A stretch of DNA of 64,000 bases from Balamuthia mandrillaris (taxonomy: Eukaryota): positions 124,001 to 188,000 of the forward strand of contig JAVKOQ020000077.1 in NCBI GenBank assembly GCA_031835245.2, written 5' to 3'. The position numbers and the translations under genes are program-made. How positions within the stretch are numbered: position 1 is the first letter of the stretch; every line of letters starts with the position of its first letter. This document shows positions 1 through 64,000 of the stretch, piece after piece. The notes under the pieces were generated by a model that was not told the DNA's origin, did no database searches, and saw only the letters and a program-made list of their open reading frames with translations.

Positions 1-71
1 ACGGCCTCGGTGGAGGAAGCCAGAAGCCACAAGGCCAACAGCGCCAGCAAGAAAGTGAAGAAGAAACGCAT
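1..71 (-). CDS. 5' end of a secreted protein (signal peptide), runs off the window edge
   Basis: ATG at 71 on the minus strand reads MRFFFTFLLALLALWLLASSTEA, a typical signal peptide. It is preceded by an AAAC/ACAAC-rich leader like other 5' UTRs here. Confidence 0.6.
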   Translation of the reverse strand, partial: MRFFFTFLLALLALWLLASSTEA

Positions 72-396
72 TTTCAAGCTTGTTTGTTTGTTGAGCTCGC
101 GTTACTTGTGTTGTTTGTGTTGTGTTGTGTTGTGGGGAAAAAAGAGGAAAAGAGGCGAAGAAGGCCAATGTTTAAATGCGACTTTCATGAGTTGACCGCA
201 GCTGAAATGGAACTCTTTATGAACCTCATTTCACGTTTTGCTCCTCCTCGGTGAAAGAGTTGGTCAACCGGAAGCAGCTTCTTCCTTTTTTTGTTATTAA
301 TCTCTCCTGAAGAGACCTCTCTTGACTCGTGTGCCCTTCTCGCCGTTTCTTCTTTCGGTTTTGTCTCTTTGAGGGGAGGGGAGGAGCTCACACAAA

Positions 397-438
<42 letters not shown>

Positions 439-572
439 AGAGGAAGAGCAAGAAGAACAAGAAAGAACGTAATGAGAAAGAAAAAAATTGTTAATAATAA
501 TGAAGCATGGGACAGGGATCTGTTTCGTTCAAGTTTGGTTTCGTTATGCGTCTTCTATGGCGCTTTGGGGTT

Positions 573-3500
573 TTAGTGACGTCCAAAAGCAAAGCCGCCA
601 GAGCCAGGGGGGGTCAAAGAAGGGCCTCCGGGGCGTGGGGCACCTCCAAGGGATGCTCCTCCTCCGAGTCCTCCTCCCACAATACCGCTGCCGGTGTGAA
701 CCACGCCGAGGGGGCGGCCGAGGCCAATGGGGCCAGAGCCAGGGCCAGCTGGCGGCATCATTTGCATGCCTGTTGGTATGCCAGAGAGAGGGTGACCCAT
801 GGGCATGCCGGTGTGGATTGGAGGGGGCATGCCTGTCAGGATTGGCACCGGCATACCGGAAGCCGTCGCATAAACTGCTGGTTCTATTTTTATTTTTTCG
901 AAGTTAGAGCGAAGCAGAGAGAGAGAGAGAGAGAGGAGAATGAGAGAGGGGCAAACGTACGGCCATCATCTTCCTTGGGCTTGGCAGTCAAAGCGTCCAA
1001 CTTGGTGCTGAACTCGCGCATGACTTGGATCATGTAGGGCATGACAAAGTCGGTAACTCCGTGTCTCCATGCCAGCTCTAACGCCACGTCGGGCCTCACA
1101 AACTCATAACAGGTGTAAAGACAGGCAGAAAAGCATTCTTTCCTGCCTTTCTCCAAAAAGTAGCTAAGGAGTCCTTCCACAACCTTATGAACATCAACAA
1201 TCACCGGAAAAAATATATATTAAATCAAAGAACAAATGAAAGAAAAGAGAGAAAAGCATGTAGGGTGTACCTGAGGATCTTGCGACTCAGCAGCGGTTGC
1301 CATGGCATCTTGGACGAGATCGTCCTCCTTGCTGAGCTCCACGGACCTGGCAAACTGTCCGTTCTTCTTGTACAAGAACGCCGCGATCCTCTTGAACTCC
1401 AACAACGTGTGCTTCTCCAACCTCTTGGCCAGCTTCACTGCATCAAAGGCATTGTGTTGGTCGATCGAATGACGAAGGGCCTCGTGATCCTCTGCCTCAA
1501 AGTATAGGTCGTGAAGGGCCTCGTTGACAGCGGCGTTGTTCTCCCCTTGCACCGACTCGAGGTAGGGTTGAACAACGGCGAGGACATTAGCGTCGCGGGC
1601 GACACGGACGACGCGGGCGTGATCGACCTTGTTGGCGATGGCCTTGAGGAGGTCATTGGTCAGGAGAGGGTGCTCAGAGAGGTAGAAGCGGATGACGCGG
1701 TAGTAGATGTCTGGGTTGGTGACTCTGGGAAGGAGGTCACGGAGGTCGGCGTGGTCCCATGCCTCCACTGGATGGGCGATCATTGTGGCTACAGCGCTGT
1801 CATACTCCTCGTAGCTAATGAAGAAAGAAAGTTAGAAATGAACAAAACCGAGATAAACAAGAGAGAGAAAGACGAGAAAGAAAGGTAACGTACTTCTTGT
1901 AGAGGAACGTGAGCTGCTTCCATTGGTGATTAGCCTGACAAATGCGAATGACCTTGGGAGTGTTAAGGCGGCTGCCAAAGATGTTGAGGTGCTCCTCCAA
2001 CTTCTCGGGCTTGTACTTGGAGTAGAGAATGGCCAACTCGGTAAACATTCCCACGTGAGCTCGCTCCAGCCCAAGACCAGATTCCAAAGCGCTCACAATC
2101 TCATCATAGAATCCTTTTGGGTGAAAACAATGGAAAAAAAAAAGATGCATGTCAGAATAAAAGGTGACGAAAAAGAACAAAGAAGAAAACAAGGATCGAA
2201 CTAAGCATACCTCTGGTCTCATATTGTCTGATGAGCTCGTCCAAGTCATCAGGATTGATCATGATGTGAAGAGCACAGATTTGAGCCAGGCGGAACTCCT
2301 TGGCCTCAACAAGGTATAAGTTGACCTCCTTCCAGGTGCGCGTGTTGTTGGCCTTGCGGGCAGCCTCAACAGCGGAGGAATACTGCTTCAGCTTGACCAA
2401 AGTAGTGGCCAGGCGAGCAAAGTTGCTGATGTTTGTGAACAACAACTTGGCGGCCTCATAGAGCTCCTCATCGAAGCAACGGTTACCGACTTCTTGGATC
2501 TTATTTGATGATTATTAATGTCATGTTTCGCAAACACAAACAAGCAAACAGACAAGAACTGAACGTACTTGAGCAATGTTGGGACTGGTGATAAACTCCT
2601 CCAACTCAGCAAGCCTGTCAAGCTTAGCCAAGGAGTAGACAAGCTCAGACTCCACGCGGGCCTCCTTGACCTTGTTCCGGGCCATCTGCAGGTACTTAAC
2701 AAGGTCCTCCCAGAGTCCCGCACTCTCAGCGCTTCGGATGACTTGAACGTTATTGGTAGCGTCTCCCGCCTTCAAGTACGATCCTTTTGTTCAAAGAGAG
2801 GGAGAAAGAAGGTCAGAATCAGAGTTCAACAAAGAGAAGAGAGACAAGAGAAAAACAGAAGCGCACCAATGGCATCTTTGACGTCTCCACTGGTCAACTG
2901 GAAGTCGGCAAGGAGGCTCCAGACCTTTGGCCGGGTGGCCTCAGGGCAGTTGTCAGCAAACTCGGAGGCTCTGCCAACGTCTCCTAATTTTTTGAGCAAT
3001 ATTCTAATGGCCTCCTCATTCTCGTTGAACTTCTTGTAGATAGCAAAGGCCTCTTCAAACATCTTATGCTCCTCAGATTCTGAAATTATTAAATCAGTTA
3101 AAAATGGCTCGTCTCTCTCTTTTCTCTTTTTCAAACAGAAGCAAACATACCAGCAATCTTAGCAATGTCAATAGCATCAAAGTTGTCGAGGCGCTGGATA
3201 TAATCCATGACGCGAGGAGGATCCGCCTTGATAGCCGTCAAAATGAGCAAGTTCTGAAGGTTCCTGTTGTCGCTAAACTCGCTTCTCTCCAACACAATCC
3301 TCTCCAAAAGGTCAATCAACTCGGTAGGCCTATCAGCATCCATAAGAGCCTTCACAGTGACCGAAACCTCCTCTGGCTTCTTGGACTCGGGAAGAGCAGT
3401 CTGAATGACCTGATCCAGGACTTGTTTGCAGTACTCGTTGTCCTCGCGGAGGACCTTACTCCAAAGCTCTGGGCTTTGCCTCTCCACTAAGTAACGAGCC

Positions 3501-6500
3501 TGATTCTTGAACTATTATATTTGTTTTTGTTGGCGCGAGTTATTAGTGGTGAGATAACAAACTCAACGGAAATAGAGACTGTACCAGCTGATTCTTGTTG
3601 GTAACATCGATAAGCTCATCATCGCAAAGACCTCTCTTGTAGGCCACAAACGCCAAATGAGGGTCCCTGTTCTCGCAGTACTTGCCCACCACGCGCGAGT
3701 CATAGAATGCGTTGTGCATGAGGAACCGCTCCGGATCCTGATTGTTGTCCACGTAGACCTTGGCAAGCGCGTTGTGAGTGGTAGGCTCCTGGTTGCCCTC
3801 CGCCACACGATCTTCCAACCACTGCTGAATGATCTTAAGGCGGTTCCTCTCCTCCACTTTCTCCACCAGCTCTCCTACTGGGCAGAGGTTGCGCACTGTG
3901 GCGAGGAGCTTTTGTATAAAGTCCTCATTGCAGTCCACATCAATGAGAGCGCCGATCACAGAGGGCGTGTTGACAGGGTTGATTTGGGTGACGTAGGCCT
4001 CAATGAACTGCAGCATGGTGTTGTGATAGAGGTAGCGGGTGAGGTCCTCCACAAAGTCGTAGCGATCGCACACGATGATCAAAGGCAGTTGATCAGTCAG
4101 GTGGGCGTCCTGTGTGGTTACTCTTGCGTGAGAAAGGAAAAAAGAAAGAAGAACAAAGAAGAAGAAAGTCGTACCTTAAGGAAGTCGCGCACTTTCTCGG
4201 GGTCATAAAAGTTGCTCTCTCGGCAAACCCTCTCCACATCCGCAACTTGGTTCAACTTGGTGGCAGCTTCGATGTACTTGAAGTGAACCTCAGGATCTTC
4301 CTCGTAGCTGATGATGCCGCCGAGATACAGGTAAACTCCTTCCACGCTGTTAAACTCCTCGAACATACTGATCACGCGTGCGGGTTGCAACTCGTTGCTG
4401 TACTTAGTAGCAATTTGAGCAACAATATTGAGGTTTTGCCTCACGCTTTGGCGGAGCAGCTCTCTCAGCAAGTCAAGACGTTCCTCCACAGGAATGCGCG
4501 CAACGTAATTCACCAAAAACTGTTTCAAGAAAAGAATGTTAGGCCTCGCAACTGGAGCCACAGAGAGAGAGCGAGAGAGAGAACCTCAGGATTGATAGCG
4601 TGAGAATTCATGAACACGCGCTTGATGTCGTTAATGTCGGTATAGTGCTCCAATGCCTTCATTAAAATCAGATGTATTAGGTAACAACACCAGAAAGTGA
4701 AGAGCGAAGATAGGGAACAAACGTACCCGTTGGAAAAGACCCGCCTGTTCGCACAACTTGGCAATGTAGTTGCGATCATAGTGAGAGTACATTTCTTTGC
4801 CCAAGATCACGTCAGCCACCTGTGGAGCTGAGCGGAGGTTGATTTCAAGGAGGCGGGTCTGAAGCTGACCTTCCTCGGGGCGGTTGCCCTTCAACGCATC
4901 CAACAAGAATGAGGTAGTCTCTGGGATCATGTTACGGGACATAAACAAGTCTACAACCTAGAGAATAACGTTATCCTGTTAGAAACTAAAAAGTTGAAAA
5001 AATAGGAGGGAGAGAGAGGAGACTAACCCCACGAGGGTCCAGAGAGCCAGGATTTTCTTGCATGATCTTTGATGCAAAGCCAGCAGCTCCTTGCGGGTTG
5101 GTCTGAACCAAGTTGCTGAGGATAAACATGTAATCGGGCTTATAGTCAGTCTTCTGGGAGAAGGCAACAATGCGGTCGTATTGTCCGGTAGCGGCCAAGC
5201 TCTGCACTACCTTGTCCTTGGCATCGGCGAGGTAATATATAGACATGGCGAGGTTTTGATCGTAAGGTCGCACCATGTCTCCAAGCTCCTCACTGCATTC
5301 CAGCTGAAGAACCAAGAAATCAATACATAAAAACACATGCAAAAGTTAAGTTTGTTACTTACCTTCTCCTCCTTGACCCAAGTTTGGAGCATCTGAGCAC
5401 GTCCCTGCTGCAAAATGGGGCGAGCAATCTCCAAAGATTCGATCTTGTTGAGCTTGCCTTTCTCCAACAGGATGGAGAAGTACTGCAACAAGGGAGAGCG
5501 GCTTCCCTGTGTAGCGGGCAGCTGTTGGAATCGCTGAATGGTTTGCATGGTCCTCAAGCAGCCCTGTTGTGCTTCTTTGTTAGCTACATGAGAAAAGTAA
5601 ACAAATAGAAACAACAAACCTGAGGAGACTCAGCAGCAAGTCTAGCAGCCTCATCATATCTTCCCGCACTGAACAGCTGGTTGAACTTGTTGCTTACAAT
5701 GTCCAACAAGAAGCTGCCCCCAACATTATTTCTGGCGGCAAACCTCAGCGCCAACTCGTAGTTGTTGTGAGTGTTGCATATGTAGGGAATGATGGTGTTC
5801 TCGTTGATAGTGACAGAGAGGACTTGACCCCTCTTGTTGACGCCCAAGATACCTCCATTGGATTGTTGAGGGGCGGTTACGAAGATGGTGTCCGTCACGA
5901 TGCGGTTCATGTAGATAAGAGTAGCGGACTCCAGGTCAAAGACGTGGATGTAGCCAAACTTGGTGACCATGTAGATGATGCTGTATTTGGTGCTGACTTG
6001 GAGAGCAACAGGGAAGTCCTGGGAGGCTTCGGGAGGGAAGAACAGGTCTGTTTGCTTCTTCTGGAACTTGGCATCGCTGCCTGATGCGCCAACCTCCAAC
6101 ACGTACAACTGGGAAATGAAATACAAGATCTTAAGAAAGAAGAAGGAGAAAGAAGACGGTATGAAAAACGCACTTTGGCAGCAGTGGCTCCCCTGGTGGC
6201 GAAGCAAAGCAAAGATACAGGCTGAGTGGCACCATCAGGCACGTAGGTAGCGAAGGAGGCTGCGTGGCCTTCCAAAGGTTGACTGATCTTCCTGTCTACA
6301 GAGTACAACTGCATGTTGCCCACGATTCTCTCGCCCTGCTTCTCGATGCCGATGAGCACACACCACTTCTCGTTGTGATCCACGCGGTAGTTGATGATTT
6401 GGCAGTTTTGCAGGTTTTGGTGGCGAGCAAAGATCTTGACAGGCTTTTCCTTGCTCATCACGTTCCAGTGATAAACGCTCGTCTGTGTGACCAGCGCCAT

Positions 6501-7125
6501 CTTGTTCTCGTTCAGCCACCTCCAGTAGACTACTGGCTCTTGCATGGTGGTATCACTGACTGGTTGCCTGGCTCCCAAATCAACGACTTGTAACTGCGTT
6601 TGCTCTTTGTTTTTTTTTTTGGTTTTTTAGTGGTGATAAAGAATACAAGTGTAACAAAGGAGTAACAAAATAGGTACCCTTTCTCAAAGCCAAGACGTAT
6701 CGCTCAGGGTTCATCACCGCGGACTCAGCGGCAATGGGACGCTTAAGGACGTTGTTGGGGTTTTGCAAGTCCACGATGGTGATCACAGACTCGCCAGAGG
6801 AGGAGTCGCAGACGCACAGGTAGCGCTCAGACTCCATCGTTAGCGTCGCAAAGCCGATGGCGTTGAGGTTGATGCCGAGTGCGGGCAGCTACATAGAAAA
6901 AAAATTTTTTGAGGTAAGGTGAGTGAGTGATCCTTAAAAAAATCCATTCACAAAAGCGACTCTTTGTTTAGCGCCGTGGAGCGCTTCATCTTGATGAACG
7001 AAAAGAGAGAAGAGGGGAGCAAAAGAAGAAAAGAGGAGAGACTCTCAAGACAAGGGGGGAAAAGATTGAACACTAACCTGCACGAGCTCCTTGAAGAGAA
7101 TGGGGATGTCCCGTGATGCTTCCAT
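573..7125 (-). CDS. CHC: Clathrin heavy chain (multi-exon)
   Basis: Exon translations match clathrin heavy chain throughout: [16 protein letters not shown] start, [103 protein letters not shown]. Ends in a Pro/Gly/Met-rich tail with TAA at 573-575. Confidence 0.97.
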
Positions 7126-7694
7126 TGTTTTGTTGTTGTGTTACTTTTTTTTTTGTTATCCTATCCTATCTGTCTATCCACTCTGTATCATCAGCAAAGA
7201 TGAAGGGTTAGACATCACAAAAAAAAAAAAGAACGAAAGATGAACATTAAAAAAAATAAATAGAAAAAAGAAAAAAAGGAGAGAGAGAGAGAGAGAGAGA
7301 GAGAAAATAAGGTGGCAAATCTCACAAAATCTTCACACGAAATCAAGCCACCAAAAGAAAAGAAAAGTGAAAGAAAACACAAAAAATAAAAAAGAGTGAG
7401 CGTGTGTGTGTGTGAGGTGTGTGAAGTGGTTTTTTTGTTGTTTTGTTCCAAAAATAAAAATAAAAAAAAACAAACGCAAAGGCACCCACTTTAAAAAATA
7501 AAAATCAAGTACCTCCTTTTTCTCTCTCCTTTCCCTTTCGGTTCCCCCCCCCCCTTCTAGTGTGTGTGCTTCCTTCCTTTTCTTTTTTTTATTTATTTTG
7601 GTGGGGGCGAAGAAGCCCACCTTTTTTTTTTTTGTCTGTCCGCACAACAGAAAAAAAATTCGTGCGCAAAAGGAAGGAAGGAGAAAAAGTAGGA

Positions 7695-7787
7695 TGAGGT
7701 CAGCCTTTCCCTTTTTTTGAGGAATGTGATGTCAGCAAGCAGGCGGAATTATCCTTTTCCTGCGCGTGTGACGTCATGCATGAGTCA
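7695..7787. promoter_or_regulatory. Cluster of bZIP-type (CRE/AP-1-like) sites in the divergent CHC/NDUFB3 promoter
   Basis: TGAGGTCA 7695-7702, TGATGTCA 7727-7734, TGACGTCA 7769-7776 and TGAGTCA 7781-7787 within 93 bp. Confidence 0.4.
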
Positions 7788-7975
7788 TGTTTCGATTGTG
7801 GGAATGGTTGCATTCCTTTCATTCTTCAGTGATGTCGACGAAATTTAGTGGAGACATGGATCAGTACGTTGAACAAAGTGAGTTTGTCCAAAACGTTGGT
7901 GACTTGTAGGAGAGGAGTTTCCTCTTCATTTGCAACGAAAAAAACTAACGAAGAAAGAAAGATTGAACAACAAAG

Positions 7976-8359
7976 ATGGATCCACACAACAGCACGGGAA
8001 GCTTTTTGGGGGATTACAGGAAGTTCTATCAGGAGAACCTGCAAAGGGTGTTGGGAAGCAAGCCCTCCACTCCCCCTTTGCCCGATTGGCGCCGCGCCGT
8101 GCGCGCCACCTTTGGCCAGGCCCCTCTGGTCGACCCCACGCCGCCCCCCGTCGCCGAGGCGGACCTCAAACGACCGTTTGGCGGCGCCAACGAGGCCTGG
8201 CGCAAGCACCCTCTCATCAACCCTGGAAGCCGTTCCATGTGGGCGTTTTTGCCGGGCTTAAGGCCCGCCATCCTCATTTTTGGCGCTTATGTCGTCGGTG
8301 AGAGCATCTACTACTCGCTGAAGGGAGATAAATCTTCTTCTCATTCCGCTCACCACTAA
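7976..8359 (+). CDS. NDUFB3: NADH:ubiquinone oxidoreductase subunit B12 (NDUFB3-like)
   Basis: C-terminal half EAWRKHPL...FLPGLRPAILIFGAYVVGESIY resembles plant-type B12 (WRKHPML...LPG.GI....F.VYLVGEQIY). One TM helix, single exon, N-terminal extension. Confidence 0.8.
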   Translation: MDPHNSTGSFLGDYRKFYQENLQRVLGSKPSTPPLPDWRRAVRATFGQAPLVDPTPPPVAEADLKRPFGGANEAWRKHPLINPGSRSMWAFLPGLRPAILIFGAYVVGESIYYSLKGDKSSSHSAHH

Positions 8360-8668
8360 AGCGGTACGTTTCCTTTCTTGATCTTGTTGGAATAAGATCA
8401 TCGCTCGGGGCTAACTCTTTGCAAAACACTTACACATAAACAGATGCACAAAAATGAAATAGTTGTAAAAGGATCCCGTTTTTTTTTTTCGAACAAAGAA
8501 GCACCGTTTGGCTGATGTTTCACTCTTCGTTTTCTTTTTCGTCGTTTCTCTTCACTTTGTTACTCTCTTCCTGTTCTCTTTATGCTGCTTTGCATTCGCC
8601 ATCCTTTTTCTCTCCTCGCTCTCTCTCACTAGCCTCCTTGTAGTCGTGCTCTTTCCCTTTTCGCTCAT

Positions 8669-8850
8669 TCTCTCCTCTCCTCTCCTCTCCTCTCCTCTCC
8701 TCTCCTCTCCTCTCCCTCTCCTCTCCTCTCCTCTCCTCCTCTCCTCTCCTCTCCTCCTCTCCTCTCCTCTCCTCTCCTCTCCTCTCCTCTCTCCTCTCCT
8801 CTCCTTCCTCCTCTCCTCTCCTCTCCTCTCCTCCTCTCCTCTTTCCTCTC
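8669..8850. repeat. Polypyrimidine (CTCCT/CTCTC)n microsatellite
   Basis: About 180 bp composed almost entirely of C and T in 5-nt units. Confidence 0.9.
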
Positions 8851-8948
8851 CGCTCCGCTCCTTTTCTATTGTTTCTGAGCTTTCTCTTCCAGTGTTTCTA
8901 TCTTTTTACTGTAAAGCTCAAACATAATAATTCATCAGTTTTTTCTAT

Positions 8949-9475
8949 TTAGGCCCACAACATGGAGAAGCCAGGGCTCAACTTGCCACCCGCAGAGTCA
9001 CCGCCATCACCACCGCTTTCCCTCACCTCAATGCTGCCCGTCATGCCACCCTGGCAATGGGGGGTGCACATGTAGTGCAAGGTCTGCCCGGCATCCTGCT
9101 CCTGGATGGTGTACGTGTAGATGTGGCCCACGTCCTGCAAGCCCTCCGTGGTGAAACCCTGAGAGGGAAGGGCGGTGCAGGAGTCAGCTCCGTCGGTTTG
9201 GACCACGTCATGGCCGCCGCTGGCCCACAGCCATTCAATCTCGTCCCCAACGGAGGCTTGCACGGTACGTGGAGCAAAGGTGAGGTCTCCGTTCTCGCCA
9301 ACAATCACGTTTATCTCTGTGAGAAAGAAAGCAGGGCATTGCGTTAGGAGAATGCCTTGACTGAAGCAGACAAGAACAGGCAAAACGTACTTGCGGCGAA
9401 GCACGATGGAGTCAGGATGGCCAACATGCACACAGCTGCCAGCACAACGCAAAGGGAAGTTGTCTTCGTCATCAT
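8949..9475 (-). CDS. Secreted cupredoxin (type-1 blue copper, plastocyanin-like), 2 exons
   Basis: Exon 1 signal peptide MMTKTTSLCVVLAAVCMLAILTPSCFA. Exon 2 has LTFAPRTVQASVGDEIEW, GGHDV (His ligand) and YMCTPHCQGGM (Cys, His, Met ligands). Confidence 0.88.
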
Positions 9476-10651
9476 GAAAAGAAATTGGTACGTTATCTCC
9501 GTTGTTGCTGTTGTTGAAACGTTTTTTCAGTTGTTGTTTCAGTTTAGTGTAACCTTTTTAACAAAAGAAAGAACAAAGAAGCAGCGACGCTTGGTTTCTA
9601 CTTATAGTTGAAGGAGCCATCCTCATGCTCCTCCGGAAGATGAAGCAAAGGAGAGCAGCGGGAGAAAGGATGAATCAACAGGTCAGCTGACAGTTCGGCT
9701 AAATTGTGTTGATCAACACCATCCCATCCGCCGCATCTCCCTTCCAACCTCCAAACCAATCAGGAGCAACTTGTTTATGGCCCTTCTGCAGGTTTGCTTG
9801 CTTTTTGTGCGCACTCTTTCTTTGGTTTGCCTTGCCCTCTCTCCGCGAAAAGTCATGGCGAGAGCGAATTGTTTTTATGACCTGTTGTTTGTTGATAGGC
9901 CATGAACTTGATGGACACTCTTTCTCATTTTTCCCGGCAGAAAGAGGGGGGAGAGAGAGAAAAGGTTGATGGCGGGATGACCAAACACAAACACACACGA
10001 GAAACACACACACTCTCTCTCTCTTGGTAATGTGTCAATTCTTTCAAACTTGTTGCACTGTAACGCGCGCCTCTCTTTATGGGTTTTGGTTGATGTTTTC
10101 AGTTGAATGCCATGGAATGAACAAAAACCCCAAACTGCAACTCAAACTGGAAAAGAAGAAGAAACAAAGATGCAAGGCAACGCAACCCCTCCCTTCTATC
10201 GCAATTCGGTTCAGTAGGATAGCAGATAACGGAGGAAACAGTGAATATGGCCACGATCGAGGAGAGGAGAGAGCCTTGAGAAAGTGTCGACAAAAACATT
10301 TTTCGGTAAAATTTTTCCAGGAAGACATTGAGATAACCCTAACCCTAAGTAATAAACGAACCCTAACCCAAAACTATACAAGTAATTTGCCAATTGCCTT
10401 GAGTTTTTTGGCGGCAAAGGAAAGGAAAGAAAAGACAAGAAGAAGAAGAAAGAAACGACAAAAAGTAGTGTGCGTTGCGTAGTGTCAGGGGCGATCGATT
10501 GAAGTGGTTAAAATCTAGAGACAAAAAAGGTTTGTGTTACAACAAAACAACAAAGACGTTTGTGCGTTGATTTTGAAGTATTTTTTTTGCTGTTGATCAG
10601 ATTCGATTCGATTCGATTGATTGGATTGGATTGGATACTGTGCCACAAAAC

Positions 10652-13568
10652 ATGGTCGATCTCTACCGCAAGATCGTGTGGGTGGCTCTGTGGGTCACGG
10701 CGGTGCCGCTCCTCGCGGTGCTCCTCCCTCTCTGCTACGCCCTCTTCTTCTGGCTGGACTTTTACTTTGTCTCCTTCTTCCTCTTCCTCTTCGTGACGGG
10801 CGGCTACGGCTACCTCTTCTACGAGACCTTCTTGGGCAAGCCTTTGGCCCTGCACCACTTCTTCGCCCGAGCCTTTGCGCAGATGGTGCTGCTCAAGCCG
10901 ATGCTCCTCTCGCAGCTGCGCATCTTGGAGGCCAGTCGGCGCGGGGTCCTGCGTCTCCTGCCCTGCGACCTTCGCTCCGGGTATCAGACCGACCTGGACC
11001 ATTTGGGCTTTGAGGATCAGCACCGCTTCCGCGGCCTCATTGCTCGCAACTTGGAGACGCTCTCTCGCTACAACATACACCTCATCCAGAAGCGTAACTT
11101 TGGCATCTTTGTCTCCTACAGCCTGTACAAGTGGTACCTGTCGATCCTGGAGGAGGGCTTTCAGTGGATGATCTATCCTTTCCCTCTCTTCTCCTTCACG
11201 CTCTATCCCATCAACCAAATGGACGGCATTCACACGTTTTTGCTCGACTTTATGCTCAACATTCATCAGGTAACTTCCATTCTTGTGCCTGTTTCTCGTT
11301 CTCGTTCTCGTTCTCGTTCTCGTTCTCGTTCTCGTTCTCGTTCTCGTTCTCGTTCTCGTCTTTCTTTGCTAACGTGCAAAACACATTTTTGAACGCCATA
11401 GATTAACTGCTTCAAAGATGCTGTGAATTATGTAAAGAGAGTTATAAAGTTTGAACGTATATTGAAGGAAGTGTTGTTGGACCTCAAGGAGCGGAAGAGG
11501 CGTTGCTTATTGCCACCCAACTTTGTGCTGCGCAAAGTCATTGCACAAATCGATCGGACGATGGAAGGCATCGTGGCAGAGGCTTCTAGTGGTCCTTCTG
11601 AAGAGAAAACTATTGCAGTATGTTCCTCTCTCTCTCTCTCTCTCTCTCTCCTCTCTTCATTCTCACAAATTGTGCTCCTGCCTTATTAGGACTGTACCAA
11701 GCACGTATTGTACACCCATTTACAGCAACAACTGACTCAATTCTCCGCTGTATCAACAAGTACGTCATCTCTCTTCTCTCTGCTCTCTCTCTTCTTTCTC
11801 ACAAAGCCTGTATATTTACCGCGTCAAACAGCCAAAAAAGAAATGCTTTTGCTACATTTGGAGAAAGCCATCGCTCAGTCTGTGCTTCGGTCAGGCTATA
11901 TACCGCTCAGAGATTACCTTCAACTCATTCTAACAGAAAACGAGGAGGCAGAGACTGAGAGAAAATACAACAAACACCACAACAACGGACGGCATTCACC
12001 TTTGTTAAGTTTGGACGGAAGCCGGCGAGACCGAAACGGCGCAGAAGATGACAAAGAAGCTGAAAAAGCAGATGAACAAAAGACACAAACAGAAACAACC
12101 ACAACAAAAAAGACAACAAACAGCAAAGAAAAGGATAAAGGAGAGGATGGACGTTTTTATGGTTATGGCGGAAATGGAGTCGATGCGGACAGCGAAGAAG
12201 TGGGCATATGGCGGTTGCCTGATGGCAAAAACATTTACAAGTACTTTTTGCGCTTGCATACGACCACCGATATGTCACCCTCCGAAGTGCATGAGATTGG
12301 ACTCAGAGAGATGCACAGAATACAACGAGAAATCCGTTCCATTCTCCAGGAAGAGGGTATCTCTTTCTCTGCTTCTATCTGCTTTTTAGCGTCGTTGGTT
12401 TAACTCGTTTCCTTTCCTCCATCCTAAAAATAAAGGATTGAACGCGGAGGACTTGGCATTGTCTATGAAGCAACTGAGGGAAGATTCGCGGTACTTACAA
12501 CCAGAAACGGAAGAAGGCAAGAAAGCCATTCTTCAGGGCTACAAAGAGATTCTTACAGAGGCAGAAAATAAAATGGGAGCTTTGTTCGACCTCAAGCCGG
12601 ACGTTACCGTGGAGGTCGAGCCGGTGCCTGCCTTCAAAGAGAAGGGAGCGCCTCTCGCTTATTATTTACCACCACCTTTGGATCGTTCTAAAGGTTCGGT
12701 TTCCTTCCTCCCTTCGCTCTGTTCTCTGCTATCTTTTCTTTCTTCTCCTTGGCTCTAAAACATTCCTTTCAGGCGGTACATTCTATTGCAACTTGAAAGA
12801 CGTTAACAAGCACGTGTCCTGGGCGATGCGCACCCTGGCATTCCACGAGGGCATCCCCGGCCACCACTACCAACTGGCGGTGGCCCAGCAGTTGCGCCGG
12901 CTTCCCATCCTACAGAGGAACGCCCCCATCACGGCCTATGCGGAGGGCTGGGCGCTCTATGCGGAGCAACTGGCTTTTGAGTTTGGCATGCTGCCGACGC
13001 GGTTGGATCGACTGGGCTTCTTCCATTTCGAACTTTTGTACGTACCAAGAACAAAGCAACAAAAAAATAGGCAACGAAAAAGAAACTAACGCATGACTAA
13101 CGTATTTGTTTTTGGTTTGATGACAAACAGGAGGGCGGTGCGTTTGGTTGTGGATACGGGCATCCATGCCTTCAGATGGAGCAGAGAGCAGGCCATCGAG
13201 TTTATGGTGCATAACACCGGCATAGACGAGGAGGAGGTCACCGTCGAAGTGGAACGTTATATCGTCTTACCTGTACGTTGAGACTTTTCTCGTTTACTGT
13301 TTGCATTGAACACCACCACTTAAACGATCTATTTTTATAGGGACAAGCTTGTGCCTATAAGATTGGACAACTCAAAATTCTGGAGCTGCGAGAACGAGCA
13401 AAGACGACGTTGGGAGAGGACCGTTTCAGCCTGAAGGAGTTTCACAAGGTGATTCTCTCCTCGGGCGCTCTGCCGCTCCCCATTTTGGAGGAGGTGGTGA
13501 TGCATTGGCTGGACGCTACGAGCACGAAAAGAAAAACAACTACAGAGGAAAAACTAAAGGATGAATGA
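10652..13568 (+). CDS. DUF885-family putative metallopeptidase with N-terminal TM helices (multi-exon)
   Basis: [90 protein letters not shown] and FH..IL..GALPL are the conserved blocks of the mostly bacterial DUF885 family. Stop TGA at 13566-13568. Confidence 0.9.
11293..11358. repeat. (TTCTCG)n hexanucleotide microsatellite in an intron
   Basis: About 11 tandem copies. Confidence 0.9.
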
Positions 13569-13702
13569 AGCTCAACGGGGGCAGAAAAACAACAACAAGT
13601 AGAACAAGCACAAAACTACTTTTGGAACGAACAAAAAACAACTTGAACAAAAGAGTTTCTTGTTTTTTTTTTGGTTCCCTGAAAGCAATTTTCTTGGAGT
13701 AT

Positions 13703-13957
13703 CTTCTTCGTTCTTGTTCTTCTTTTTGTTCTTCTTCTTGTTCTTCCGCTTCTTCTTGTTCTTCTTCTTCTTGTTCTTCTTCTTGTTCTTCTTCTTCTTC
13801 TTGTTCTTCTTGTTCTTCTTCTTCTTGTTCTTCTTCTTGTTCATCTTCTTGTTCTTCTTCTTGTTCTTGTTCTTCTTGTTCTTCATCTTGTTCTTCTTCT
13901 TCTTGTTCTTCTTCTTGTTCTTCTTCTTCTTGTTCTTCTTCTCCTTCTTCTTCTTGT
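13703..13957. repeat. (TTC/TTG)n trinucleotide microsatellite
   Basis: About 250 bp of TTC interrupted by TTG, intergenic. Confidence 0.9.
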
Positions 13958-14263
13958 TTTTTCTGTCTTCTTCCTACGTTCTACGGTCTAGTAATGTGTT
14001 CTACGTGGTCTTAAGCTACACGTGGTTTGTTTACCGACGAAGACCACATTCCATTCGTGTAGTGCGGTAAAGGGCAATAAAGACACGAGGGACACGGAAT
14101 GACCTTGCGGTCTCTCCTTTTTCTCCTTTCGTTGCTTTAGACCTTCATGAACTCCCGAAACTTTTGGTATAAAAACCTGGAGGCCCACCGTTGCCAAAAC
14201 GCTTCCTCGACGTTGACTATAACCGACCCCACCCTGGCACAACACCTCGGCCTTGAACCAACC

Positions 14264-15416
14264 ATGCGCACCGTCTTTGCTGCTCCCTCTCTCGTCGCGC
14301 TCAGCTTGGTCTTGCTGTGCTGCTTCTCCTCCTCAGGGGCTGTTTCCGGCGAGGAGCAGCTACGCACCATCTACCAGAGCAACAGGACGTTCTCCTTGTG
14401 GAAAGGCGCGTACCAAGTGTTGCAGAGCGACCCGTTCTCCGCCTACGACCCGCCCAGCCACTTCACCTTCCGGGTCACCTGCGCGGAGGCCTGCCGCTTG
14501 GCCGCTTATCTCTTTCCCTCCAGGAAGGCTGCGGACAAATGGGGGAGCACAGGGGACATAAGCCAGGCCCTGTGGCTGAGAACCGTTCCGGCTCTGCCCT
14601 CCAATGGGTCTTTGACCATGGAGTTCGCCACCTCCGCAGAGATGAACATGTTTGCTGTGGTCGTGGAGAACTTGGAGCAGAAAGAGCTGAGCCAGGTGGG
14701 TTGGTCCACGGTGGCCAAGTCAAACGCCACAGTGCCTCAGGTCTGTTCCTCGGACAAGAAGGACAGCTTCGAGCTGGTGACCTTCCAGCCCCTCAAGGAT
14801 GCCTCCATTTGTCCCTTCTTGCCCGACAAGCTGCAATGTTCGCAGGTGGGCACCACCTTGCTCATCGGTGGTGACTTTGGTGACCGCCTTGTGACCATGT
14901 TCACGGAGGTTGGCCTGAACCACACTTTTGAGCTCGAGTTTATAGATGTTTTGGGAAAATGCGTTGGCTGGGTCTTTACAAGGAGTGATAACGTCACCAT
15001 GGACATGAACATTCGTTGTCAACCTCTTTCTCCTGGTTTGTTCTCCACTTCCTTGCTCGTTATGCTCTTCACCACCTCTATTTTTTTTCTTCATGCCTTC
15101 CTCTGCTGCTCATCTCCTTAGAATGGTTCTAACTAAACGTCTCGCTCACTCTCTTGCAGCCTATCAGTACTGCTATTACAACTACCAAACCGCCAGCGCA
15201 GCGCCAGGACCGGAGCCTCAACCGGACGATGAAGACAAGGAGGAGTCACACTCCAAAGAAAAGGCCCTTCTCATCGTCGTCGGCGTGTTGAGCTTCGTGG
15301 CGGCCGTGGCCTTGGCCTCCACCTTCGCATTGGTGGTGCTTCGTGTGATGGAGAGGAAGAGGAACAAGGCCGCTCTTCACGGATACCAACTCTACGAACC
15401 ACCACAACAGGAATGA
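14264..15416 (+). CDS. Type I membrane protein of unknown function (2 exons)
   Basis: Signal peptide MRTVFAAPSLVALSLVLLCCFSSSGAVSG, Cys-containing ectodomain with N-x-S/T sites, intron at about 15034-15159, TM ALLIVVGVLSFVAAVALASTFALVVL, short tail with YQL. Confidence 0.8.
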
Positions 15417-15442
15417 GAGACCATTCGTTTATTTGTTTATAG

Positions 15443-16142
15443 TTGTTGCACAGATGCATTGTTATTAAACATGATGCTTTGTTTCCTCCTCGTCGTCTTT
15501 CTTTCTCTTCCGCGTCAACCTTTTCCAGTTCTTCCTTATCGAAGGGACACAGATGCTTTGTTTCCTCGAGACTGGCAAACAACAGGAGGAAAACACACCC
15601 CTTGTGGACGGGCAGCAAGCCGTCTGCAGAAAGTTTTATACGATGGGACAAAAAAACCTGGGTCACGCCGGATCTGCTACCAGGCCCTCACCCAGGACCG
15701 CAGGATGTCTTTCCTCACTTGGCACGAGCAGGGACGAGTTTGGTAGGAGGAACAGGCAACGTGGTGTTGGTGTTTCACCTGGATGAGGCTCTTTCTGGGA
15801 GTACAACTACACCCTCGTGTTGCCCATTGTCACTGGTCGTGGGCGGATGAGATGGTGCGATCTCTTCCAACGGATGAGATTACTACAGTACAAAATTCGT
15901 CGATGGTGGGGAGCAGTCCCAAGCCAATGGGTACCAACTGGTGCGAGACGCAACTCTGGCTGCTGGTCCGGATAAGAGATTTGCATCCCCACTTCATGAA
16001 TGCATTGTTGCGTCACAAAGAGCAAGCGAAAGCAGAAAGAGAAAAGCATGGCGCAAAGACCGAAGCAGACGAAGACAATGACGACGACGAAACAGATGGG
16101 GATGAAGAAAATGAGGAAGAAGAAGAATATGAGAAGGACTAA
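15443..16142 (+). pseudogene. Possible broken or hypothetical gene
   Basis: Protein-like segments in overlapping frames (15443-15850 and 15783-16142 with an acidic tail). The frame of the second ORF has a TAG at 15744-15746. No family recognised. Confidence 0.3.
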
Positions 16143-16434
16143 GAGGGTACACAAGAGGAGAATAACAAGACGTGAAGGAAAGAGGCAAGATGACGTACCA
16201 GCGCCGTTAGAGTCCGCTGTTGAGTTGGCCAATGGCGAAGAAAAAAGAACGAAAATGACTCTTGTATCATACGAGAATGTCCATTCATTCATTCAGTTTC
16301 ACAGTTCTCGTACATGCTTAGCTTGTTAGGCTCCTACCTGAGGCTCTAAGCTAGACACGCGTTAAAAACAATATTAAAATAATTAAAAATAAAAAGAGGA
16401 AAAGAGAGCGTTACGTACTCCAGCGACAAACAGG

Positions 16435-17055
16435 ATGCAACCAAGTAATGTCTCTTTGGTGGAAGAGCTCCTTCCGGACGAGCTTCTCTGCCACATCCTA
16501 CACATGCTCCCCGACGACACCGTTGCCATCGCCGCCAGAACCTGCAAACGTTGGTTCGCTTGCAGCAAAAGGGGTCCCCCTCCTTGCAGGGACCTCCGTT
16601 ATCGCCTCTCTGCCAAGCGAGCCTGCTCCACCGTGTCGTTGTTGCAATGGGGCGTCCAGCAGCAACGCCTTATCCCCTGGAACGCCAAAGCCTTCCTCGA
16701 CTCGACGACCATCACCTGCAACCTCGCTGCCGAGCAAGGCGCTCTGGACGTCATCCTCTACGCTCGCAAACGCCTCTGCTGTCCCCTTAACGCCATCGAC
16801 TGCCCCGTTCACGCCGCCAAAGGGGGACACCTGAACGTGCTGAAATGGGCCATCTTGGAGGAGAAGTGCTACCGGCACCCAAACTGTTGCTTGGAGGCAG
16901 CAAGGAACGGGCACCTGCACGTCCTGAAGTGGCTGAGAGAGGAGGCGCAATGCGAGTGGGATCTGAGCGCGTGCATCGAAGCGGTGGAGAAGGAGGCGAA
17001 GCTATCGGAGAAGGAGAAGAATGAAGTGTTGGACTGGATCATAGAGAACGACTGA
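16435..17055 (+). CDS. Intronless F-box-like + ankyrin-like repeat protein (giant-virus-style)
   Basis: LLPDELLCHILHML...AARTCKRW F-box-like motif followed by AAKGGHLNVLKWA and AARNGHLHVLKWLRE repeats. Confidence 0.85.
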   Translation: MQPSNVSLVEELLPDELLCHILHMLPDDTVAIAARTCKRWFACSKRGPPPCRDLRYRLSAKRACSTVSLLQWGVQQQRLIPWNAKAFLDSTTITCNLAAEQGALDVILYARKRLCCPLNAIDCPVHAAKGGHLNVLKWAILEEKCYRHPNCCLEAARNGHLHVLKWLREEAQCEWDLSACIEAVEKEAKLSEKEKNEVLDWIIEND

Positions 17056-17221
17056 CGTGCGTTGGCTCCAGCGCAGCCTCCATTCAATATCGTCAATAAA
17101 TATTACAATATTTTTTGTTTACTTTTTAATTTTTCTATATTGTTAATATAGCGAATATATTTTTAACGGGGCGAAACGAGAGAAGAGAGAAACACACACC
17201 AACAAGAAGAACAAAAACACA

Positions 17222-17505
17222 ATGGCTCACCTTCTGATCAGCGACAGCGATCCGCGCGTGGTGGAGTTGGAGTTCAAGAACGACTTCTCGGCGGAGGAGC
17301 TGAAGCAGTATCGCGAGACCTTCCAAAAGTACGACGAGAACCACAGCGGCGAACTGGAGCTCTTTGAGCTCAACGTCCTGTACGAACATATGGGACAACC
17401 CAAAACCAACCTCCAACTTCGTGCTCTTATCGTTCGTATTTTTTTTTCAAAAAAAAAAACCTATCAAATCTTCTTCGTCGTTCTCTTCCTCTCTCTCTTT
17501 CTCTT

Positions 17506-17546
<41 letters not shown>

Positions 17547-17917
17547 TCAATAGCAAAAGATAAACTAACTGCACAACAAAAACGCAGAGAGAAGCCGACA
17601 CCACAGCAAGCGGCGCTATCAACTACAGAGAATTCCTGGCCGTCCTCCTCAAGGACAAGAAAGGCATCAGCAAGGGGCCTTGGACCGGCCTCAGCCTGGC
17701 CATCGGCAAAGTGCACGACGACTCCAAGGACACCGGCCGCAAGGCCAACTTCTTTGAGCAGGAGATCGCCAAGCAGAAGGGCGACCCGTTGGAGGCCGAG
17801 AAGCTCAGACTGGCGGCGGAGGACAGGAGGAAGAAGAAGGAGGAGGAGGAGCGCAAGAAGAGAGTGCAGGCCGGTCTCGCTAAGCTCAAAGCCGGCATCA
17901 ATGGCCAAAATAACTGA
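17222..17917 (+). CDS. EF-hand protein, EFHD/swiprosin-1-like (2 exons)
   Basis: F..YDENHSGELELFEL, GQPKTNLQLRALIREADTTASGAINYREFL, KANFFEQEI and a C-terminal coiled coil: the EFHD1/2 architecture. Confidence 0.82.
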
Positions 17918-18052
17918 TATTGCCGGCATTGTTAGTTGTTTGTGAAGAGGTTATTATTAGAGGCCAAACAAACATCGAGATGTATCTTAACTGAGAGAGG
18001 TTTTTTCTGTGTTAGAAAGAAGAGAGGAGCATAGAGAATGAGAGAGGAGTTT

Positions 18053-21000
18053 CTACTTGGTGTTCATGCGATATAAGAACTTGGGGCAATGGGGGCCGAC
18101 TCTAAGCTCTGGGGTGGCTTCCGGGAGGGGTTCGTCGCGGCCAGATTCTCGGAGATCCTCTTTTGCGTTGGCTGACAAAAGTTGAAATAGGAATTGTGAC
18201 TGCTTCCCAAAGTTCTTTTTGATGTACCGCGGCACGGGTTCGTCCCAGGGGTCTAAATCCTCTGAGCTGCCGTATTCACTCTCCTCCTCCTCCTCTTCTT
18301 CTTCTTCTTCTTCTTCTTCATCCGGTTCGGAAGTAGCATCGGCGCATTCTTCTTGGGTGAGTTCAGTCATTTCTTGCAGGAACTCCTCATCGAAAGCGTT
18401 AAGCGCCTCCTCATCCAATTCCTCATCTTCCTCATGCCATGGCTCGAACGAGGTGTCTGTAAGTTCTATTATAAGCGAGAGCAAGAAGAAGAATGAGAAC
18501 AGCGCTCGAATGAAAGAGAGAGAGAGCGAGAAAGAAGAGAAGAGGAGTGAAGCCTATACGAAAGGAAGTTGACGACGACAAGTTCCAAAAAGTATGCAAA
18601 GGTTCCTGAGGATAAGGGTATAAAGTAGTACTGTGCCTCCTAAAGATGTTGCCCGTGGGATTGTTATTGCCTTCAATGAATTCCTGCTTATCGCCTGCTG
18701 CTTCTTGTTCTTCTTGTTCATCTTCTTCTTCTTCTTGTTCTTCTTCTTCTTCTTCTTCTTCTTCTTCTTGTTCTTGTTCGGAATGCTCAAGACACAATCC
18801 ACTGCCAATGCCAACGGGAGCAGCAAGAACAGAATGAATGTCCTCTGCAGTGACTTCCAAGACAGGTCTTCCGGTGGTTTTTTGTTCTCTTTCCACTTTC
18901 TGTATGGCGCTTGAAATGACGCTGTCCATCCACTGTTGAAGGGCTGTGAGGGCAAAAGCTGCGAAACGGAAGAGTGAGAAATTGTTAACAGCTATTCACA
19001 GAGGAGCAACTTACAGCAAGTATCGGGTTCGGAATAAGCTACTCCAGCTTTACGCATCAACAAATGAATTGAATGATGCAGCGAGTGGTCATCATGGAGG
19101 AAATCCATAGCTCCACATGGGAGGTCTTCATCCTCTTTAGCTTGTTCCTCTTCTTCTTTCTTCCCTTCGTCCTCTTCTTTCTGTTTTGCGGCACCCTCCT
19201 CTGCTTTCAGGGTTGGTTCAGGAGGTGGCACAGCCAACGGCCGAACAGGAATCAATGAGTGATCCAAAATACCTAACGTCCTGAAGTTGGAGGTCCAAAA
19301 CTTGAAGTCCCAAGGCTCTCTGGCCAAAACTCTTGGCCCACCGTGCAACGCATCTCCATCGGGATACCATTCCGGCGGATCCACGCACAGTTCCTTTTTC
19401 AACTCGTACATCTCCTGCCATGATAAGCATTCCACCATCATAGCCATTGCCATCATGATCTCTTCTCCTGCAGAAGGCTGGTCCGTTCTTGTGGCGAGGG
19501 ACTCTGTGGAGTCCTCGAAAAGAGAGTAAACACAGGATGCTGCATATCGTCCGTTGTTCGAAAGGTGAAGTTGTTGCTGCTGGGCCAAAAGAGCTTTTAA
19601 GACAAAAAAGCTTCGCTTTCTTCGTGACCACCATATTCGAGGATGAACGAGTTTTGCATAGTCTTTTGGATCATTCCTAGGCCTTAAGGCCGATTCCTCC
19701 TCTGATTCTTCGTCGTCCTCGGCCTCCTCCTGGAACGGGGTCTTCTTGGAACGTGTATGCAAATGAAGCACGTCCAACTCCTTCACCGCATGGCGCGATA
19801 AGTCCGCCGCATCCATCTGGTAACCAAGTGTGCGTTCATGGCGAGTCGTACGGACAAGATGACGTTCCTTTAAGGCTTGCTCTCCCTCTGCCAGCGTGTA
19901 AGCAATGCGTGGCATACTTGCTATATTCTGTGCGTACGTGAGTCAACAGAAGAGAGAAGTAAAAAAGTAGAGAAGGACGACTTAGAAGAGAGAGATGTAG
20001 AGAAGAGACAGTAACCTGCACTGAAGAGCTTGGAGGATCTTCATGGTCTACAAAGAGAAATGGGCTCCAACCAAGCAGCGGGTGACCTTGAAGTTGACCT
20101 TCCAGGATCTGGGCGAAGTGAGGTACAAGCAGTGGATAGCTCCTGTACACGTATGGTGGTCAATCATGTTATATGGACTTTAAGTGTAAAAAAAATACTT
20201 ACTTCAGTAATGCTAACAACGAATGAATGTCAAATGGGGTTTCAACTGCATTAGCTTCCTCTGCCTTTTTCTCGTGTCCTTCTTTCTCTTCCTCCTCTCT
20301 TGTCCTTTGAACAAGTTCTGCTTTGTGTTCTTCCCACCATGCCCGTGCAGCTTCTGAGGTGCGTTCATCCTGCTTCAACCAAGAGGCGAACAGCGATAAC
20401 AAAGTCTTTACCTTTGCATCAACATCTACGGAAGGAATCCCATCGTAGTATTGATGCCACTTGGCTCCTATGTGCATTGACCACACGCTATATTCATGTC
20501 AACAGAAGAAGAGCATGGATAAGGAGAGAGAGACAGAGAGATAGAGAGAGACAGAGAGAAGGAAAATGCACTTGGCCATCGCTTGATCCTTGGCTTCTTT
20601 GAGATAAACTTTCTTCCAATCGAGGGGTGTGTTGTCTTCCTCCGATCTGTTTTCAGCTAGAATGCGCTCTGCGGCCTTGATCTCACCACTCTTGCTTGGC
20701 ATCCATAGGTCCTTATTGACTTTGGTCAGTATCTCCTTGAATTGATCTCGTTCGGCTGCCTGCATCCGGAATGAGTATTGCAAGGTTAACAAGCGAAGGA
20801 GAGCGAAACCAGAAAAGAAAGAGCACAGTATATGTAACCTGCTTGACGCTTTCCTGACAACAGATCAACGGGTGCAACATATCCATCAGCACCAGCTGCT
20901 CTGCATCCTCTGGCTTGCGCTCTGGGTCCAGTCGATGCAGCGGTATTGCGATAGGTCCTTCAGCCGGGGCAAACGCACCCCACTGCTCCAAAGGTTCGAA

Positions 21001-21580
21001 GCAAAGGTAAGACCATATCTGGTCATGCCTTGCGGAGATCCTTGCCACTTTCGGGTCGCCTTTGCCTTCCTCCTGTTCTTCCAGCACTGAAGAGTGAATG
21101 CCTTTGTAAACGAATGGGGCATGCGGCTCCATCAGATCCCATTCTCTCCATTTGGTTATCAGCCCTGTTTTGAAGAGGAGAGAAGAAAGAGAAGAGGTGA
21201 AGCAGAGAAGCAGGAAGAGTGAGAGAGAGAGAGAGAAAAAGCGAGAGAGCAACAAGCTCAGCGTGTCAGAAATTGGTTGAAACAAAGTAACAAGAAGGCA
21301 AGGACGCACTGGGGTAGCGAAACACAGCACGCTGGAACAAAGAGAACCACAAGGACTGGTCTTGGCTGAGGAGGTTGAAGCGGCGGCAGGTCTGGGCGAG
21401 GGAGCAAAGCTCTCCGGCCAGCAGAAGGGAGAACACGTGAAGCCAGACTTCATCGGGAAGCAACCACGCCACCTCGACGACCTCGGGTGCTTCATTTACT
21501 CCGAGAGCGGCATTGCTCAGAGCTCGTGGGCACGCCTGGTGCTCCTTCTTCCTTCTCCTCCGCGACCGCTCGCCTTGCAT
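18053..21580 (-). CDS. F-box protein with acidic low-complexity tracts (multi-exon)
   Basis: Exon 1 F-box LLPDEVWLHVFSLLLAGELCSLAQTCRRFNLLSQDQSLW. Successive minus-strand ORFs separated by CT-rich introns. TAG at 18053-18055. Confidence 0.72.
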
Positions 21581-21739
21581 TACTCCTTTATTTATTGATT
21601 ACATTAAAATTTCTAAGAAAAATTTCAATTTTTAGTTCAATATTTCATTTTTTTTGTTGTTTTTAATTATTTTTTGGATTTTTGAATATTTCTGATTTTT
21701 ATTTGTATTTTTTGCTTTTTTTTCGATTTTTTTCGATTT

Positions 21740-22013
21740 TTATTGGTTGGTTGTTGTTGCAGAGGAGGAAGGGCTCTCTGCTGGTTGAGACGTTGTGGTG
21801 GTTGTTGTTGTTGCTGATGAAGCTGATGCAGGGGTGGCGGGGGGAGTGTGTTTTGGCTGTCGTCCTCGTTTCCAAAAGACCTTGGTGGGGAGGAGCTTCC
21901 AGGCCAGGTTGTTGTTGATGAAGGCCACGCGGCCCAAATCAGAGGAACAGCCGGGGCATTGCGGTTGGGATGCTCTGCTCTCTTTTGTTTGTTAAAGTTT
22001 TTGTTCGGTTTGA

Positions 22014-22057
<44 letters not shown>

Positions 22058-22649
22058 GGAAGAAAAGTTGGAGAGCTGTTGGTGTGAATGACAACGAAAG
22101 GATGGGATGTAATAACATGAGAGAAGAAGAGAAGAAGAACGAAGAAGAAAGAAGAAGAAGAACATAAAAGAACTCATAGAAGATGAAAGAAGAACAAAAG
22201 AAGAATGAAGACAGGGGAAAAAAGATGATAGGAGCAAGAAGAAAGAACGATGACAGAGGAGCGGGGACATTAAACACACAAAACCGAGAACTTATATATA
22301 AACGAACCGAACATCTTCTCTACCAAACAGATGGAAAAGGAGCCATTGCCTTGCTTCAGATACCGAAAAAGATAGCCTCTGTCAAAACGAGAAGGCCAAT
22401 CAAACATTGTTAGCATTTGCCACCCAAAAATAAAAATAAAATTAAATCCGAAACAATGGGAAGGAGGAAGAAGAAGGAAGAAAGGTGTGAGAGAGAAAGA
22501 GAGAAACGGTTAACAAACGTGCACTGACTGCAATACACAGTAATCATTCGGCTGGCAACTCCTTTCATCTTCTTTGCTTGCAAGTGTTTGTTCGCTACGT
22601 TTTTTTTCTTCTTCCTTAGGAGCAGAAATGAAGCACAGGTCCTGCACAT
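21740..22649 (-). CDS. Small zinc-ribbon (CxxC...CxxC) protein (multi-exon)
   Basis: Spliced reading ITVYCSQC / GYLFRYLKQGNGSFSICLVEKM / CPGCSSDLGRVAFINNNLAWKLLPTKV. Start codon uncertain. Confidence 0.6.
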
Positions 22650-22918
22650 GCCTTGATGTCGGCACGAAATGTTTGATTGTTGATTGGATGAACGAATTTA
22701 AATATATTCCTCGAAAATTTTCATTCATTCTTTGTCGACAAAAATTTTTATCTTCGAGAAAGAAGAAGACCCGTTCCCCAAAGAGAGGGCTGTTACCCTT
22801 CCTCTCTCCCCCTTGTGCTTCTTGATGGGTCTTTTCTTGTTAGAAATAGATTTGACCCGCTTGTTTGGAACGTTTGTCTGACCAAAAAAAACTTCTAAGG
22901 AAAAGAAAAAAGAAAGAA

Positions 22919-25046
22919 ATGATGGACGGACAGCCGCAGTGGAGTGTGACGAAAACGTTGTCGTCCGCCGAAGATTTGCTGAAGGCTGGCAAAGAGGAGC
23001 TTATCAAGGAGGTCATTCGGCTGCGGCACGACAACCAACGTTGGAAGGAGGAGAGCGAGCGCACCAAAGACGAGAAGCTCCAGCTCGAGTACCAGCTTTT
23101 GATGCTGCGACAACAAATCGCACAGCTGAAGGAGCAGCTTTCTTCGTCTCTTCTTCCTCAACATCCATCTCGCCCTCCTCCCTTTCTTTCCTCCTCCTCA
23201 TCTTCTGCTGCTGCTGCTTTGACGAACGTTCCCTCGCCTCTTCCTCTTCCTCCTTCTGAACGTTCTGCTGCCTCTGCTTCCTCTTCGTCACCTCCTTCTT
23301 CTCCTCCGCCTAACCAAGAAGCCCTCAACCGGCAGCCCTTCAAACAACCTCTTTCGCCTTCCTCTTCTCTTTCTCAGTCCTCCTCCAAAAAGCAAGGCCC
23401 TTTGCTCCCACCCACAGAGTTATCGGTCTCTTTTGCCTTCGATGAGGAGGAGGAGGAAGAAGAAGACGAACCCAAAGAGCAAGCAGAGGCTCGGCGAGGG
23501 GAAGAGGCGCAGGCTCCTTCCACCCCTCCTCGTTCTCTTCTACAGACAGGAGGGACATTGTTGCTGTCGGTGGCTTCGCCGCAGCTGTTCTCTCCGTTGA
23601 CGCCTTCGCCCATCAACCTCAACAAAGTGTATCACCATGATGAGGACGATGTCGACGCCGATGCTGCCTTTGCACGTCCCATTCCACGTCCTAGACGAGA
23701 GCTCTCTTTCAGCGATGACGATGATGATGAGGGTGAGGTTGATGCAAATAATGTAAGAGAAGAAGAAAAAGAAGGCGAAGGCGAAGGAGAAAGCAGACGA
23801 GTAGAGGTTGACGAAAAGGAAGATGGAAAAGGAAAGAAGGAAAAAGTAGGTACCAATGGAGAAAGTATCGAAGAAAAGAGACAGAATGACAAACTAGAGG
23901 AAGAAGAAGAAGAGGTAGAAGTCGTGATGGTAGAAAAGAAGCCCAAAGAAGTTGTGTTAAACAACATTTCATCTATCCTCTATGCTTCATCGCCTTCTAT
24001 CGTTGCAGATGAAGGGGCAGTTGCTGGGATTAGTAGCAGTGGAGGAATATCTCTGTTGGGAACCTCATTGCTCTCTCCGATGCTGCCATCCTTCAATTCT
24101 CATCGACGAGATCGTTCTATTCTCTCGTTGTCACATACCAAAGCTTCTTCATCGCCGTTTGCAGCTGCTTCAATCTCATCTTCATCTTCTTCTTTAACTT
24201 CATCTTCGGCTTCATCTTCGTCTACATCGTCACCTTCGACCTCATCTGCTGTTTCTCCTCCTTCTGAAGGCGGTTTAGTGGCGAAAGAAACCGCATCTAC
24301 CAGCAGTAGCAGCAACGACGCGCCATTTTCCTCTTTACTGGGCGGCCTAAACCCACTTCAACGTAAAGCAGTAACACAAGATATCACATGCCCACTAACC
24401 ATCATCGCAGGAGCGGGCAGCGGCAAGACTCACACTCTCTGCAGTCGCATCGCTTATCTCTTGCAACAAGGGATTCCCTCTCATCAAATCGTGGCGCTGA
24501 CTTTCACTCGAGCAGCAGCCAACGAGTTGAAACTTCGCGTTCGAGACATGTTGCGAAAGAGTCAACTTCACGGAGACAACATCAAAAACAGCAACTTTGG
24601 AAACGGTGAGCGAAGATTAGAGAGATCGTCGTCATTTGCTTCCTCCCTTTCCCTCAAGACTGGCACATTCCATTCATTTTGTTTTGGGATTTTGCGGCTT
24701 CATTGCGAGTTATTGGGATACAGTCCAAACAATTTGAAACTGGTGAGCGAAAAGAAACAAGAATATATCATTCAAGAGGGCATCCTGCTTTGGCGGAAGA
24801 GACATAACGGACAGTTGGACCACGGCATCATGAGGAGATTCTTTGGCGATGATGGCCAGAAATATGGTTCATCAACAAAGGATAAGAACAAGGAAGCAGA
24901 AGAAGATGAGAACGAATCGGAGAAATATGGGCTGAAGAAATTGTTCGCAGCTGATGACCTCAAAGCTATTCCAAAGCCAGAAATAGAACAGGTATGTGTC
25001 AACTCTTTTTTTTAAAAAATGAGATTTGTCTTTATGATACTGATAC

Positions 25047-25082
<36 letters not shown>

Positions 25083-28000
25083 CTGTATCTCTTGCTACCT
25101 TTGAATTTTCGTTATCAGTTTGTCAACTTTGTAAGAAAGGCAAAGTCAGCAGGGAATGATGCCTCGGAATACCTGGAGGATTATCGGTTCATACTGCGCC
25201 ACTATGAACGTCGCCTTAAAGACGAGAACAGCATTGATTTTATCGATATGCTGAGGCTGACTTTGCGGCTCTTCCAAGAACACCCTCACGTCCTTGCCTA
25301 TTATCGAGAAAAGTATCAATGGGTTCTTGTTGATGAGTTTCAGGTCTCTTTTTGTTCTTAGTTTTTTCTTTACTTTTTTCTTCTAAAAGAACAAACGAAA
25401 CAGGACACAAACAAGCTACAATATGATCTGATTTGGGCGTTGACAGAGCATTCGGGACATTTAACAGTGGTGGGCGATGATGACCAATCCATATATAATT
25501 TCAGGGGCAGCAACTCCGAGTTTATTCGCTCCCTCCACATGCGCTTTGAGGAGAAAGCCAAGGCTGCAAACCAGATTCTGCTGGAACAGAACTACAGAAG
25601 TACTCAATCCATTACGGACTGTGCCAACGCTTTGATCAAGGTTTTGATTAAATGCTTCTGTATAGCCCATCTTTCCCCTAACTTGACAACAAAACACCCA
25701 ACTTTATTATTAGCAAAATTGTAAGCGTCTGGAAAAGAAGATGTGGACAGACAACGAGAAAGGAGCACCCGTTCAAGTCATAGAATGCCAAACGGCAGAA
25801 GAGGAATCAGACTTCGTGGTAAAGTGCATCACGCATCTTGTGGCAGAAGGCCAACGCTCTTTTGCCGACTTTGCAATCCTCTTCCGAGCTCGCAACATAG
25901 CACCTGGTTTCGAGCAGAAAATGAAACGACTAGGTATTCCCTTTAAGACCGGAGGAAACAAATCGCTGCAAGACAGAGCCGTCGTTAGGGACATTCTTTC
26001 GTATGTTACTTTATTGATCGATCCGAAGAACGACAAAGCGTTCAAAAGAGTGCTAAATGTACCTGCTAGAGGGTTAAGCAAAGGTTCGTTAAACTGTTAT
26101 CTTTGCTTACCTTTCCACTTTTTGTTCTGTTTCTCATTTCTTTAACAAAGGGGCATTTGCTTATTTGGCACAATTGGCAACGGATATGAGCGAGCAACAA
26201 CAAGCCTCATCGTTATCTTCCTCCTTTTCTTCATCCCAGTCTATCTGCTTCTCGCCAACCAGTAACAAAAAGCGAAACAAAATCAGCTTGTACGAAGCTG
26301 CGATGCATGCTTCTGCCACACGTTTTCCTGCCGTAAACTCTCCTACCCGAACTATTTGTTTGACGCCGAAACAAAAAGAACATATGAATGGCTTTCTAAA
26401 GATGATAGAAGAAATGCAAGAGAGAATTGGACATTGCACTCTGGTGGAAGCGTTGGAGTTTGTCATCGAGAGGAGCGGTTACAAAGAACATCTTTGGAAA
26501 AAACAGAACAGAGGAAACAAAAATTCGAAAGTGAAGAACGCGAAGATGAGCAAAGTGGTTCTTCCTCATCCTTCCAAAGGAAAGAAAGAGAGTGACCAAC
26601 AACAGGAAGAAGAAGAAGAAGAAGAAGAAGAAGAAGCAGCAGATTTCGGTTGTGCGGACAGAAATCCCAAGTTACCTGGAGGAGAGCACCTCGAAGAATT
26701 GATCAATCGTGCCAAACATTTTATGCAAGACGAATGGGAAAAAGATCCTTCAGTACATAACTCAGAGAAACAGGAACAAGCAGAGAAAGCTGCAGAAGGA
26801 GAAGATAAGCAAATGGGAAAAAAGAGAAGAGAGTTCATAGGACTATTCTTGAAGTGGATAGAAGCGCAGAGTCCAGAGGAAGAAGTGGCTCCCAGCAATG
26901 CCACGCCCAAAAAAAAAGAATCCAACAAGAAAAAAACTAAACAGAGCGATGTGGTTGCTGTTACAACCATCCATCAAGCTAAAGGTTTGGAATGGCCTGT
27001 CGGTATGTCTTTTTTGCTATCTCTATTCATTCTTGCCCTCTGTCTTCCTTTCAAACGTAATCCAAGACTGTTATAACTTCTGTTACACTAGTGTTTGTGG
27101 TGCGGTTCAATGAAGGTGTAATACCTGTTATTCACCGCACATCACCAAGCGGATCGTTGAGTGGCGGAGCTGACAACAAAACAGAAATGCTGCGTAGTCA
27201 CGTTGAGGAAGAACGAAGACTTGCTTATGGTTCTCTCTCTCTCTCTCTCTCTCTGTGCGAACTATTTTTATTGCTGTTGTTGTACTTCATTGTTCTTTCT
27301 AAAATGTGGCTAATTGTTCTGTTTCTCCTTTTGCGTAACAAACTTAGTGGCAATGACAAGAGCAAGACAAGTTCTTTACTTGACCTACACAAAGACGAAT
27401 ACGTTTAACAAACCCTCTCCTCAATCTCAGTTCTTACAGGATTTGCCACCCGATCGAATAGAAACGAGCATAGCTACAATGCACTTGTCTCAGTTCAGCG
27501 CAGCTTCCATCGCGAGAAAAGGCGGTTCTGTTAAACGCACTTCAGCTTCTTCTGTTGGACGTCAACTTTGTTTTGGAGAAGACAACAAGGAAGATAAAGA
27601 GAAGGAGAGAGAAAAAGAGCAGGAACATCAACAACAAACTTTTCTTACAGCAAGACAATGCATGGCGCAATCCTCCCAAAAGCAACAGGAGAAGGAAGAG
27701 AAAAAAGGAACTAACAAAGCTGAAGATACTACCAAGAAGAAAAATACTTCCTCTTCCAAACGAAAAACTACCATTGCTTCTTCTTCTTCTTCTTCTTCTT
27801 CTTCTTCTTCGAGCACAGACAACAAGGGTTCTTTCGCTGCATTCTTTGCTCCACGCAAACCTGTAATAGCCGTTCAAGACAAAAACAACGACCAACGAAG
27901 TAACGTGGCGGAAAACTCGAAAAACAGTAACGGCAACAAAGAGACAATAACTCTATCGCAGAAAAGCTCTTCAGCACCTACCAGAGCGAAACGTGGAAAA

Positions 28001-29596
28001 GAAGGAGCATATCCTCCTATACTCTTCACACGGCTTCCAGCTACTGCTTCATCGTTCTTCAACCCTTCCTCACCTCCTTCACCTCCTCCTTCTTCATCAA
28101 AGAACTTACAAACAACTACAAAAGTAAAACAAGAACAAGAACAAGAAAGCAAAAACAACGAAAAGGAACAAGCAACAGAGAAAGAAAAAGAAACCGGAAA
28201 AGAGAACGAAAACGAGACAACATCTGTAATTGTAAATAGCAATGTATTGGAACGCAGGAATAAGCGACGAAAAAGAAAGAAGTTTCTAGACGAGGATGAA
28301 GACGAAGATGACGATGTGTTTGAAGTGAATCCAACAGCAACGATAAAGAAACAGAAAAGTGAAGATATACACGAGAAACAAGACCAAAAGGAACTCGTGA
28401 CGACAGAATCAGAAGCTGTTGCTGCACAAACACAAAACAGAGAACAAAAGGGATACAAGAGAAAGGTAGAAGAACATGACGAAGAGAAACACGAAGAAAC
28501 AGAAACCACAAAGAAAACAAAGAACGAGGAGAAGAAAGTTGAAGCAGAAAACAAAAAATCTACTCCAACCGACAGCAACAACAGCATCGAGAAAGAAAAG
28601 CCGCGCAAATTAGATTTGTGCATGGCACAACCCAACGCACAACTTGTTGCTAAACCTATTCCCTCTCGCACGAAGAAGAACTTGCGAAAAGCGCTTCAAG
28701 AAGAAAACACCATTCGTTCCTGTCGTACCATTACCTCGTTCTTTGCACCAAAGGCAGGTAGTCTGCCTGCAACCACGCGCAAAGAAAAGGAATCATCTTC
28801 TTCGGCTTGTTTATCTTCCAACGAGAAAGAAAATGTGATCAACCAAAAGGCATCCAACAAATCTCCTCCTCCTTCTTCTTCTTCTTCTTCTTCTTCTTCT
28901 TCTTCTTCTTCTTCCTCTTCGTCTTCCTCTTCTTCCTCTTCGTCTTCCTCTTCTTCCTCTTCTTCTGCTGCTACTGCTTATTCTCCATCAGGGGAAAGCA
29001 AGAACATTTCTACAGCATCACCTACCTCATCTATAGACAAGTGCTTTTTAGCTGCAACAGGTACAACAAGTGCCCCTCCTCGCTTCTCTTTCGGTCAGGC
29101 TTGTCCCCATTGCACTGCTTGGTTGTCGAAAGAGCAGCTAGATAACGGTTTTCGAAAGAAAGGAGATGAAATCCAATCAACTTCAACAACAAATAACAAC
29201 GCAGACGATGAAAGGAGGAAGAATAAGGAGAGGAAAGAAAACGATTATAGATTGGACAGAACAACAGCATGCAATCGTTGTGGTAAACGGTTTGCTGCTT
29301 TGATGAAAGTTCACGTTAAACTTGTAACAACAACTAATGACGAGAAGGAGAAAGAACGAGAACAGGAAGAAGAAGTGGAAGTGATGTTTATGGGAAAGAT
29401 ACAATGTGTAACTGCCATGAAGCAAAGACTGAGGAAAGAAAAGAGAAGCGGATTTGAGAGGATGCGGTTGGCGACGGAAGACCCCGTGTTGGGTTGGAAC
29501 TGTCTCTATCACTACGGCTCGCTGAAGGAGGCGTTGCTCAAAATCTTCCCCAAAGAGAACTGGAACCGTGTTCTCTCCTCACGGAAACCTTCCTGA
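22919..29596 (+). CDS. UvrD/PcrA/Srs2-like SF1A DNA helicase with long disordered extensions (multi-exon)
   Basis: LNPLQRKAV (Q motif), AGAGSGKT (I), LTFTRAAANEL (Ia), TFHSFC, LVDEFQD (II), VGDDDQSIYNFRG (III), LEQNYRST (IV), TIHQAKGLEW (V), EEERRLAYVAMTRA (VI). Confidence 0.95.
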
Positions 29597-29708
29597 TGAT
29601 GAGCACCGTTTTCGTGACACCGGTGGCTGAGCCCTCCCAGACAAACTCACTCGTGGCTCTCTTTCGGATAGTTACTATTACAATCCTAGGATTGTTGTTA
29701 TTTATTTA

Positions 29709-30095
29709 TTAGAGACCCATATACAACACAAATAAGAAAACCAACTCGAAAAGGGCTAAAATGGCGAGAGTTATCCAAAACGCACGAACAAGCTGGCGGT
29801 CGTCGTTGACGACCTCTGTAACGCTTTCCACGGCCGCAGGCCAACAGGGGTGGCTGCTAAGCAAGTGGTAATAGCGAGCCAAGGCACTGCTTTCCGTTAT
29901 TGCAGCTGCCTCCATGTCCAAGTTTTCGCTGTTGTTGGCGGCTGTGTTTAGTTCGTTGTCTTTGGAGTCTAGGTCTTCATACCCCTCTTTTGTTGTTTCT
30001 AAGAGAGAGTCCATGTTATCATTGTAGCAGAAAGAGAGAGGGATAGACTTACTGAACCTGGCATCACTGCCTTGGTCTTCCGCCAAGTGGGCCAT
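29709..30095 (-). CDS. Small tail-anchored membrane protein, unknown function
   Basis: 128-aa ATG-initiated ORF with acidic N-terminus and C-terminal hydrophobic helix AFWITLAILALFELVFLFVLYMGL. Confidence 0.55.
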   Translation of the reverse strand: MAHLAEDQGSDARFSKSIPLSFCYNDNMDSLLETTKEGYEDLDSKDNELNTAANNSENLDMEAAAITESSALARYYHLLSSHPCWPAAVESVTEVVNDDRQLVRAFWITLAILALFELVFLFVLYMGL

Positions 30096-30267
30096 GTGTG
30101 TTTACAATTTTTTTCGCCAAAGAGAAGCACAAGAGAGATGGATGCGTTGAATTAGTTGAATTACACTTTTTTTACGTCGACAAAATTTTCTACGAAGAAT
30201 TTGATGAAACCTCTTCTCTTCCTCTCTCTCCTCGTGTCGTCGTCTGATTGTTGTTTCCTCCGTGTTA

Positions 30268-31477
30268 TGGGGCAATTCAAGTCAGCGGGTGACCCCCCTG
30301 CGCAATACACCGACGAAGTACGTTTCGTACTGCGCCACTATGAACGTCGTTTAAAGGAAGAATAGATTTTGTAGATATGTTGCGACTCACTTTGCAACTT
30401 TTCAAAGCACATCCCTCCGTTCTTGATGCTGTTAGAAAAAAGTACAAGTGGATTCTTGTCGATGAGGCTCAGGTATCAGTTCTGGCGCTGTTATAACTTG
30501 CCGTCGTTCTGCACTCTGTCATCTTGCTTGTTCATGTTGAGTGCATTTGGTGTTTCAAGTTGACTTTGTTAACCAAAAGCAAAAAACAGGATATGAACAA
30601 GCTACAACACGATCTGATCTGGGCGATGACGGAGCATTCAGTTAACAATGGTAGGAGACGACGATCAAGCCATCTATAACTTCAGAGGCGGCAGCTCAGA
30701 GTACATTCGCTCCCTCCAACAGCGTTTTGAGGAGAAAGGCAAGACCGTAAACCAGATTCTTCTGGAACAGAACTACCGAAGTTCCAAATCCATTACCAAT
30801 TGTGTGAACGCTTTAATCCAGGTTATTATTAGTATTATTTTTTTTCATTCTGTCTTGCTTGGTTTGCCTGGCTGAACACCATATGCAAACAAAAGCAAAA
30901 TCAGAAACGACTGAACAAGAAAATGTGGACGAAGAATGAGCAAGGGTCAGCTGTTCACGTAATCGCGTGTGCTTCGCCAGAGGAAGAAGCTGACTTTGTA
31001 GCACAGTGCATCCTGCATATCAAGACACAAGGCCAACTTACATTGCTGACTTTGCAATCCTCTTCAGAGCTCGCTACGTTGAACCTTCGTTTGCACAGAA
31101 ATTTAAACAACTGGACATTCCGTTTTTGACCCGAACGAGCCTACCACTTATGCACAAAGCTGTCGTTGAAGACGTTCTTGATTATGCTGGTTTGTTGAAT
31201 GAGCCAAAGAATGACAAAGCGTTTAAATGTGTGCTTAATGTTCCTGCAAGAGAGTTAGGCCAAGGTATGTAGTAATGCTTCCTTATGTTTTCCATCTTCT
31301 AATCCTATTTTTGCAGTTGTTTATCCTACAAAAAGCGACATTGGCTTACTTAAAACACCCAACCACAAAGTTGATTCAGAAAGCGAAGCAACAAGCACGG
31401 GCTTCCATTGCATCATCCTCGCATTCAACAAGCCATTTCAGCAAACGAAACGACGTCAGTTTGTATGAAGCTGCTAT
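30268..31477 (+). pseudogene. Decayed partial tandem duplicate of the UvrD-like helicase (motifs II-IV region)
   Basis: Parallels about 25140-26305: RHYERRLK, WILVDEAQ, VGDDDQAIYNFRG, LLEQNYRS, ADFAILFRAR, PKNDKAFK.VLNVPAR, SLYEAA. Introns are at the same three positions. Small frame-disrupting deletions near 30362, 30640 and 31038. Lacks motifs I, V and VI. Confidence 0.88.
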
Positions 31478-32461
31478 CTAGGGGTCTGGTGAAAATTTTC
31501 CTGACGTCAAAGCGTCCTCCACACGCACCCTTAGCTTGAAGCGAAAACAAAAGGAGAAGATAAGGGCTAGAGGACGAGCTGACACTCCGCGGGGCGGAAC
31601 CTCTTCCCGAGGTGCTACCCAGCGATAGCAGATTAATCCACACCCGCTGGGGCAAGTACTACTTGGCCATACCGATGCCTTTGGAGGGGAGCGATAATCA
31701 AGCTCCCTCCTCCTCTAGGGTGCCCAAGGTAGTGGCGATCGACCCAGGAGTGCGCACCTTTATTACTTGTTATGTGGGTCCCGAAGGCAAGGCTTACGAG
31801 TGGGGACGGAACGATATCGGACGCATCTATCGTATTTGCCACTATCTGGACGACCTCCAGAGCCGATGGGGCCAACCAGGCGTCAAAGCCAGACAGCGCT
31901 ATCGCATGCGAAGGGCAGCGGCCCGAATGAGGGAACGTATTCGCAACCTGGTGGACGAGGTACACAAGAAGATGGCCCTCTGGCTGGTCAAGAAACACGA
32001 CCTGGTGCTGCTGCCCAAGTTCGATACCAGCAACATGGTGCTCAGGCGGAGCGGGAGACGTATCCCAAGCAAGACCGCCAGAGCCATGCTGGGTTGGGCG
32101 CACTACCGCTTTCGCATGCGCTTGCTGAACAAGGCCAGGGAGTACCCCCACTGCAGGGTGGAGATCGTGGACGAGCACTACACCTCCAAGACCTGTGGAA
32201 GATGCGGACGTATCCACCAGAAACTGGGAGGGAAGAAGGTCTTCCGTTGCCCCCGTTGTCGCCTGGAAGCAGACAGAGACATCCATGCTGCCAGGAACGT
32301 CCTTTTGTGTTTCCTGGCACATCAGGACATCATTGTGGCGAAAGGTAGGGAGCTGTACGGACAGAGTCCGGCAGCATTGGGTCCTACACCCGTGAATGCA
32401 TCCACCCATTGTGGTGCATTAGTGCAAAGATTTGCAAAATGATGTGCAAGTTTAATGTAGG
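31478..32461 (+). mobile_element. 5'-truncated Fanzor2 / IS607-like element remnant
   Basis: Abrupt switch from helicase-derived sequence to intronless GC-richer sequence at about 31478, a TnpB-like ORF, and a structured 3' end finishing in GTAGG at 32461. No transposase seen in the window. Confidence 0.75.
31564..32442 (+). CDS. Fanzor: Fanzor2 (TnpB-like RNA-guided RuvC endonuclease), N-terminally truncated
   Basis: Open frame from 31564: AEPLPEVLPSDSRLIHTRWGKYYLAIP (WED strands), VVAIDPGVRTF (RuvC-I Asp), RIRNLVDEVHKK, VLLPKFDT (Pro at the canonical RuvC-II Glu), IVDEHYTSKTCGRCG (alternative Glu and Zn finger), FRCPRC, DRDIHAARN (RuvC-III Asp). In-frame stops at 31537 and 31561; first ATG only at 31675. 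Confidence 0.92.
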   Translation, partial: GLEDELTLRGAEPLPEVLPSDSRLIHTRWGKYYLAIPMPLEGSDNQAPSSSRVPKVVAIDPGVRTFITCYVGPEGKAYEWGRNDIGRIYRICHYLDDLQSRWGQPGVKARQRYRMRRAAARMRERIRNLVDEVHKKMALWLVKKHDLVLLPKFDTSNMVLRRSGRRIPSKTARAMLGWAHYRFRMRLLNKAREYPHCRVEIVDEHYTSKTCGRCGRIHQKLGGKKVFRCPRCRLEADRDIHAARNVLLCFLAHQDIIVAKGRELYGQSPAALGPTPVNASTHCGALVQRFAK

Positions 32462-32481
32462 CGTCTCCCGCTCAACACTTT
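32370..32481 (+). ncRNA. Putative Fanzor omegaRNA (fRNA) scaffold plus flank-derived guide
   Basis: Stem GGGT/ACCC (32379-32391) with loop CCTAC complementary to GTAGG (32457-32461). Hairpin AATGCA-T-CCAC-CCATT-GTGG-TGCATT (32395-32420). Hairpin TGCAA/TTGCA (32423-32436). Overlaps the ORF 3' end as in TnpB/Fanzor loci. The 5' boundary is unknown. Confidence 0.65.
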
Positions 32482-32696
32482 TTGGCTCGCGATTCCCATG
32501 GCTGGTTATCTTTTTTTGTCGACGATTCATCGAATAGTATTATTTGGGTTAATCGATACTATTTTCTAATATTGTAATTATTGTCCTCATATATCGATAT
32601 TTTTCGGTTAGGATTATCCACGCCGATCAATTTAATCGAAATTTCGTATATCCAACATGAAAATAGAAACGAGGAAGAGGACACCAAACATCAAGC

Positions 32697-34010
32697 ATGG
32701 ACGCGGCGAGTATGCTGCCCACGGAGATGTGGTACGCAGTGCTGGTCGAACACCTGCCCAAGGGGGCCAGAGGAGTAGTTGCCACCGTTTGTTGGACTTG
32801 GCGAGAAGTAATCAAGGGATTAGCCCCACCAGCGCAAGAACGTAAGATATCACGAACCTACTGCTGCGAGCACACTCTGGACCTAGCGAAATGGGCCGTT
32901 TATTACGAAATCGACTCCATGAGGAACCTCTACGACAACGACTTTATGTACGGTGCCATTTCTGTTGGCAACCTCGACGTCCTCAGATGGCTGGTGGACG
33001 AAATGGGCTGTCAAGCCCATGACGAAGGGGAGTATCTCTATCGCGCCGCCGAGTGCGGTCATTTGCACGTGCTGCAATGGCTCGTCGACGAACACGAGTG
33101 CACGATGTGCGAGACGGCTTGCGAATTTGCGGCACACGGGGGCCACCTGGATGTTTTAAAATGGGCCAAAACACAAGGATGCAATATAACGAAAGAAGTG
33201 TGCCATGAGGCCATCCGAAAAAACCGCATGGACATGTTGGTGTGGGCAACCATTGAAGGAGACGCTTGCTTGGATGCCGAAGCCTTGTCCATGGCCGTGG
33301 AGACTGGCAACTTTGAGTTGGTGGCTTGGCTTGTCGATGAAGCCGAGTGTCCATGGGACGAGACAGCTTCTTCGACAGCGGCCAGGAGTGGCAACTTGAA
33401 CATATTGCGCTGGTTATTGGAAAACGGTTGCCCTAGCAGCAGCTCTGATTTGTTCGTGGAGGCAGCAGCCGGGGGTCATATAGACACAATGCAGTGGTTG
33501 CTACATGAAGGATATCAATGGGATGAGGACACGTGTGCCAGTGCCGCACAACATGGACAGTTGGAGGCATTGCGATGGGCACGTAGTAACGGCTGTCCTT
33601 GGGACGAACAAACCTCCATCAACGCCATCGAACATGGACGAATGGACATACTTAAGTGGTCGCGGAGCATGGGATGTCCGTTGAGCGATCGCGAGTGCGC
33701 ACGCGCGGCCGCCAGAGGTCATACCGAAATTCTTCGCTGGCTGAGGGAGAACGGGTGTCCTTGGGACGGACAAACCTGTTTCAACGCCGCGAGATACGGA
33801 CACCTCGAAACGCTCGCTTGGGCACGAGAAAACGGTTGCAATTGGAATGCCGAACGTTGTAGAAACGCAGCTGGTATACATAGACATCGCCGCGTTGTAC
33901 GCTATATAACAAACACCCTCCGGCAGGAAAGTGGCTTGCCCACACGCAACAAGAGCGAATCGCATAGACGCAGAAAAAGAAGAAGAATGAATAAAAACAG
34001 TTTTGTTTGA
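32697..34010 (+). CDS. Intronless F-box-like + ankyrin-like repeat protein (giant-virus-style)
   Basis: LPTEMWYAVLVEHLP...ATVCWTWREV followed by about 12 repeats of GCPWD..TC..AA..GHL..L.W; basic NLS-like tail RRRKRRR. Confidence 0.9.
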   Translation: MDAASMLPTEMWYAVLVEHLPKGARGVVATVCWTWREVIKGLAPPAQERKISRTYCCEHTLDLAKWAVYYEIDSMRNLYDNDFMYGAISVGNLDVLRWLVDEMGCQAHDEGEYLYRAAECGHLHVLQWLVDEHECTMCETACEFAAHGGHLDVLKWAKTQGCNITKEVCHEAIRKNRMDMLVWATIEGDACLDAEALSMAVETGNFELVAWLVDEAECPWDETASSTAARSGNLNILRWLLENGCPSSSSDLFVEAAAGGHIDTMQWLLHEGYQWDEDTCASAAQHGQLEALRWARSNGCPWDEQTSINAIEHGRMDILKWSRSMGCPLSDRECARAAARGHTEILRWLRENGCPWDGQTCFNAARYGHLETLAWARENGCNWNAERCRNAAGIHRHRRVVRYITNTLRQESGLPTRNKSESHRRRKRRRMNKNSFV

Positions 34011-34230
34011 TGCCAACCTGATGTGTTTTTTCTTTTCTTTCGCCCATGCATTGAAAGTACGAAGTCAGAGAAATGCAGGACCCGCCCGTGCTGCCCATTC
34101 TGCCCGCTCACCGCATCCACCCCGACGAGGACTGGGACAACCCCACCCTGCCGGAGGGTGTTTGTTATATAGCGTACAACGCGGCGATGTCTATGTATAC
34201 CAGCTGCGTTTCTACAACGTTCGGCATTCC
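33844..34230. repeat. Perfect 84-bp inverted repeat (33844-33927 / 34147-34230, 219-bp spacer)
   Basis: GGAATGCCGAACG...CCCTCCGGCAGG is the exact reverse complement of CCTGCCGGAGGG...CGTTCGGCATTCC. Confidence 0.95.
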
Positions 34231-34604
34231 GGCCAGAGCGAGTTCCACCACCCCGAGTCCCTAATACAGCCAGCGTCCCCACGGTCTCCTGCCCTGGTTC
34301 GGTCGGGCGCCCGTCACCGCCCTCCACCCGGAGCCCATCGAGGCCCATATCCTTCACCCGGCCAAGAAGGCCGTGCACACCGCCGAGAACGTTATCAACC
34401 AAGCCTCAACAGACCAAAACGATTGGTCTTCGTCACATTCCTCTTCGCGTTCTTCTTCTTCATCTTCTTCATCGTCTTCTTTTTCTTCTTCTTCATCATC
34501 ATCTTCAGCTAGAAGACTGTTTCAATTATTTGACCTCAAGTTCGAGGGAATGTAAATAAGATTGTTTATTTTCTTCTCCACTAAAATATATTAGCTAAGG
34601 CCTG

Positions 34605-34887
34605 TTATTCGCGCAAAGCTCCTCCCTTCATGAACAAAAAAGCCATAACCCCAACAACAGCTCCTCCAAAGGCCATCTTGTACATCCAACTATGCGATGG
34701 ATGACAGTTCTTGAAGCTGTGGAGAGCTCTTTGCCAATCCGGATGGTCTTTGCCCAACTTCTCTTGCCATATGTCGAGCGCTTCTTCGTAGAAGGGAAGA
34801 GCTTTCTCCGGTTTGTTTTGTTTGACGTATAGTTCTGCTAGTTCGAATAAAGTCTGTTTTGTATTTTTTGAGCGTAAAGAGTTTAGA

Positions 34888-34932
<45 letters not shown>

Positions 34933-36693
34933 ACAAAAGGAAAGAAAACATACGGAGCCGTAGTCAGGATGCCGTTTGGTGCCAAGGGTTGCTTCCCGCA
35001 TGGACAATGCTTCCAAGAAAAGCGGCTCCGCCAAGTCGTATTTCTTCTGTTGCACATAGAGAGTTGCTAAGTCGTGTAGTCCTTTCGCCAACTGTTGTTT
35101 CGGTAGTTTAACAAAATGCTGATATAGAGGGAGAAAAGGAAAGAGAGGAAAGGAGAGGGGAGAGAGAGCCAAGAAGAGGGAGAAGAGAGAGGTGAAAGCT
35201 TTGACAAAAGGAAACAAAAGAGCAAACCTTCGAATGCTTGTTGCCGAGCACCTCCTTCAAGATCGCAATAGAGCGTTGTTGAATGCGTTCTGACTTTTCG
35301 TATTTGCCCTGCAGTCGGTAGAGCACCGCCAACGTGTTCAAGGAGCGAGCAGTGTCGGCATGAAGTTCTCCAAACGTGCCTTTGCGGATTGCCAAGGCTC
35401 GTTTGTGAAGAGGTTCTGCCTCATCATAACGTTCCATGTTTTGATAAATTTCTGCCAAGTCATGTAAACTCCTATTTGGAAAGAAACATTGTTTTAGGAA
35501 AGGAAGTACAACAGAAGGGAGTAGCAAAAGAAAGCAAGCAAGACGACAAAAAGAAGGAGAAAGAAGAACCTTGCCACTTCGGGGTGATGTCCTCCAAAGA
35601 AGTTCTCCCTGACCTCAAGGGCAGTGATAAACAGCTTTTCCGCCTCGGCATACTTGCCTTGCCGAAAGTTGATCCATGCCAAATCGCCTTTGGTGGTGGC
35701 CAGTTCTGGATGTTCTGAGCCATATGTTTCCTTCATTTTATTTTTGTTCATTTCAATTTGTTAAATAAATAATAGAGCTTGATAGGATTATTTGTACCTG
35801 CAATATCCGGAGAGCATGATTATAATTTTCCACAGCCTCGTCATATTTGCTAGGATAAGGAAACGTTTAGCAGTGGTACTCCAACACACACACTCTCTCT
35901 TTGTGTCTAGGTAGTAACTTACCCTCGTGTGCCATCCAGATAAGCAAGGTCGTGGTAGCTCTCAGCACAATCTGTTGTTTTAAAGCGGTAATTTGCAAGG
36001 AAAAGGTTAAAAAAGAATAACAAAGCAAACAGAAAGAAAAAAGTACCAGGATGGTTTCGTCCTAAACAATTTTCTCTTATGGCCAAAGAGCGGCGATAAA
36101 GAGATTCCGCCTCATCGTATTTGCCCATTTTCATGTTTGTCTTCGCCAACTCATGTAAGCACTGAGCCACTTTTGGAGTGTCTCGCCCGAAAGCTCTTTG
36201 TAACGTTTCGAGAGCGCTGAGGTGAAGGGCTTCCGAGTCTTTGTATTTGCCCTGATAAAACTTGAGAGTAGCTGTATTAAACAAACTTCGCGCTATAAAA
36301 ACATGAACCAATTAGCAAAAGAACGAGAGGAGCGACCGAGAGAGGGAAGAAAACACTACTGACCAACATCAGGATGAGAAGTTCCAAAAGCAGTCATACG
36401 AATGCTCAAGGCTCGCTTGTTTAGCGTCTCTGCTTCGTCATATTGTCCAATCTTCTGATACAGTTCAGCTAATTCATGCAACGACCGAGCCACTAACGGA
36501 TGCTGTGACCTACAGTCAGAAAACATAGAGACACTACAAAAATGTGAGAAAGATGACGAAAGAGAACCTCTTGTCCCATTGTTTCCTCTCGCATCTCCTG
36601 AGACTGAGTGTACAACTGAATAGCTCTGCTGTATTTCGCTTGCTGTTGGCAGTAGACAGAAAAAGAAAATAAATTAATGATTATTTGAAGGAA

Positions 36694-36734
<41 letters not shown>

Positions 36735-39700
36735 AAATAAAACGTTCAAGAACCTTAAAGTAAACCCAAGCAAGACTGCTAAGACAAAAGGCTAAATCAG
36801 GATGGCTCTTCTCACCGTAGCAGTTCTTCAAGATTGTTAGTGATCGCTTGTAGAAATGTTTTGCCTTCTTGTAAAGACCCCTTGTGGCATACAGATAAGC
36901 CAAGTTATTCAACGACTCAGCACAATCTGGATGGTCTGAGCCTAATTTCTTTTCCTATTATATACATTTTTCAAACATTAGCTTGAAGAAAAACACAAAA
37001 AACATGAGAAATGAAAATTCATACTTGAATTGCTAGAGCCCGAAGATAAAGAGGTTCCGCTATGTTTCAGAAAAGAGTGAGTAGGATGAGAAAACTATCA
37101 AATAGAATAAGAGAGATCAAAAGAGAGAGAGAGAGAGAGAGAGAGAGACAAAACAAAAACGAAGCAGTACCTTGCTCATATTGACCGACTTTGTAGTAAA
37201 GCTTGGCCAACCCTTGCAAACCAATGGCAACTTTGGTGTGTTCCTTTCCCAAAGCTTCCTCCAAGATGGCCAACGAACGACGGTACAAAGCCTTGGCCTC
37301 GTTATAGTTGCCTTTGTCAAAGAACAGCTCGCCAAGGTTATGCAAGCTTCGTGCAATCTCCACATGAAACTTGCCAAACACTTTCTCGCGCACGGAAAGT
37401 GCTCGCTTGTTCAGCGTTTCTGCTTTGTCCAATTTGCCCTATAAAGGAAGATAAATATGGACAAATCGAACAAAGGGTAACACAAAACTAGAAGCAAGAG
37501 TTTACCTGGACGTGATAAAGCTTAGCAAGGTCATGCAAAGATCGTGCAGTATCAGGATGGTCATTGCCGAGGTACTTCTCCCTGATGTTCAAAGACTCTG
37601 TGTATAGCTTCTCTGCCTGCTCAAAGCTGCCTTGCCTAAAGTAAATCCAAGCGAGAGCGTTACAGCTCTGCGCTACTTCCGGATGGTTCTCTCCAAACAG
37701 CTCCTTCATGATCGTCAGAGAATGCTTGTAATGCTTCTCGGCCATGTCGAACTTGCCCTGCGTGGTATAGAGGTAGGCTAAGTTGTGGAGCGTGATAGCG
37801 ACGTCGGGATGGTGCGTGCCGAGGGCAGAAATGCGAATGCCAAGGGCGCGTTTGTAGTACTCCTCGCTCTTGGGGAAGCGGCCCATGCGATAGTACACTT
37901 GAGCCATGTCATGAAGGCTTTGAGCTACTTTGATGTGGTCTTTGCCGAACACTTTTTCTAAAATTCGGAGGCCTTTTTTGTGGAGTTTCAATGCTTCATC
38001 GTATCTATCCGAAGAGAGGCGAGTTAATAAAGACAAAAAAGAAGAAAGTTATTCACCTAATATTACCTTCCCTCAGAGAAGTAAAGATTGCCAAGATTGC
38101 AGTAACTGCGGGCCACGTCGCTGTGTTCCGTTCCCAGCACCTTTTCTCGAATGGCCAGTGCACGCTGGTTCAGCGATTCTGCTTGTGCGAATTTGCCCTG
38201 TTTGTGGTATAGCTCTGCCAACTCGTGCAACGAACGTGCCACATCCGGATGTACCTTGCCGAATGTCTTTTCTCGGATTTCTAGCGCTAGTTTATAGAGT
38301 TTCTGGTGATTTATATTCGTTTTAGTAACATAAAGAATAAGAAAAAGCTAAGTAATGAGGAGGAAAGCAGTAAATAATGAAAGATGAGGAAAAGAATAAA
38401 ATAAACGCACAAACCTCCGCTTCGTCATACTTGGCTTGTTTGAAATAGATCCAGGCCAAGTTGTTTCGGTTCTGTGCGACGGAGGGGTGGTCCTGTCCAA
38501 AAGTCTTGTGGAGGATGGCCAACGATCTGTCGTACAACATACAAGCCTCCGCGTATTTGCCTTGCGTTGTGAATAAATAGGCCAACATATGAAGTACGTC
38601 CACCAGATCTTTTTTAAGAACAAATACGGTTTAGCGTTCAAAAATGCGAAATAAAGAAGAAAGCACAAGAGAGAAGAAATCTTAAAAATTACCAGGATGA
38701 TCAGTGCTAAGGGAAGCCTCCTGGATGGCCATACAACGCTTGTACATGAGTTCTGCTCTTTCGTATTCTCCTTGCCTGTAATATAGATTGGCCATATTGT
38801 AGAGGCCATGCGCCACTGTAACGAAAAACAATTGTAAGAAGGGAGAAGAAGCATAAAAGAATTTTGACATCGATAATCAAACCTTTAATATGGTTGGAAC
38901 CCAATGCACTCTCGTAGATCTCCAAAGACCGTTTCTGAAGGGCCAAGGCCTCCAAATAGTTGCCTTTAGTATAATAGAGCTCCGCCAAGTGATTGAGAGA
39001 GTCAGCTAGATCTGTATGAGTATAACCAACTGATTGCTTTGTTGATAGATTGACAAAACACGGAAAACAAGGTTGGTTAATATGGTTGCAATAGAAAAAA
39101 AAAACAAGGGCAGAAACAGAAAAATAACGATTTTACTTGTTGAATGCTGAGGGCACGTTTGGTCATTTCTTCAGCTTTTGGATATTTTCCCAGTTTTTGG
39201 TATAGCTCTGCTAGTTCTTGCAAACATCTGGCAATGTTCGGATGCTATTTGAGAAAGAATGAAAGAGCGATGAGCATGGGTGAAGAACAGTAAAGAGACA
39301 AATGAAATAATAGACACCTCTTTTCCAAGTGATGTTTCACGTATGCGTTGAGATTCCTTGAACATCCTTTCAGCTTCCTCGTAGCGTCCTATATGAAACT
39401 TGAACGTTAACAAGAGCAATAAAGAAAAGGGAGAATAAAGGGAGGAAGTTAGGGAAGAGTGAGAGAGAGAGCGAGAGAGCAACCATGCTTGAAGTAAATC
39501 CAAGAGAGTTTGTTCCTTGTGATGGCGATTTCAGGATGATCAGCGTCCAGCGAGGAAACCAGAATTTCAAGTGACCTTGTATACATGCTTTCTGCCTCCT
39601 CATACTTGCCCTGAGCGCTGTAAAGGTAGGCTAAGTGATGCAGATTCGGAGCAAGCCTTGGATGGTCAGGACCAAGTGCATTTTCACGGATGTTCATAGA

Positions 39701-42700
39701 ACGTATGTACAAAGGTTCCGCCTGAAAACGATTTGTTAGTAGGAGAAAAGAGAGAAGGAGCAAGAGGTTGAGAGGTAGAGATACATCTTCAAAACGGCCT
39801 TGTTTACAATAAAGAGTGGCCAAATCGGATAAGCACTGAGCAACACGGGGGTGATTCGGTCCATAAGCTTTTTCTGCAATCTGCAAAGACCGTCGATGGC
39901 CTGTAAAAGAGAGAGAATGAGTTAAATGAAAATTAGAACAGAAGATAATACGAACCATCTTCAGCTGCTTTGTACTTGCCCTGCTCATAATTGATGGAAG
40001 CCAAACTGTTAAATTGCATGGTCATGGCAGGATGATCCTCTCCCAGAGATTGCATATATATGTTCAAAGACTTTTGCGCCAGCTCCTCCGCCTCGAAGTA
40101 CTTAGCTTGTGCCTTTCGCAAGCGCGCCACTTTTTCCAGGATGACAGCGTGATCCAACGGAGAGAGAGTTTGACGGCTTTCACGAATGGCCAAAGCTTCT
40201 AACAGATAAGGTTCTGCTTCATGATACTTGCCAAAGAAAAAGTAAAACTCTCCCACATGCGTTAAAGCTGTTGCCACATCAGCATGCTGGTTTTAATATT
40301 GCATTTTTTAGTGCGAGTGTCACAAAATAAAGAGAGCGAGAGAGTACCTGAGAGTGGCCAACCGGACGGGTCTTTCTAACGATGTCAAGCATTCGGTGGA
40401 ATAATGTCTGGGCATCGCAGTAACGTCCTTGACATTTGTAAAGCTCTGCCAAATTTCTGACTGCTTTGTTAGAAGAGAAAACTAAGGGGTCACATAAGAA
40501 CAAGAAGAAGGGATATACCTCACACTGGCAGCGACCAAGAAGTCATGCTTGCCATGAGTGGCTTCCATGATGTCTAATTGCTGTTTGTATAGGCTCTCAT
40601 CATCCTCTGACCTCCCTAACGCTCGCAAAGTCTATAAAGGCATAAAAAACGGACAGGTTAAGAAGACAGAGAGAGAGAGAGAGAGAGAGAGAATGAGGCG
40701 AGAGAGAAGGGAAAGTACCTCCACAAATGGTACAACTCGAGTGATGCGAGCAGTAGCATCAATGCTTACAAGATCAGTTACCAAAAAGGGAGCCTCTCTA
40801 CGGAAGATGTGAGAGGGATTCTTCGGATCTTCAGCCAAGCGGGCCATTGCATCTTTGGTGAAGTGAAGGCCAGCCTTGACTTTTAGGCCTTCAAAAAGGG
40901 CTGTCATGGAAATAACTTCCCTGAGATCAAAGTTTTGATCTTTTTCTTCGTCACAAAGAGCAGATTCGAATCGAAGCGTAAGACCCTGTCTAATCTCATT
41001 CTTCCAAAATTGTTCAGTTCTTTTTGAGTTTCCAAACACAGTATTCAGGAACTCTGCAACGGTGGCATGCTACATATGAAAGCATAAGATGTAAAATTAA
41101 AAAAACTGAAGAAAGAACAGGAAGAAGCAGAAGAAAAGAGAAGAAAACTACATACAGCGGCTGAATACGAGACAGAGCGAAGAGTTTTGGCAAGCATTTT
41201 GTTGAGTGTACGCACGAGCATTTCCTTCATAATCAAGGCGGACAGGTCTGGAAGGGTAGTCCGAGATCGTAATAAACCGAGATAACGAACGTTGATACCG
41301 CGCACATGGAGTTCATCCATAAGCTGAAACCGTTCCAACGGAGTGGAAGAATAGCGATGGTTCAAGTCATGAGCAAAGTGCTTGATTGCCTCAGAGAGTT
41401 GTTCTGTGGCTTCTACCACGTCTTGGTTTAGTTCTTTGGCGTTTTGAGATTGAAAGCTCCTTTTTGTTTGTTTGGCACGATTAATGAAAAGCTCTTTTTA
41501 AATAGCAAGACCAGAAGAACATACGAAAAAGCATCCGAGGAAAGTGAAACTTTGTTGTGCTTCACCATCTCTGGACGGAAGCGACGGTAGAGCAGCTCAT
41601 TTACGTTTCCGTTTGTTATCTCACTGCGTGGAGCTGTTGGAGGAAGTAATCTATGTGTGTCAACGCAGTAATACCGTCCATCCGTGCCTCGATGTCCTTC
41701 CATATCTACCAATGTGCCAAAAAAAAAAATGAGCGGACTGAAAGAAAAGAATGAAGCGGAAGAGAAGAAGGATGACGAGTGAGACATACCTCCACAAACG
41801 TGCAACAGCTTTGCTTGGTCATCTTTTCCAACGTAATGTGCTTTCAAATTTAAGATCGAGGCAACTTTCTCCATCATTTCGTTCATCTTTGGGTCAGATT
41901 TATGAACTGTTGTTCCTCCATCTACGCTTCCTAATTATTGAAAGAGAGAAAGAGCGCGCGCGAGAATGAGGCGATGGAACGTGAGAGCGAGAGAAGCAGA
42001 AAGAGAAAGAAAACCATAAATGAGTGTGTCGTGACCCAACGGCAAGACTGTGGTTGCTACCATTGTGAAACCCATATACGTTATCAGCGCCATCATCGAA
42101 ACATGGAGCTTATCCACCTGTTACACGTGATATAAGTAAAATAAAAGAGGCTTTAGAAAAAAACAGAAAGTAACACGGACGTGACAAGCGATGATGGAAA
42201 GAAGGCTCTTTAGCTCATGTCCTGCTACTTTAACGGCCCACTCGTCCTCTCCGTATGTGTTCAGCGTGTCCAGAGCGTACTTGAGGAAGATGCCCTTTGC
42301 AAGAAACTTTGCGTCGCCAGGTGCGCTTTCTGTTGTAGTTGGAATATTATTTACAAAAGGAAAACTTTAAGTAAGAAACAAAAATGACGAGTAAAGGAAA
42401 TGGATGACAAGCAAGAAAATAAGAACGAGATTGAATGAACAAAGAACGACAAGTAAAGAAAGAAAGAAAGCAACAACAGAACAGAACATGACGGCAAGAA
42501 CAACAACAAGAAAAGAATGTAACCTGGGTTGATGGGCACAATAGTCTTTTCCTGGAGAGGCAAGGCCCGCTCCGCCACAATGGTCTTTACCAAAGGCATG
42601 GCCACCGCCACAAACTGCTCGGATAGCCGCTGAATGGCGTTGGCCCTCTCCTTGGCCTCTTCAGGCGTGGTGCTGGGCCGCTCCAACAACCGCTGAAACT

Positions 42701-43311
42701 CTTCATTCCAGTCTCTGTCCTCATCTTCCTCTTTGGGGTTGTCTCCTTCGTGTGGTTGTTGGCGTGGCGTTTTGTTTATGCCTTTTTCGTCGAGAGAGTC
42801 TTGAGAGTCGGATTCGTTTCGAGTGCCGCTGCGACTGCGAGCATAGCCTACTACTTCGTTGGCTTCCTCTGCAAGAAGAGAGAGAGAGAGAGAGAGAGAG
42901 AAAATTTCATCGTCAACAAAGAGAGAGAAGAGAAGAGAGAAGAAGGAATGACGAACCGAGAAGACTGGCAATGCCTAAGGGCTTACGCCGCGCTTGCCCC
43001 TGATAGCTGCTCAAATCGACCAGATCGGAAGCAGAGGAAGAAGTGGTGGAGGAGGACAAAGCGGAGGTGGAAGTAGCAGACAAAGTAGAAGCCGAAGAGG
43101 AAGAAGAAGAGTCTCTACGTCCTTCAACGAGACGCAAGTAAGTGCGCAGCAATTGTTCCTCATCCTCCTTGGTGCGGGCGCTACTGGACGACGACGAGGT
43201 TGACAATGACGTAGCAGCTGTTGCCGCCGCGGTACCAGCCGATCTTGGTTCCTCCACTTCCTTCTCCTTATCTTTCTTTTTCTTCTCCGAACCTCCTCTT
43301 TTCCTCTCCAT
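34605..43311 (-). CDS. Clu-domain + long TPR-array protein with C-terminal TM anchor (multi-exon)
   Basis: RDWNEEFQ, AVKVAGHELKSL, MMALITYMGF, DMEGHRGTDGRYYCVDTHRLLPP, RRFRPE, SSDAFS and ELHVRGINVRYLG are Clu/CLUH central-domain-like blocks. Then roughly 25-30 42-aa kinesin-light-chain-type TPRs (HPDVA.SL.NLA.LY..QG.Y.EAE.LY.RSL.I.E..LG). Ends MAFGGAVVGVMAFLFMKGGALRE. Confidence 0.88.
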
Positions 43312-43732
43312 TGTTTTTTTTTTTCGCACAAACGTTTGAGGATGGGGGCAAGAGGAGGGGGGCAAGAGGTGGGAAGCAAAGATAAAAAAAATAAAATCAC
43401 AAACCGCTTTTAACTTCTCTCTCTCTCTCTCTTTGTCTTTTTTTTTTTTCGTTACTTTCTTCTCTTGAGTTCACCGTGACGACACGGTTCCGCTGAGAGG
43501 TCTGGGACTCGGATAAATACCTTGAACATCTGTTTTTTGTCCAGCGATCCAATGGGCGATGGACAATCCCCCGGTTGGACAAAAGAAGTTTGCGATCTTA
43601 TCTGGACTTGGGAGCAACAAAAAAAAAAACGGTACGTCTAGCGAGGGGAGAAAGAAGGAAGGCGGCAGCAGCTACGGACATAGACTTCGCTTGGCCCGCC
43701 GCAACGGCTCTAATAGAGCTTGCTAGCAAAAA

Positions 43733-45139
43733 ATGTTGCATCAAAAGCGCAGGATAGCCGACAAGGAAGACGACGAAGGACTGGACGGATCCGCCACGAA
43801 AAAACCACGAGGAGATAAAGCCGAGGTCGCTTTGTGGGAAGAATGCTTGCCAGAGGAGCTGCTGTGTGTCATTTTGGCCGCGCTGGATCCGTTGTTCGTG
43901 GGCATAGCGGCCAGGACCTGCCGCACTTGGTACTCCTGTGCTCCGGAGCAGCTGCGAAACCGTTTGTTCCAGGCAGCCGTTTGCCAGTCTCTCACGCTCT
44001 TACAATGGGCAGTCGAGGAGAACGGTTGCCCTCTGGACAAAAAAATGGCCGCCCTCATAAGCAAATGCGGTAGCTTGGAAGCGTTGAAATGGGCTCGACT
44101 GGAAAAAGGCTGTCCTTGGGACATTGAGGCTTGCTCTTCAGCTGCTGGCAACGGACATTTGGAGGTGTTACAATGGGCCAGAGAGAACGGGTGCCCTTGG
44201 GGCGCTCAAACTTGCCAACAAGCTGCTAGGCACGGCCAGTTGGAGGTGTTGAAATGGGCTAGAGAGAATGGATGCCCTTGGGACGAGGCTACTTGTTGCT
44301 CTGCTGCTTTTGGTGGCCATTTGGAATTGTTGCAATGGGCACATGACAGCGGATGTCCTTGGGACGAAAGAACTTGCTCGTGGGCTGCCTGGAAGGGGAA
44401 CCTGAATGTATTGAAATGGGCAAGCGAGAATGGCTGTCCTTGGGATGAAACTACCTGTTCCTCAGCCGCCAGCAAAGGACATCTGGAGGTGTTACAATGG
44501 GCCAGAGAGAAGGGGTGCCCTTGGGATGAGAGCACTTGTGCTCATGTTGCTGAGGAAGGACATTTGGAAGTGCTAAAGTGGGTGAGAAGAAACGGATGTC
44601 CTTGGGATGATGACACATGCACAGCAGCAGCTGAAAGAGGGCATCTAAAAGTGTTGAAATGGGCAAGAGCAAATGGCTGCCCTTGGAATGAAGACACTTG
44701 TAATATGGCCGCAGAGTATGGCCACTTGGAGGTGCTAAAGTGGGCCAAAGAGAACGGATGTCCTTGGAATAAGCAAACATGCCATCACGCTGCAAGGAAT
44801 GGACATTTGGAGGTATTGAAATGGGTCCGAGAGCACAGATGCCCCTGGAGTGCAAAGACTTGTGCTTTGGCCGCCGAGTATGGCCACTTGGAGGTGCTGA
44901 AGTGGGCCAGGGCAAATGGATGTCCTTGGAACGAAAAGACATGTTACTCAGCTGCTAGCACCGGACAACTGGAGGTGTTAAAATGGGCGAGAGCAAATGG
45001 ATGCCCTTGGAACCAGCTGACTTGGGGCATGGCGGCGATGTACGGACACGCAGAGGTGTTGCAATGGGCAAAGGAAAACGGATGTCTTTCTTTCACCAGG
45101 GCTGAAGAAAACGGAGTCTCCGACTCGGACCTGCATTGA
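43733..45139 (+). CDS. Intronless F-box-like + ankyrin-like repeat protein (about 13 x 27-aa repeats)
   Basis: LPEELLCVILAALDP...AARTCRTW then tandem GCPWDExTCxxAAxxGHLEVLKWAREN units with an 81-nt period. Confidence 0.92.
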   Translation: MLHQKRRIADKEDDEGLDGSATKKPRGDKAEVALWEECLPEELLCVILAALDPLFVGIAARTCRTWYSCAPEQLRNRLFQAAVCQSLTLLQWAVEENGCPLDKKMAALISKCGSLEALKWARLEKGCPWDIEACSSAAGNGHLEVLQWARENGCPWGAQTCQQAARHGQLEVLKWARENGCPWDEATCCSAAFGGHLELLQWAHDSGCPWDERTCSWAAWKGNLNVLKWASENGCPWDETTCSSAASKGHLEVLQWAREKGCPWDESTCAHVAEEGHLEVLKWVRRNGCPWDDDTCTAAAERGHLKVLKWARANGCPWNEDTCNMAAEYGHLEVLKWAKENGCPWNKQTCHHAARNGHLEVLKWVREHRCPWSAKTCALAAEYGHLEVLKWARANGCPWNEKTCYSAASTGQLEVLKWARANGCPWNQLTWGMAAMYGHAEVLQWAKENGCLSFTRAEENGVSDSDLH

Positions 45140-45328
45140 AGCAAACGTGAGCATGGAAAACAATAACAATAAATTCATGTTGGCAACTAACCTCCGAAGA
45201 GCAACGTGCTGTCACAAAAGGGCTCTCATGAATGAACCGTTCTCTTCCGCAAGGAAATTTTGTGTGTCGACATGAGGCAGCAGATTTCTTCTCTCGTGAC
45301 GACACAACATTTCAAGCGACAAACGAAG

Positions 45329-46853
45329 ATGGCAGAGGACCTGGAAGACAGACTGCACAGCGCTGCTGAGGCTCAGGAGGAAGACGACGCGGACCGACCT
45401 GCTGATGTTTGTTTCCGTTTTTCATTTCACCTCTTGCATGACCTTTGTTTTCTCATGTATTTTATTTTGTTTCTCAACTTTAGCGGTTTCTTCTCCCTGA
45501 TTTAGAATCGGAGCGTCCTCCTCCTTCCTTGCCACCCATCCGAAGACACGGAGAGCATAACACAGGACCCAAAGGAGTCATCCAGGACTACAAGGAGGAG
45601 CAAAAGCGGCAACGCGACCAACAGGAAATACGACAGCTGCAATTGCAGTACGAGATCAACAAGAAAACGGTAGTGTACCACTCGTGGTCCGCCCAAGATG
45701 CTGAGAAGAGAGAACTGGACATGGAGCGGCAGCAGGAAGAGAAGGCAAGACAAAAAGAGGAAGCAAGCGAGGAAGAGGTGCACCTGCTTTTCTCGTTCTC
45801 ACCTCTCTTTCTCCCTTCTCTGCTCTCTTCTCTCCTCTCTTCTCCCTTCTCCCTTCTCCCTTCTCTGCTCTCTCTTCTCTAGTTCGCTCGTTTCTTCTCT
45901 CGTTCTCTCCGCTCCTCTTCGATCCTCTTCTCTCTTCTCTCATCTCTCATAGCATTATCTTCTTATTCTCAGGAGGACTTGGATGACGAGGACGACGAGT
46001 TTTTGAAGCAGTACAGGGCAATGCGGCTAAGAGAGCTGATGGATCAAAAGTACGTTGTTATTCCTCACAGGAAGAAACTTGATTGCTGACGAACGAGTCT
46101 TTTTTTTATTATTCCAGGAAATATCGGTTTGGCACTCTTAAACGGATAAATAAACAAGAATGGGCTGAAGAAGTGGACAGCGAAATAGCGACTGGATGCT
46201 TTGTTGTCATTCACCTCTATTCAGAGGTATTTTCCGTTCTCATTCTTCTTTCTCCTCTTTTTTCCTTGTGACTTCTTTTCTCTCTTTATTTTTTGTTGTT
46301 TCTTTTTAGGTTTTTGTTATTGCTTTCTTTACTTTTCCTTCTTCCAATCTAGTTCCTTCTTTCCTCTCCTTCTGTTATGAGAAATAACATATCAGTGCTT
46401 TAATAGATGGTTCCACCATGCGTGCGGGCCAACTATGTCTTGGAAGAACTGGCACGCAAGCATCCGGACGTGAAGTTCTTGAAGATCCCTGCCAACGAGG
46501 CCAAAAGGGACTGGGACGAGGTGGCCCTTCCCACTCTCTTGGTCTATCGCAAGGGAGAGAACTATGCTCAGTACGTTCGTTTCATCGATGACATTGGCTA
46601 TGAGTTTGATGAGGATGACCTTGAAGCTTTCTTGATACGGTGCGTTCTCCCTCCCTCTGTCTCTCCCGCTATCCCCCTCTTTCTCTCCTCTGGCGCTTTC
46701 TTGTTCGCTTGTTGCCTTGCTTGTTTCTCCTTTGGTTTTGTGTTATATAGTTTAACGCTTTTTGTTTCTGTTTTTTCAAAAACAATGCGCTTGCTGATTG
46801 TCCATCGCAGAAAGGGCATCCTTGCGCCACGCACAGCTGCTTCTTCTCACTAA
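45329..46853 (+). CDS. Phosducin-like protein (PhLP1 type, multi-exon)
   Basis: NTGPKGVIQDY helix-1 motif, DEFLKQYRAMRLRE, and thioredoxin-like domain FVVIHLY...ELARKHPDVKFLKI...ALPTLLVYRKG. Confidence 0.92.
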
Positions 46854-47386
46854 AGCGCATTCTTTTCCTCCAAACTTTAAGGGGCGATTCAAACTCCCCA
46901 ATCAAAAATCAAAAACATGATCTATTTATTTCCATTTCAGGAGAAAATTTAATTAACCACTTTCCAATTTTAAAAACCTTAAATTCTTTCTCCGCAAATG
47001 AACTCATTTTGTCCTCCATTTGTGCAGCGTTCCGCGCCAAAAATAAATAAAAAAATTTAAGGAAAAGAAAAGAAAGACAAGGAAAGGAAAGCGTTGGGCA
47101 AAAAGACTTGGGTTCATTTCATTTCGGGTATGAAAAGCAGGAGACCCTCTCCTTCCTCCATTCCCTGCTCTTTTCTTTTTATTGAGCAACATATCCTTGG
47201 TTGTTTCTTCTAATCCGTTGTTTTGTTTTTTTTTTTAATTAAAAAAAAGATATTCGCCGAATCTTCCCCACGCCTTGTGTAACGCCACGGAGAGAAGCTC
47301 TTTCTTCTTCTTCTTCTTCTTCTTTCTTCTTCGACAAACAAAAGTAGAAGAGGTGAAAGAGAAACGAAAGAAAGCCGCGCGTAAAA

Positions 47387-50300
47387 ATGTTTGCGCTTCC
47401 CGATGGAACAAGCGAGGGCGAACTGTCGCTTCCCGACTCGGAAGACCCCAAAGTGGCGGCCTGGTGCAGGGAGAGAGGGCTGGAGAAGTACCTCCCCCTC
47501 TTTCAGCTGCATGAGATCGACTACACTGCGCTCCTCATGTTGAACGAGGAGGACTTGAAGGAGCTCAACTTGCCGTTGGGACCCAGAAAGAAGATCTACG
47601 CTCACATTTGTCGGACGAAACAACAAGAAAGAGGTGTGGAACCTCCTTCTTCGTCTTCTTCCACTTCCTCGTCTCCTCCTCCCTCTCGTTCCTCTGCTTC
47701 TTCTTCTGCTTCTTCTTCTTCTTCTTCTTCTTCTTCTCCTCCTCCTCCTTCTTCTCCTTCTTCTTCGGCCACGACAACACCGAGTCATAAGAAAGAGACA
47801 GAGAAAGCCAAGTTACTATCGAGTGCTGCGTTTTGGCGGAAGTTAAGCGATGGAGCGCAACTGCAGCTCTTTCGGGATCAACTGAGCAGCAAGAAACAGC
47901 AAGAAGAGCGTCAAGACCAAGATGGAGAACTACGGGAACACAAACAAGAAGAAGAGGGCACTAAAGAAACGAAGATACAAACTTCCGATGAAGATGAAAG
48001 TCGACAGAAGAAAGCAAAACAAGCAGTGAATGAAGACGAACAAAAGAGCGATGAAAATGATGAAGACGACTCTTTCGATGAGGATGATGATGATGGCTGG
48101 ATCTATCCTGATGACGAAGGAGGGACAACGAACATAACGATCAACGAGACGGAGACAGAAAAAGAGAAAGAGACAGAGAAAGAAAAAGCAAAGACAGCTC
48201 AACTCAACGCGCTTGGCGAGAAAGAGAAAAAGGCAAGGAATGAGGAACCCACTCACTATGCCCAGATGATACGACCAACCCTCCAGACGAGTGGTATGCA
48301 TTTCCTCTTACCTTTTCTTGGCGCTCACTTCACGTGAGTTTGCCACGTCTTTATAATTGTTGTTTCTTTTACTCTTGTATTTATTTGTATTTGCAAAATA
48401 GATTACGAGGTAGACTTGGATGAAGTACAAATGGAGGAAAAGATAGGTCAAGGCCAGTTTGGCGTCGTTTGGAAGGTATGTATTCCTCTTGCTATTTGTT
48501 TGAACTTGCGGTTCTCTCTGTGCTTTGCCTTGCTTTTTTTTGTTCATATTTCATTCTGTCTGCAATGAAAGGCGCGATGGAGAGGACAGACAGTGGTTGT
48601 CAAAAAGCTCCTCTCAATGGATGCAAAGCAGTTGGAAGAGTTTCGCAACGAAATGTATATATTTATGCAGCTCAAACCCCATCCCAACGTTGTCAAGGTA
48701 TTTAAGCTTCTTTCGCTCTTTCTTTTACTTTTTTTATTAGCCACTTATCTCTTTTCCTTTCGTCTGTTCACAACAAAAAAAAAAAGTTTTTAGGTCTTTG
48801 CACCCGAATGCCAAACGTTTGTTTGATGACAGAATATCTTCCTTTGGGCGATTTGCTCCATCTGCTTCAAAACCTCAAAGAAAACAACAAAGACACTTGT
48901 TTGCTCAGCCTTGAGGACAAGTTGCGAATGGCGTTGGGAGCAGCATGTGGAGTGCAACATCTTCACCAGGAGAACATCTTGCATCGAGACTTGGCTGCTA
49001 GGAACTTGCTTGTGACCAAAGTGGAGGGAGAGTACGATGTCAAGGTGACCGATTTTGGTCTATCCAAGATTGGAGATTACTATGAGAGCGCGTCCGCCTT
49101 CGGAGCGCTCAAGTGGATGAGCCCGGAAGCTATCAACCCGGAGAGCTCTCGTTTCTCCAAGAAAAGTGATGTTTGGAGCTTTGGCGTTCTTCTTTGGTAT
49201 GTTATCTTCTTGTTTTTGTTGTTGTTTGTGTTTTGCTTTCTTTTTAATCATGTATTCTTTTCTGGTGCCTTAAATAGGGAGCTTTTAACGGATGGGGAAA
49301 AGCCATTTGATGGAATGTCTGCCATCGAGGCAGGAATGGCTATCATGATGGGAAAACGCTTGAAGCTGCCGTCCACTTGTCCTCCTGCACTTGCAGAACT
49401 GGTTCGGCAATGTTGGAGAAGCGATCCACAAGATAGACCCACTTTTGGTCACATTGTGCAACAACTTCAACGAATTTATGTCGAACATCTGAAAGAACAA
49501 AACGACACCAGAGGAGGAAAACAAGTAGGGAGGAATCGAGATGACGAGGAAAAAGACGAAAAGCAAAAACAGAAAGAATGTGAAGGAGAAAGATCACAAC
49601 GCAGTTCGGATGGTGATGAAGTCGACAAAAACGTGCAAGCTGACCGAAAACAGCGTCTTTTCTTCTCCGTTCCTTCCTCATCTTCGTCCAATAACAACAA
49701 CAGTGACAAGTTCGGTTCGCTGCGAACGAAACAATTGGCAGATATGGTCAAGTTTCAAAATGATGAAATTAGCAAGTTTAGAAACCTGTTCCATCTTTGT
49801 GGCTACGACAGCAACCTAACACCACAACCTCATCAATCACTTACTTCTCAGTCTTCCTACGAAGTACCCACTTGGAGGAAAGCCTTATCTCCAAGAGGCG
49901 ATAAAAAAGAAACAACAGAAGCCTCAGCCTCTGAGCCTTGTTCCTCTTCCCCTCCTTCAGCATCTTCTCAACGCAAAGGAATAGTAAGTAGCAAAGCGGA
50001 AGAGGATGCGCCGCTGAAGATAGCGATGGTAAGCAAAGACAATGTCGCGGAAGCGGCCTTCAGCCTGAATTATCACAAGTTGGCAAAGGCGCAGAGCGGA
50101 CGATCGTTGAGAACTTCTGCTCCGTCTGCAGCTGCACAGGCTATTGAGAATTCATGCTCTTCCGCTTTTAGCCCCATGGCCTTTAAAGACAGTCTAGTTC
50201 GTTTGCAGCCGGCACAAATGATTGAACTGATGATCGAGTCTATGGTCTGTTTGACCTTTTGTTTTTCTTTCTTTCTCTTTTTCTCTTTCTCTCCGTCTTT

Positions 50301-52797
50301 GTTTTATGATTAAGGCTTATCCATTGCTTTCATAGAAATTGGATGAAGACAGCTTACAGCTACGAAAGCGATACGAAGCGCTCATTCTTCGACAGGCGAG
50401 CGATCTTGGACAAGATTCCCTGTTTGGTAATCTACTGCACGCTATATCTACGTTGCCACACAAGTTCTCCAAGTCCAAGGCACGGCTGGTGGAAACTCAG
50501 CTCCATTTCATGAAGTTGCTTACCAACTGCATGGCTTGTCGCTGGAACTCCGTGGTATGTGCTCATTTCCTTTCCTGCTTTCTGCTTTCTTCTCTCTTCT
50601 TTCTTCATCTTTCTCTGCTTGCTTTAGCATTTTCGTTATGCTTCTTTCTTCTTTCTTGTCTCTTCTCTCGTCATCTTCTCTCTTTTTTTTGATGAGGCAA
50701 AAATGTAGAAACATGAGATGAAGGTTCAACTTGGCTACTACAATGCAAATGATAACGATCGCTTGCCCATATTGGAAAAACTAGAAGAGATTTCTCCCCC
50801 TCCTCTCGACAACGACCTCGTCAAACAAATGCTTCAACTAGCATTCAGCTTTCTCTCTCACAACAAGAACAATAAGGAACACCATCATCACTATCACACT
50901 CTCTCCAACAAACATAACGTCAACCTCGTTCTTCCTGTTCCAAAATGGATTGAGCTGCATTTGAACGTAACTTCCGAGAGAGCTCTTTCTGAGACGGCTG
51001 GACATCTTATCTTCCAACTTTCTTCGGTAAACTTTGCCACCGTCTTTCAGGAAGCTGTCGAAGGACCTCTCTTATCTTCTCCTTCTTGTTCTTCTTCTTC
51101 TTCTTCCTCTTCCTCTTCCTCTTCTTCTTCTTTTTCTTCTTCTTCTTCTTCTTCTTCTTCTGCTTCTTCTGCTACTCCTCCGTCACGAGAGCAAAGCATT
51201 GCATTGGCGTTGGAGACAATTCAGTTTTTGAACTTTGATTTACCAAAGTTACAACAACTGTTGCAGTTGCTTTTGCCTCACGTGGAAGCTAGTGAGAATG
51301 AGGCGGAGAGCTCTTCTTCGTCCTTGTCATTGTTGTTGCGCAGTTCGATTCACATGAAAGTCATGTTGGCGAATGCCTTGACGAAAGCCATTTGGAACTG
51401 GATCTATCACCACCCTTTGCAGTTTTCCGACTTTCAACAGAAATCGGTTGGCATTCAAGGTCTGCTTTCTTTCACTTTCTCTCATTTTCTTTCAGTTATG
51501 TGTATTCTCGTTTTTCGGTATGTTTACCATAAGCTCTTTAACAGAGGCGAGTTTATTATTTGATCTTCTGAGTAATTGGAAGAAAGAAAAACGAGGAACG
51601 TTGCGTAAGAGCAATAAAAAAGCAAAGACAGAGATGAGGATCCTATGGCCGAGCAAAATGATGTTGCTGCTTCTCTGTCCGGATATATTGACTCCTCTCA
51701 TGAGCGCCAAACACGAGAGACTGCGATTGAATTTACGCTGCACTGAAACCTTTAAACCCGAAATCATTCTGTTGGAAGGAGCAAAAATCGCTAAAGTATG
51801 CCTTTGTTTTCTTTTTTCTCCCTGCTTTCTTTATCTCTCTCTCTCTCTCTCTCTCTCTCGCTCTCGCTCTCTCCCACTCTTTACTTCTATCATGCAATTT
51901 GGTGCTCATTTGTTATAAACAACCAAAAAAACAAAGGAACAATTCTTGGAACAGTTGGAAGAAGCACTAGATTCAGACAAGATCTGCAAGGAAGCATTGC
52001 TCTGCCTCTCCTACCTCTGCAAAGCTGCCACATTCGTTTCTCCAAAGCACTCCTCCTCGCTTCGCGCTATCACTCCCAAATACGAGTCCATCTTGGAGGA
52101 AGCTCTCTTTGATCCCTCTCGTCCTCCCACTTTAACCTCTTCCTCTGCATCCCCCTCCACTATCAATCTCCTCAACCTACGAAATCCTTCTCCTTCGCTA
52201 GCTTCTCCCTCTTCGCCTATAACACAGAAAAAAGGAGGGGGGCATGACTACAGCGTTCAACTCATGTCGGACGTTTTGGTAACGCTCTTTCGGTTGAACC
52301 CATTACACACTGTAAGATACCTTTTCAATCCTTTCTTGACATCCGCTTATCCTTCCATCTTCAAGTTGGTGTTAGCCAATGCGCTAAGAAAGATTGTGGA
52401 AGAAAGCGAAAGTTCTGCTCATGACTCCACAAATGCAAACAAGAAACAACAACAAACGACTTCGGAGAAGAAGAAAGAACAAAGAAAGAAAGAAACGGAT
52501 GGATCATCATCGTTGGCCGAAGATGGAGGAGGAACATTACGATGGCATCCTTGGCGAAAGAAAGCAGGAAGAAATCGTGCAAACTCAAATCCGACTCCAA
52601 ATGCCAGCAGCAACAAACAGAAAGAAACTGAAGAGAAGAAAGCGAAACACGAAAGTAACAGAAACCAAGCGGAAAGAGTGCCTTGGCATCCCACCTTTGC
52701 TGTGCTGCTTCGGTTTGTGGATGAGAGCAAGAACAACGTGCAAGAAGATAAGTTGGATACTCTGCATTCCTTCTTAGAAAGTTTCCAGCGGTTATAA
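47387..52797 (+). CDS. SAM - tyrosine-kinase-like kinase - neurofibromin N-terminal-like fusion protein (multi-exon)
   Basis: SAM: VAAWCRERGLEKYLPLFQLHEID...LKELNLPLGPRKKI. Kinase: IGQGQFGVVW, VVVKK, HPNVV, HRDLAARN, DFG, KWMSPE, SDVWSFG. C-terminal region: IFQLSSVNF, KAIWNWIYHHPLQF, LWPSKMMLLLLCPDIL, YLCKAATFV. Confidence 0.85.
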
Positions 52798-52870
52798 ACT
52801 TCAGAAAAACAAGTTTCAGTTATGCACATCTATTTCTTTTATAAAACGTATGTTCAAGTGATCGGGTCGT

Positions 52871-53626
52871 TCAAGGCAGGTCAGCGAGGGACTTCTTGGC
52901 AGGAAGATCTCCTTTCTTGGGAGCTTCCTTGGCCTTGCCCATCTCCTCGAACATGAGGATCTTCTTGAGAATGGAATTGCCGCCTGGACCCAACATCATC
53001 TCCAAGAATTCATAGTAACTATTTCGCATAGCAGAGGTGAGAGGAAACAGCGGATGAGAAAAGGAGAACGAGAGCAGCGAAGCAGAGGAGAGAAGAAGAG
53101 GCAAGAGAGACGAAGAGAAAAAGTGTGAAAGATGGAACGTACGAAATAGCGCCAGTGCCAGACTTGTTGACCTGAGCGATCATTTTCTTGATCTCCATGT
53201 GCGTCTTGGGTTGTCCCAATTTCTCCAACATGAACTTCACCTCTTCGATGCCCAACTCGCCGTTCTTGTTTCTGTCGTAAACGATGAACTTTTCTGTTTT
53301 GTTTTTTTATTGTTTGTTTGTTTTGTTCATTGGAAACTAGAAAAAGAAAACACAAACAAACATACCTTTGTACTTTTCGATTTGAGCGGGATCAGCGTCA
53401 GGATTGGCGCGTCTGTACTCTTGTCCAATGCGGTCCAGATCAGCTTCCTACGCAAGCGCAGCAGCGGCAGCAAACAAAACGTAAGGAACCAAACAAAAAG
53501 TAACCAAAGACAGAGAGGAGAGCATTAACGCACCATGACCTTGAGCTTGCTGCCAAAGGCCTTGCCGCCTTGGGGATTCTTCACGATGACATTGATGTCC
53601 TCCTGCGGTCTCTCGCGTTGTTGCAT
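52871..53626 (-). CDS. Allograft inflammatory factor 1 (AIF1/Iba1)-like EF-hand protein (4 exons)
   Basis: QGGKAFG, YDRNKNGELGIEEVKFMLEKLGQPKTHMEIKKMI, FLEMMLG..NSILKKILMFEE and PAKKSLADLP closely parallel animal AIF1. Confidence 0.9.
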
Positions 53627-53931
53627 CTTTGTTTATTCGTCCTTCTTGTTAGCGTGGCAGCAAAGGTGAAAGAGAGACAGATGCGTGTAACGGCGAAAAA
53701 ATTAAAGCTTGAGGGGTGGAAATGATACTTTTGCTTTAATTTTGTAATGTGATCTGATCTCGATTTTTAAACTCCGAAGGAATGTGATTGGTAGAAACAT
53801 AAATACCTGAAATGGAAAAGTTTAAAAGTATTTTTTCTGTAAAGACAGGAAAAGGAAGGCAACACAAAAACAGATAAACAACGCCCGTTGCGCAAGTTGT
53901 GGAAGCAGGCCGGAACAAACGAAGCAAGAGG

Positions 53932-54261
53932 ATGAGACTGACGGTGGCGGCTTTGGTTGTGGTAGTGGTAACCGTGTTGTTGGGCTCGGTTAGAACAAAC
54001 GCGCAGAGCGAGGAATGCGTGACGGAATTGGACAAACGAATACTGCACTACGACTTGGTAGAGACTCAAATCAAAATCCAACAAAAGATAAGTGACTTGG
54101 AGCAAGTTTACGTGGCTGTGGATGAGGGCGCCTTGCACCTTGACGATGCAACCTGTGGTGCTACCTTGGCGAAGACGTTAGACACAGAGACCCTGCGGGC
54201 GTGTGTGGACGACCTCGTGGAAGGCACTCTGGACCCCTTGCTCGCCGCTCTCAGCTCTTAA
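53932..54261 (+). CDS. Small secreted helical protein, unknown function
   Basis: Signal peptide MRLTVAALVVVVVTVLLGSVRTNA, then an acidic coiled-coil-like mature part with 3 Cys. Confidence 0.6.
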   Translation: MRLTVAALVVVVVTVLLGSVRTNAQSEECVTELDKRILHYDLVETQIKIQQKISDLEQVYVAVDEGALHLDDATCGATLAKTLDTETLRACVDDLVEGTLDPLLAALSS

Positions 54262-54914
54262 TCTTAGCCTCTTCTTGTTTTCTTTTGTTATTGGTTCCTC
54301 TGTTCTTTTTAATGTTTTGCTTGTTTGTTGCCGGCGTCAATCTGCCGTAATAGCTAGCAACCCGCTTTCCGTGGGTTTGACACAATTGCTTTCAAATTCT
54401 CTCTTTATTTGCTGTACCGCCTGCACGGTTTCATTCGCGACATCACCGTGATATGTTTATTTGTTTCCCCAATTTTTTTTGCTTTCAAGAAAGTATACGC
54501 AAGCATGTTGCCGTTCGACAACTTTGACAAGAAAAATTCGTTCCGCCGTTCTCTCGCTGTGAAGAGCTGAGGGGTCAAATCCAACGAAAGTCCAAAAATG
54601 CAACTGTAGGATTTTCGCCTGATTGGCGGATAAATTTGAATTGCCCGAAGCACGTGGCATTCTTCTTTTCTATGATTTTAAGGTGGGTGCAGATTAAGGA
54701 GGTGCCGCTATTGGCCCGCCAATTCAAAACATCTGCTCTCTATCTCGTGCGCGCCGGGCTCTGTCCGAGTGCCTTAACGGTTTTATTAAGTGCTGTCTGT
54801 GTTTTTTAATTTTTTCACTCTTCATACTCTCTCTGCCAACATAAAGAGCGCTGAAAACGTTATAACAACAAACAACAAACACAACAAGACAAAGCAAACC
54901 TTTCGCTCATAGCC

Positions 54915-55706
54915 ATGCACCGTCATCAGAGGCACCGCTACAGGCGACCCACTGCTCTTCAAAGCCTCAACGTGCTTGTGGACACGGAGCGAAAGAAGAA
55001 GGAAAGGCTGGAATGGTACCTACAAGAAGTGCTCAAGGAACGTTCTTCCTTGCTCTGCGAATGCGGCGCGTTTTTCGGCGCTTACCAACCGCCTCAACCT
55101 CCGCGGGTTTCTTCGTCTTTTTTTTGCACACCACGAACGAGCTCCACCTATCGCACCGCTCCTACCCTTACTCCCACCACAGCTTCTATTCCATTGACAG
55201 CTGCCACCGCTGAACCTGTCAAAGAAACAAGTTATTTATGGCCTTCCTCAACCTCCACCTCCCTCCTAGCCCAAGTCCTTCCAACGACTGATGTTTCCTA
55301 CGACTCACTTTGTGGCTCTCCTGACTACCACAAAAACGCAAACGAAAACCGAAACACTTTTTCCGTTTCACCACCACCACCAAAGCGAACGCAAGGTGAG
55401 CCAGACTGGAGTTTTCTGTGTTGGGAGGACGAAAATGAAGATGACGAAACAAACTACGACTTGATGGAGCCACTGCCAAAAGCAAAGTTCTTAGGGCGAA
55501 AACGGAGCCTCGAAGGAAACGAGTCCGGTGCAGACGAGGAAGAAGAGGAAAACGAGCAAGAACGGAACCACTTTAGAAGAGGATGTGAGAGCCCGCCGAC
55601 GGAGCGGCGGAGCAAACGCGAACGGCTGAACGTCAGCGACGACACGCGAAAAACCATGGTGAGGCCTCTGGAAGAGGATCAGATGGCCTCTCGCTTCCCC
55701 TTATGA
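54915..55706 (+). CDS. Hypothetical disordered protein (263 aa, intronless)
   Basis: ATG after an AAAC-rich leader; Ser/Thr/Pro-rich middle and acidic/basic tail; followed by a T-rich 3' region. Confidence 0.6.
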   Translation: MHRHQRHRYRRPTALQSLNVLVDTERKKKERLEWYLQEVLKERSSLLCECGAFFGAYQPPQPPRVSSSFFCTPRTSSTYRTAPTLTPTTASIPLTAATAEPVKETSYLWPSSTSTSLLAQVLPTTDVSYDSLCGSPDYHKNANENRNTFSVSPPPPKRTQGEPDWSFLCWEDENEDDETNYDLMEPLPKAKFLGRKRSLEGNESGADEEEEENEQERNHFRRGCESPPTERRSKRERLNVSDDTRKTMVRPLEEDQMASRFPL

Positions 55707-56011
55707 CAATTAGTTGTGCTTGTCGTTCTTCTCACTAAAAATTTTGGTTTTGTTTTTATTCTTTTTATTCCATTTTTTTCAATTTTTTTTTAAAAGGTAA
55801 TGATTTCCATGTCGTCACGGATGATGGCAGCATAATTATAATATAATTAATTAATCCTTAATTTACTCAATAACCTGAACCAAATGATTGCCACGAGCCA
55901 AACAAGATAAAACCCGCTTTAATTATCGATGGTTTTGGTAATCTCAAAGTCAAATAGGTTTTTTGTTCCGACCGCCGGTCTAACGGAGGGGGTTGAAGAA
56001 AGAGTCTGGGC

Positions 56012-57408
56012 ATGGCTGGGTTTCTGCGTCTTGCTTGTCCATGCGACCGTTTCTTGTTTTTGGTGTTGGGTGGTAACGCTCTTTCTTCTTTGCTCAAGTT
56101 CTCTGGGTTCTTTTTCGGTGCTCACACCACTTTCTGGTTGCCAACAACATTGACAGTATTGACAATAGTGAACGTTTTTGCTGGTGGAAGTAACTTAGAG
56201 TTGACTTTGCTGCACACAGCCAACGTTCAGTCCAGAGTGCTAGCCATTGATGATCACTCTGGCAACTGTGAGCCATCTGAAAGCGAAAAATGTCTCGGCG
56301 GTGTGGCCAGGCGAGCAACCTTTATAGACCAAGTTCGAGCCGAGCGGACAAACGTTTTACTGTTAGACGCTGGAGGTCTTTTGCAAGGTATGCTCTCTTG
56401 CTTTTCCTTGTTTTTTTCTCTTGTCATGGCATCAATCTTTGTGTTGAAGTTCCTGCTTTGTTCATGCCATTGTTCGCCTGCTCCTGTCGTCACTTTTGTT
56501 TTCGTTCTGCTTTCTTCCTTCTGAACAGTCTTTCCTTATTGTGTTCAATCCGTTGTTTGCTTTTATTTGCAGGATCGCTGTTTTATCTGGAATACAAACA
56601 CGAAGCTTTAAAACAGTACTATAACTGGATGGGTCAGTTATCATGGTCACCATATATGATATGGCTTTATATTCTTGTTTGTTTATATTTTGTTTGTTTC
56701 CGTTACAGGTTACGACGTGTTTAACCTGGGAACAAGAGAGTTTTTTGACCCACCAAACGTAGTTGGAGACTTTCTGGAAGGTTCCTCTTTTCAAGCTATC
56801 AGCTGCAATCTCAATGTCGAGGACGAACCGGCATTGAAAGGAAAGGTAATTCCTTTCCATTTGCTAAACTATACTGACGAAGGAGGAGGCCAAGTTATGG
56901 TCGGAGTTACGGGATTCGTGTCTGAGTTGTTGCCCTCCAAAGTGGCTAACATTGGAGGTATCAAAGTGGCGGATCCTATCAACTCGCTTCGAAGTGCTGT
57001 GGCTCAGATGCAGGACTTGGGAGGTACTCCATTTGTGCCTTTTTTGTGCTTCTCCGTTCTCGTTGCATCCTCACCTCTCCTCTATCTATCCATATCATAC
57101 CTGTATATATAGTGAGATGCATTATAGCAGTGGTGGGTGACGCTACACTGGTAAAGGAGGTGGTGGACACAGTTCACGGTATTGACGTGTTAGGTAAGCT
57201 CTTAATCCTATTGCTTCTTGAAATGGGCTAATACAAAGCCATCACATGAAGTGAGTGATGCACAGGTACTGTATTCTAACAATGACGACGATTTGGAAAC
57301 TTCTTATCCCGAGAGTCGCAAAGGACCATCTGGTACTGATGTTCCCATAGTAGCTTCTGGTATTCTAGGAACTCACATCGGAATGGTTCTTCATCCCTCC
57401 TCTGCTCT

Positions 57409-57445
<37 letters not shown>

Positions 57446-59924
57446 ATCAACTGAATGGTTTCACTGTGAGGTCAGTTGAACATCACGTTCTCCGAGCTGG
57501 GAGTCGTTTTGTCAGCAACAGGAGACAGCGTTGCATTAAACGTTACCACGGAGCCGCGAAGCGATTTCGTTAATGACATAGAAGCCAGATTGGTTGAGAT
57601 AGAGCAAAGTTTCGACAGAGTGGTAGGACGAGCTACAGCAGAAATCGGTTACTCTCTTGAAGAATGCAGGACTTTGCAATGCGCTATGGGAACCTTTGGT
57701 GCTGATGCTTTGAGAGCGGCTGGTGGTACCCAGTTTGGTTTCATCAATGGAGGTTCTATTCGGTACTTATGATTCCATTTCTAATTTTCCTCTTGTTATT
57801 TTTGTTCTTCTTCTTCAAATTCTCCTTCATCATCATCATCATTCGTCTTCTTCTTCCTTCTTCTTTCTCTGCCTATCTCTCTCTCTCTCTCTCTCGCTAT
57901 GTTTCTGTCTCGCTCGTCTAATGCAGTTACTCGTACTACTGCCATTGTAGAGCGCCGTTTCCAGCTGGTAACATCACTTTGGGGGATGTACTCAACGCGT
58001 TTCCATTTTCTTCGACGGATACGCTTTCGACCTTCCAACTGACAGGACTACAAATGGTTGAAATGTTGGAGAATGGCGTTTCACGAGCGGAAGACCTCAC
58101 CAACGAAGGCACTGGTCGGTTACTTCAGGTCAGCGGTTTCACCTATTCCTACAATCCAAACGAACCAGCTGGACGAAGGATAGTCTCCGTATCTATTCCT
58201 GGAGATTCGACTGCACAAAAGAGACAAGATGGTTCTGCGGGTAACCTCTTCTCTTCCTGTTGTCTCAACTTCCCTTCCCGTTCTATATCGCTGCGTCGTT
58301 TCGTTCTTGTCACTTTGTTCTTTCCTTTTTGCTTTATTTCTTTCTCTCTCTAAACCCTTTTGTTTGAAAAACACAAAAGCAACTTCCTATGTAAGCGTTG
58401 ACCTCGATGCTGTGTACAGTTTCGCCACTGTATCTTTCATTCGCACGGGCGGTGACAACTTCACCGTTTTGGAAGACAACGCGCGAAACGTGGATGACTT
58501 TGGCCCTAGTATCGATCGAGTGATGTTGGACTATGTGGCCGCAAACTTTCCTTTGGTTCCCAACGAGGAAGAGAGAATATCTCTGTCCGATGGAACGCGA
58601 ACTCTGTTTCCAGGTGCAGCAACGGTAGATGAAGACGAAGAGAGCACAGACGAGGCGTTGGTCATCGGCCTTTCGGTCTTGGCTGGAGTGACCGGCGTTC
58701 TTATTCTGGTGGTGGTCGCTCTGGCCATCGCTTTCGTGTTTTATCGTGGGAAGAGACAGAGAACAGGAAAGACGAGGCTCAACTTGAAGGAACCAGAATA
58801 CGAGCAACTTATCTACGCACAGTCGTCGTTCAAAGAGGAGGACTTGCGAGGCAACGCTTCTGGTGACGTTCAAGGTGTTGAGCTTGGGTCCATTCGAGCA
58901 GTGGCTTTGCAAAAGGTTTGTTTCGTTTGTTGCTTTTGTTTTGTGTTTTTTGCGTTATTGACTTTGTTGCTTGGTGATTGTAGTTTGTGATGGAGAAGGC
59001 GGGCCTTGAGGCACTGCTGAGCGTTGTAAACCAAAACGAGGTTTCCCTCCTGGCGGAGGCCCTTTGCTACATCTACACCACACACGCAAGAGGAGCTTTT
59101 CTTACGTTTTACCTCCTTAATCGAGCAATACAAGACTCTCAAGGTTCATTCTTCATTCTTTCTCATGTGGTGTTCTTGATTTCTTCTGTTTTTGTTTTTG
59201 TTCTTGTTGTTCTTCTCACATGTTCTTGTTCTTGTTCTTCTTGTTCTTGTTCTTCTTCTTCTTCCCTTCTTGTTCTTCTTCTTCTTCTTCTTCTTCTTCG
59301 TTTCAGTGCTGCTTACGTCTCTTGCTTCTGTACGCAGAAGAAGGAGTTATATTAAGAGAGGACAGCATGGGCACAGCCTCCTTCAAAATCTTTGCAAGGC
59401 TATGCGGCCTGCCCTACCTGTGGAAGACCTTTGCTCACATCTTGGCCGAGTTGGCCAGCCGTGACGAGGAGGAGGAGGAAGAAGATGGCGAAAACCTTCT
59501 CTCTTTGCACACCAAGGAGATGGAGGTCAATCCACAGCTGCTGGAGGAAGGATTGGACTTCAAAGGCGTAGAGTTAACACACAAGCTGCAGCTTCAGCTT
59601 GTTGTTCAGAAGATGTTTCTTCGCATCATGCGAACCAGTTCTGACTTTCCAGCGTAAGCTTCTTCTTTTTGAGGTTTCTTCGACCAAGCGTTCACATGTG
59701 CTAACCCTTTGTTTTGTTACTAGGCCGCTAAGAGATATTTGTAGGGAGTTAAGGCGTGTTGTGGAACATGAATATGCAGACGGTTGGCGGCAAGTGGTTG
59801 GAAGTCTCATCTTTCTTCGTTTCCTCACTCCAGCGTTGATCCTTCCTCATCATTACGGCCTGCTTAATGGTTTGGCTATCTTCTGCCATCCACAGTTACA
59901 CTTCTTTCTAACATTCCCTTTTCT

Positions 59925-59963
<39 letters not shown>

Positions 59964-60944
59964 TTCTCTCTGCCTCTTCTATCCTGGATGACGAACAGAA
60001 GCGCCATCTCCAACCATCCAACGGTTGTTGATCCTCATCTCCAAAGTGCTCCAAAACTTGAGCAACGGCGTTCACTTTGGTGAGAAGGAAGACTACATGG
60101 CCTCCATGAACGACTTCATAGACGCCAACGGGGAACGACTGGATAGCTTCCTCAGCGAGCTGACCAAACCGAAACTGTCCTCCTCATCCTCCGCCTCTTC
60201 TATCTTCTCCTCTCCGTCCGCTAGGGCCATCGCCAACAGCACAGCGGAACCGCCTCGGCGTTCTTCCATCATTACTTCCTCTGCGCCGTCCGTTTTGAAC
60301 AGTTCCACGAGCGGAAGCTCTCCCGAAGAGCTGGAGGCGGCCAAGTTGGTCCCAGAGACGGTCGCCAGCAACGCTCTCCTCTACTTGGATGAGTTTATCC
60401 AGCTTCACGCGATGAGCATCCTCACCCATCTGCAACAATCCTCGGAAACGGACAACACTGTACGCTTCTTTCCATGGCTTTACTTTTTTACTCTATACTC
60501 CTCTTCTCTCTCTCTCTCTCTCTCTCTCTGTCACTCACCCTCGACTGCTGGGCACAGGAATGTGTCGATTGTTTGTCGTTCTTGGTGGACCTAAGCCCAC
60601 GCGACATCAACGAACAACTGGCAAACGATAAAACTGTTACCAGCGGCGCGGCCACCATCCGGCGCTTCTTCGACCAGAACAGGCGAAAGAATAGAGTCTT
60701 CTCTTTCTCGAGCCCTGCCATGGATGCTGCGAACTCTGAGGACGATGAGGACGGGATCACCAAGGACAGCGACGATGAGGATCACGTTTTGAGCTCGAGC
60801 GAGGAGGAGGAGGAGCAAACGCAGCAGAAGGAACAACCGAAACCAAAGAAGGAAGGAAAGAAGGCCAAAAAAACACAAAAACAACAGAAGAGACAAAGTG
60901 TATCCTTACTCAAGAGCCTGACCAACAACAAGCAAATAGTTTAA
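56012..60944 (+). CDS. Receptor-like protein: signal peptide - 5'-nucleotidase-like ectodomain - TM - RasGAP (multi-exon)
   Basis: Spliced leader MAGFLRLACPCDRFLFLVLGVLTIVNVFA. Nucleotidase blocks LTLLHTANVQSR, CLGGVARRAT, LLLDAGGLLQGSLFY, NLGTREF, INGGSIR, AFPF, LLQVSG, SFIRTGGDNF. TM ALVIGLSVLAGVTGVLILVVVALAIAFVFY. GAP blocks ILREDS, IFLRFLTPALILP, ILISKVLQNLSNG..FGEKEDYM..MNDFI. Confidence 0.88.
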
Positions 60945-61207
60945 CAACCACTTTATCTCTTATCTTCGTTTTAGGGAACTAACTGAAATGGGCCAATTGA
61001 AATTCAAACAATTCAACATGTACCAATAAAAAATCAAAAACCGACAGAAATTTGGTGGGTTGCACCAAGAACAGGAAGAAAGCCGAGTCGAGGAACAACA
61101 CACGGCCACCATCATGGACGATCACCCCCTTTTAGCAGTCGACCACACCGCCAACCTTTTGCAAAGGTTATGAGGTTTGCTTGTCAACAAACAAAGCAAA
61201 CACGACC

Positions 61208-61832
61208 ATGCCTGTTGAAAGAGGAAAAGCGACACGCCAAACCGATGAGAAACAGAAAAGACGGGAAGTAGCAGGTGAGGCCGCTTCTCTCTCTCTCTTT
61301 TTTTTTTCTTTCTCTTTCTCGTCTTTTCTTCTTTTTTTCTTCTGTTCTCTTCCTATTCTGGAGCTCGGCCGTTTATTGTTGTGTGGTTTTCTTTCTCTCC
61401 TCTCCTCCGAGCACTCCTCTTGCTCACTGCGGACTGATATGACTCAGATGAGAAGCAAAGCAACGAATTGCCTTCTACGCTATTTTGGTTTTCTCCCTGC
61501 TTGCTATTCTTATCCCTGTCGACGACGATGAGATGGAAACCCATCGTGAAGACCAAAGAAGAGGGCACGCCTGTTTTGGAAGCGCTTGGATGTGCAGAAA
61601 CAGAACATGACCCCACCCCAGATTGGCGGTTGGGTGAAGGCAAGAAAGGACGCGACAAAGACCCTTACTGTGGGTCCTGGCAGCGACTGCGTGCCTTTTG
61701 GCTGAAACGCAAGGATAAACCAGAGCAAATTGGCATGCCTCCCCTTAAGGCCTGTCTACGAGCTGGCCTCTCTTTTCGCCGTGCCATGACACCACAGTGC
61801 GTGTTTCTTTCATATTTTTACTTCCGATCCAG

Positions 61833-61870
<38 letters not shown>

Positions 61871-62928
61871 GTTCCTTCTCGTTCCTCTTTTTCCGCTCTA
61901 TTTCCATGCTAAAGGACTGAATCATAAAGGCTGAAGCTGCGTGTCTACCGGCATGTAAGATACGATTATACCTTTACTGGAGAAGAGGCAGTGGATTTCC
62001 TCTCGTGGAAGATGCAGCTTGACAGGGAGGAAGCACAACAAGTTGGCAACCTTTTGATGCGAGTGGGTATCTTTCGGCACATCAGCAACGAATGCCCATT
62101 ATCAGACGATCGCGTGGAGTATTATTTCTTCACAAAAGCGCATCACCATTCCCTAGGCCCAGCTTCTAAAGTACCCAACCGATTGAATCCCATCGTTGGT
62201 CATTTGGTGGTGGAACGTCTTCAAGTTTGTTCGTTGTTTCAGGACGGTGATGATTGCGACAAGGAACCCAAGTTCGTTCTTCAGTGTGACCACCAGGTTC
62301 GTGTATCTTCTCTCCTTATGTTGTCTATCCTCTGCTGCTTGACTAGGTTGGCCCTTTTCTTTGTGTTGTCATCTCTATCATCGTTTCTTCAGAGCAGATA
62401 GATTGAACTGCGTGGAACTTAAATAACAGATGTTCAAGTCACAGTCCCTACCTGCACGGAGAGAGGATGATCAAGTGCACAGAACACCGCTGCACATGAT
62501 GGTATTTTGGTCAAATGCCATTTTGACGGTGAGGGTGGAGTGCACGACTCGCAGTTGCTTAGCTAAGATTCCTTTGAATGATTTGAAGGAAGGTGGAGAG
62601 TTAAACCAGGTCCGAGTCCCTATTCACTTATCGCAACACGGTTACGGTCCTTCTGCTTCCTCATTCCCCAAGCGAGAAGAGAAGAGAGAGGATATACGCA
62701 AGGTGTTGCTTTTGGAACTGCGGTACAAGTTTTTGTTGGGAACCACAGACTGTGGAATGGCTCTTCCGTCTCTTCCTTTTGATATCTATTCTCTCCAGGT
62801 TGACGAAGACAAATACTTTGCACATTACAACCTCATGAAAACCATCGGCCATCGACCCAATCATCGATGCGGAACTAAAGACATTTTTTTGGTTGCGGAT
62901 GATAAACATGGTTTGTTTTGCCCGAAGA

Positions 62929-62973
<45 letters not shown>

Positions 62974-63840
62974 CCCTTCTCTCTCATTCTCTTGGCTCAC
63001 CTGAAAAAAGAAACCGAAACAGCAGAAGCGACTGGAACGTTTTCATACGGCATGAACTACTTACAAAACGCACGGATAGAGCTGTTCGTGCAGGAAGATG
63101 TCTCAACGGAGGAGTGGAAACGGGTGGGCAGCGGCAAAACAAACAAATACGGCAAGGCCACCATCCCTGTGCTTCCCTCCGCTTCCTCCCTCCAACGACG
63201 AGCAGGCTACTACCCCATCCGTATGATGGTGGCTGGAGACCTCTCCGTAGCAGAAGGTGCCATTTGGGTGCTGCAACGCGGCACGCAGGCTGTTGTCTTT
63301 GACATCGATGGCACGCTGACCACCGGCAACATCCAGGTAGTTACTCAAACAAGTCTCAACATGCTACACCTCGACTTTGATCCAGCGCTTCGCTCTGGAG
63401 CGGTCCAGTTGGTGAGGGCATGGGCTGTGAAAGGGTACCTTCCTATTTATCTCAGCGGTCGTTCAGGTTCATTCTATCGGCACACAAGAAGCTGGTTGAT
63501 AGAACATGGCTTGCCTCCTGGTCTCATCGGTCAGACCAAAGGTCGTAAACCTACTCTTCCTCTTTGGTACTCTGTTGGTCGTTTCAAAAGGGACTACCTT
63601 CGAGACATGGAGAAGGATTACATGCTGAACATCGTGGCTCACTACGGCAACACGTTGACCGACATCAAAGCCAGCAAGGCATTGGGCATACCTGCGAGTA
63701 GGACCTTTATTTGTGGAAAGACGGGAGGGAGAGAGGGCACCTTTGACGTTGGCAACGACTTCAACGAGCACGTCCACTATGTCATGACGCACATCCCAGA
63801 TGCAGCTGTCCCTGCTCCTAACTTTTGGACGTTTTATTGA
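61208..63840 (+). CDS. DEP domain + LNS2/lipin-like HAD domain protein (multi-exon; start uncertain)
   Basis: DEP: YTFTGEEAVDFL...REEAQQVGNLLMRVGIFRHI...YYFF. C-terminal GKTNKYGK, G.YPIRMMVAGD, AVVFDIDGTLT, GYLPIYLSGR and AHYGNTLTDI as in Nir/RdgB- and lipin-type LNS2 domains. Confidence 0.8.
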
Positions 63841-64000
63841 AGTGTTTTAAAGCAAACAAACATGTGATATAGGACGCAAAAACAAAAGAGCTTACAAGAG
63901 TAACCAAAGGGAACAAGAGCAGGGCTGCCTTTCAAACCAGTTTCTCTCCATCTTTGTCTTCTGCAAAGACATGTTTCGCTGCGTTTTGGTAATGTTGCAA

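Follow-up and report, generated by a model that had tools for sequence, protein, structure and literature searches.

The 64-kb window analyzed here, a stretch of 64,000 nt of Balamuthia mandrillaris DNA, very probably carries the last 901 bp, at the 3′ end, of a Fanzor2 transposon of the IS607 type (31563 to 32463, plus strand), a copy predicted to be inactive in which the right end and a predicted omegaRNA scaffold survive. The limits of the remnant are the points where other copies diverge from it upstream and downstream, and missing from it are the left end, the transposase, and the first part of the nuclease. The family it belongs to is multicopy; in it, right ends greatly outnumber coding regions, and at least one other copy is present in RNA.

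Based on profiles and its translation, the remnant contains a Fanzor2 open frame of 292 codons (31564 to 32442, plus strand) that encodes the C-terminal part of the WED domain, the RuvC domain, as well as a zinc finger. The frame is bounded by a TAA at 31561 and a TGA at 32440; its first methionine is codon 38, and it has no start for a full protein. All of the motifs named in the preliminary description were found in it, on the plus strand: AIDPG (residues 58 to 62, 31735 to 31749) with the RuvC-I Asp60 (31741 to 31743), LLPKF (residues 149 to 153, 32008 to 32022) with Pro151 replacing the canonical RuvC-II Glu (32014 to 32016), VDEHYTS (residues 202 to 208, 32167 to 32187) with the relocated catalytic Glu204 (32173 to 32175), a C4 zinc finger identified by profile match and motif reading (32194 to 32259; CGRC at residues 211 to 214 and CPRC at residues 229 to 232), and DRDIHAARN (residues 237 to 245, 32272 to 32298) with the RuvC-III Asp239 (32278 to 32280). 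Asp60 aligned with the DPG motif of the mimivirus nuclease ApmFz2, Glu204 aligned with its NEY motif, and Asp239 was placed by the same alignment; D60, P61, G62, P151, E204, and D239 were unchanged in all 39 aligned relatives. Rearranged RuvC sites are described as having Pro or Gly at the RuvC-II Glu and a substitute Glu approximately 45 residues downstream (PMC10530073, accessible text); here, P151 and E204 are 53 residues apart. The RD of RuvC-III directly follows the zinc finger, in the order given by a published motif definition (PMC3627910, accessible text). The Fanzor2-type rearranged site proposed earlier, with DPG, P151, E204, the zinc finger, and D239, was therefore borne out.

In profile searches, the frame matched Pfam Cas12f1-like_TNB (E 4e-18) and OrfB_IS605 (E 4e-7) as well as NCBIfam guided_TnpB (E 2.6e-30, exceeding the model cut-off), whereas IS200_TnpB remained under its threshold (65 versus 425 bits). 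Judged from sequence, the match to TnpB/Fanzor profiles is not by chance. The closest solved structure was the mimivirus Fanzor2 (PDB 9B0L), both by sequence (E 2.7e-20, rank 1 of 18) and in a fold search with an AlphaFold model of the frame (pLDDT 72.6; E 2.1e-10, rmsd 3.9). The coding part has a GC content of 58%, versus 43% upstream and 36% downstream. Within the 64-kb window, tblastn found no second Fanzor2 copy, and the only match to the right-end motif was the element itself.

The earlier view that the copy is incomplete, lacking an N-terminal REC/HTH region, also held: the NTD, HTH/REC, and part of WED are absent. Relatives of 420 to 505 aa aligned with the frame only from their own residue ~120 to 250 onward, mostly 160 to 250, and a tblastn search of the window with the front parts of relatives of at least 420 aa gave no match upstream of the frame. 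What lies there instead is a partial pseudogene duplicate of a UvrD-type helicase (30321 to 31562, plus strand; Pfam UvrD), which shows 71 to 75% DNA identity to 25185 to 26085 within the intron-bearing parent UvrD/Srs2-type gene (about 24380 to 29596), 5 kb left of the junction. The duplicate aligns with its intact paralogue right up to 31562, and the few bases common to host and element give the left truncation junction a possible short microhomology (31562 to 31569, plus strand; contig ends and paralogue alignment). Contigs of longer copies in the DNA runs X2, X5, and X7 start matching at 31563 and differ upstream, and one X7 contig extends 694 nt further upstream past the junction. The two in-frame stops pointed out in the preliminary description, TGA at 31537 and TAA at 31561, are indeed present, but since the element is joined to the UvrD pseudogene at 31562/31563 they are host sequence, which rules them out as nonsense mutations in a decayed Fanzor gene. 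Most likely, the nuclease gene was cut by a rearrangement in the form of a deletion, which would have brought the broken UvrD duplicate and the middle part of the nuclease gene together at the short microhomology. A UvrD-Fanzor fusion that rescues the frame was rejected because of the frame changes and the stop found in the duplicate; in-frame AG sites exist upstream of the junction, yet no reads of the RNA run X22 fell on 31400 to 31537. Two alleles of the UvrD duplicate were visible in X2.

It is very unlikely that the left junction was created by misassembly and that the true locus carries a longer or whole element. The element is repetitive, none of the matches listed was a contig spanning the junction, and in X5 the UvrD duplicate continues differently beyond 31556. 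However, the window copy has private alleles absent from the longer copies, X2 has exact contigs on either side (31267 to 31476 and 32398 to 33873), and the join falls at the plausible microhomology. With a truncation by deletion, the consequence for function can be predicted from ApmFz2, in which the TAM is read by REC residues and one WED residue and the NTD is required for the RuvC fold (PMC11832414, accessible text). Since TAM reading and RuvC folding need the parts that are missing here, the window copy is predicted, by this analogy, to be dead.

On the other hand, the right side of the element survives. The preliminary description, which had recognized the frame, missed the intact right end and the predicted omegaRNA scaffold (about 32340 to 32463) that overlap the 3′ end of the 292-codon ORF. 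Other copies depart from the window sequence after 32463 in all three DNA runs (X2, X5, and X7) as well as in X22, an RNA run. The right end is thereby placed two bases beyond a predicted pseudoknot. The predicted scaffold (32340 to 32463, plus strand), composed of stem-loops and this pseudoknot, was delimited by fold, covariation, and contig ends, its 5′ limit lying somewhere in 32340 to 32375, and in the pseudoknot, supported by covariation in relatives, the loop at 32383 to 32387 would pair with 32457 to 32461 (plus strand). Close relatives have a small hairpin downstream of RuvC-III and, 53 to 127 nt later, the complement of its loop followed by NG; the 5-nt loop differs among relatives, and the partner changes with it. 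The 5-bp partner was found in 20 of 23 close relatives versus 2.7 expected, 2 of the 20 pairings (L081 and L113) looking like chance; the 23 are what remained of 32 loci preselected by identity after removal of 3 that were short, 3 without the anchor, and 3 duplicates. With a stricter anchor, the partner was present in 16 of 44 loci versus 1.1 by shuffling and 2.4% with loops swapped between loci (the 44 anchored loci include the window, and 91 of 159 loci had enough sequence). The region folds modestly better than shuffles (z = -2.0, 8/200), and Rfam gave no relevant family for it. Together with the pseudoknot position in known systems, at the last scaffold bases both in ISXfa1 and in the ApmFz2 omegaRNA (PMC11832414; accessible text for both), the covariation leads us to predict that this segment is an omegaRNA scaffold.

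By analogy with TnpB/Fanzor2, the predicted guide segment would be the flanking host DNA at 32464 to 32483 (plus strand), for which the window has no second full match. In ISXfa1, the scaffold ends in CGG and the TAM is GGG, according to the accessible description. By analogy, the TAM of the Balamuthia family may end in CG, a prediction for which we see the chances as about evenly balanced and which is consistent with the CCG of NlovFz2. An IS607-type element would be expected to have a dinucleotide core at each end and neither terminal inverted repeats nor a target duplication; the left end, which the window copy lacks, was not readable from the sequencing runs either, and an alignment of two relatives, made for the left end and TAM, fixed no left end.

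Longer members of the family are found elsewhere in B. mandrillaris. The gene model KAL6042635.1 (P0224) is identical to the frame at 111 of 115 residues (97%). It encodes MerR-HTH and Resolvase domains, i.e., an IS607 TnpA, and then a REC/WED stretch (43% to P0121), with no match to Pfam HTH_OrfB, and it stops before RuvC-II, at residue 115 of the window frame. By eye, its residues just before the start of the window frame match the translated loose end of runs X2 and X21. P0224 is a machine-made, chimeric gene model that NCBI already labels TnpB. The IS607 TnpA missing at the window locus is thus present in a 97% identical copy; it is also present in related loci, at least 10 of 17 of which have, by eye, a TnpA-like upstream overlapping frame with a YARVSS-type motif. 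A second model, KAL6077437.1 (P0129; 86% identity over 58% of the query), is named acyltransferase (NRF-6) and holds a Fanzor2 fragment of the same family; it is probably a mis-joined model over an insertion. The best identity besides these two was 63%. The idea that full-length members exist elsewhere in the genome was therefore supported in part, by longer copies such as P0224 and the X7 contig, but no intact full-length family protein was found among proteins of 160 to 511 aa or 512 to 2000 aa.

P0224 differs from other proteins in its WED domain, where 107 residues separate two anchors versus 18 to 29 in 112 others (the distance was measurable in 113 of 260 proteins). The resulting 88-aa insertion consists of 34% Lys/Arg. 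The structure model of P0224 is poor (pTM 0.35) and suggests a long helix at 500 to 542 and disorder at 546 to 583 for the insertion, which might impair P0224. P0224 and P0129 seem to read part of the insertion in different frames, so that at least one of them is damaged or mis-modeled there. A 33-aa charged insertion was seen at the same WED site in L083/P0049.

The element was present in five B. mandrillaris samples. Summed contig depth, which is not copy number, increased about 30-fold in X2 (~37 at the left flank, 1114 at the right end) and about 17-fold in X5 (5 and 90), with only a ~2-fold rise over the 5′ part of the ORF. This pattern suggests that short right-end derivatives are numerous and long copies few. 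Of 28 listed ORF differences between copies, 23 were synonymous, versus 23% of possible changes, and none was a stop (binomial p of about 7e-11, although the sites are not independent and the 28 are the best-supported subset, partly from diverged sister families). Some X7 contigs were 85 to 88% alike over 31855 to 32114 and differed on both sides, which suggests, at the level of sequence, that the organism also harbors other, diverged Fanzor2 families. Horizontal transfer into other species was rejected: X15, X16, and X20 contain only 151- to 244-nt pieces at a depth of 2 to 4.7, and those among them that are near-identical look like B. mandrillaris traces.

The transcript evidence comes from RNA libraries of samples other than the window's, with small omegaRNA beyond their reach. 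In 5% of the run X22, 170 reads covered 31563 to 32463 at ~13- to 38-fold, and none lay beyond 32503; 3% of the run X21 gave 55 reads. The X22 depth peaked in the middle of the ORF, unlike the DNA profile, which argues against DNA carry-over. All X22 reads carried non-window alleles at 31626, 31640, 31731, 31762, 31763, 32421, and 32426, and the source of the RNA is therefore another copy. Among the changes listed, this copy showed no indel before 32426 and no stop. The reads were in both orientations, and the RNA strand is not fixed by the library.

These data bear on whether the window copy supplies guide RNA in trans, as SpuFz1 ghost loci that encode no protein do, a reading that we consider distinctly improbable. 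The scaffold with its predicted pseudoknot is intact, ghost omegaRNAs work with SpuFz1 (PMC10432273, accessible text), and right ends outnumber coding regions. However, the X22 reads were all non-window at the seven sites and their depth was zero from 32504 (this sample may lack the copy), the window scaffold has four extra bases versus most copies, and no promoter is evident because the left end is gone.

A whole element of this family would work through the steps known from related systems, in which IS607 elements recombine at matching dinucleotides and TnpB/Fanzor2, with the right-end RNA and its flank, cut TAM-adjacent DNA, according to the accessible literature. Movement of the DNA would fall to the TnpA serine recombinase, acting at a matching dinucleotide, CG to judge from the right end. 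The Fanzor2, as work on TnpB and ApmFz2 suggests, would bind an RNA made of the right end and about 20 flanking bases and would cut the vacated site beside a short motif, and repair from the occupied copy would then restore the element. Whether any copy still does so is a matter of the family rather than of the window. With a probability that we place a little short of even, the whole family is a relic, with no copy in this species that has escaped truncation or damage and with RNA that stems from read-through or stray transcription of broken copies. The two size-range searches gave no intact protein, the P0224 and P0129 gene models are both partial, some copies have 1-nt deletions at 32230 and 32303, and there are far fewer coding regions than right ends. 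However, copies are 97 to 99% alike in places, most of the listed differences are synonymous, neither an indel nor a stop is listed for the transcribed copy across the RuvC region, and one contig extends 694 nt upstream of the junction; moreover, since gene models mis-call the element, as with P0129 and P0224, its absence from protein sets counts for little. Rather unlikely is an active IS607 family in which at least one intact transcribed copy, encoding TnpA and a Fanzor2 with the 88-aa WED insertion and using a CG-ending TAM, moves itself and dozens of short guide-RNA derivatives to strain-specific sites.

The preliminary description placed the element in an amoeba-like genome, which was supported by eukaryotic flanks: the intron-bearing UvrD gene on the left and, on the right and outside the element, an intronless ankyrin-repeat gene (32697 to 34010, plus strand) with B. 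mandrillaris paralogues, joined to the right end by a 1475-nt X2 contig. The relatives of the ankyrin gene (25 to 49% identity) comprise 120 matches, including 5 B. mandrillaris paralogues, protists, and 2 named Pandoravirus. Those Pandoravirus homologues of an intronless neighbor, and the enrichment of Fanzor2 in giant viruses in the accessible literature, could be taken to mean that the segment is an inserted giant-virus fragment or bacterial contamination and not a host-resident transposon, which we regard as extremely unlikely. The best prokaryotic matches were 40 to 47% identical (80 loci kept of 533) and none of the viral matches (79 loci) exceeded 49%, versus 55 to 62% for eukaryote-labeled and source-unassigned proteins; viral contigs gave no exact match to the right-end 21-mer; and the element is found in the five B. 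mandrillaris samples and adjoins an intron-bearing gene. Bacterial contamination is thus largely refuted. A viral source was also rejected, as the single-protein scan gave nothing, in line with the 21-mer and alignment results, although the first entry may have been by a viral route.

Several other features were observed in the window. The ankyrin gene has, by eye, an F-box-like start, and its 3′ end is copied in a perfect 84-nt inverted repeat (33844 to 33927 and 34147 to 34230, 219 nt apart); X2 contigs break at both arms, and one X7 contig ends at 33929. The AT-rich stretch at 32559 to 32620 attracts contigs from other places (X2, X5, and X16) and is probably a small dispersed repeat. By eye and from the ORF list, a multi-exon gene with TPR-like repeats lies at about 34600 to 38050 on the minus strand, and an array with an 81-nt period occupies 44141 to 45088 (9 shifted copies at 64 to 71% identity).

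Acanthamoeba castellanii and giant viruses are already known to carry IS607-Fanzor2 elements (PMC3627910 and PMC3673617, accessible text), and several Fanzor2s are, by the accessible accounts, characterized nucleases that already work as editors. We found no report of a Balamuthia Fanzor, Fanzor2, or IS607 element in the openly searchable literature; one paper, in its accessible part, mentions IS607 for Acanthamoeba and Balamuthia in a reference only. Balamuthia is absent from the searchable supplements of PMC10530073, PMC10432273, and PMC10711439, the first of which hardly names species and so makes a weak blank, and the accessible main text of the Balamuthia annotation paper (PMC10471605) has no transposon terms. 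The Balamuthia family is thus apparently unreported, though of a known element type. The window copy itself is an ordinary broken transposon, and the family matters modestly. Whether IS607 elements actually transpose within a eukaryotic genome is a question that Gilbert and Cordaux did not settle in the accessible text of PMC3673617. The Balamuthia family lends itself to testing this, since its right end is sharp, its flanks are many and different, one copy is evenly transcribed, and several strains are in culture. An active family, if true, would mean that an insertion sequence of prokaryotic type transposes inside a eukaryotic nucleus and has a natural repertoire of guides. An intact copy, if found, would add one more compact Fanzor2, in which only two points would be new for engineering, namely the WED insertion and a short scaffold that covaries (about 90 to 125 nt). 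With the pseudoknot covariation in the clade, there is also a simple rule at hand by which the ends of omegaRNAs can be located in many relatives.

The preliminary description treated the rearranged RuvC site as characteristic of Fanzors and IS607-associated TnpBs. It does mark Fanzors and a subset of TnpBs, but IS607 TnpBs as a whole do not share it: the typical site is found in the IS607 TnpB of ISXfa1, and TvTnpB has the rearranged site together with a TnpA of the IS605 type (both from accessible text). A canonical IS200/IS605 TnpB was rejected by Pro151, the IS200_TnpB score below cut-off, and a partner that is a serine recombinase and not Y1. Fanzor1 was rejected as well: 8GKH ranked 26 (16% identity), a pseudoknot is supported here, and the family carries an IS607 TnpA, whereas the accessible literature describes Fanzor1 as having an omegaRNA without a pseudoknot and as carried by eukaryotic TIR or Helitron elements. 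A quick tree placed the frame apart from three canonical TnpBs (97% SH-aLRT, long branches). Inside the rearranged-RuvC group, the two quick trees, which left out 17 and 19 chosen loci, mostly cyanobacterial, and the second of which had no outgroup, leave eukaryotic versus cyanobacterial rows unsorted. L160:1133-1915, on a 2-kb contig from a Bacteroidetes bin, grouped with the metagenome locus L114 (99 to 100%) apart from the cyanobacterial rows and is possibly a mis-binned eukaryotic element.

Among known systems, as described in the accessible parts of the sources cited, the cyanobacterial pro-Fanzor IS607 TnpBs (10.1101/2023.08.09.552727) share the DPG and the shifted Glu at 40 to 47% identity, but they are prokaryotic and less similar to the frame than the eukaryote-labeled or source-unassigned relatives (55 to 62%). 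NlovFz2 from Naegleria lovaniensis (PMC10432273), likened here by description and not by sequence, is a Fanzor2 in an amoeba genome that is active in human cells; its TAM, CCG, fits the CG-ending motif predicted for the Balamuthia family, whereas no transposase association is reported for it in that text. The IS607-like Fanzor2 elements of A. castellanii (ACa-1 and ACa-2, PMC3627910; Ac3 and Ac4, PMC3673617) are also amoebozoan, with a TnpA and a TnpB-like ORF, mostly fragmentary, some of them transcribed, and with purifying selection reported (PMC3627910 and PMC3673617), but they come from a different genus and again are likened to the Balamuthia family by description and not by sequence. In Balamuthia, numerous independent flanks define the right end, whereas for Acanthamoeba PMC3673617 was unable to demonstrate transposition. 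Finally, ApmFz2/ApmFNuc (mimivirus L79, from the IS607 element ISvMimi; PDB 9B0L; PMC10530073 and PMC11832414) shares with the window frame the DPG, the relocated Glu, the zinc finger, and the RD, and with the family an IS607 TnpA and, as predicted by computation for Balamuthia, a right-end RNA with the pseudoknot at its last scaffold bases. However, the window frame is only ~25% identical to it and lacks the NTD, REC, and part of WED, and the predicted Balamuthia scaffold is shorter than its 205 nt, at about 90 to 125 nt. The Balamuthia element also differs in closing its right end in GCG, in having a long basic WED insertion in its family, and in residing in an amoeba nuclear genome.

What the first reader, a model, noticed from the sequence alone, without database searches (positions are those of the whole stretch)
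32370..32481. omegaRNA-like pseudoknot defines the element right end and a predicted guide
Seen: hairpin GGGT-CCTAC-ACCC (32379-32391) whose loop pairs with GTAGG (32457-32461), with two further hairpins between them (32395-32420 and 32423-32436), all overlapping the last codons of the ORF. Known: TnpB/Fanzor omegaRNAs derive from the element right end, form a pseudoknot next to the guide and take the guide from flanking DNA; IS607 elements recombine at GG. Inference: the element ends at GG 32460-32461 and the guide is about CGTCTCCCGCTCAACACTTT (32462-32481). The RNA could still load full-length Fanzor in trans.
Basis: partly seen in the sequence, partly recalled or inferred. Interest (0 to 1): 0.8.

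Follow-up and report, generated by a model that had tools for sequence, protein, structure and literature searches.

The report
Fanzor guide RNA in transposon remnant
This is the tail end of a broken jumping gene, likely from an amoeba, that still carries the sequence of a predicted knotted guide RNA of a known gene-editing type, with a conserved end two bases further along than first proposed.

Summary
Real, and of a known kind. The window holds the 3' ~900 bp (31563-32463) of an IS607-type Fanzor2 element; left end, transposase and the front of the nuclease are gone. The 5-bp pseudoknot (32383-32387 with 32457-32461) is supported by relatives: 28 of 33 loci carry the exact complement of their own, varying, loop against 85 of 942 cross pairs. 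Two corrections. (1) The conserved end is not GG 32460-32461 but the CG after it (32462-32463): other copies in the organism diverge behind 32463 or 32465, conservation among relatives drops after CG, and the published active NlovFz2 scaffold has the same anchors and ends in CG. The guide is therefore predicted to start at 32464. (2) The third hairpin is 32428-32453, not 32423-32436, and a further hairpin lies at 32352-32375. The clade carries serine recombinases and shows CCG|T where left ends should lie, so it likely recombines at CG, which would explain NlovFz2's CCG TAM. Expression, an empty site and an intact partner nuclease were not shown.

The parts
30261..31556 (+). Partial second copy of the upstream UvrD-like helicase gene; stop codon at 31479-31481 in this haplotype
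   Evidence: tblastx/blastn to 25143-26384; Pfam UvrD_C; contigs of runs X3 and X6 read C at 31481 and continue differently behind 31556
31556..31563 (.). Junction between host gene and the middle of the Fanzor gene (6 unassigned bases); inferred deletion that removed left end, TnpA and the Fanzor N-terminal half
   Evidence: Element contigs of all four runs start matching at 31563; host contigs stop at 31550-31556; no TnpA in the window
31563..32442 (+). C-terminal remnant of a Fanzor2 nuclease: RuvC-I DPG (D 31741-31743), shifted RuvC-II E (32173-32175), zinc finger, RuvC-III D (32278-32280); about 310-390 N-terminal residues of full-length relatives are missing
   Evidence: Pfam OrfB_IS605 and Cas12f1-like_TNB; alignment A1; best PDB hit 9b0l ApmFz2, E 2.7e-20; start offsets in relatives
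32049..32060 (-). 12-nt exact reverse complement of 32462-32473 (CG plus first 10 guide bases) inside the Fanzor ORF; ACG precedes the 10-nt match on the minus strand
   Evidence: null frequency 0.0012-0.0034, noticed post hoc
32352..32375 (+). Predicted omegaRNA hairpin P0, upstream of the finding; ends 3 nt before the pseudoknot hairpin as in relatives
   Evidence: pair probabilities 0.88-1.0; same position in constrained folds of relatives (read by eye)
32379..32391 (+). Pseudoknot hairpin; loop 32383-32387 is the 5' pseudoknot strand
32395..32420 (+). Predicted hairpin P2 (variable in sequence among relatives)
32423..32426 (+). Conserved TGCA motif between P2 and P3
   Evidence: also in the NlovFz2 scaffold
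32428..32453 (+). Predicted hairpin P3
   Evidence: pair probabilities 0.71-0.99; a helix of 6 or more pairs with the same geometry in 17 of 28 loci
32457..32461 (+). 3' pseudoknot strand
32462..32463 (+). Conserved terminal CG: end of scaffold and of shared element sequence; inferred crossover dinucleotide
32464..32484 (+). Predicted guide from flanking DNA (15-21 nt; a run of five T at 32479-32483)
   Evidence: conservation lost here; NlovFz2 native guide 21 nt; junction 32398-32800 spanned by one X1 contig with 0 differences
32697..34010 (+). Ankyrin-repeat gene 234 nt downstream of the element end (host neighbour)
   Evidence: Pfam

Best explanation
The locus is the 3' remnant of an IS607-type Fanzor2 element whose right end encodes a predicted NlovFz2-type guide RNA: a five-pair pseudoknot that covaries among relatives, followed by a conserved CG, after which the guide likely begins at 32464. 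Shown: remnant anatomy, intact DPG / shifted-E / D residues, covariation, CG end, serine recombinase genes in relatives. Inferred (about 0.65): the parent element was inserted without target duplication by its serine recombinase at the CG of a CCG target, one CG being left at each junction, and the right-hand CG was taken into the RNA scaffold as the fixed flanking G is in ISXfa1; Fanzor2 with this RNA would cut CCG-flanked empty sites and so restore the element by repair. Inferred (about 0.85): this copy was later cut down by a deletion joining a UvrD-like gene copy to mid-Fanzor, so it can neither move nor make a working nuclease. Whether its RNA is still made and loads a nuclease in trans is untested (about 0.3).
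For: Own-loop complement in 28 of 33 loci vs 85 of 942 cross pairs, 13 different loop 5-mers. CG follows 20 of 29 matches; information 0.91 and 1.5 bits at C and G, about 0.1 after. Copies in the organism diverge behind 32463 (X1, X7) or 32465 (X1, X6). Related pairs L092/L096 and L093/L100 lose identity within 1-3 bases after CG. The NlovFz2 scaffold in the supplement of PMC10432273 has the same anchors (GGG-T-CCTTT-CCC, TGCA, AAAT, AAAGG) and ends in CG (compared by eye); its TAM is CCG. Resolvase plus HTH domains in 4 of 4 upstream ORFs tested; TnpA hits in 12 of 27 relatives with the pseudoknot. CCGT is the top 4-mer 156-238 nt upstream of TnpA, 13 of 21 loci vs 15.6% of 883 background tiles. 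37 of 38 CG-labelled rows fall in one 60-row group (SH-aLRT 89), apart from GG/AG-ending rows (quick tree).
Against: No RNA reads and no empty-site allele were examined, so expression, RNA ends and the pre-insertion site are open. No pair of CG-clade copies with different left flanks was seen (both outputs cut), so the left end is statistical only; the window for CCGT was chosen after seeing four loci, 8 of 21 loci lack it, and two that have it (L120, L128) end in GG and AG on the right. Seven of 44 labelled rows in the clade end in CA, TG, GG or AG (labels by eye). C 32462 may be kept partly as a sixth pseudoknot pair rather than as a crossover base (15 G-C, 2 A-U, 8 unpaired; unpaired in the window). 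Two of the four listed loose-end rows lie at 32465, not 32463. The pair counts are on rows chosen for having the complement. No listed contig spans the left junction (139 records not shown). The L106 flank search returned only itself.
Confidence: 0.8

Rival explanations
1. One reading: canonical GG-type IS607 end at 32460-32461 with the guide starting at 32462.
For: GG is present in the window; published IS607 elements mostly end in GG and in ApmFz2 the pseudoknot strand abuts the guide.
Against: GG in only 12 of 27 loci, CG follows in most; no listed loose end behind 32461; NlovFz2 scaffold ends in CG.
Confidence: 0.05
2. The RNA boundary is right, but CG is conserved for RNA reasons (sixth pseudoknot pair, protein contact) or as a short target duplication of another transposase, and not as a serine-recombinase crossover site.
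For: Column 44:223 pairs in 17 of 25 rows with 2 double changes; ApmFz2 makes base contacts to the pseudoknot; some Fanzor2s were captured by cut-and-paste transposons; the NlovFz2 paper found no transposase.
Against: Serine recombinases lie directly upstream in the clade; CCG|T enrichment at the expected left-end distance matches the measured CCG TAM.
Confidence: 0.25
3. The structure is a fossil: inherited from the parent element, but this copy is never transcribed or has no nuclease to load, so it does nothing today.
For: 5'-truncated, no TnpA; closest fetched proteins are a 93%-identical fragment inside a chimeric gene model and then 63% or less; 0 of 11 gene models with the same species label show the RuvC-III motif together with the others.
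Against: Pseudoknot and stems are undamaged; many related contigs exist in four studies (61, 44, 34 and 22 laid); gene models are unreliable for such elements. This rival is compatible with the best explanation on structure and differs only on present function.
Confidence: 0.6
4. The motifs are chance complementarity in the tail of a transposase ORF.
For: Single-sequence folding z of -1.06 for the stated region; no Rfam family.
Against: Covariation control; model R1 finds one hit in the 64-kb window and 33 in relatives, all on the plus strand just after the nuclease gene, including 9 loci not in its training set, two of them near-duplicates of training rows.
Confidence: 0.01

Closest known systems
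NlovFz2 and its omegaRNA (Naegleria lovaniensis; PMC10432273)
   Same: Scaffold anchors and order, five-pair loop/3'-strand complement, terminal CG (by eye); GC-rich 3-nt TAM expected (CCG measured for NlovFz2).
   Different: Different loop sequence (CCTAC vs CCTTT), shorter P3, truncated nuclease here; the paper reports no transposase for NlovFz2, whereas this clade has IS607 TnpA. Protein identity to NlovFz2 was not computed.
ApmFz2 / ISvMimi (PDB 9B0L; PMC11832414)
   Same: Fanzor2 fold family (E 2.7e-20); pseudoknot next to the guide.
   Different: GGG TAM, 205-nt scaffold; its N-terminal, REC and WED parts that read TAM and pseudoknot are absent from this remnant.
IS607 family / ISXfa1 TnpB (PMC10711439) and IS607EU (PMC13565253)
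   Same: Serine recombinase plus TnpB-like gene, fixed flanking base built into the RNA scaffold, pseudoknot.
   Different: Described as inserting at GG; this clade mostly ends in CG.
Fanzor 'ghost' loci (PMC10432273)
   Same: omegaRNA kept without a working nuclease gene; proposed to act in trans.
   Different: Ghosts keep both ends as a family; this copy is a one-ended deletion product.

Membership tests
Fanzor2 | RuvC-I DPG motif | tested here: met
   VVAIDPG; definition
Fanzor2 | Catalytic E shifted to six residues before the zinc finger, and RuvC-III D | tested here: met
   DEHYTSKTC and DRD
Fanzor2 | Eukaryotic host | tested here: met
   Intron-split neighbours; 93%-identical fragment labelled Balamuthia mandrillaris; the window's own species is inferred from that label
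Fanzor2 | Complete N-terminal, REC and WED domains | tested here: not met
   About 310-390 residues missing: a remnant of a member, not a working member
Fanzor2/TnpB omegaRNA | Pseudoknot between an apical loop and bases next to the guide | tested here: met
   (comparative, not experimental)
Fanzor2/TnpB omegaRNA | Conserved scaffold at the element right end followed by variable flank | tested here: met
Fanzor2/TnpB omegaRNA | Expressed small RNA extending 14-21 nt into the flank | not tested
   No RNA reads were laid on the region
Fanzor2/TnpB omegaRNA | Guides TAM-dependent DNA cleavage | not testable with these tools
   Needs a bench assay
IS607 / IS607EU | Serine recombinase TnpA upstream of the nuclease | tested here: inconclusive
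   Absent from the window, present in 12 of 27 relatives with the same RNA; not examined in the organism's other copies
IS607 / IS607EU | Ends and insertion at GG | tested here: not met
   Conserved end is CG; the review says most members end in GG, so this marks a variant and lowers 'canonical IS607'
IS607 / IS607EU | No terminal inverted repeats, no target duplication | tested here: inconclusive
   Left end missing in the window; no empty site seen

The most novel reading that the evidence does not exclude
The remnant is a standing guide against its own transposon family: its terminal CG plus first 10 guide bases match exactly a site inside the family's Fanzor gene (32049-32060, minus strand, preceded by ACG, one base from CCG), so the RNA could steer an intact Fanzor2 onto element copies or fold back on its own precursor and mask the guide. 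That would be a Fanzor locus turned into an anti-transposon or self-regulating guide.
Probability: 0.05. Interest if true: 0.75.

Novelty: new member of a known kind. Interest (0 to 1): 0.35.

Why it matters
The locus itself is an ordinary decayed member of a known class. Two by-products are useful. First, the comparison gives a covariation-backed layout (P0, pseudoknot hairpin, P2, TGCA, P3, AAT, five-pair strand, CG) for the omegaRNA family to which the editing tool NlovFz2 appears to belong, and about 30 natural scaffolds with correct guide starts. Second, it links that family to IS607 serine recombinases and to a CG end with a probable CCG target, against the published statement that IS607 elements insert strictly at GG and filling the gap that no transposase was seen for NlovFz2. 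If confirmed, recombinase crossover site and nuclease TAM changed together in a eukaryotic clade, which is directly testable. I found no paper stating this in searches; figures of the papers, Repbase and subscription papers were not seen and may hold it.

Tried and rejected
No whole genome is held for the window. Rfam scan: nothing. Single-protein scan of viral contigs: 8 pattern matches, none a relative. No second copy of the element or RNA in the window and no second target for the 16-nt guide at up to 3 mismatches. Two gapped consensus scans of viral contigs gave 4 loci with no Fanzor or TnpA, judged chance. Search for homologues spanning the L106 insertion site returned only the flank protein itself; the reading frames on the two sides of L106 are compatible with a CCG/CG joint but that is a one-in-three coincidence, and the ORF-continuity scan did not discriminate among candidates. 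L032 and L159 were dropped as chance motif hits; 8 of 29 loci were dropped for lacking the TnpA start or enough left flank; L091, L107 and L139 were left out of alignment A2 (25 of 28 loci). One search ranked hits by CG and was replaced by the unbiased. Reading the loose ends before 32368 and 32427 as short deletion derivatives was set aside, because a second, about 52% identical Fanzor2 family carries the same species label and could share the terminus. The careful tree did not finish; only the quick tree is cited. The bacterial promoter scan is uninformative for a eukaryote. Earlier scan findings: none returned.

Full report
Observation. The strings named in the finding are at the given coordinates. 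They sit at the end of an ORF (31612-32442) with Pfam OrfB_IS605 and Cas12f1-like_TNB hits. The ORF has the two marks that PMC10711439 (passages, part 4 of 7 of the text, and supplement part 1 read; figures not seen) gives for Fanzors: DPG in RuvC-I and the catalytic E six residues before the zinc finger; the RuvC-III D is present too. Its best solved relative is ApmFz2, 9b0l. Folding of the single sequence is unremarkable for the stated region (z -1.06) and moderate when 30 nt upstream are added (z -2.55, 5 of 200 shuffles). Rfam has no family for it.

Context. The neighbours are intron-split eukaryotic genes: a UvrD-like helicase, a partial second copy of it (30261-31556) and an ankyrin-repeat gene. 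A gene model labelled Balamuthia mandrillaris holds a 93%-identical piece of this Fanzor, so the host is likely that amoeba; this is inferred from the label. Contigs from four studies of one organism show the family is multi-copy (61, 44, 34 and 22 records laid; depth is not a copy number). Element contigs begin to match at 31563 in all four runs, and host contigs of X3 and X6 leave the window at 31550-31556, so 31556/31563 is read as a deletion joint. No listed record spans that joint (139 records were not shown), so an assembly error is not excluded. About 310-390 residues of full-length relatives are missing and no TnpA is in the window. The right junction is spanned by one X1 contig without differences (32398-32800).

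Is the pseudoknot real? An alignment of close homologues fetched 80 viral and 80 metagenome loci. After removing near-duplicates, 120 loci including the window had enough downstream DNA; 33 had a hairpin anchor defined without using the 3' strand (the pattern was written after looking at the sequences). In 28 of these 33 the exact complement of the locus's own five loop bases lies 40-150 nt downstream; loops taken from other loci do so in 85 of 942 trials; 13 different 5-mers occur. On 25 of these loci, four of the five pairs show double changes and one never varies; none of 500 shuffles and none of six slid registers approach the score, and RNAalifold returns this helix alone; both results lean on rows chosen for having the complement. 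A model built from them hits the window once and 33 places in 99 loci, all just after the nuclease gene, nine of them outside the training set. The other 87 of 120 loci lack this anchor; many are more distant, prokaryote-type elements with other ends.

Where does the element end? Around 27 unique matches, the base before the last G of the strand is A in 15 and G in 12, so GG is not the conserved feature. The next two bases are C in 21 and G in 24 of 27, and from the third base on there is about 0.1 bit. In the organism, listed loose ends fall behind 32463 (X1, X7; two contigs each) and behind 32465 (X1, X6; two contigs each, same consensus), none behind 32461; 62 rows were not shown. L092/L096 and L093/L100 part within 1-3 bases after CG. 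The NlovFz2 scaffold used for cleavage and editing in PMC10432273 (passages and supplement file 4 seen; file 2 unreadable) shows the same anchors in the same order and ends in CG, compared by eye. So the scaffold likely ends at 32463 and the guide starts at 32464; NlovFz2's native guide is 21 nt. Most other copies carry small deletions at 32426 and near 32439, in the P3 base and loop.

Which transposon? Four of four upstream ORFs tested are HTH plus resolvase (three with an HTH hit), and 12 of 27 relatives with the pseudoknot have a TnpA hit, many of the rest being short contigs. This agrees with PMC3627910 (passages and section 13) that Fanzor2 goes with IS607-like serine recombinases. A 2026 review (PMC13565253, passages) says IS607 elements integrate strictly at GG and mostly end in GG. 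Here 37 of 38 CG-labelled rows group in a 60-row clade with SH-aLRT 89 in a quick tree of 121 rows; seven labelled rows of the clade end otherwise and 16 were not labelled. Upstream of TnpA, CCGT is the most enriched 4-mer at 156-238 nt (13 of 21 loci, background 15.6%, binomial p 2e-6 before correcting for 256 words; window chosen post hoc). With NlovFz2's measured CCG TAM this suggests insertion at the CG of CCG, but no left end or empty site was seen directly.

Mechanism. Shown: anatomy, covariation, CG boundary, recombinase association in relatives. From established work: such RNAs load the nuclease, the pseudoknot is needed for activity and contacts WED and RuvC, and the complex cuts the TAM-flanked empty site to restore the element. 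Inferred: crossover at CG, TAM CCG, later truncation. Untested: expression, and any action in trans. The remnant protein lacks the parts that read TAM and RNA in ApmFz2 (PMC11832414, passages and supplement search). No intact close partner was fetched: apart from the 93% fragment the best identity is 63%, and none of 11 gene models with the same species label shows all catalytic motifs, though such models are unreliable. PMC10530073 and PMC13599430 (passages) added no boundary data.

An oddity. CG plus the first 10 guide bases are the exact reverse complement of 32049-32060 in the Fanzor ORF, with ACG before the 10-nt match; random window 22-mers do this at 0.0012-0.0034, and none of 28 relatives exceeds 10 bases. 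Contigs of X3, X6 and X7 have no differences across that site. It was noticed post hoc and is most likely chance, but is the basis of the novel case.

Verdict. New member of a known kind, interest 0.35; the clade-level CG/CCG inference is the part worth following. Searches for it in print: (listings and abstract starts); none of the papers listed holds the phrase 'CG dinucleotide'. Figures, Repbase entries and subscription papers were not seen.

Noticed in passing
window 32049-32060 and 32462-32473: Exact 12-nt inverted match between the scaffold end plus guide seed and the element's own ORF, with ACG before the seed match.
   Followed up: partly
window 30261-31556 vs 25143-26384: Diverged partial duplicate of a UvrD-like helicase gene; this haplotype has a stop at 31479-31481 that two other studies' contigs lack.
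   Followed up: partly
window 32376-32393: The RNA hairpin is read through as protein tail in many homologues: 14 of 120 end with an LGLTP-like and 3 of 120 with a GAYP-like motif, a possible protein-level marker for this RNA family.
   Followed up: partly
window 32479-32483: A run of five T starts 15 nt into the predicted guide and could set the RNA's 3' end.
   Followed up: no
P0236, P0242-P0250: A second Fanzor2 family (about 52% identical) with the same species label; all ten gene models lack a complete set of catalytic motifs, several with frameshift-like tails.
   Followed up: partly
L001:1535-3259, L083:110-1930, L106:1906-3834: The Fanzor ORF stays open through most of the overlapping TnpA gene in another frame, giving 575-643 aa ORFs.
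   Followed up: no
L005/L150/L154, L008-L012, L048-L054, L101/L104: Other IS607-type groups in the fetched loci end in AG(T), GCA, CCG or AG, so non-GG ends may be common.
   Followed up: no
window 33781-34402: Sequence near the end of the ankyrin gene appears repeated on the opposite strand (shared peptide in ORFs 32697-34010 and 33902-34402).
   Followed up: no

Follow-up and report, generated by a model that had tools for sequence, protein, structure and literature searches.

A SAM-tyrosine-kinase-type gene of Balamuthia mandrillaris spliced to a GAP-less neurofibromin N-terminal HEAT fragment

The function of neurofibromin regions beyond the GAP core is largely unknown according to the accounts drawn on here (PMC4374526, PMC6983858), one of which reports that the regions flanking this core in Dictyostelium NF1 have been proposed to mediate localisation (PMC4374526). 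Amoebae also possess a reduced relative, the "miniature neurofibromin" MNF (Dictyostelium NfaA), described as retaining the GAP-Sec14-PH core without the flanks (PMC4374526). Among kinases, Ack1/TNK2 is reported to combine a SAM domain, which dimerises, and a tyrosine kinase with a segment homologous to the tumour-suppressor regulator Mig6 (PMC10047419).

The gene considered here lies in a window of 64,000 nucleotides of Balamuthia mandrillaris DNA (contig JAVKOQ020000077.1) and reverses the MNF arrangement, retaining the N-terminal flank only; a core of the MNF type is absent from it by Pfam and by tblastn against the window. With neurofibromin (NF1, Ira1-Ira2, Dictyostelium AxeB) it shares N-terminal HEAT homology, NF1 being the top fold match, but it lacks RasGAP, Sec14-PH and C-HEAT, bears a new C-terminal cap and places the NF1-like part behind a kinase. 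Ack1, which serves as a working analogy, has the same succession of SAM and tyrosine kinase, whereas the present gene is without SH3, CRIB and UBA domains (Pfam) and has borrowed a large HEAT domain. The reading that we favour, and hold to be somewhat probable, is that the locus (Table 1) encodes one protein in which a GAP-less N-HEAT copy likely serves the kinase as a folded module for targeting or scaffolding.

Table 1. Features of the fusion gene, in positions of the window
Feature	Position	Strand	Basis
Nine-exon gene, SAM - tyrosine-kinase-type domain - NF1 N-terminal HEAT fragment	47387..52797	+	Spliced model and RNA joints
Probable 5'-UTR intron	47128..47249	+	Inferred from X13 contig and GT/AG ends
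SAM domain, aa 22-74	47450..47608	+	Pfam SAM_1, E 1.2e-9
Low-complexity linker, S/P- and D/E/K-rich	47609..48293	+	Sequence
Protein kinase domain, tyrosine-kinase type, ~aa 306-572, exons 2-5	48410..49476	+	Pfam PK_Tyr_Ser-Thr, E 1.6e-51; motifs
Exon 5: kinase end and ~250-aa linker, stop-free	49278..50244	+	Sequence; may end in degenerate NF1 helix N1 (match not significant)
Intron 5, joint between kinase-bearing and NF1-like exons	50245..50335	+	RNA, three studies
Diverged neurofibromin N-terminal HEAT fragment with low-complexity inserts, aa 837-1394	50336..52410	+	HMM, BLASTP, Foldseek
Derived C-terminal cap (begins VPWH, predicted helices) and stop	52678..52797	+	Match to L001 tail

The kinase and NF1-like exons are spliced into a single frame, and the architecture is real. 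The initial annotation had spoken of a single open reading frame; the frame is in fact divided among nine GT-AG exons (47387-48293, 48402-48475, 48572-48697, 48787-49196, 49278-50244, 50336-50554, 50709-51459, 51545-51795 and 51937-52797), while its union of the two parts stands, and the motifs that it named were all recovered in place and in order. The spliced model comprises 1521 aa and is open up to one terminal stop (52795-52797). RNA joints are present for seven of the eight introns (1, 2, 3, 5, 6, 7 and 8), and intron 4, whose joint is absent from those listed, is in frame and stop-free. Separate transcription of the two parts, which had been put forward as grounds for abandoning the fusion, is argued against by intron 5, spliced in X15 (one raw read), X13 (a contig whose shorter side has 93 letters) and X2 (a contig with 220 letters); a single X2 contig covers 49510 through exon 6. 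Raw-read cover at the locus is sparse (46, 56 and 6 reads), and no one read or contig among those examined covers the entire transcript. Upstream, one RNA-like X13 contig (n=1) diverges from the DNA near position 47131, with an unaligned end that matches sequence near 47255. In a diverged second strain, DNA contigs span 47776-51071 and 51926-55000 with the layout of the window. Four X16 reads with 12 differences were considered as a paralogue, but the X11 strain shows two of these same differences, which makes a diverged allele equally likely. Directly downstream, a convergent AIF-1/EF-hand gene adjoins the fusion gene.

The locus might instead consist of a SAM-kinase gene next to a separate gene for a truncated NF1 paralogue, the two being joined by minor read-through or by an assembly error. 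This would agree with the want of a full-length read, with the in-frame ATGs present late in exon 5 and with the silence of a related metagenome contig (L001, described below) on what lies upstream of its NF1-like part. We nevertheless regard this as highly improbable, given that the kinase frame is stop-free up to the intron 5 donor, that the joint recurs in three studies and in the long X2 contig, and that the DNA is contiguous in the second strain.

At the N-terminal side, the SAM_1 match reaches 38.8 bits against a Pfam cut-off of 23. The top PDB matches of the kinase domain are EGFR, a Src-Abl ancestor and ABL, with the plant Ser/Thr kinase CTR1 also scoring close; the catalytic loop HRDLAARN is present, and the nearest relatives are tyrosine kinases in a tree built without a TKL outgroup. 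The G-loop, beta3 Lys, helix C Glu, HRD and DFG, all residues of general catalysis, are intact. In the P+1 loop, where a proline positions the substrate tyrosine, the fusion kinase has Ala476, whereas proline stands in 35 of 35 aligned relatives; X13 and X2 contigs cover this codon and show no difference. The kinase would be expected to be active, its activation perhaps depending, like that of Ack1, on clustering through the SAM domain, and loss of the proline may have altered its substrate preference.

The amoebozoan SAM-tyrosine kinases P0055, P0056 (Endostelium) and P0068, with the relatives P0053 (Pellita) and P0064 (Balamuthia), show kinase identities of 44-49%, and three of these five likewise have a SAM before the kinase. 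In the same tree the fusion kinase and its amoebozoan relatives form one clade of 11 (SH-aLRT 100). Unlike the fusion gene, none of the 37 kinase matches carries NF1-N, and no kinase accompanies NF1-N in sets of 106 and 40 matches; the architecture, unfamiliar already to the initial annotation, was not found elsewhere in these database searches, and literature searches returned no earlier description of a kinase-NF1-N fusion. When the last exon was compared by words with proteins of 502-2000 aa, none of 1220 candidates scored, which is weak evidence. Routine annotation does not see such fusions, since no Pfam model covers this NF1 N-terminal region. Amoebae commonly have domain-shuffled kinases, so that a fusion gene of this kind is the less surprising.

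The NF1 N-terminal HEAT homology that had been proposed from motifs is borne out by a profile of 15 NF1/Ira N-termini, which matches aa 860-1393 (E 1.5e-67). Residues 800-1235, which were not used in finding the profile homologues, score 101.7 bits against a best of 7.7 among 500 shuffles, and the profile match and this control together place the likeness beyond chance. By BLASTP, aa 837-1394 align collinearly with residues 40-446 of Balamuthia NF1 (28% identity, E 3e-44). In the PDB, human neurofibromin is the top match of the last exon taken by itself (E 0.008), and exons 7 and 8 on their own did not find NF1. Foldseek of the C-terminal region, a check suggested at the outset, likewise returned NF1 as its top matches, the exon fold models being helical and one of the two reaching E 0.001; these models were built with NF1 alignments and so lean towards NF1. 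Conserved NF1 positions are kept at 49 of 72 hydrophobic and 16 of 36 polar sites (p 0.023), a contrast that is not significant in L001 (p 0.20); alignment and models together suggest that the fold of the fragment has been kept and its surface changed.

The fragment corresponds to about the first sixth of neurofibromin, or about one third of N-HEAT (the first ~450 residues only), and beyond aa 1394 there follow a K/E/Q-rich insert, a 39-aa tail and the stop. The fusion protein is without a Ras-GAP domain of its own, as had been claimed: Pfam detects no RasGAP in it before the frame ends. RasGAP, CRAL_TRIO and PH_NF1 are absent from the six ORFs scanned with Pfam, and tblastn of five full-length NF1s against the window found neither a CRAL/TRIO-PH module nor a C-HEAT dimer core. 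A RasGAP near 59700, considered as a split-off NF1 remainder, belongs to a separate 5'-nucleotidase-TM-RasGAP gene with no Sec14 match.

As to origin, Balamuthia possesses a GAP-bearing NF1 (P0097, KAL6048750.1), and this protein is the best match of the fragment among 106 NF1s (126.9 versus 106.4 bits), so that by sequence comparison the NF1-like piece is likely to stem from a partial duplication of the NF1 gene of the same lineage. In a tree made after removal of 11 of 33 rows, the fragment groups with Balamuthia and Luapelamoeba NF1 (99/100) on an end branch of 1.67 versus 0.27, about six times longer; a first tree, with the fragment next to Anaeramoeba, was discarded as a long-branch join. 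Duplication would have yielded the fragment while the GAP-bearing gene was retained, and the fragment would then have been kept under selection, gaining its cap and a partly remodelled surface. Selection is argued for by a frame intact across strain distance and by the allele differences listed in the NF1-like exons, six of six being silent; between 47830 and 48136, in the linker, 8 of the 12 differences listed between second strain and window alter a residue. A neutral, decaying appendage of a chance partial duplication would account for the long branch and the several low-complexity inserts; with ~690 codons free of stops and frameshifts, the silent differences, the retained core residues and an end point and cap shared with a second organism (L001), we consider it most unlikely.

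Less fortunate was the proposal that the fragment represents the NF1 dimerisation scaffold. Human NF1 N-terminal fragments are reported to be monomeric (PMC6983858), and residues 1085-1172 and 1821-2018, described as dimer regions (PMC7692384), together with the central C-HEAT contact, described as the likely main driver of the dimer (bioRxiv 2021.02.18.431788), are all missing here. The only NF1 dimer contact that the fragment could retain is the small tip contact of helices N1 and N2. Helix N1 is undetectable, as 1631 of 2000 shuffles score equally well and profiles of NF1 residues 1-38 and 1-70 yield no match where the helix should lie, and helix N2 is weakly detected (5 of 2000); the two tip helices fall in separate exons. 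The fragment might still dock the kinase on native neurofibromin by occupying, instead of the N-terminal tip of NF1, the C-terminal HEAT end of the partner molecule. Helices N1 and N2 of human NF1 are described as packing on the distant C-HEAT end (bioRxiv 2021.02.18.431788), large N-terminal fragments reportedly reassemble with C-terminal ones (PMC6983858), helix N2 is weakly kept and Balamuthia has P0097 as a possible partner, the available model of Balamuthia NF1 being without its C-terminus. This we judge unlikely: the tip contact is small (~905-950 square angstrom) and occupied in a native dimer with an affinity of <5 nM, as reported (PMC6983858, bioRxiv 2021.02.18.431788), the reassembling fragments include residues 1085-1172 (PMC7692384), and the conserved Arg of helix N1 aligns with Ser.

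Under the favoured reading of a targeting or scaffold module, the HEAT domain would bind a partner or membrane site and so place the kinase, possibly at a site that NF1 already used, Ras-active feeding cups for example. The fragment might instead act within the protein, holding the kinase inactive by folding back on it until released by a signal, by analogy with a proposal made for the Mig6-like segment of Ack1 (PMC10047419); the ~250-aa linker would permit this and the remodelled conserved polar residues agree with it, but such remodelling fits a new external partner equally well, and we judge the fold-back unlikely.

The C-terminal cap has helices predicted at low confidence. In L001, a metagenome contig of a different organism, an NF1 fragment stops at the corresponding position and carries this new cap too (score 58, equalled by 0 of 2000 shuffles), and canonical NF1 is not matched there by the L001 tail (593 and 353 of 2000 shuffles). 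Profiles of NF1 stretch 444-525 fail to detect the fragment tail, a short PW motif alone matching (23 of 2000 shuffles). All three of the window's introns in the common span coincide with those of L001, and the two sequences have 20 private residues in common, against at most 5 for any of 21 canonical NF1s. Their clade has support of 100/99, although as two long branches they may join falsely; identity to the fragment is 33.6% for L001 and 35.3% for Balamuthia NF1. L001 begins within the NF1-like part, so that the kinase fusion itself is known from one species label; ENA has contigs of ~4 kb for the cluster to which L001 belongs.

In at least two organisms the N-terminal arch would have been excised, capped and retained by evolution, and its boundaries there are a natural guide for expressing the NF1 tip on its own and probing its binding. 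More tentatively, and with clearly less confidence than in the favoured reading, the gene may be the first known representative of an old amoebozoan family whose NF1 tip arch has become an independent, self-capped domain steering a tyrosine kinase to NF1 sites; if true, phosphotyrosine signalling would be coupled to Ras control of feeding cups, and the NF1 tip would be an autonomous targeting domain. In a separate observation, the Atlas matches of P0048 are generic HEAT clusters of low recognition. Scans for the derived paralogue gave none in 41 viral and 35 prokaryote contig stretches, and one of 118 metagenome stretches was positive.

The fusion protein, in which a SAM domain and a tyrosine-kinase-type domain precede a neurofibromin (NF1/Ira) N-terminal HEAT fragment without the GAP domain, is neither neurofibromin nor its miniature Dictyostelium form MNF, and constitutes a novel architecture built from known parts. 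As the initial annotation had suspected in not recognising the arrangement, no counterpart emerged from searches bounded by length and shared words: kinases were found in 0/106 and 0/40 matches to the NF1 N-terminal region, and this region in 0/37 kinase matches. The literature titles and abstract openings retrieved mention neither a kinase–NF1 fusion nor an N-terminal-only NF1 paralogue; the kinase architectures listed in supplements to the Acanthamoeba and Physarum genome papers could bear on the point.

The window is intron-rich eukaryotic DNA, and every motif of the initial annotation was found at the fusion locus in the order claimed; its single ORF stands as an open frame of 1521 aa, not as an uninterrupted one, being divided among nine GT-AG exons. 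Pfam recognises a SAM domain (SAM_1, E 1.2e-9) and a kinase domain (PK_Tyr_Ser-Thr, E 1.6e-51); none of the four C-terminal ORFs gave a Pfam match above cut-off. Exon 5, which carries the kinase end, is stop-free up to its donor at 50244, and the kinase-to-NF1 joint (50244 -> 50336) occurs in one X15 raw read, one X13 contig and one X2 contig, data sets from three studies, X2 containing spliced joints despite its listing as probable DNA. RNA-type data show splicing of seven of the eight introns; intron 4 (81 bases) is absent from the joints listed, and because it is in frame and stop-free, the frame is open with or without its splicing. Single DNA contigs of a diverged strain across 47776-51071 and 51926-55000 argue against assembly error and confirm the convergent AIF-1 gene directly behind the fusion stop. 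Raw-read cover is thin (46, 56 and 6 reads), and no matched read or contig spans the whole gene.

The NF1-like nature of the C-terminal region was upheld. A profile from 15 NF1/Ira N-termini matched fusion aa 860-1393 (E 1.5e-67), and the NF1-like part not used as query reached 101.7 bits, whereas none of 500 shuffles exceeded 7.7. The last exon alone had human neurofibromin as best PDB match (E 0.008) and 40 matches at E <= 0.001 among 1.84 billion representatives, with RasGAP in 13/25 and kinase in 0/25 of those scanned; in the PDB, the alignment it led retrieved no protein other than neurofibromin (3 sequences, E 2e-48). Predicted models of exons 9 and 7 are helical (mean pLDDT 67 and 76), and NF1 occupied Foldseek ranks 1-9 for exon 9 (best E 7e-4) and ranks 1-12 for exon 7 (best E 0.22); since both were built on NF1 alignments, the models are no independent proof.

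The named relatives nearest to both fusion domains are amoebozoan, including Balamuthia mandrillaris, and the closest of 106 NF1s to the fragment is Balamuthia NF1 (P0097; 126.9 versus 106.4 bits), which carries RasGAP and CRAL_TRIO_2 and whose residues 40-446 align with fusion aa 837-1394 at 28% identity. A first tree placing the fragment beside Anaeramoeba was set aside, as long branches had joined. A second tree, from which 11 of 33 rows had been removed (Anaeramoeba, five partial fungal cuts, five near-duplicates), assigned it to a six-member group that includes the NF1s of Balamuthia and Luapelamoeba (support 99/100), on a branch of 1.67 versus 0.27. We infer partial duplication of the lineage's own NF1, followed by rapid divergence.

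A second organism offers a comparable fragment. L001, a metagenome contig reached via the second-best representative match, encodes an NF1 N-terminal fragment in seven or eight exons; it starts within the NF1-like part, and any upstream kinase would lie outside the contig. Its fragment is closest to the fusion protein (128.5 versus 119.3 bits), groups with it (support 100/99), has all three of the window's introns in the shared span, and shares 20 residues private to the pair relative to 21 canonical NF1s, any other pairing sharing <=5. Against this kinship, identity (33.6%) is no higher than to Balamuthia NF1 (35.3%), and the common introns may come from NF1 itself. The L001 tail matches the fusion's last 39 residues, the cap (score 58; 0/2000 shuffles as good), and not canonical NF1 at the same place (593/2000 and 353/2000). 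The gene stops within about 30 codons of this cap-like tail, facing a convergent frame; a long intron could extend it beyond the contig end.

The NF1-like frame is unbroken over ~690 codons, and all six allele differences listed in its exons are silent, alongside one in-frame insertion; the first 40 of 356 rows of a longer strain-difference list end short of this region. NF1 conserved positions are kept at 49/72 hydrophobic versus 16/36 polar sites (p 0.023), with the same direction, not significant, in L001 (p 0.20).

The kinase retains intact catalytic motifs; EGFR, a Src-Abl ancestor and ABL head its PDB matches, and the plant kinase CTR1 scores nearly as well. Its P+1-loop carries Ala where 35/35 aligned relatives have Pro, a proline expected to have a role in tyrosine selection. 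The kinase clusters with kinases from amoebozoans, and a SAM domain occurs in three of these, too; tyrosine kinases are reported from Amoebozoa (PMC4053784, PMC4758236).

The proposal that an NF1 dimerisation scaffold docks the kinase onto neurofibromin fared poorly. Docking on native NF1 is conceivable but unlikely, because the N-terminal tip is described as making only a small dimer contact (PMC8580823, bioRxiv 2021.02.18.431788), N-terminal fragments are reported as monomers (PMC6983858), the dimer regions mapped in PMC7692384 are absent, and tip helix N1 is not detectable in the fusion protein. Our preferred reading is a HEAT module, folded and capped, that would position the kinase by way of a partner or a membrane site; by analogy with the SAM-tyrosine kinase Ack1 (PMC10047419), the kinase would likely be activated by SAM clustering. 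In Dictyostelium, NF1 flanks have been proposed to mediate location at feeding ruffles (PMC4374526).

Among the neighbouring genes, the TnpB-like ORF is one that we take to be, probably, a Fanzor-type element. The 5'-nucleotidase–RasGAP gene may encode a nucleotide-sensing receptor RasGAP, and the DUF885 match possibly reflects gene transfer.

Features of the window and of metagenome contig L001
Location	Strand	Feature	Details
11690-12403	+	DUF885 match (family described as bacterial)	E 5e-15
22856-29596	+	Long ORFs: UvrD helicase N- and C-terminal domains, then 760-codon ORF without Pfam match	
31564-32442	+	TnpB-like ORF, intron-free, in a eukaryote; adjoins ankyrin-repeat ORF	Cas12f1-like_TNB E 4e-18, OrfB_IS605 E 4e-7
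32667-34010	+	Ankyrin-repeat ORF, intron-free	
43727-45139	+	Ankyrin-repeat ORF with F-box, intron-free	
45236-46900	+	Phosducin-like gene, directly upstream of fusion	spliced in X2
47387-52797	+	Fusion gene	nine GT-AG exons, 1521 aa, single terminal stop
52838-53630	-	AIF-1/EF-hand gene, convergent, close behind fusion stop	two introns RNA-confirmed
55997-60600	+	5'-nucleotidase (secreted-type), transmembrane helix and RasGAP, one apparent gene	
61928-63840	+	DEP domain, then PITM-type beta-sandwich and LNS2 domain	
L001 1915-2646	-	Low-complexity K/E/R/S-rich frame, 243 codons, open from contig end	convergent on truncated NF1-like gene
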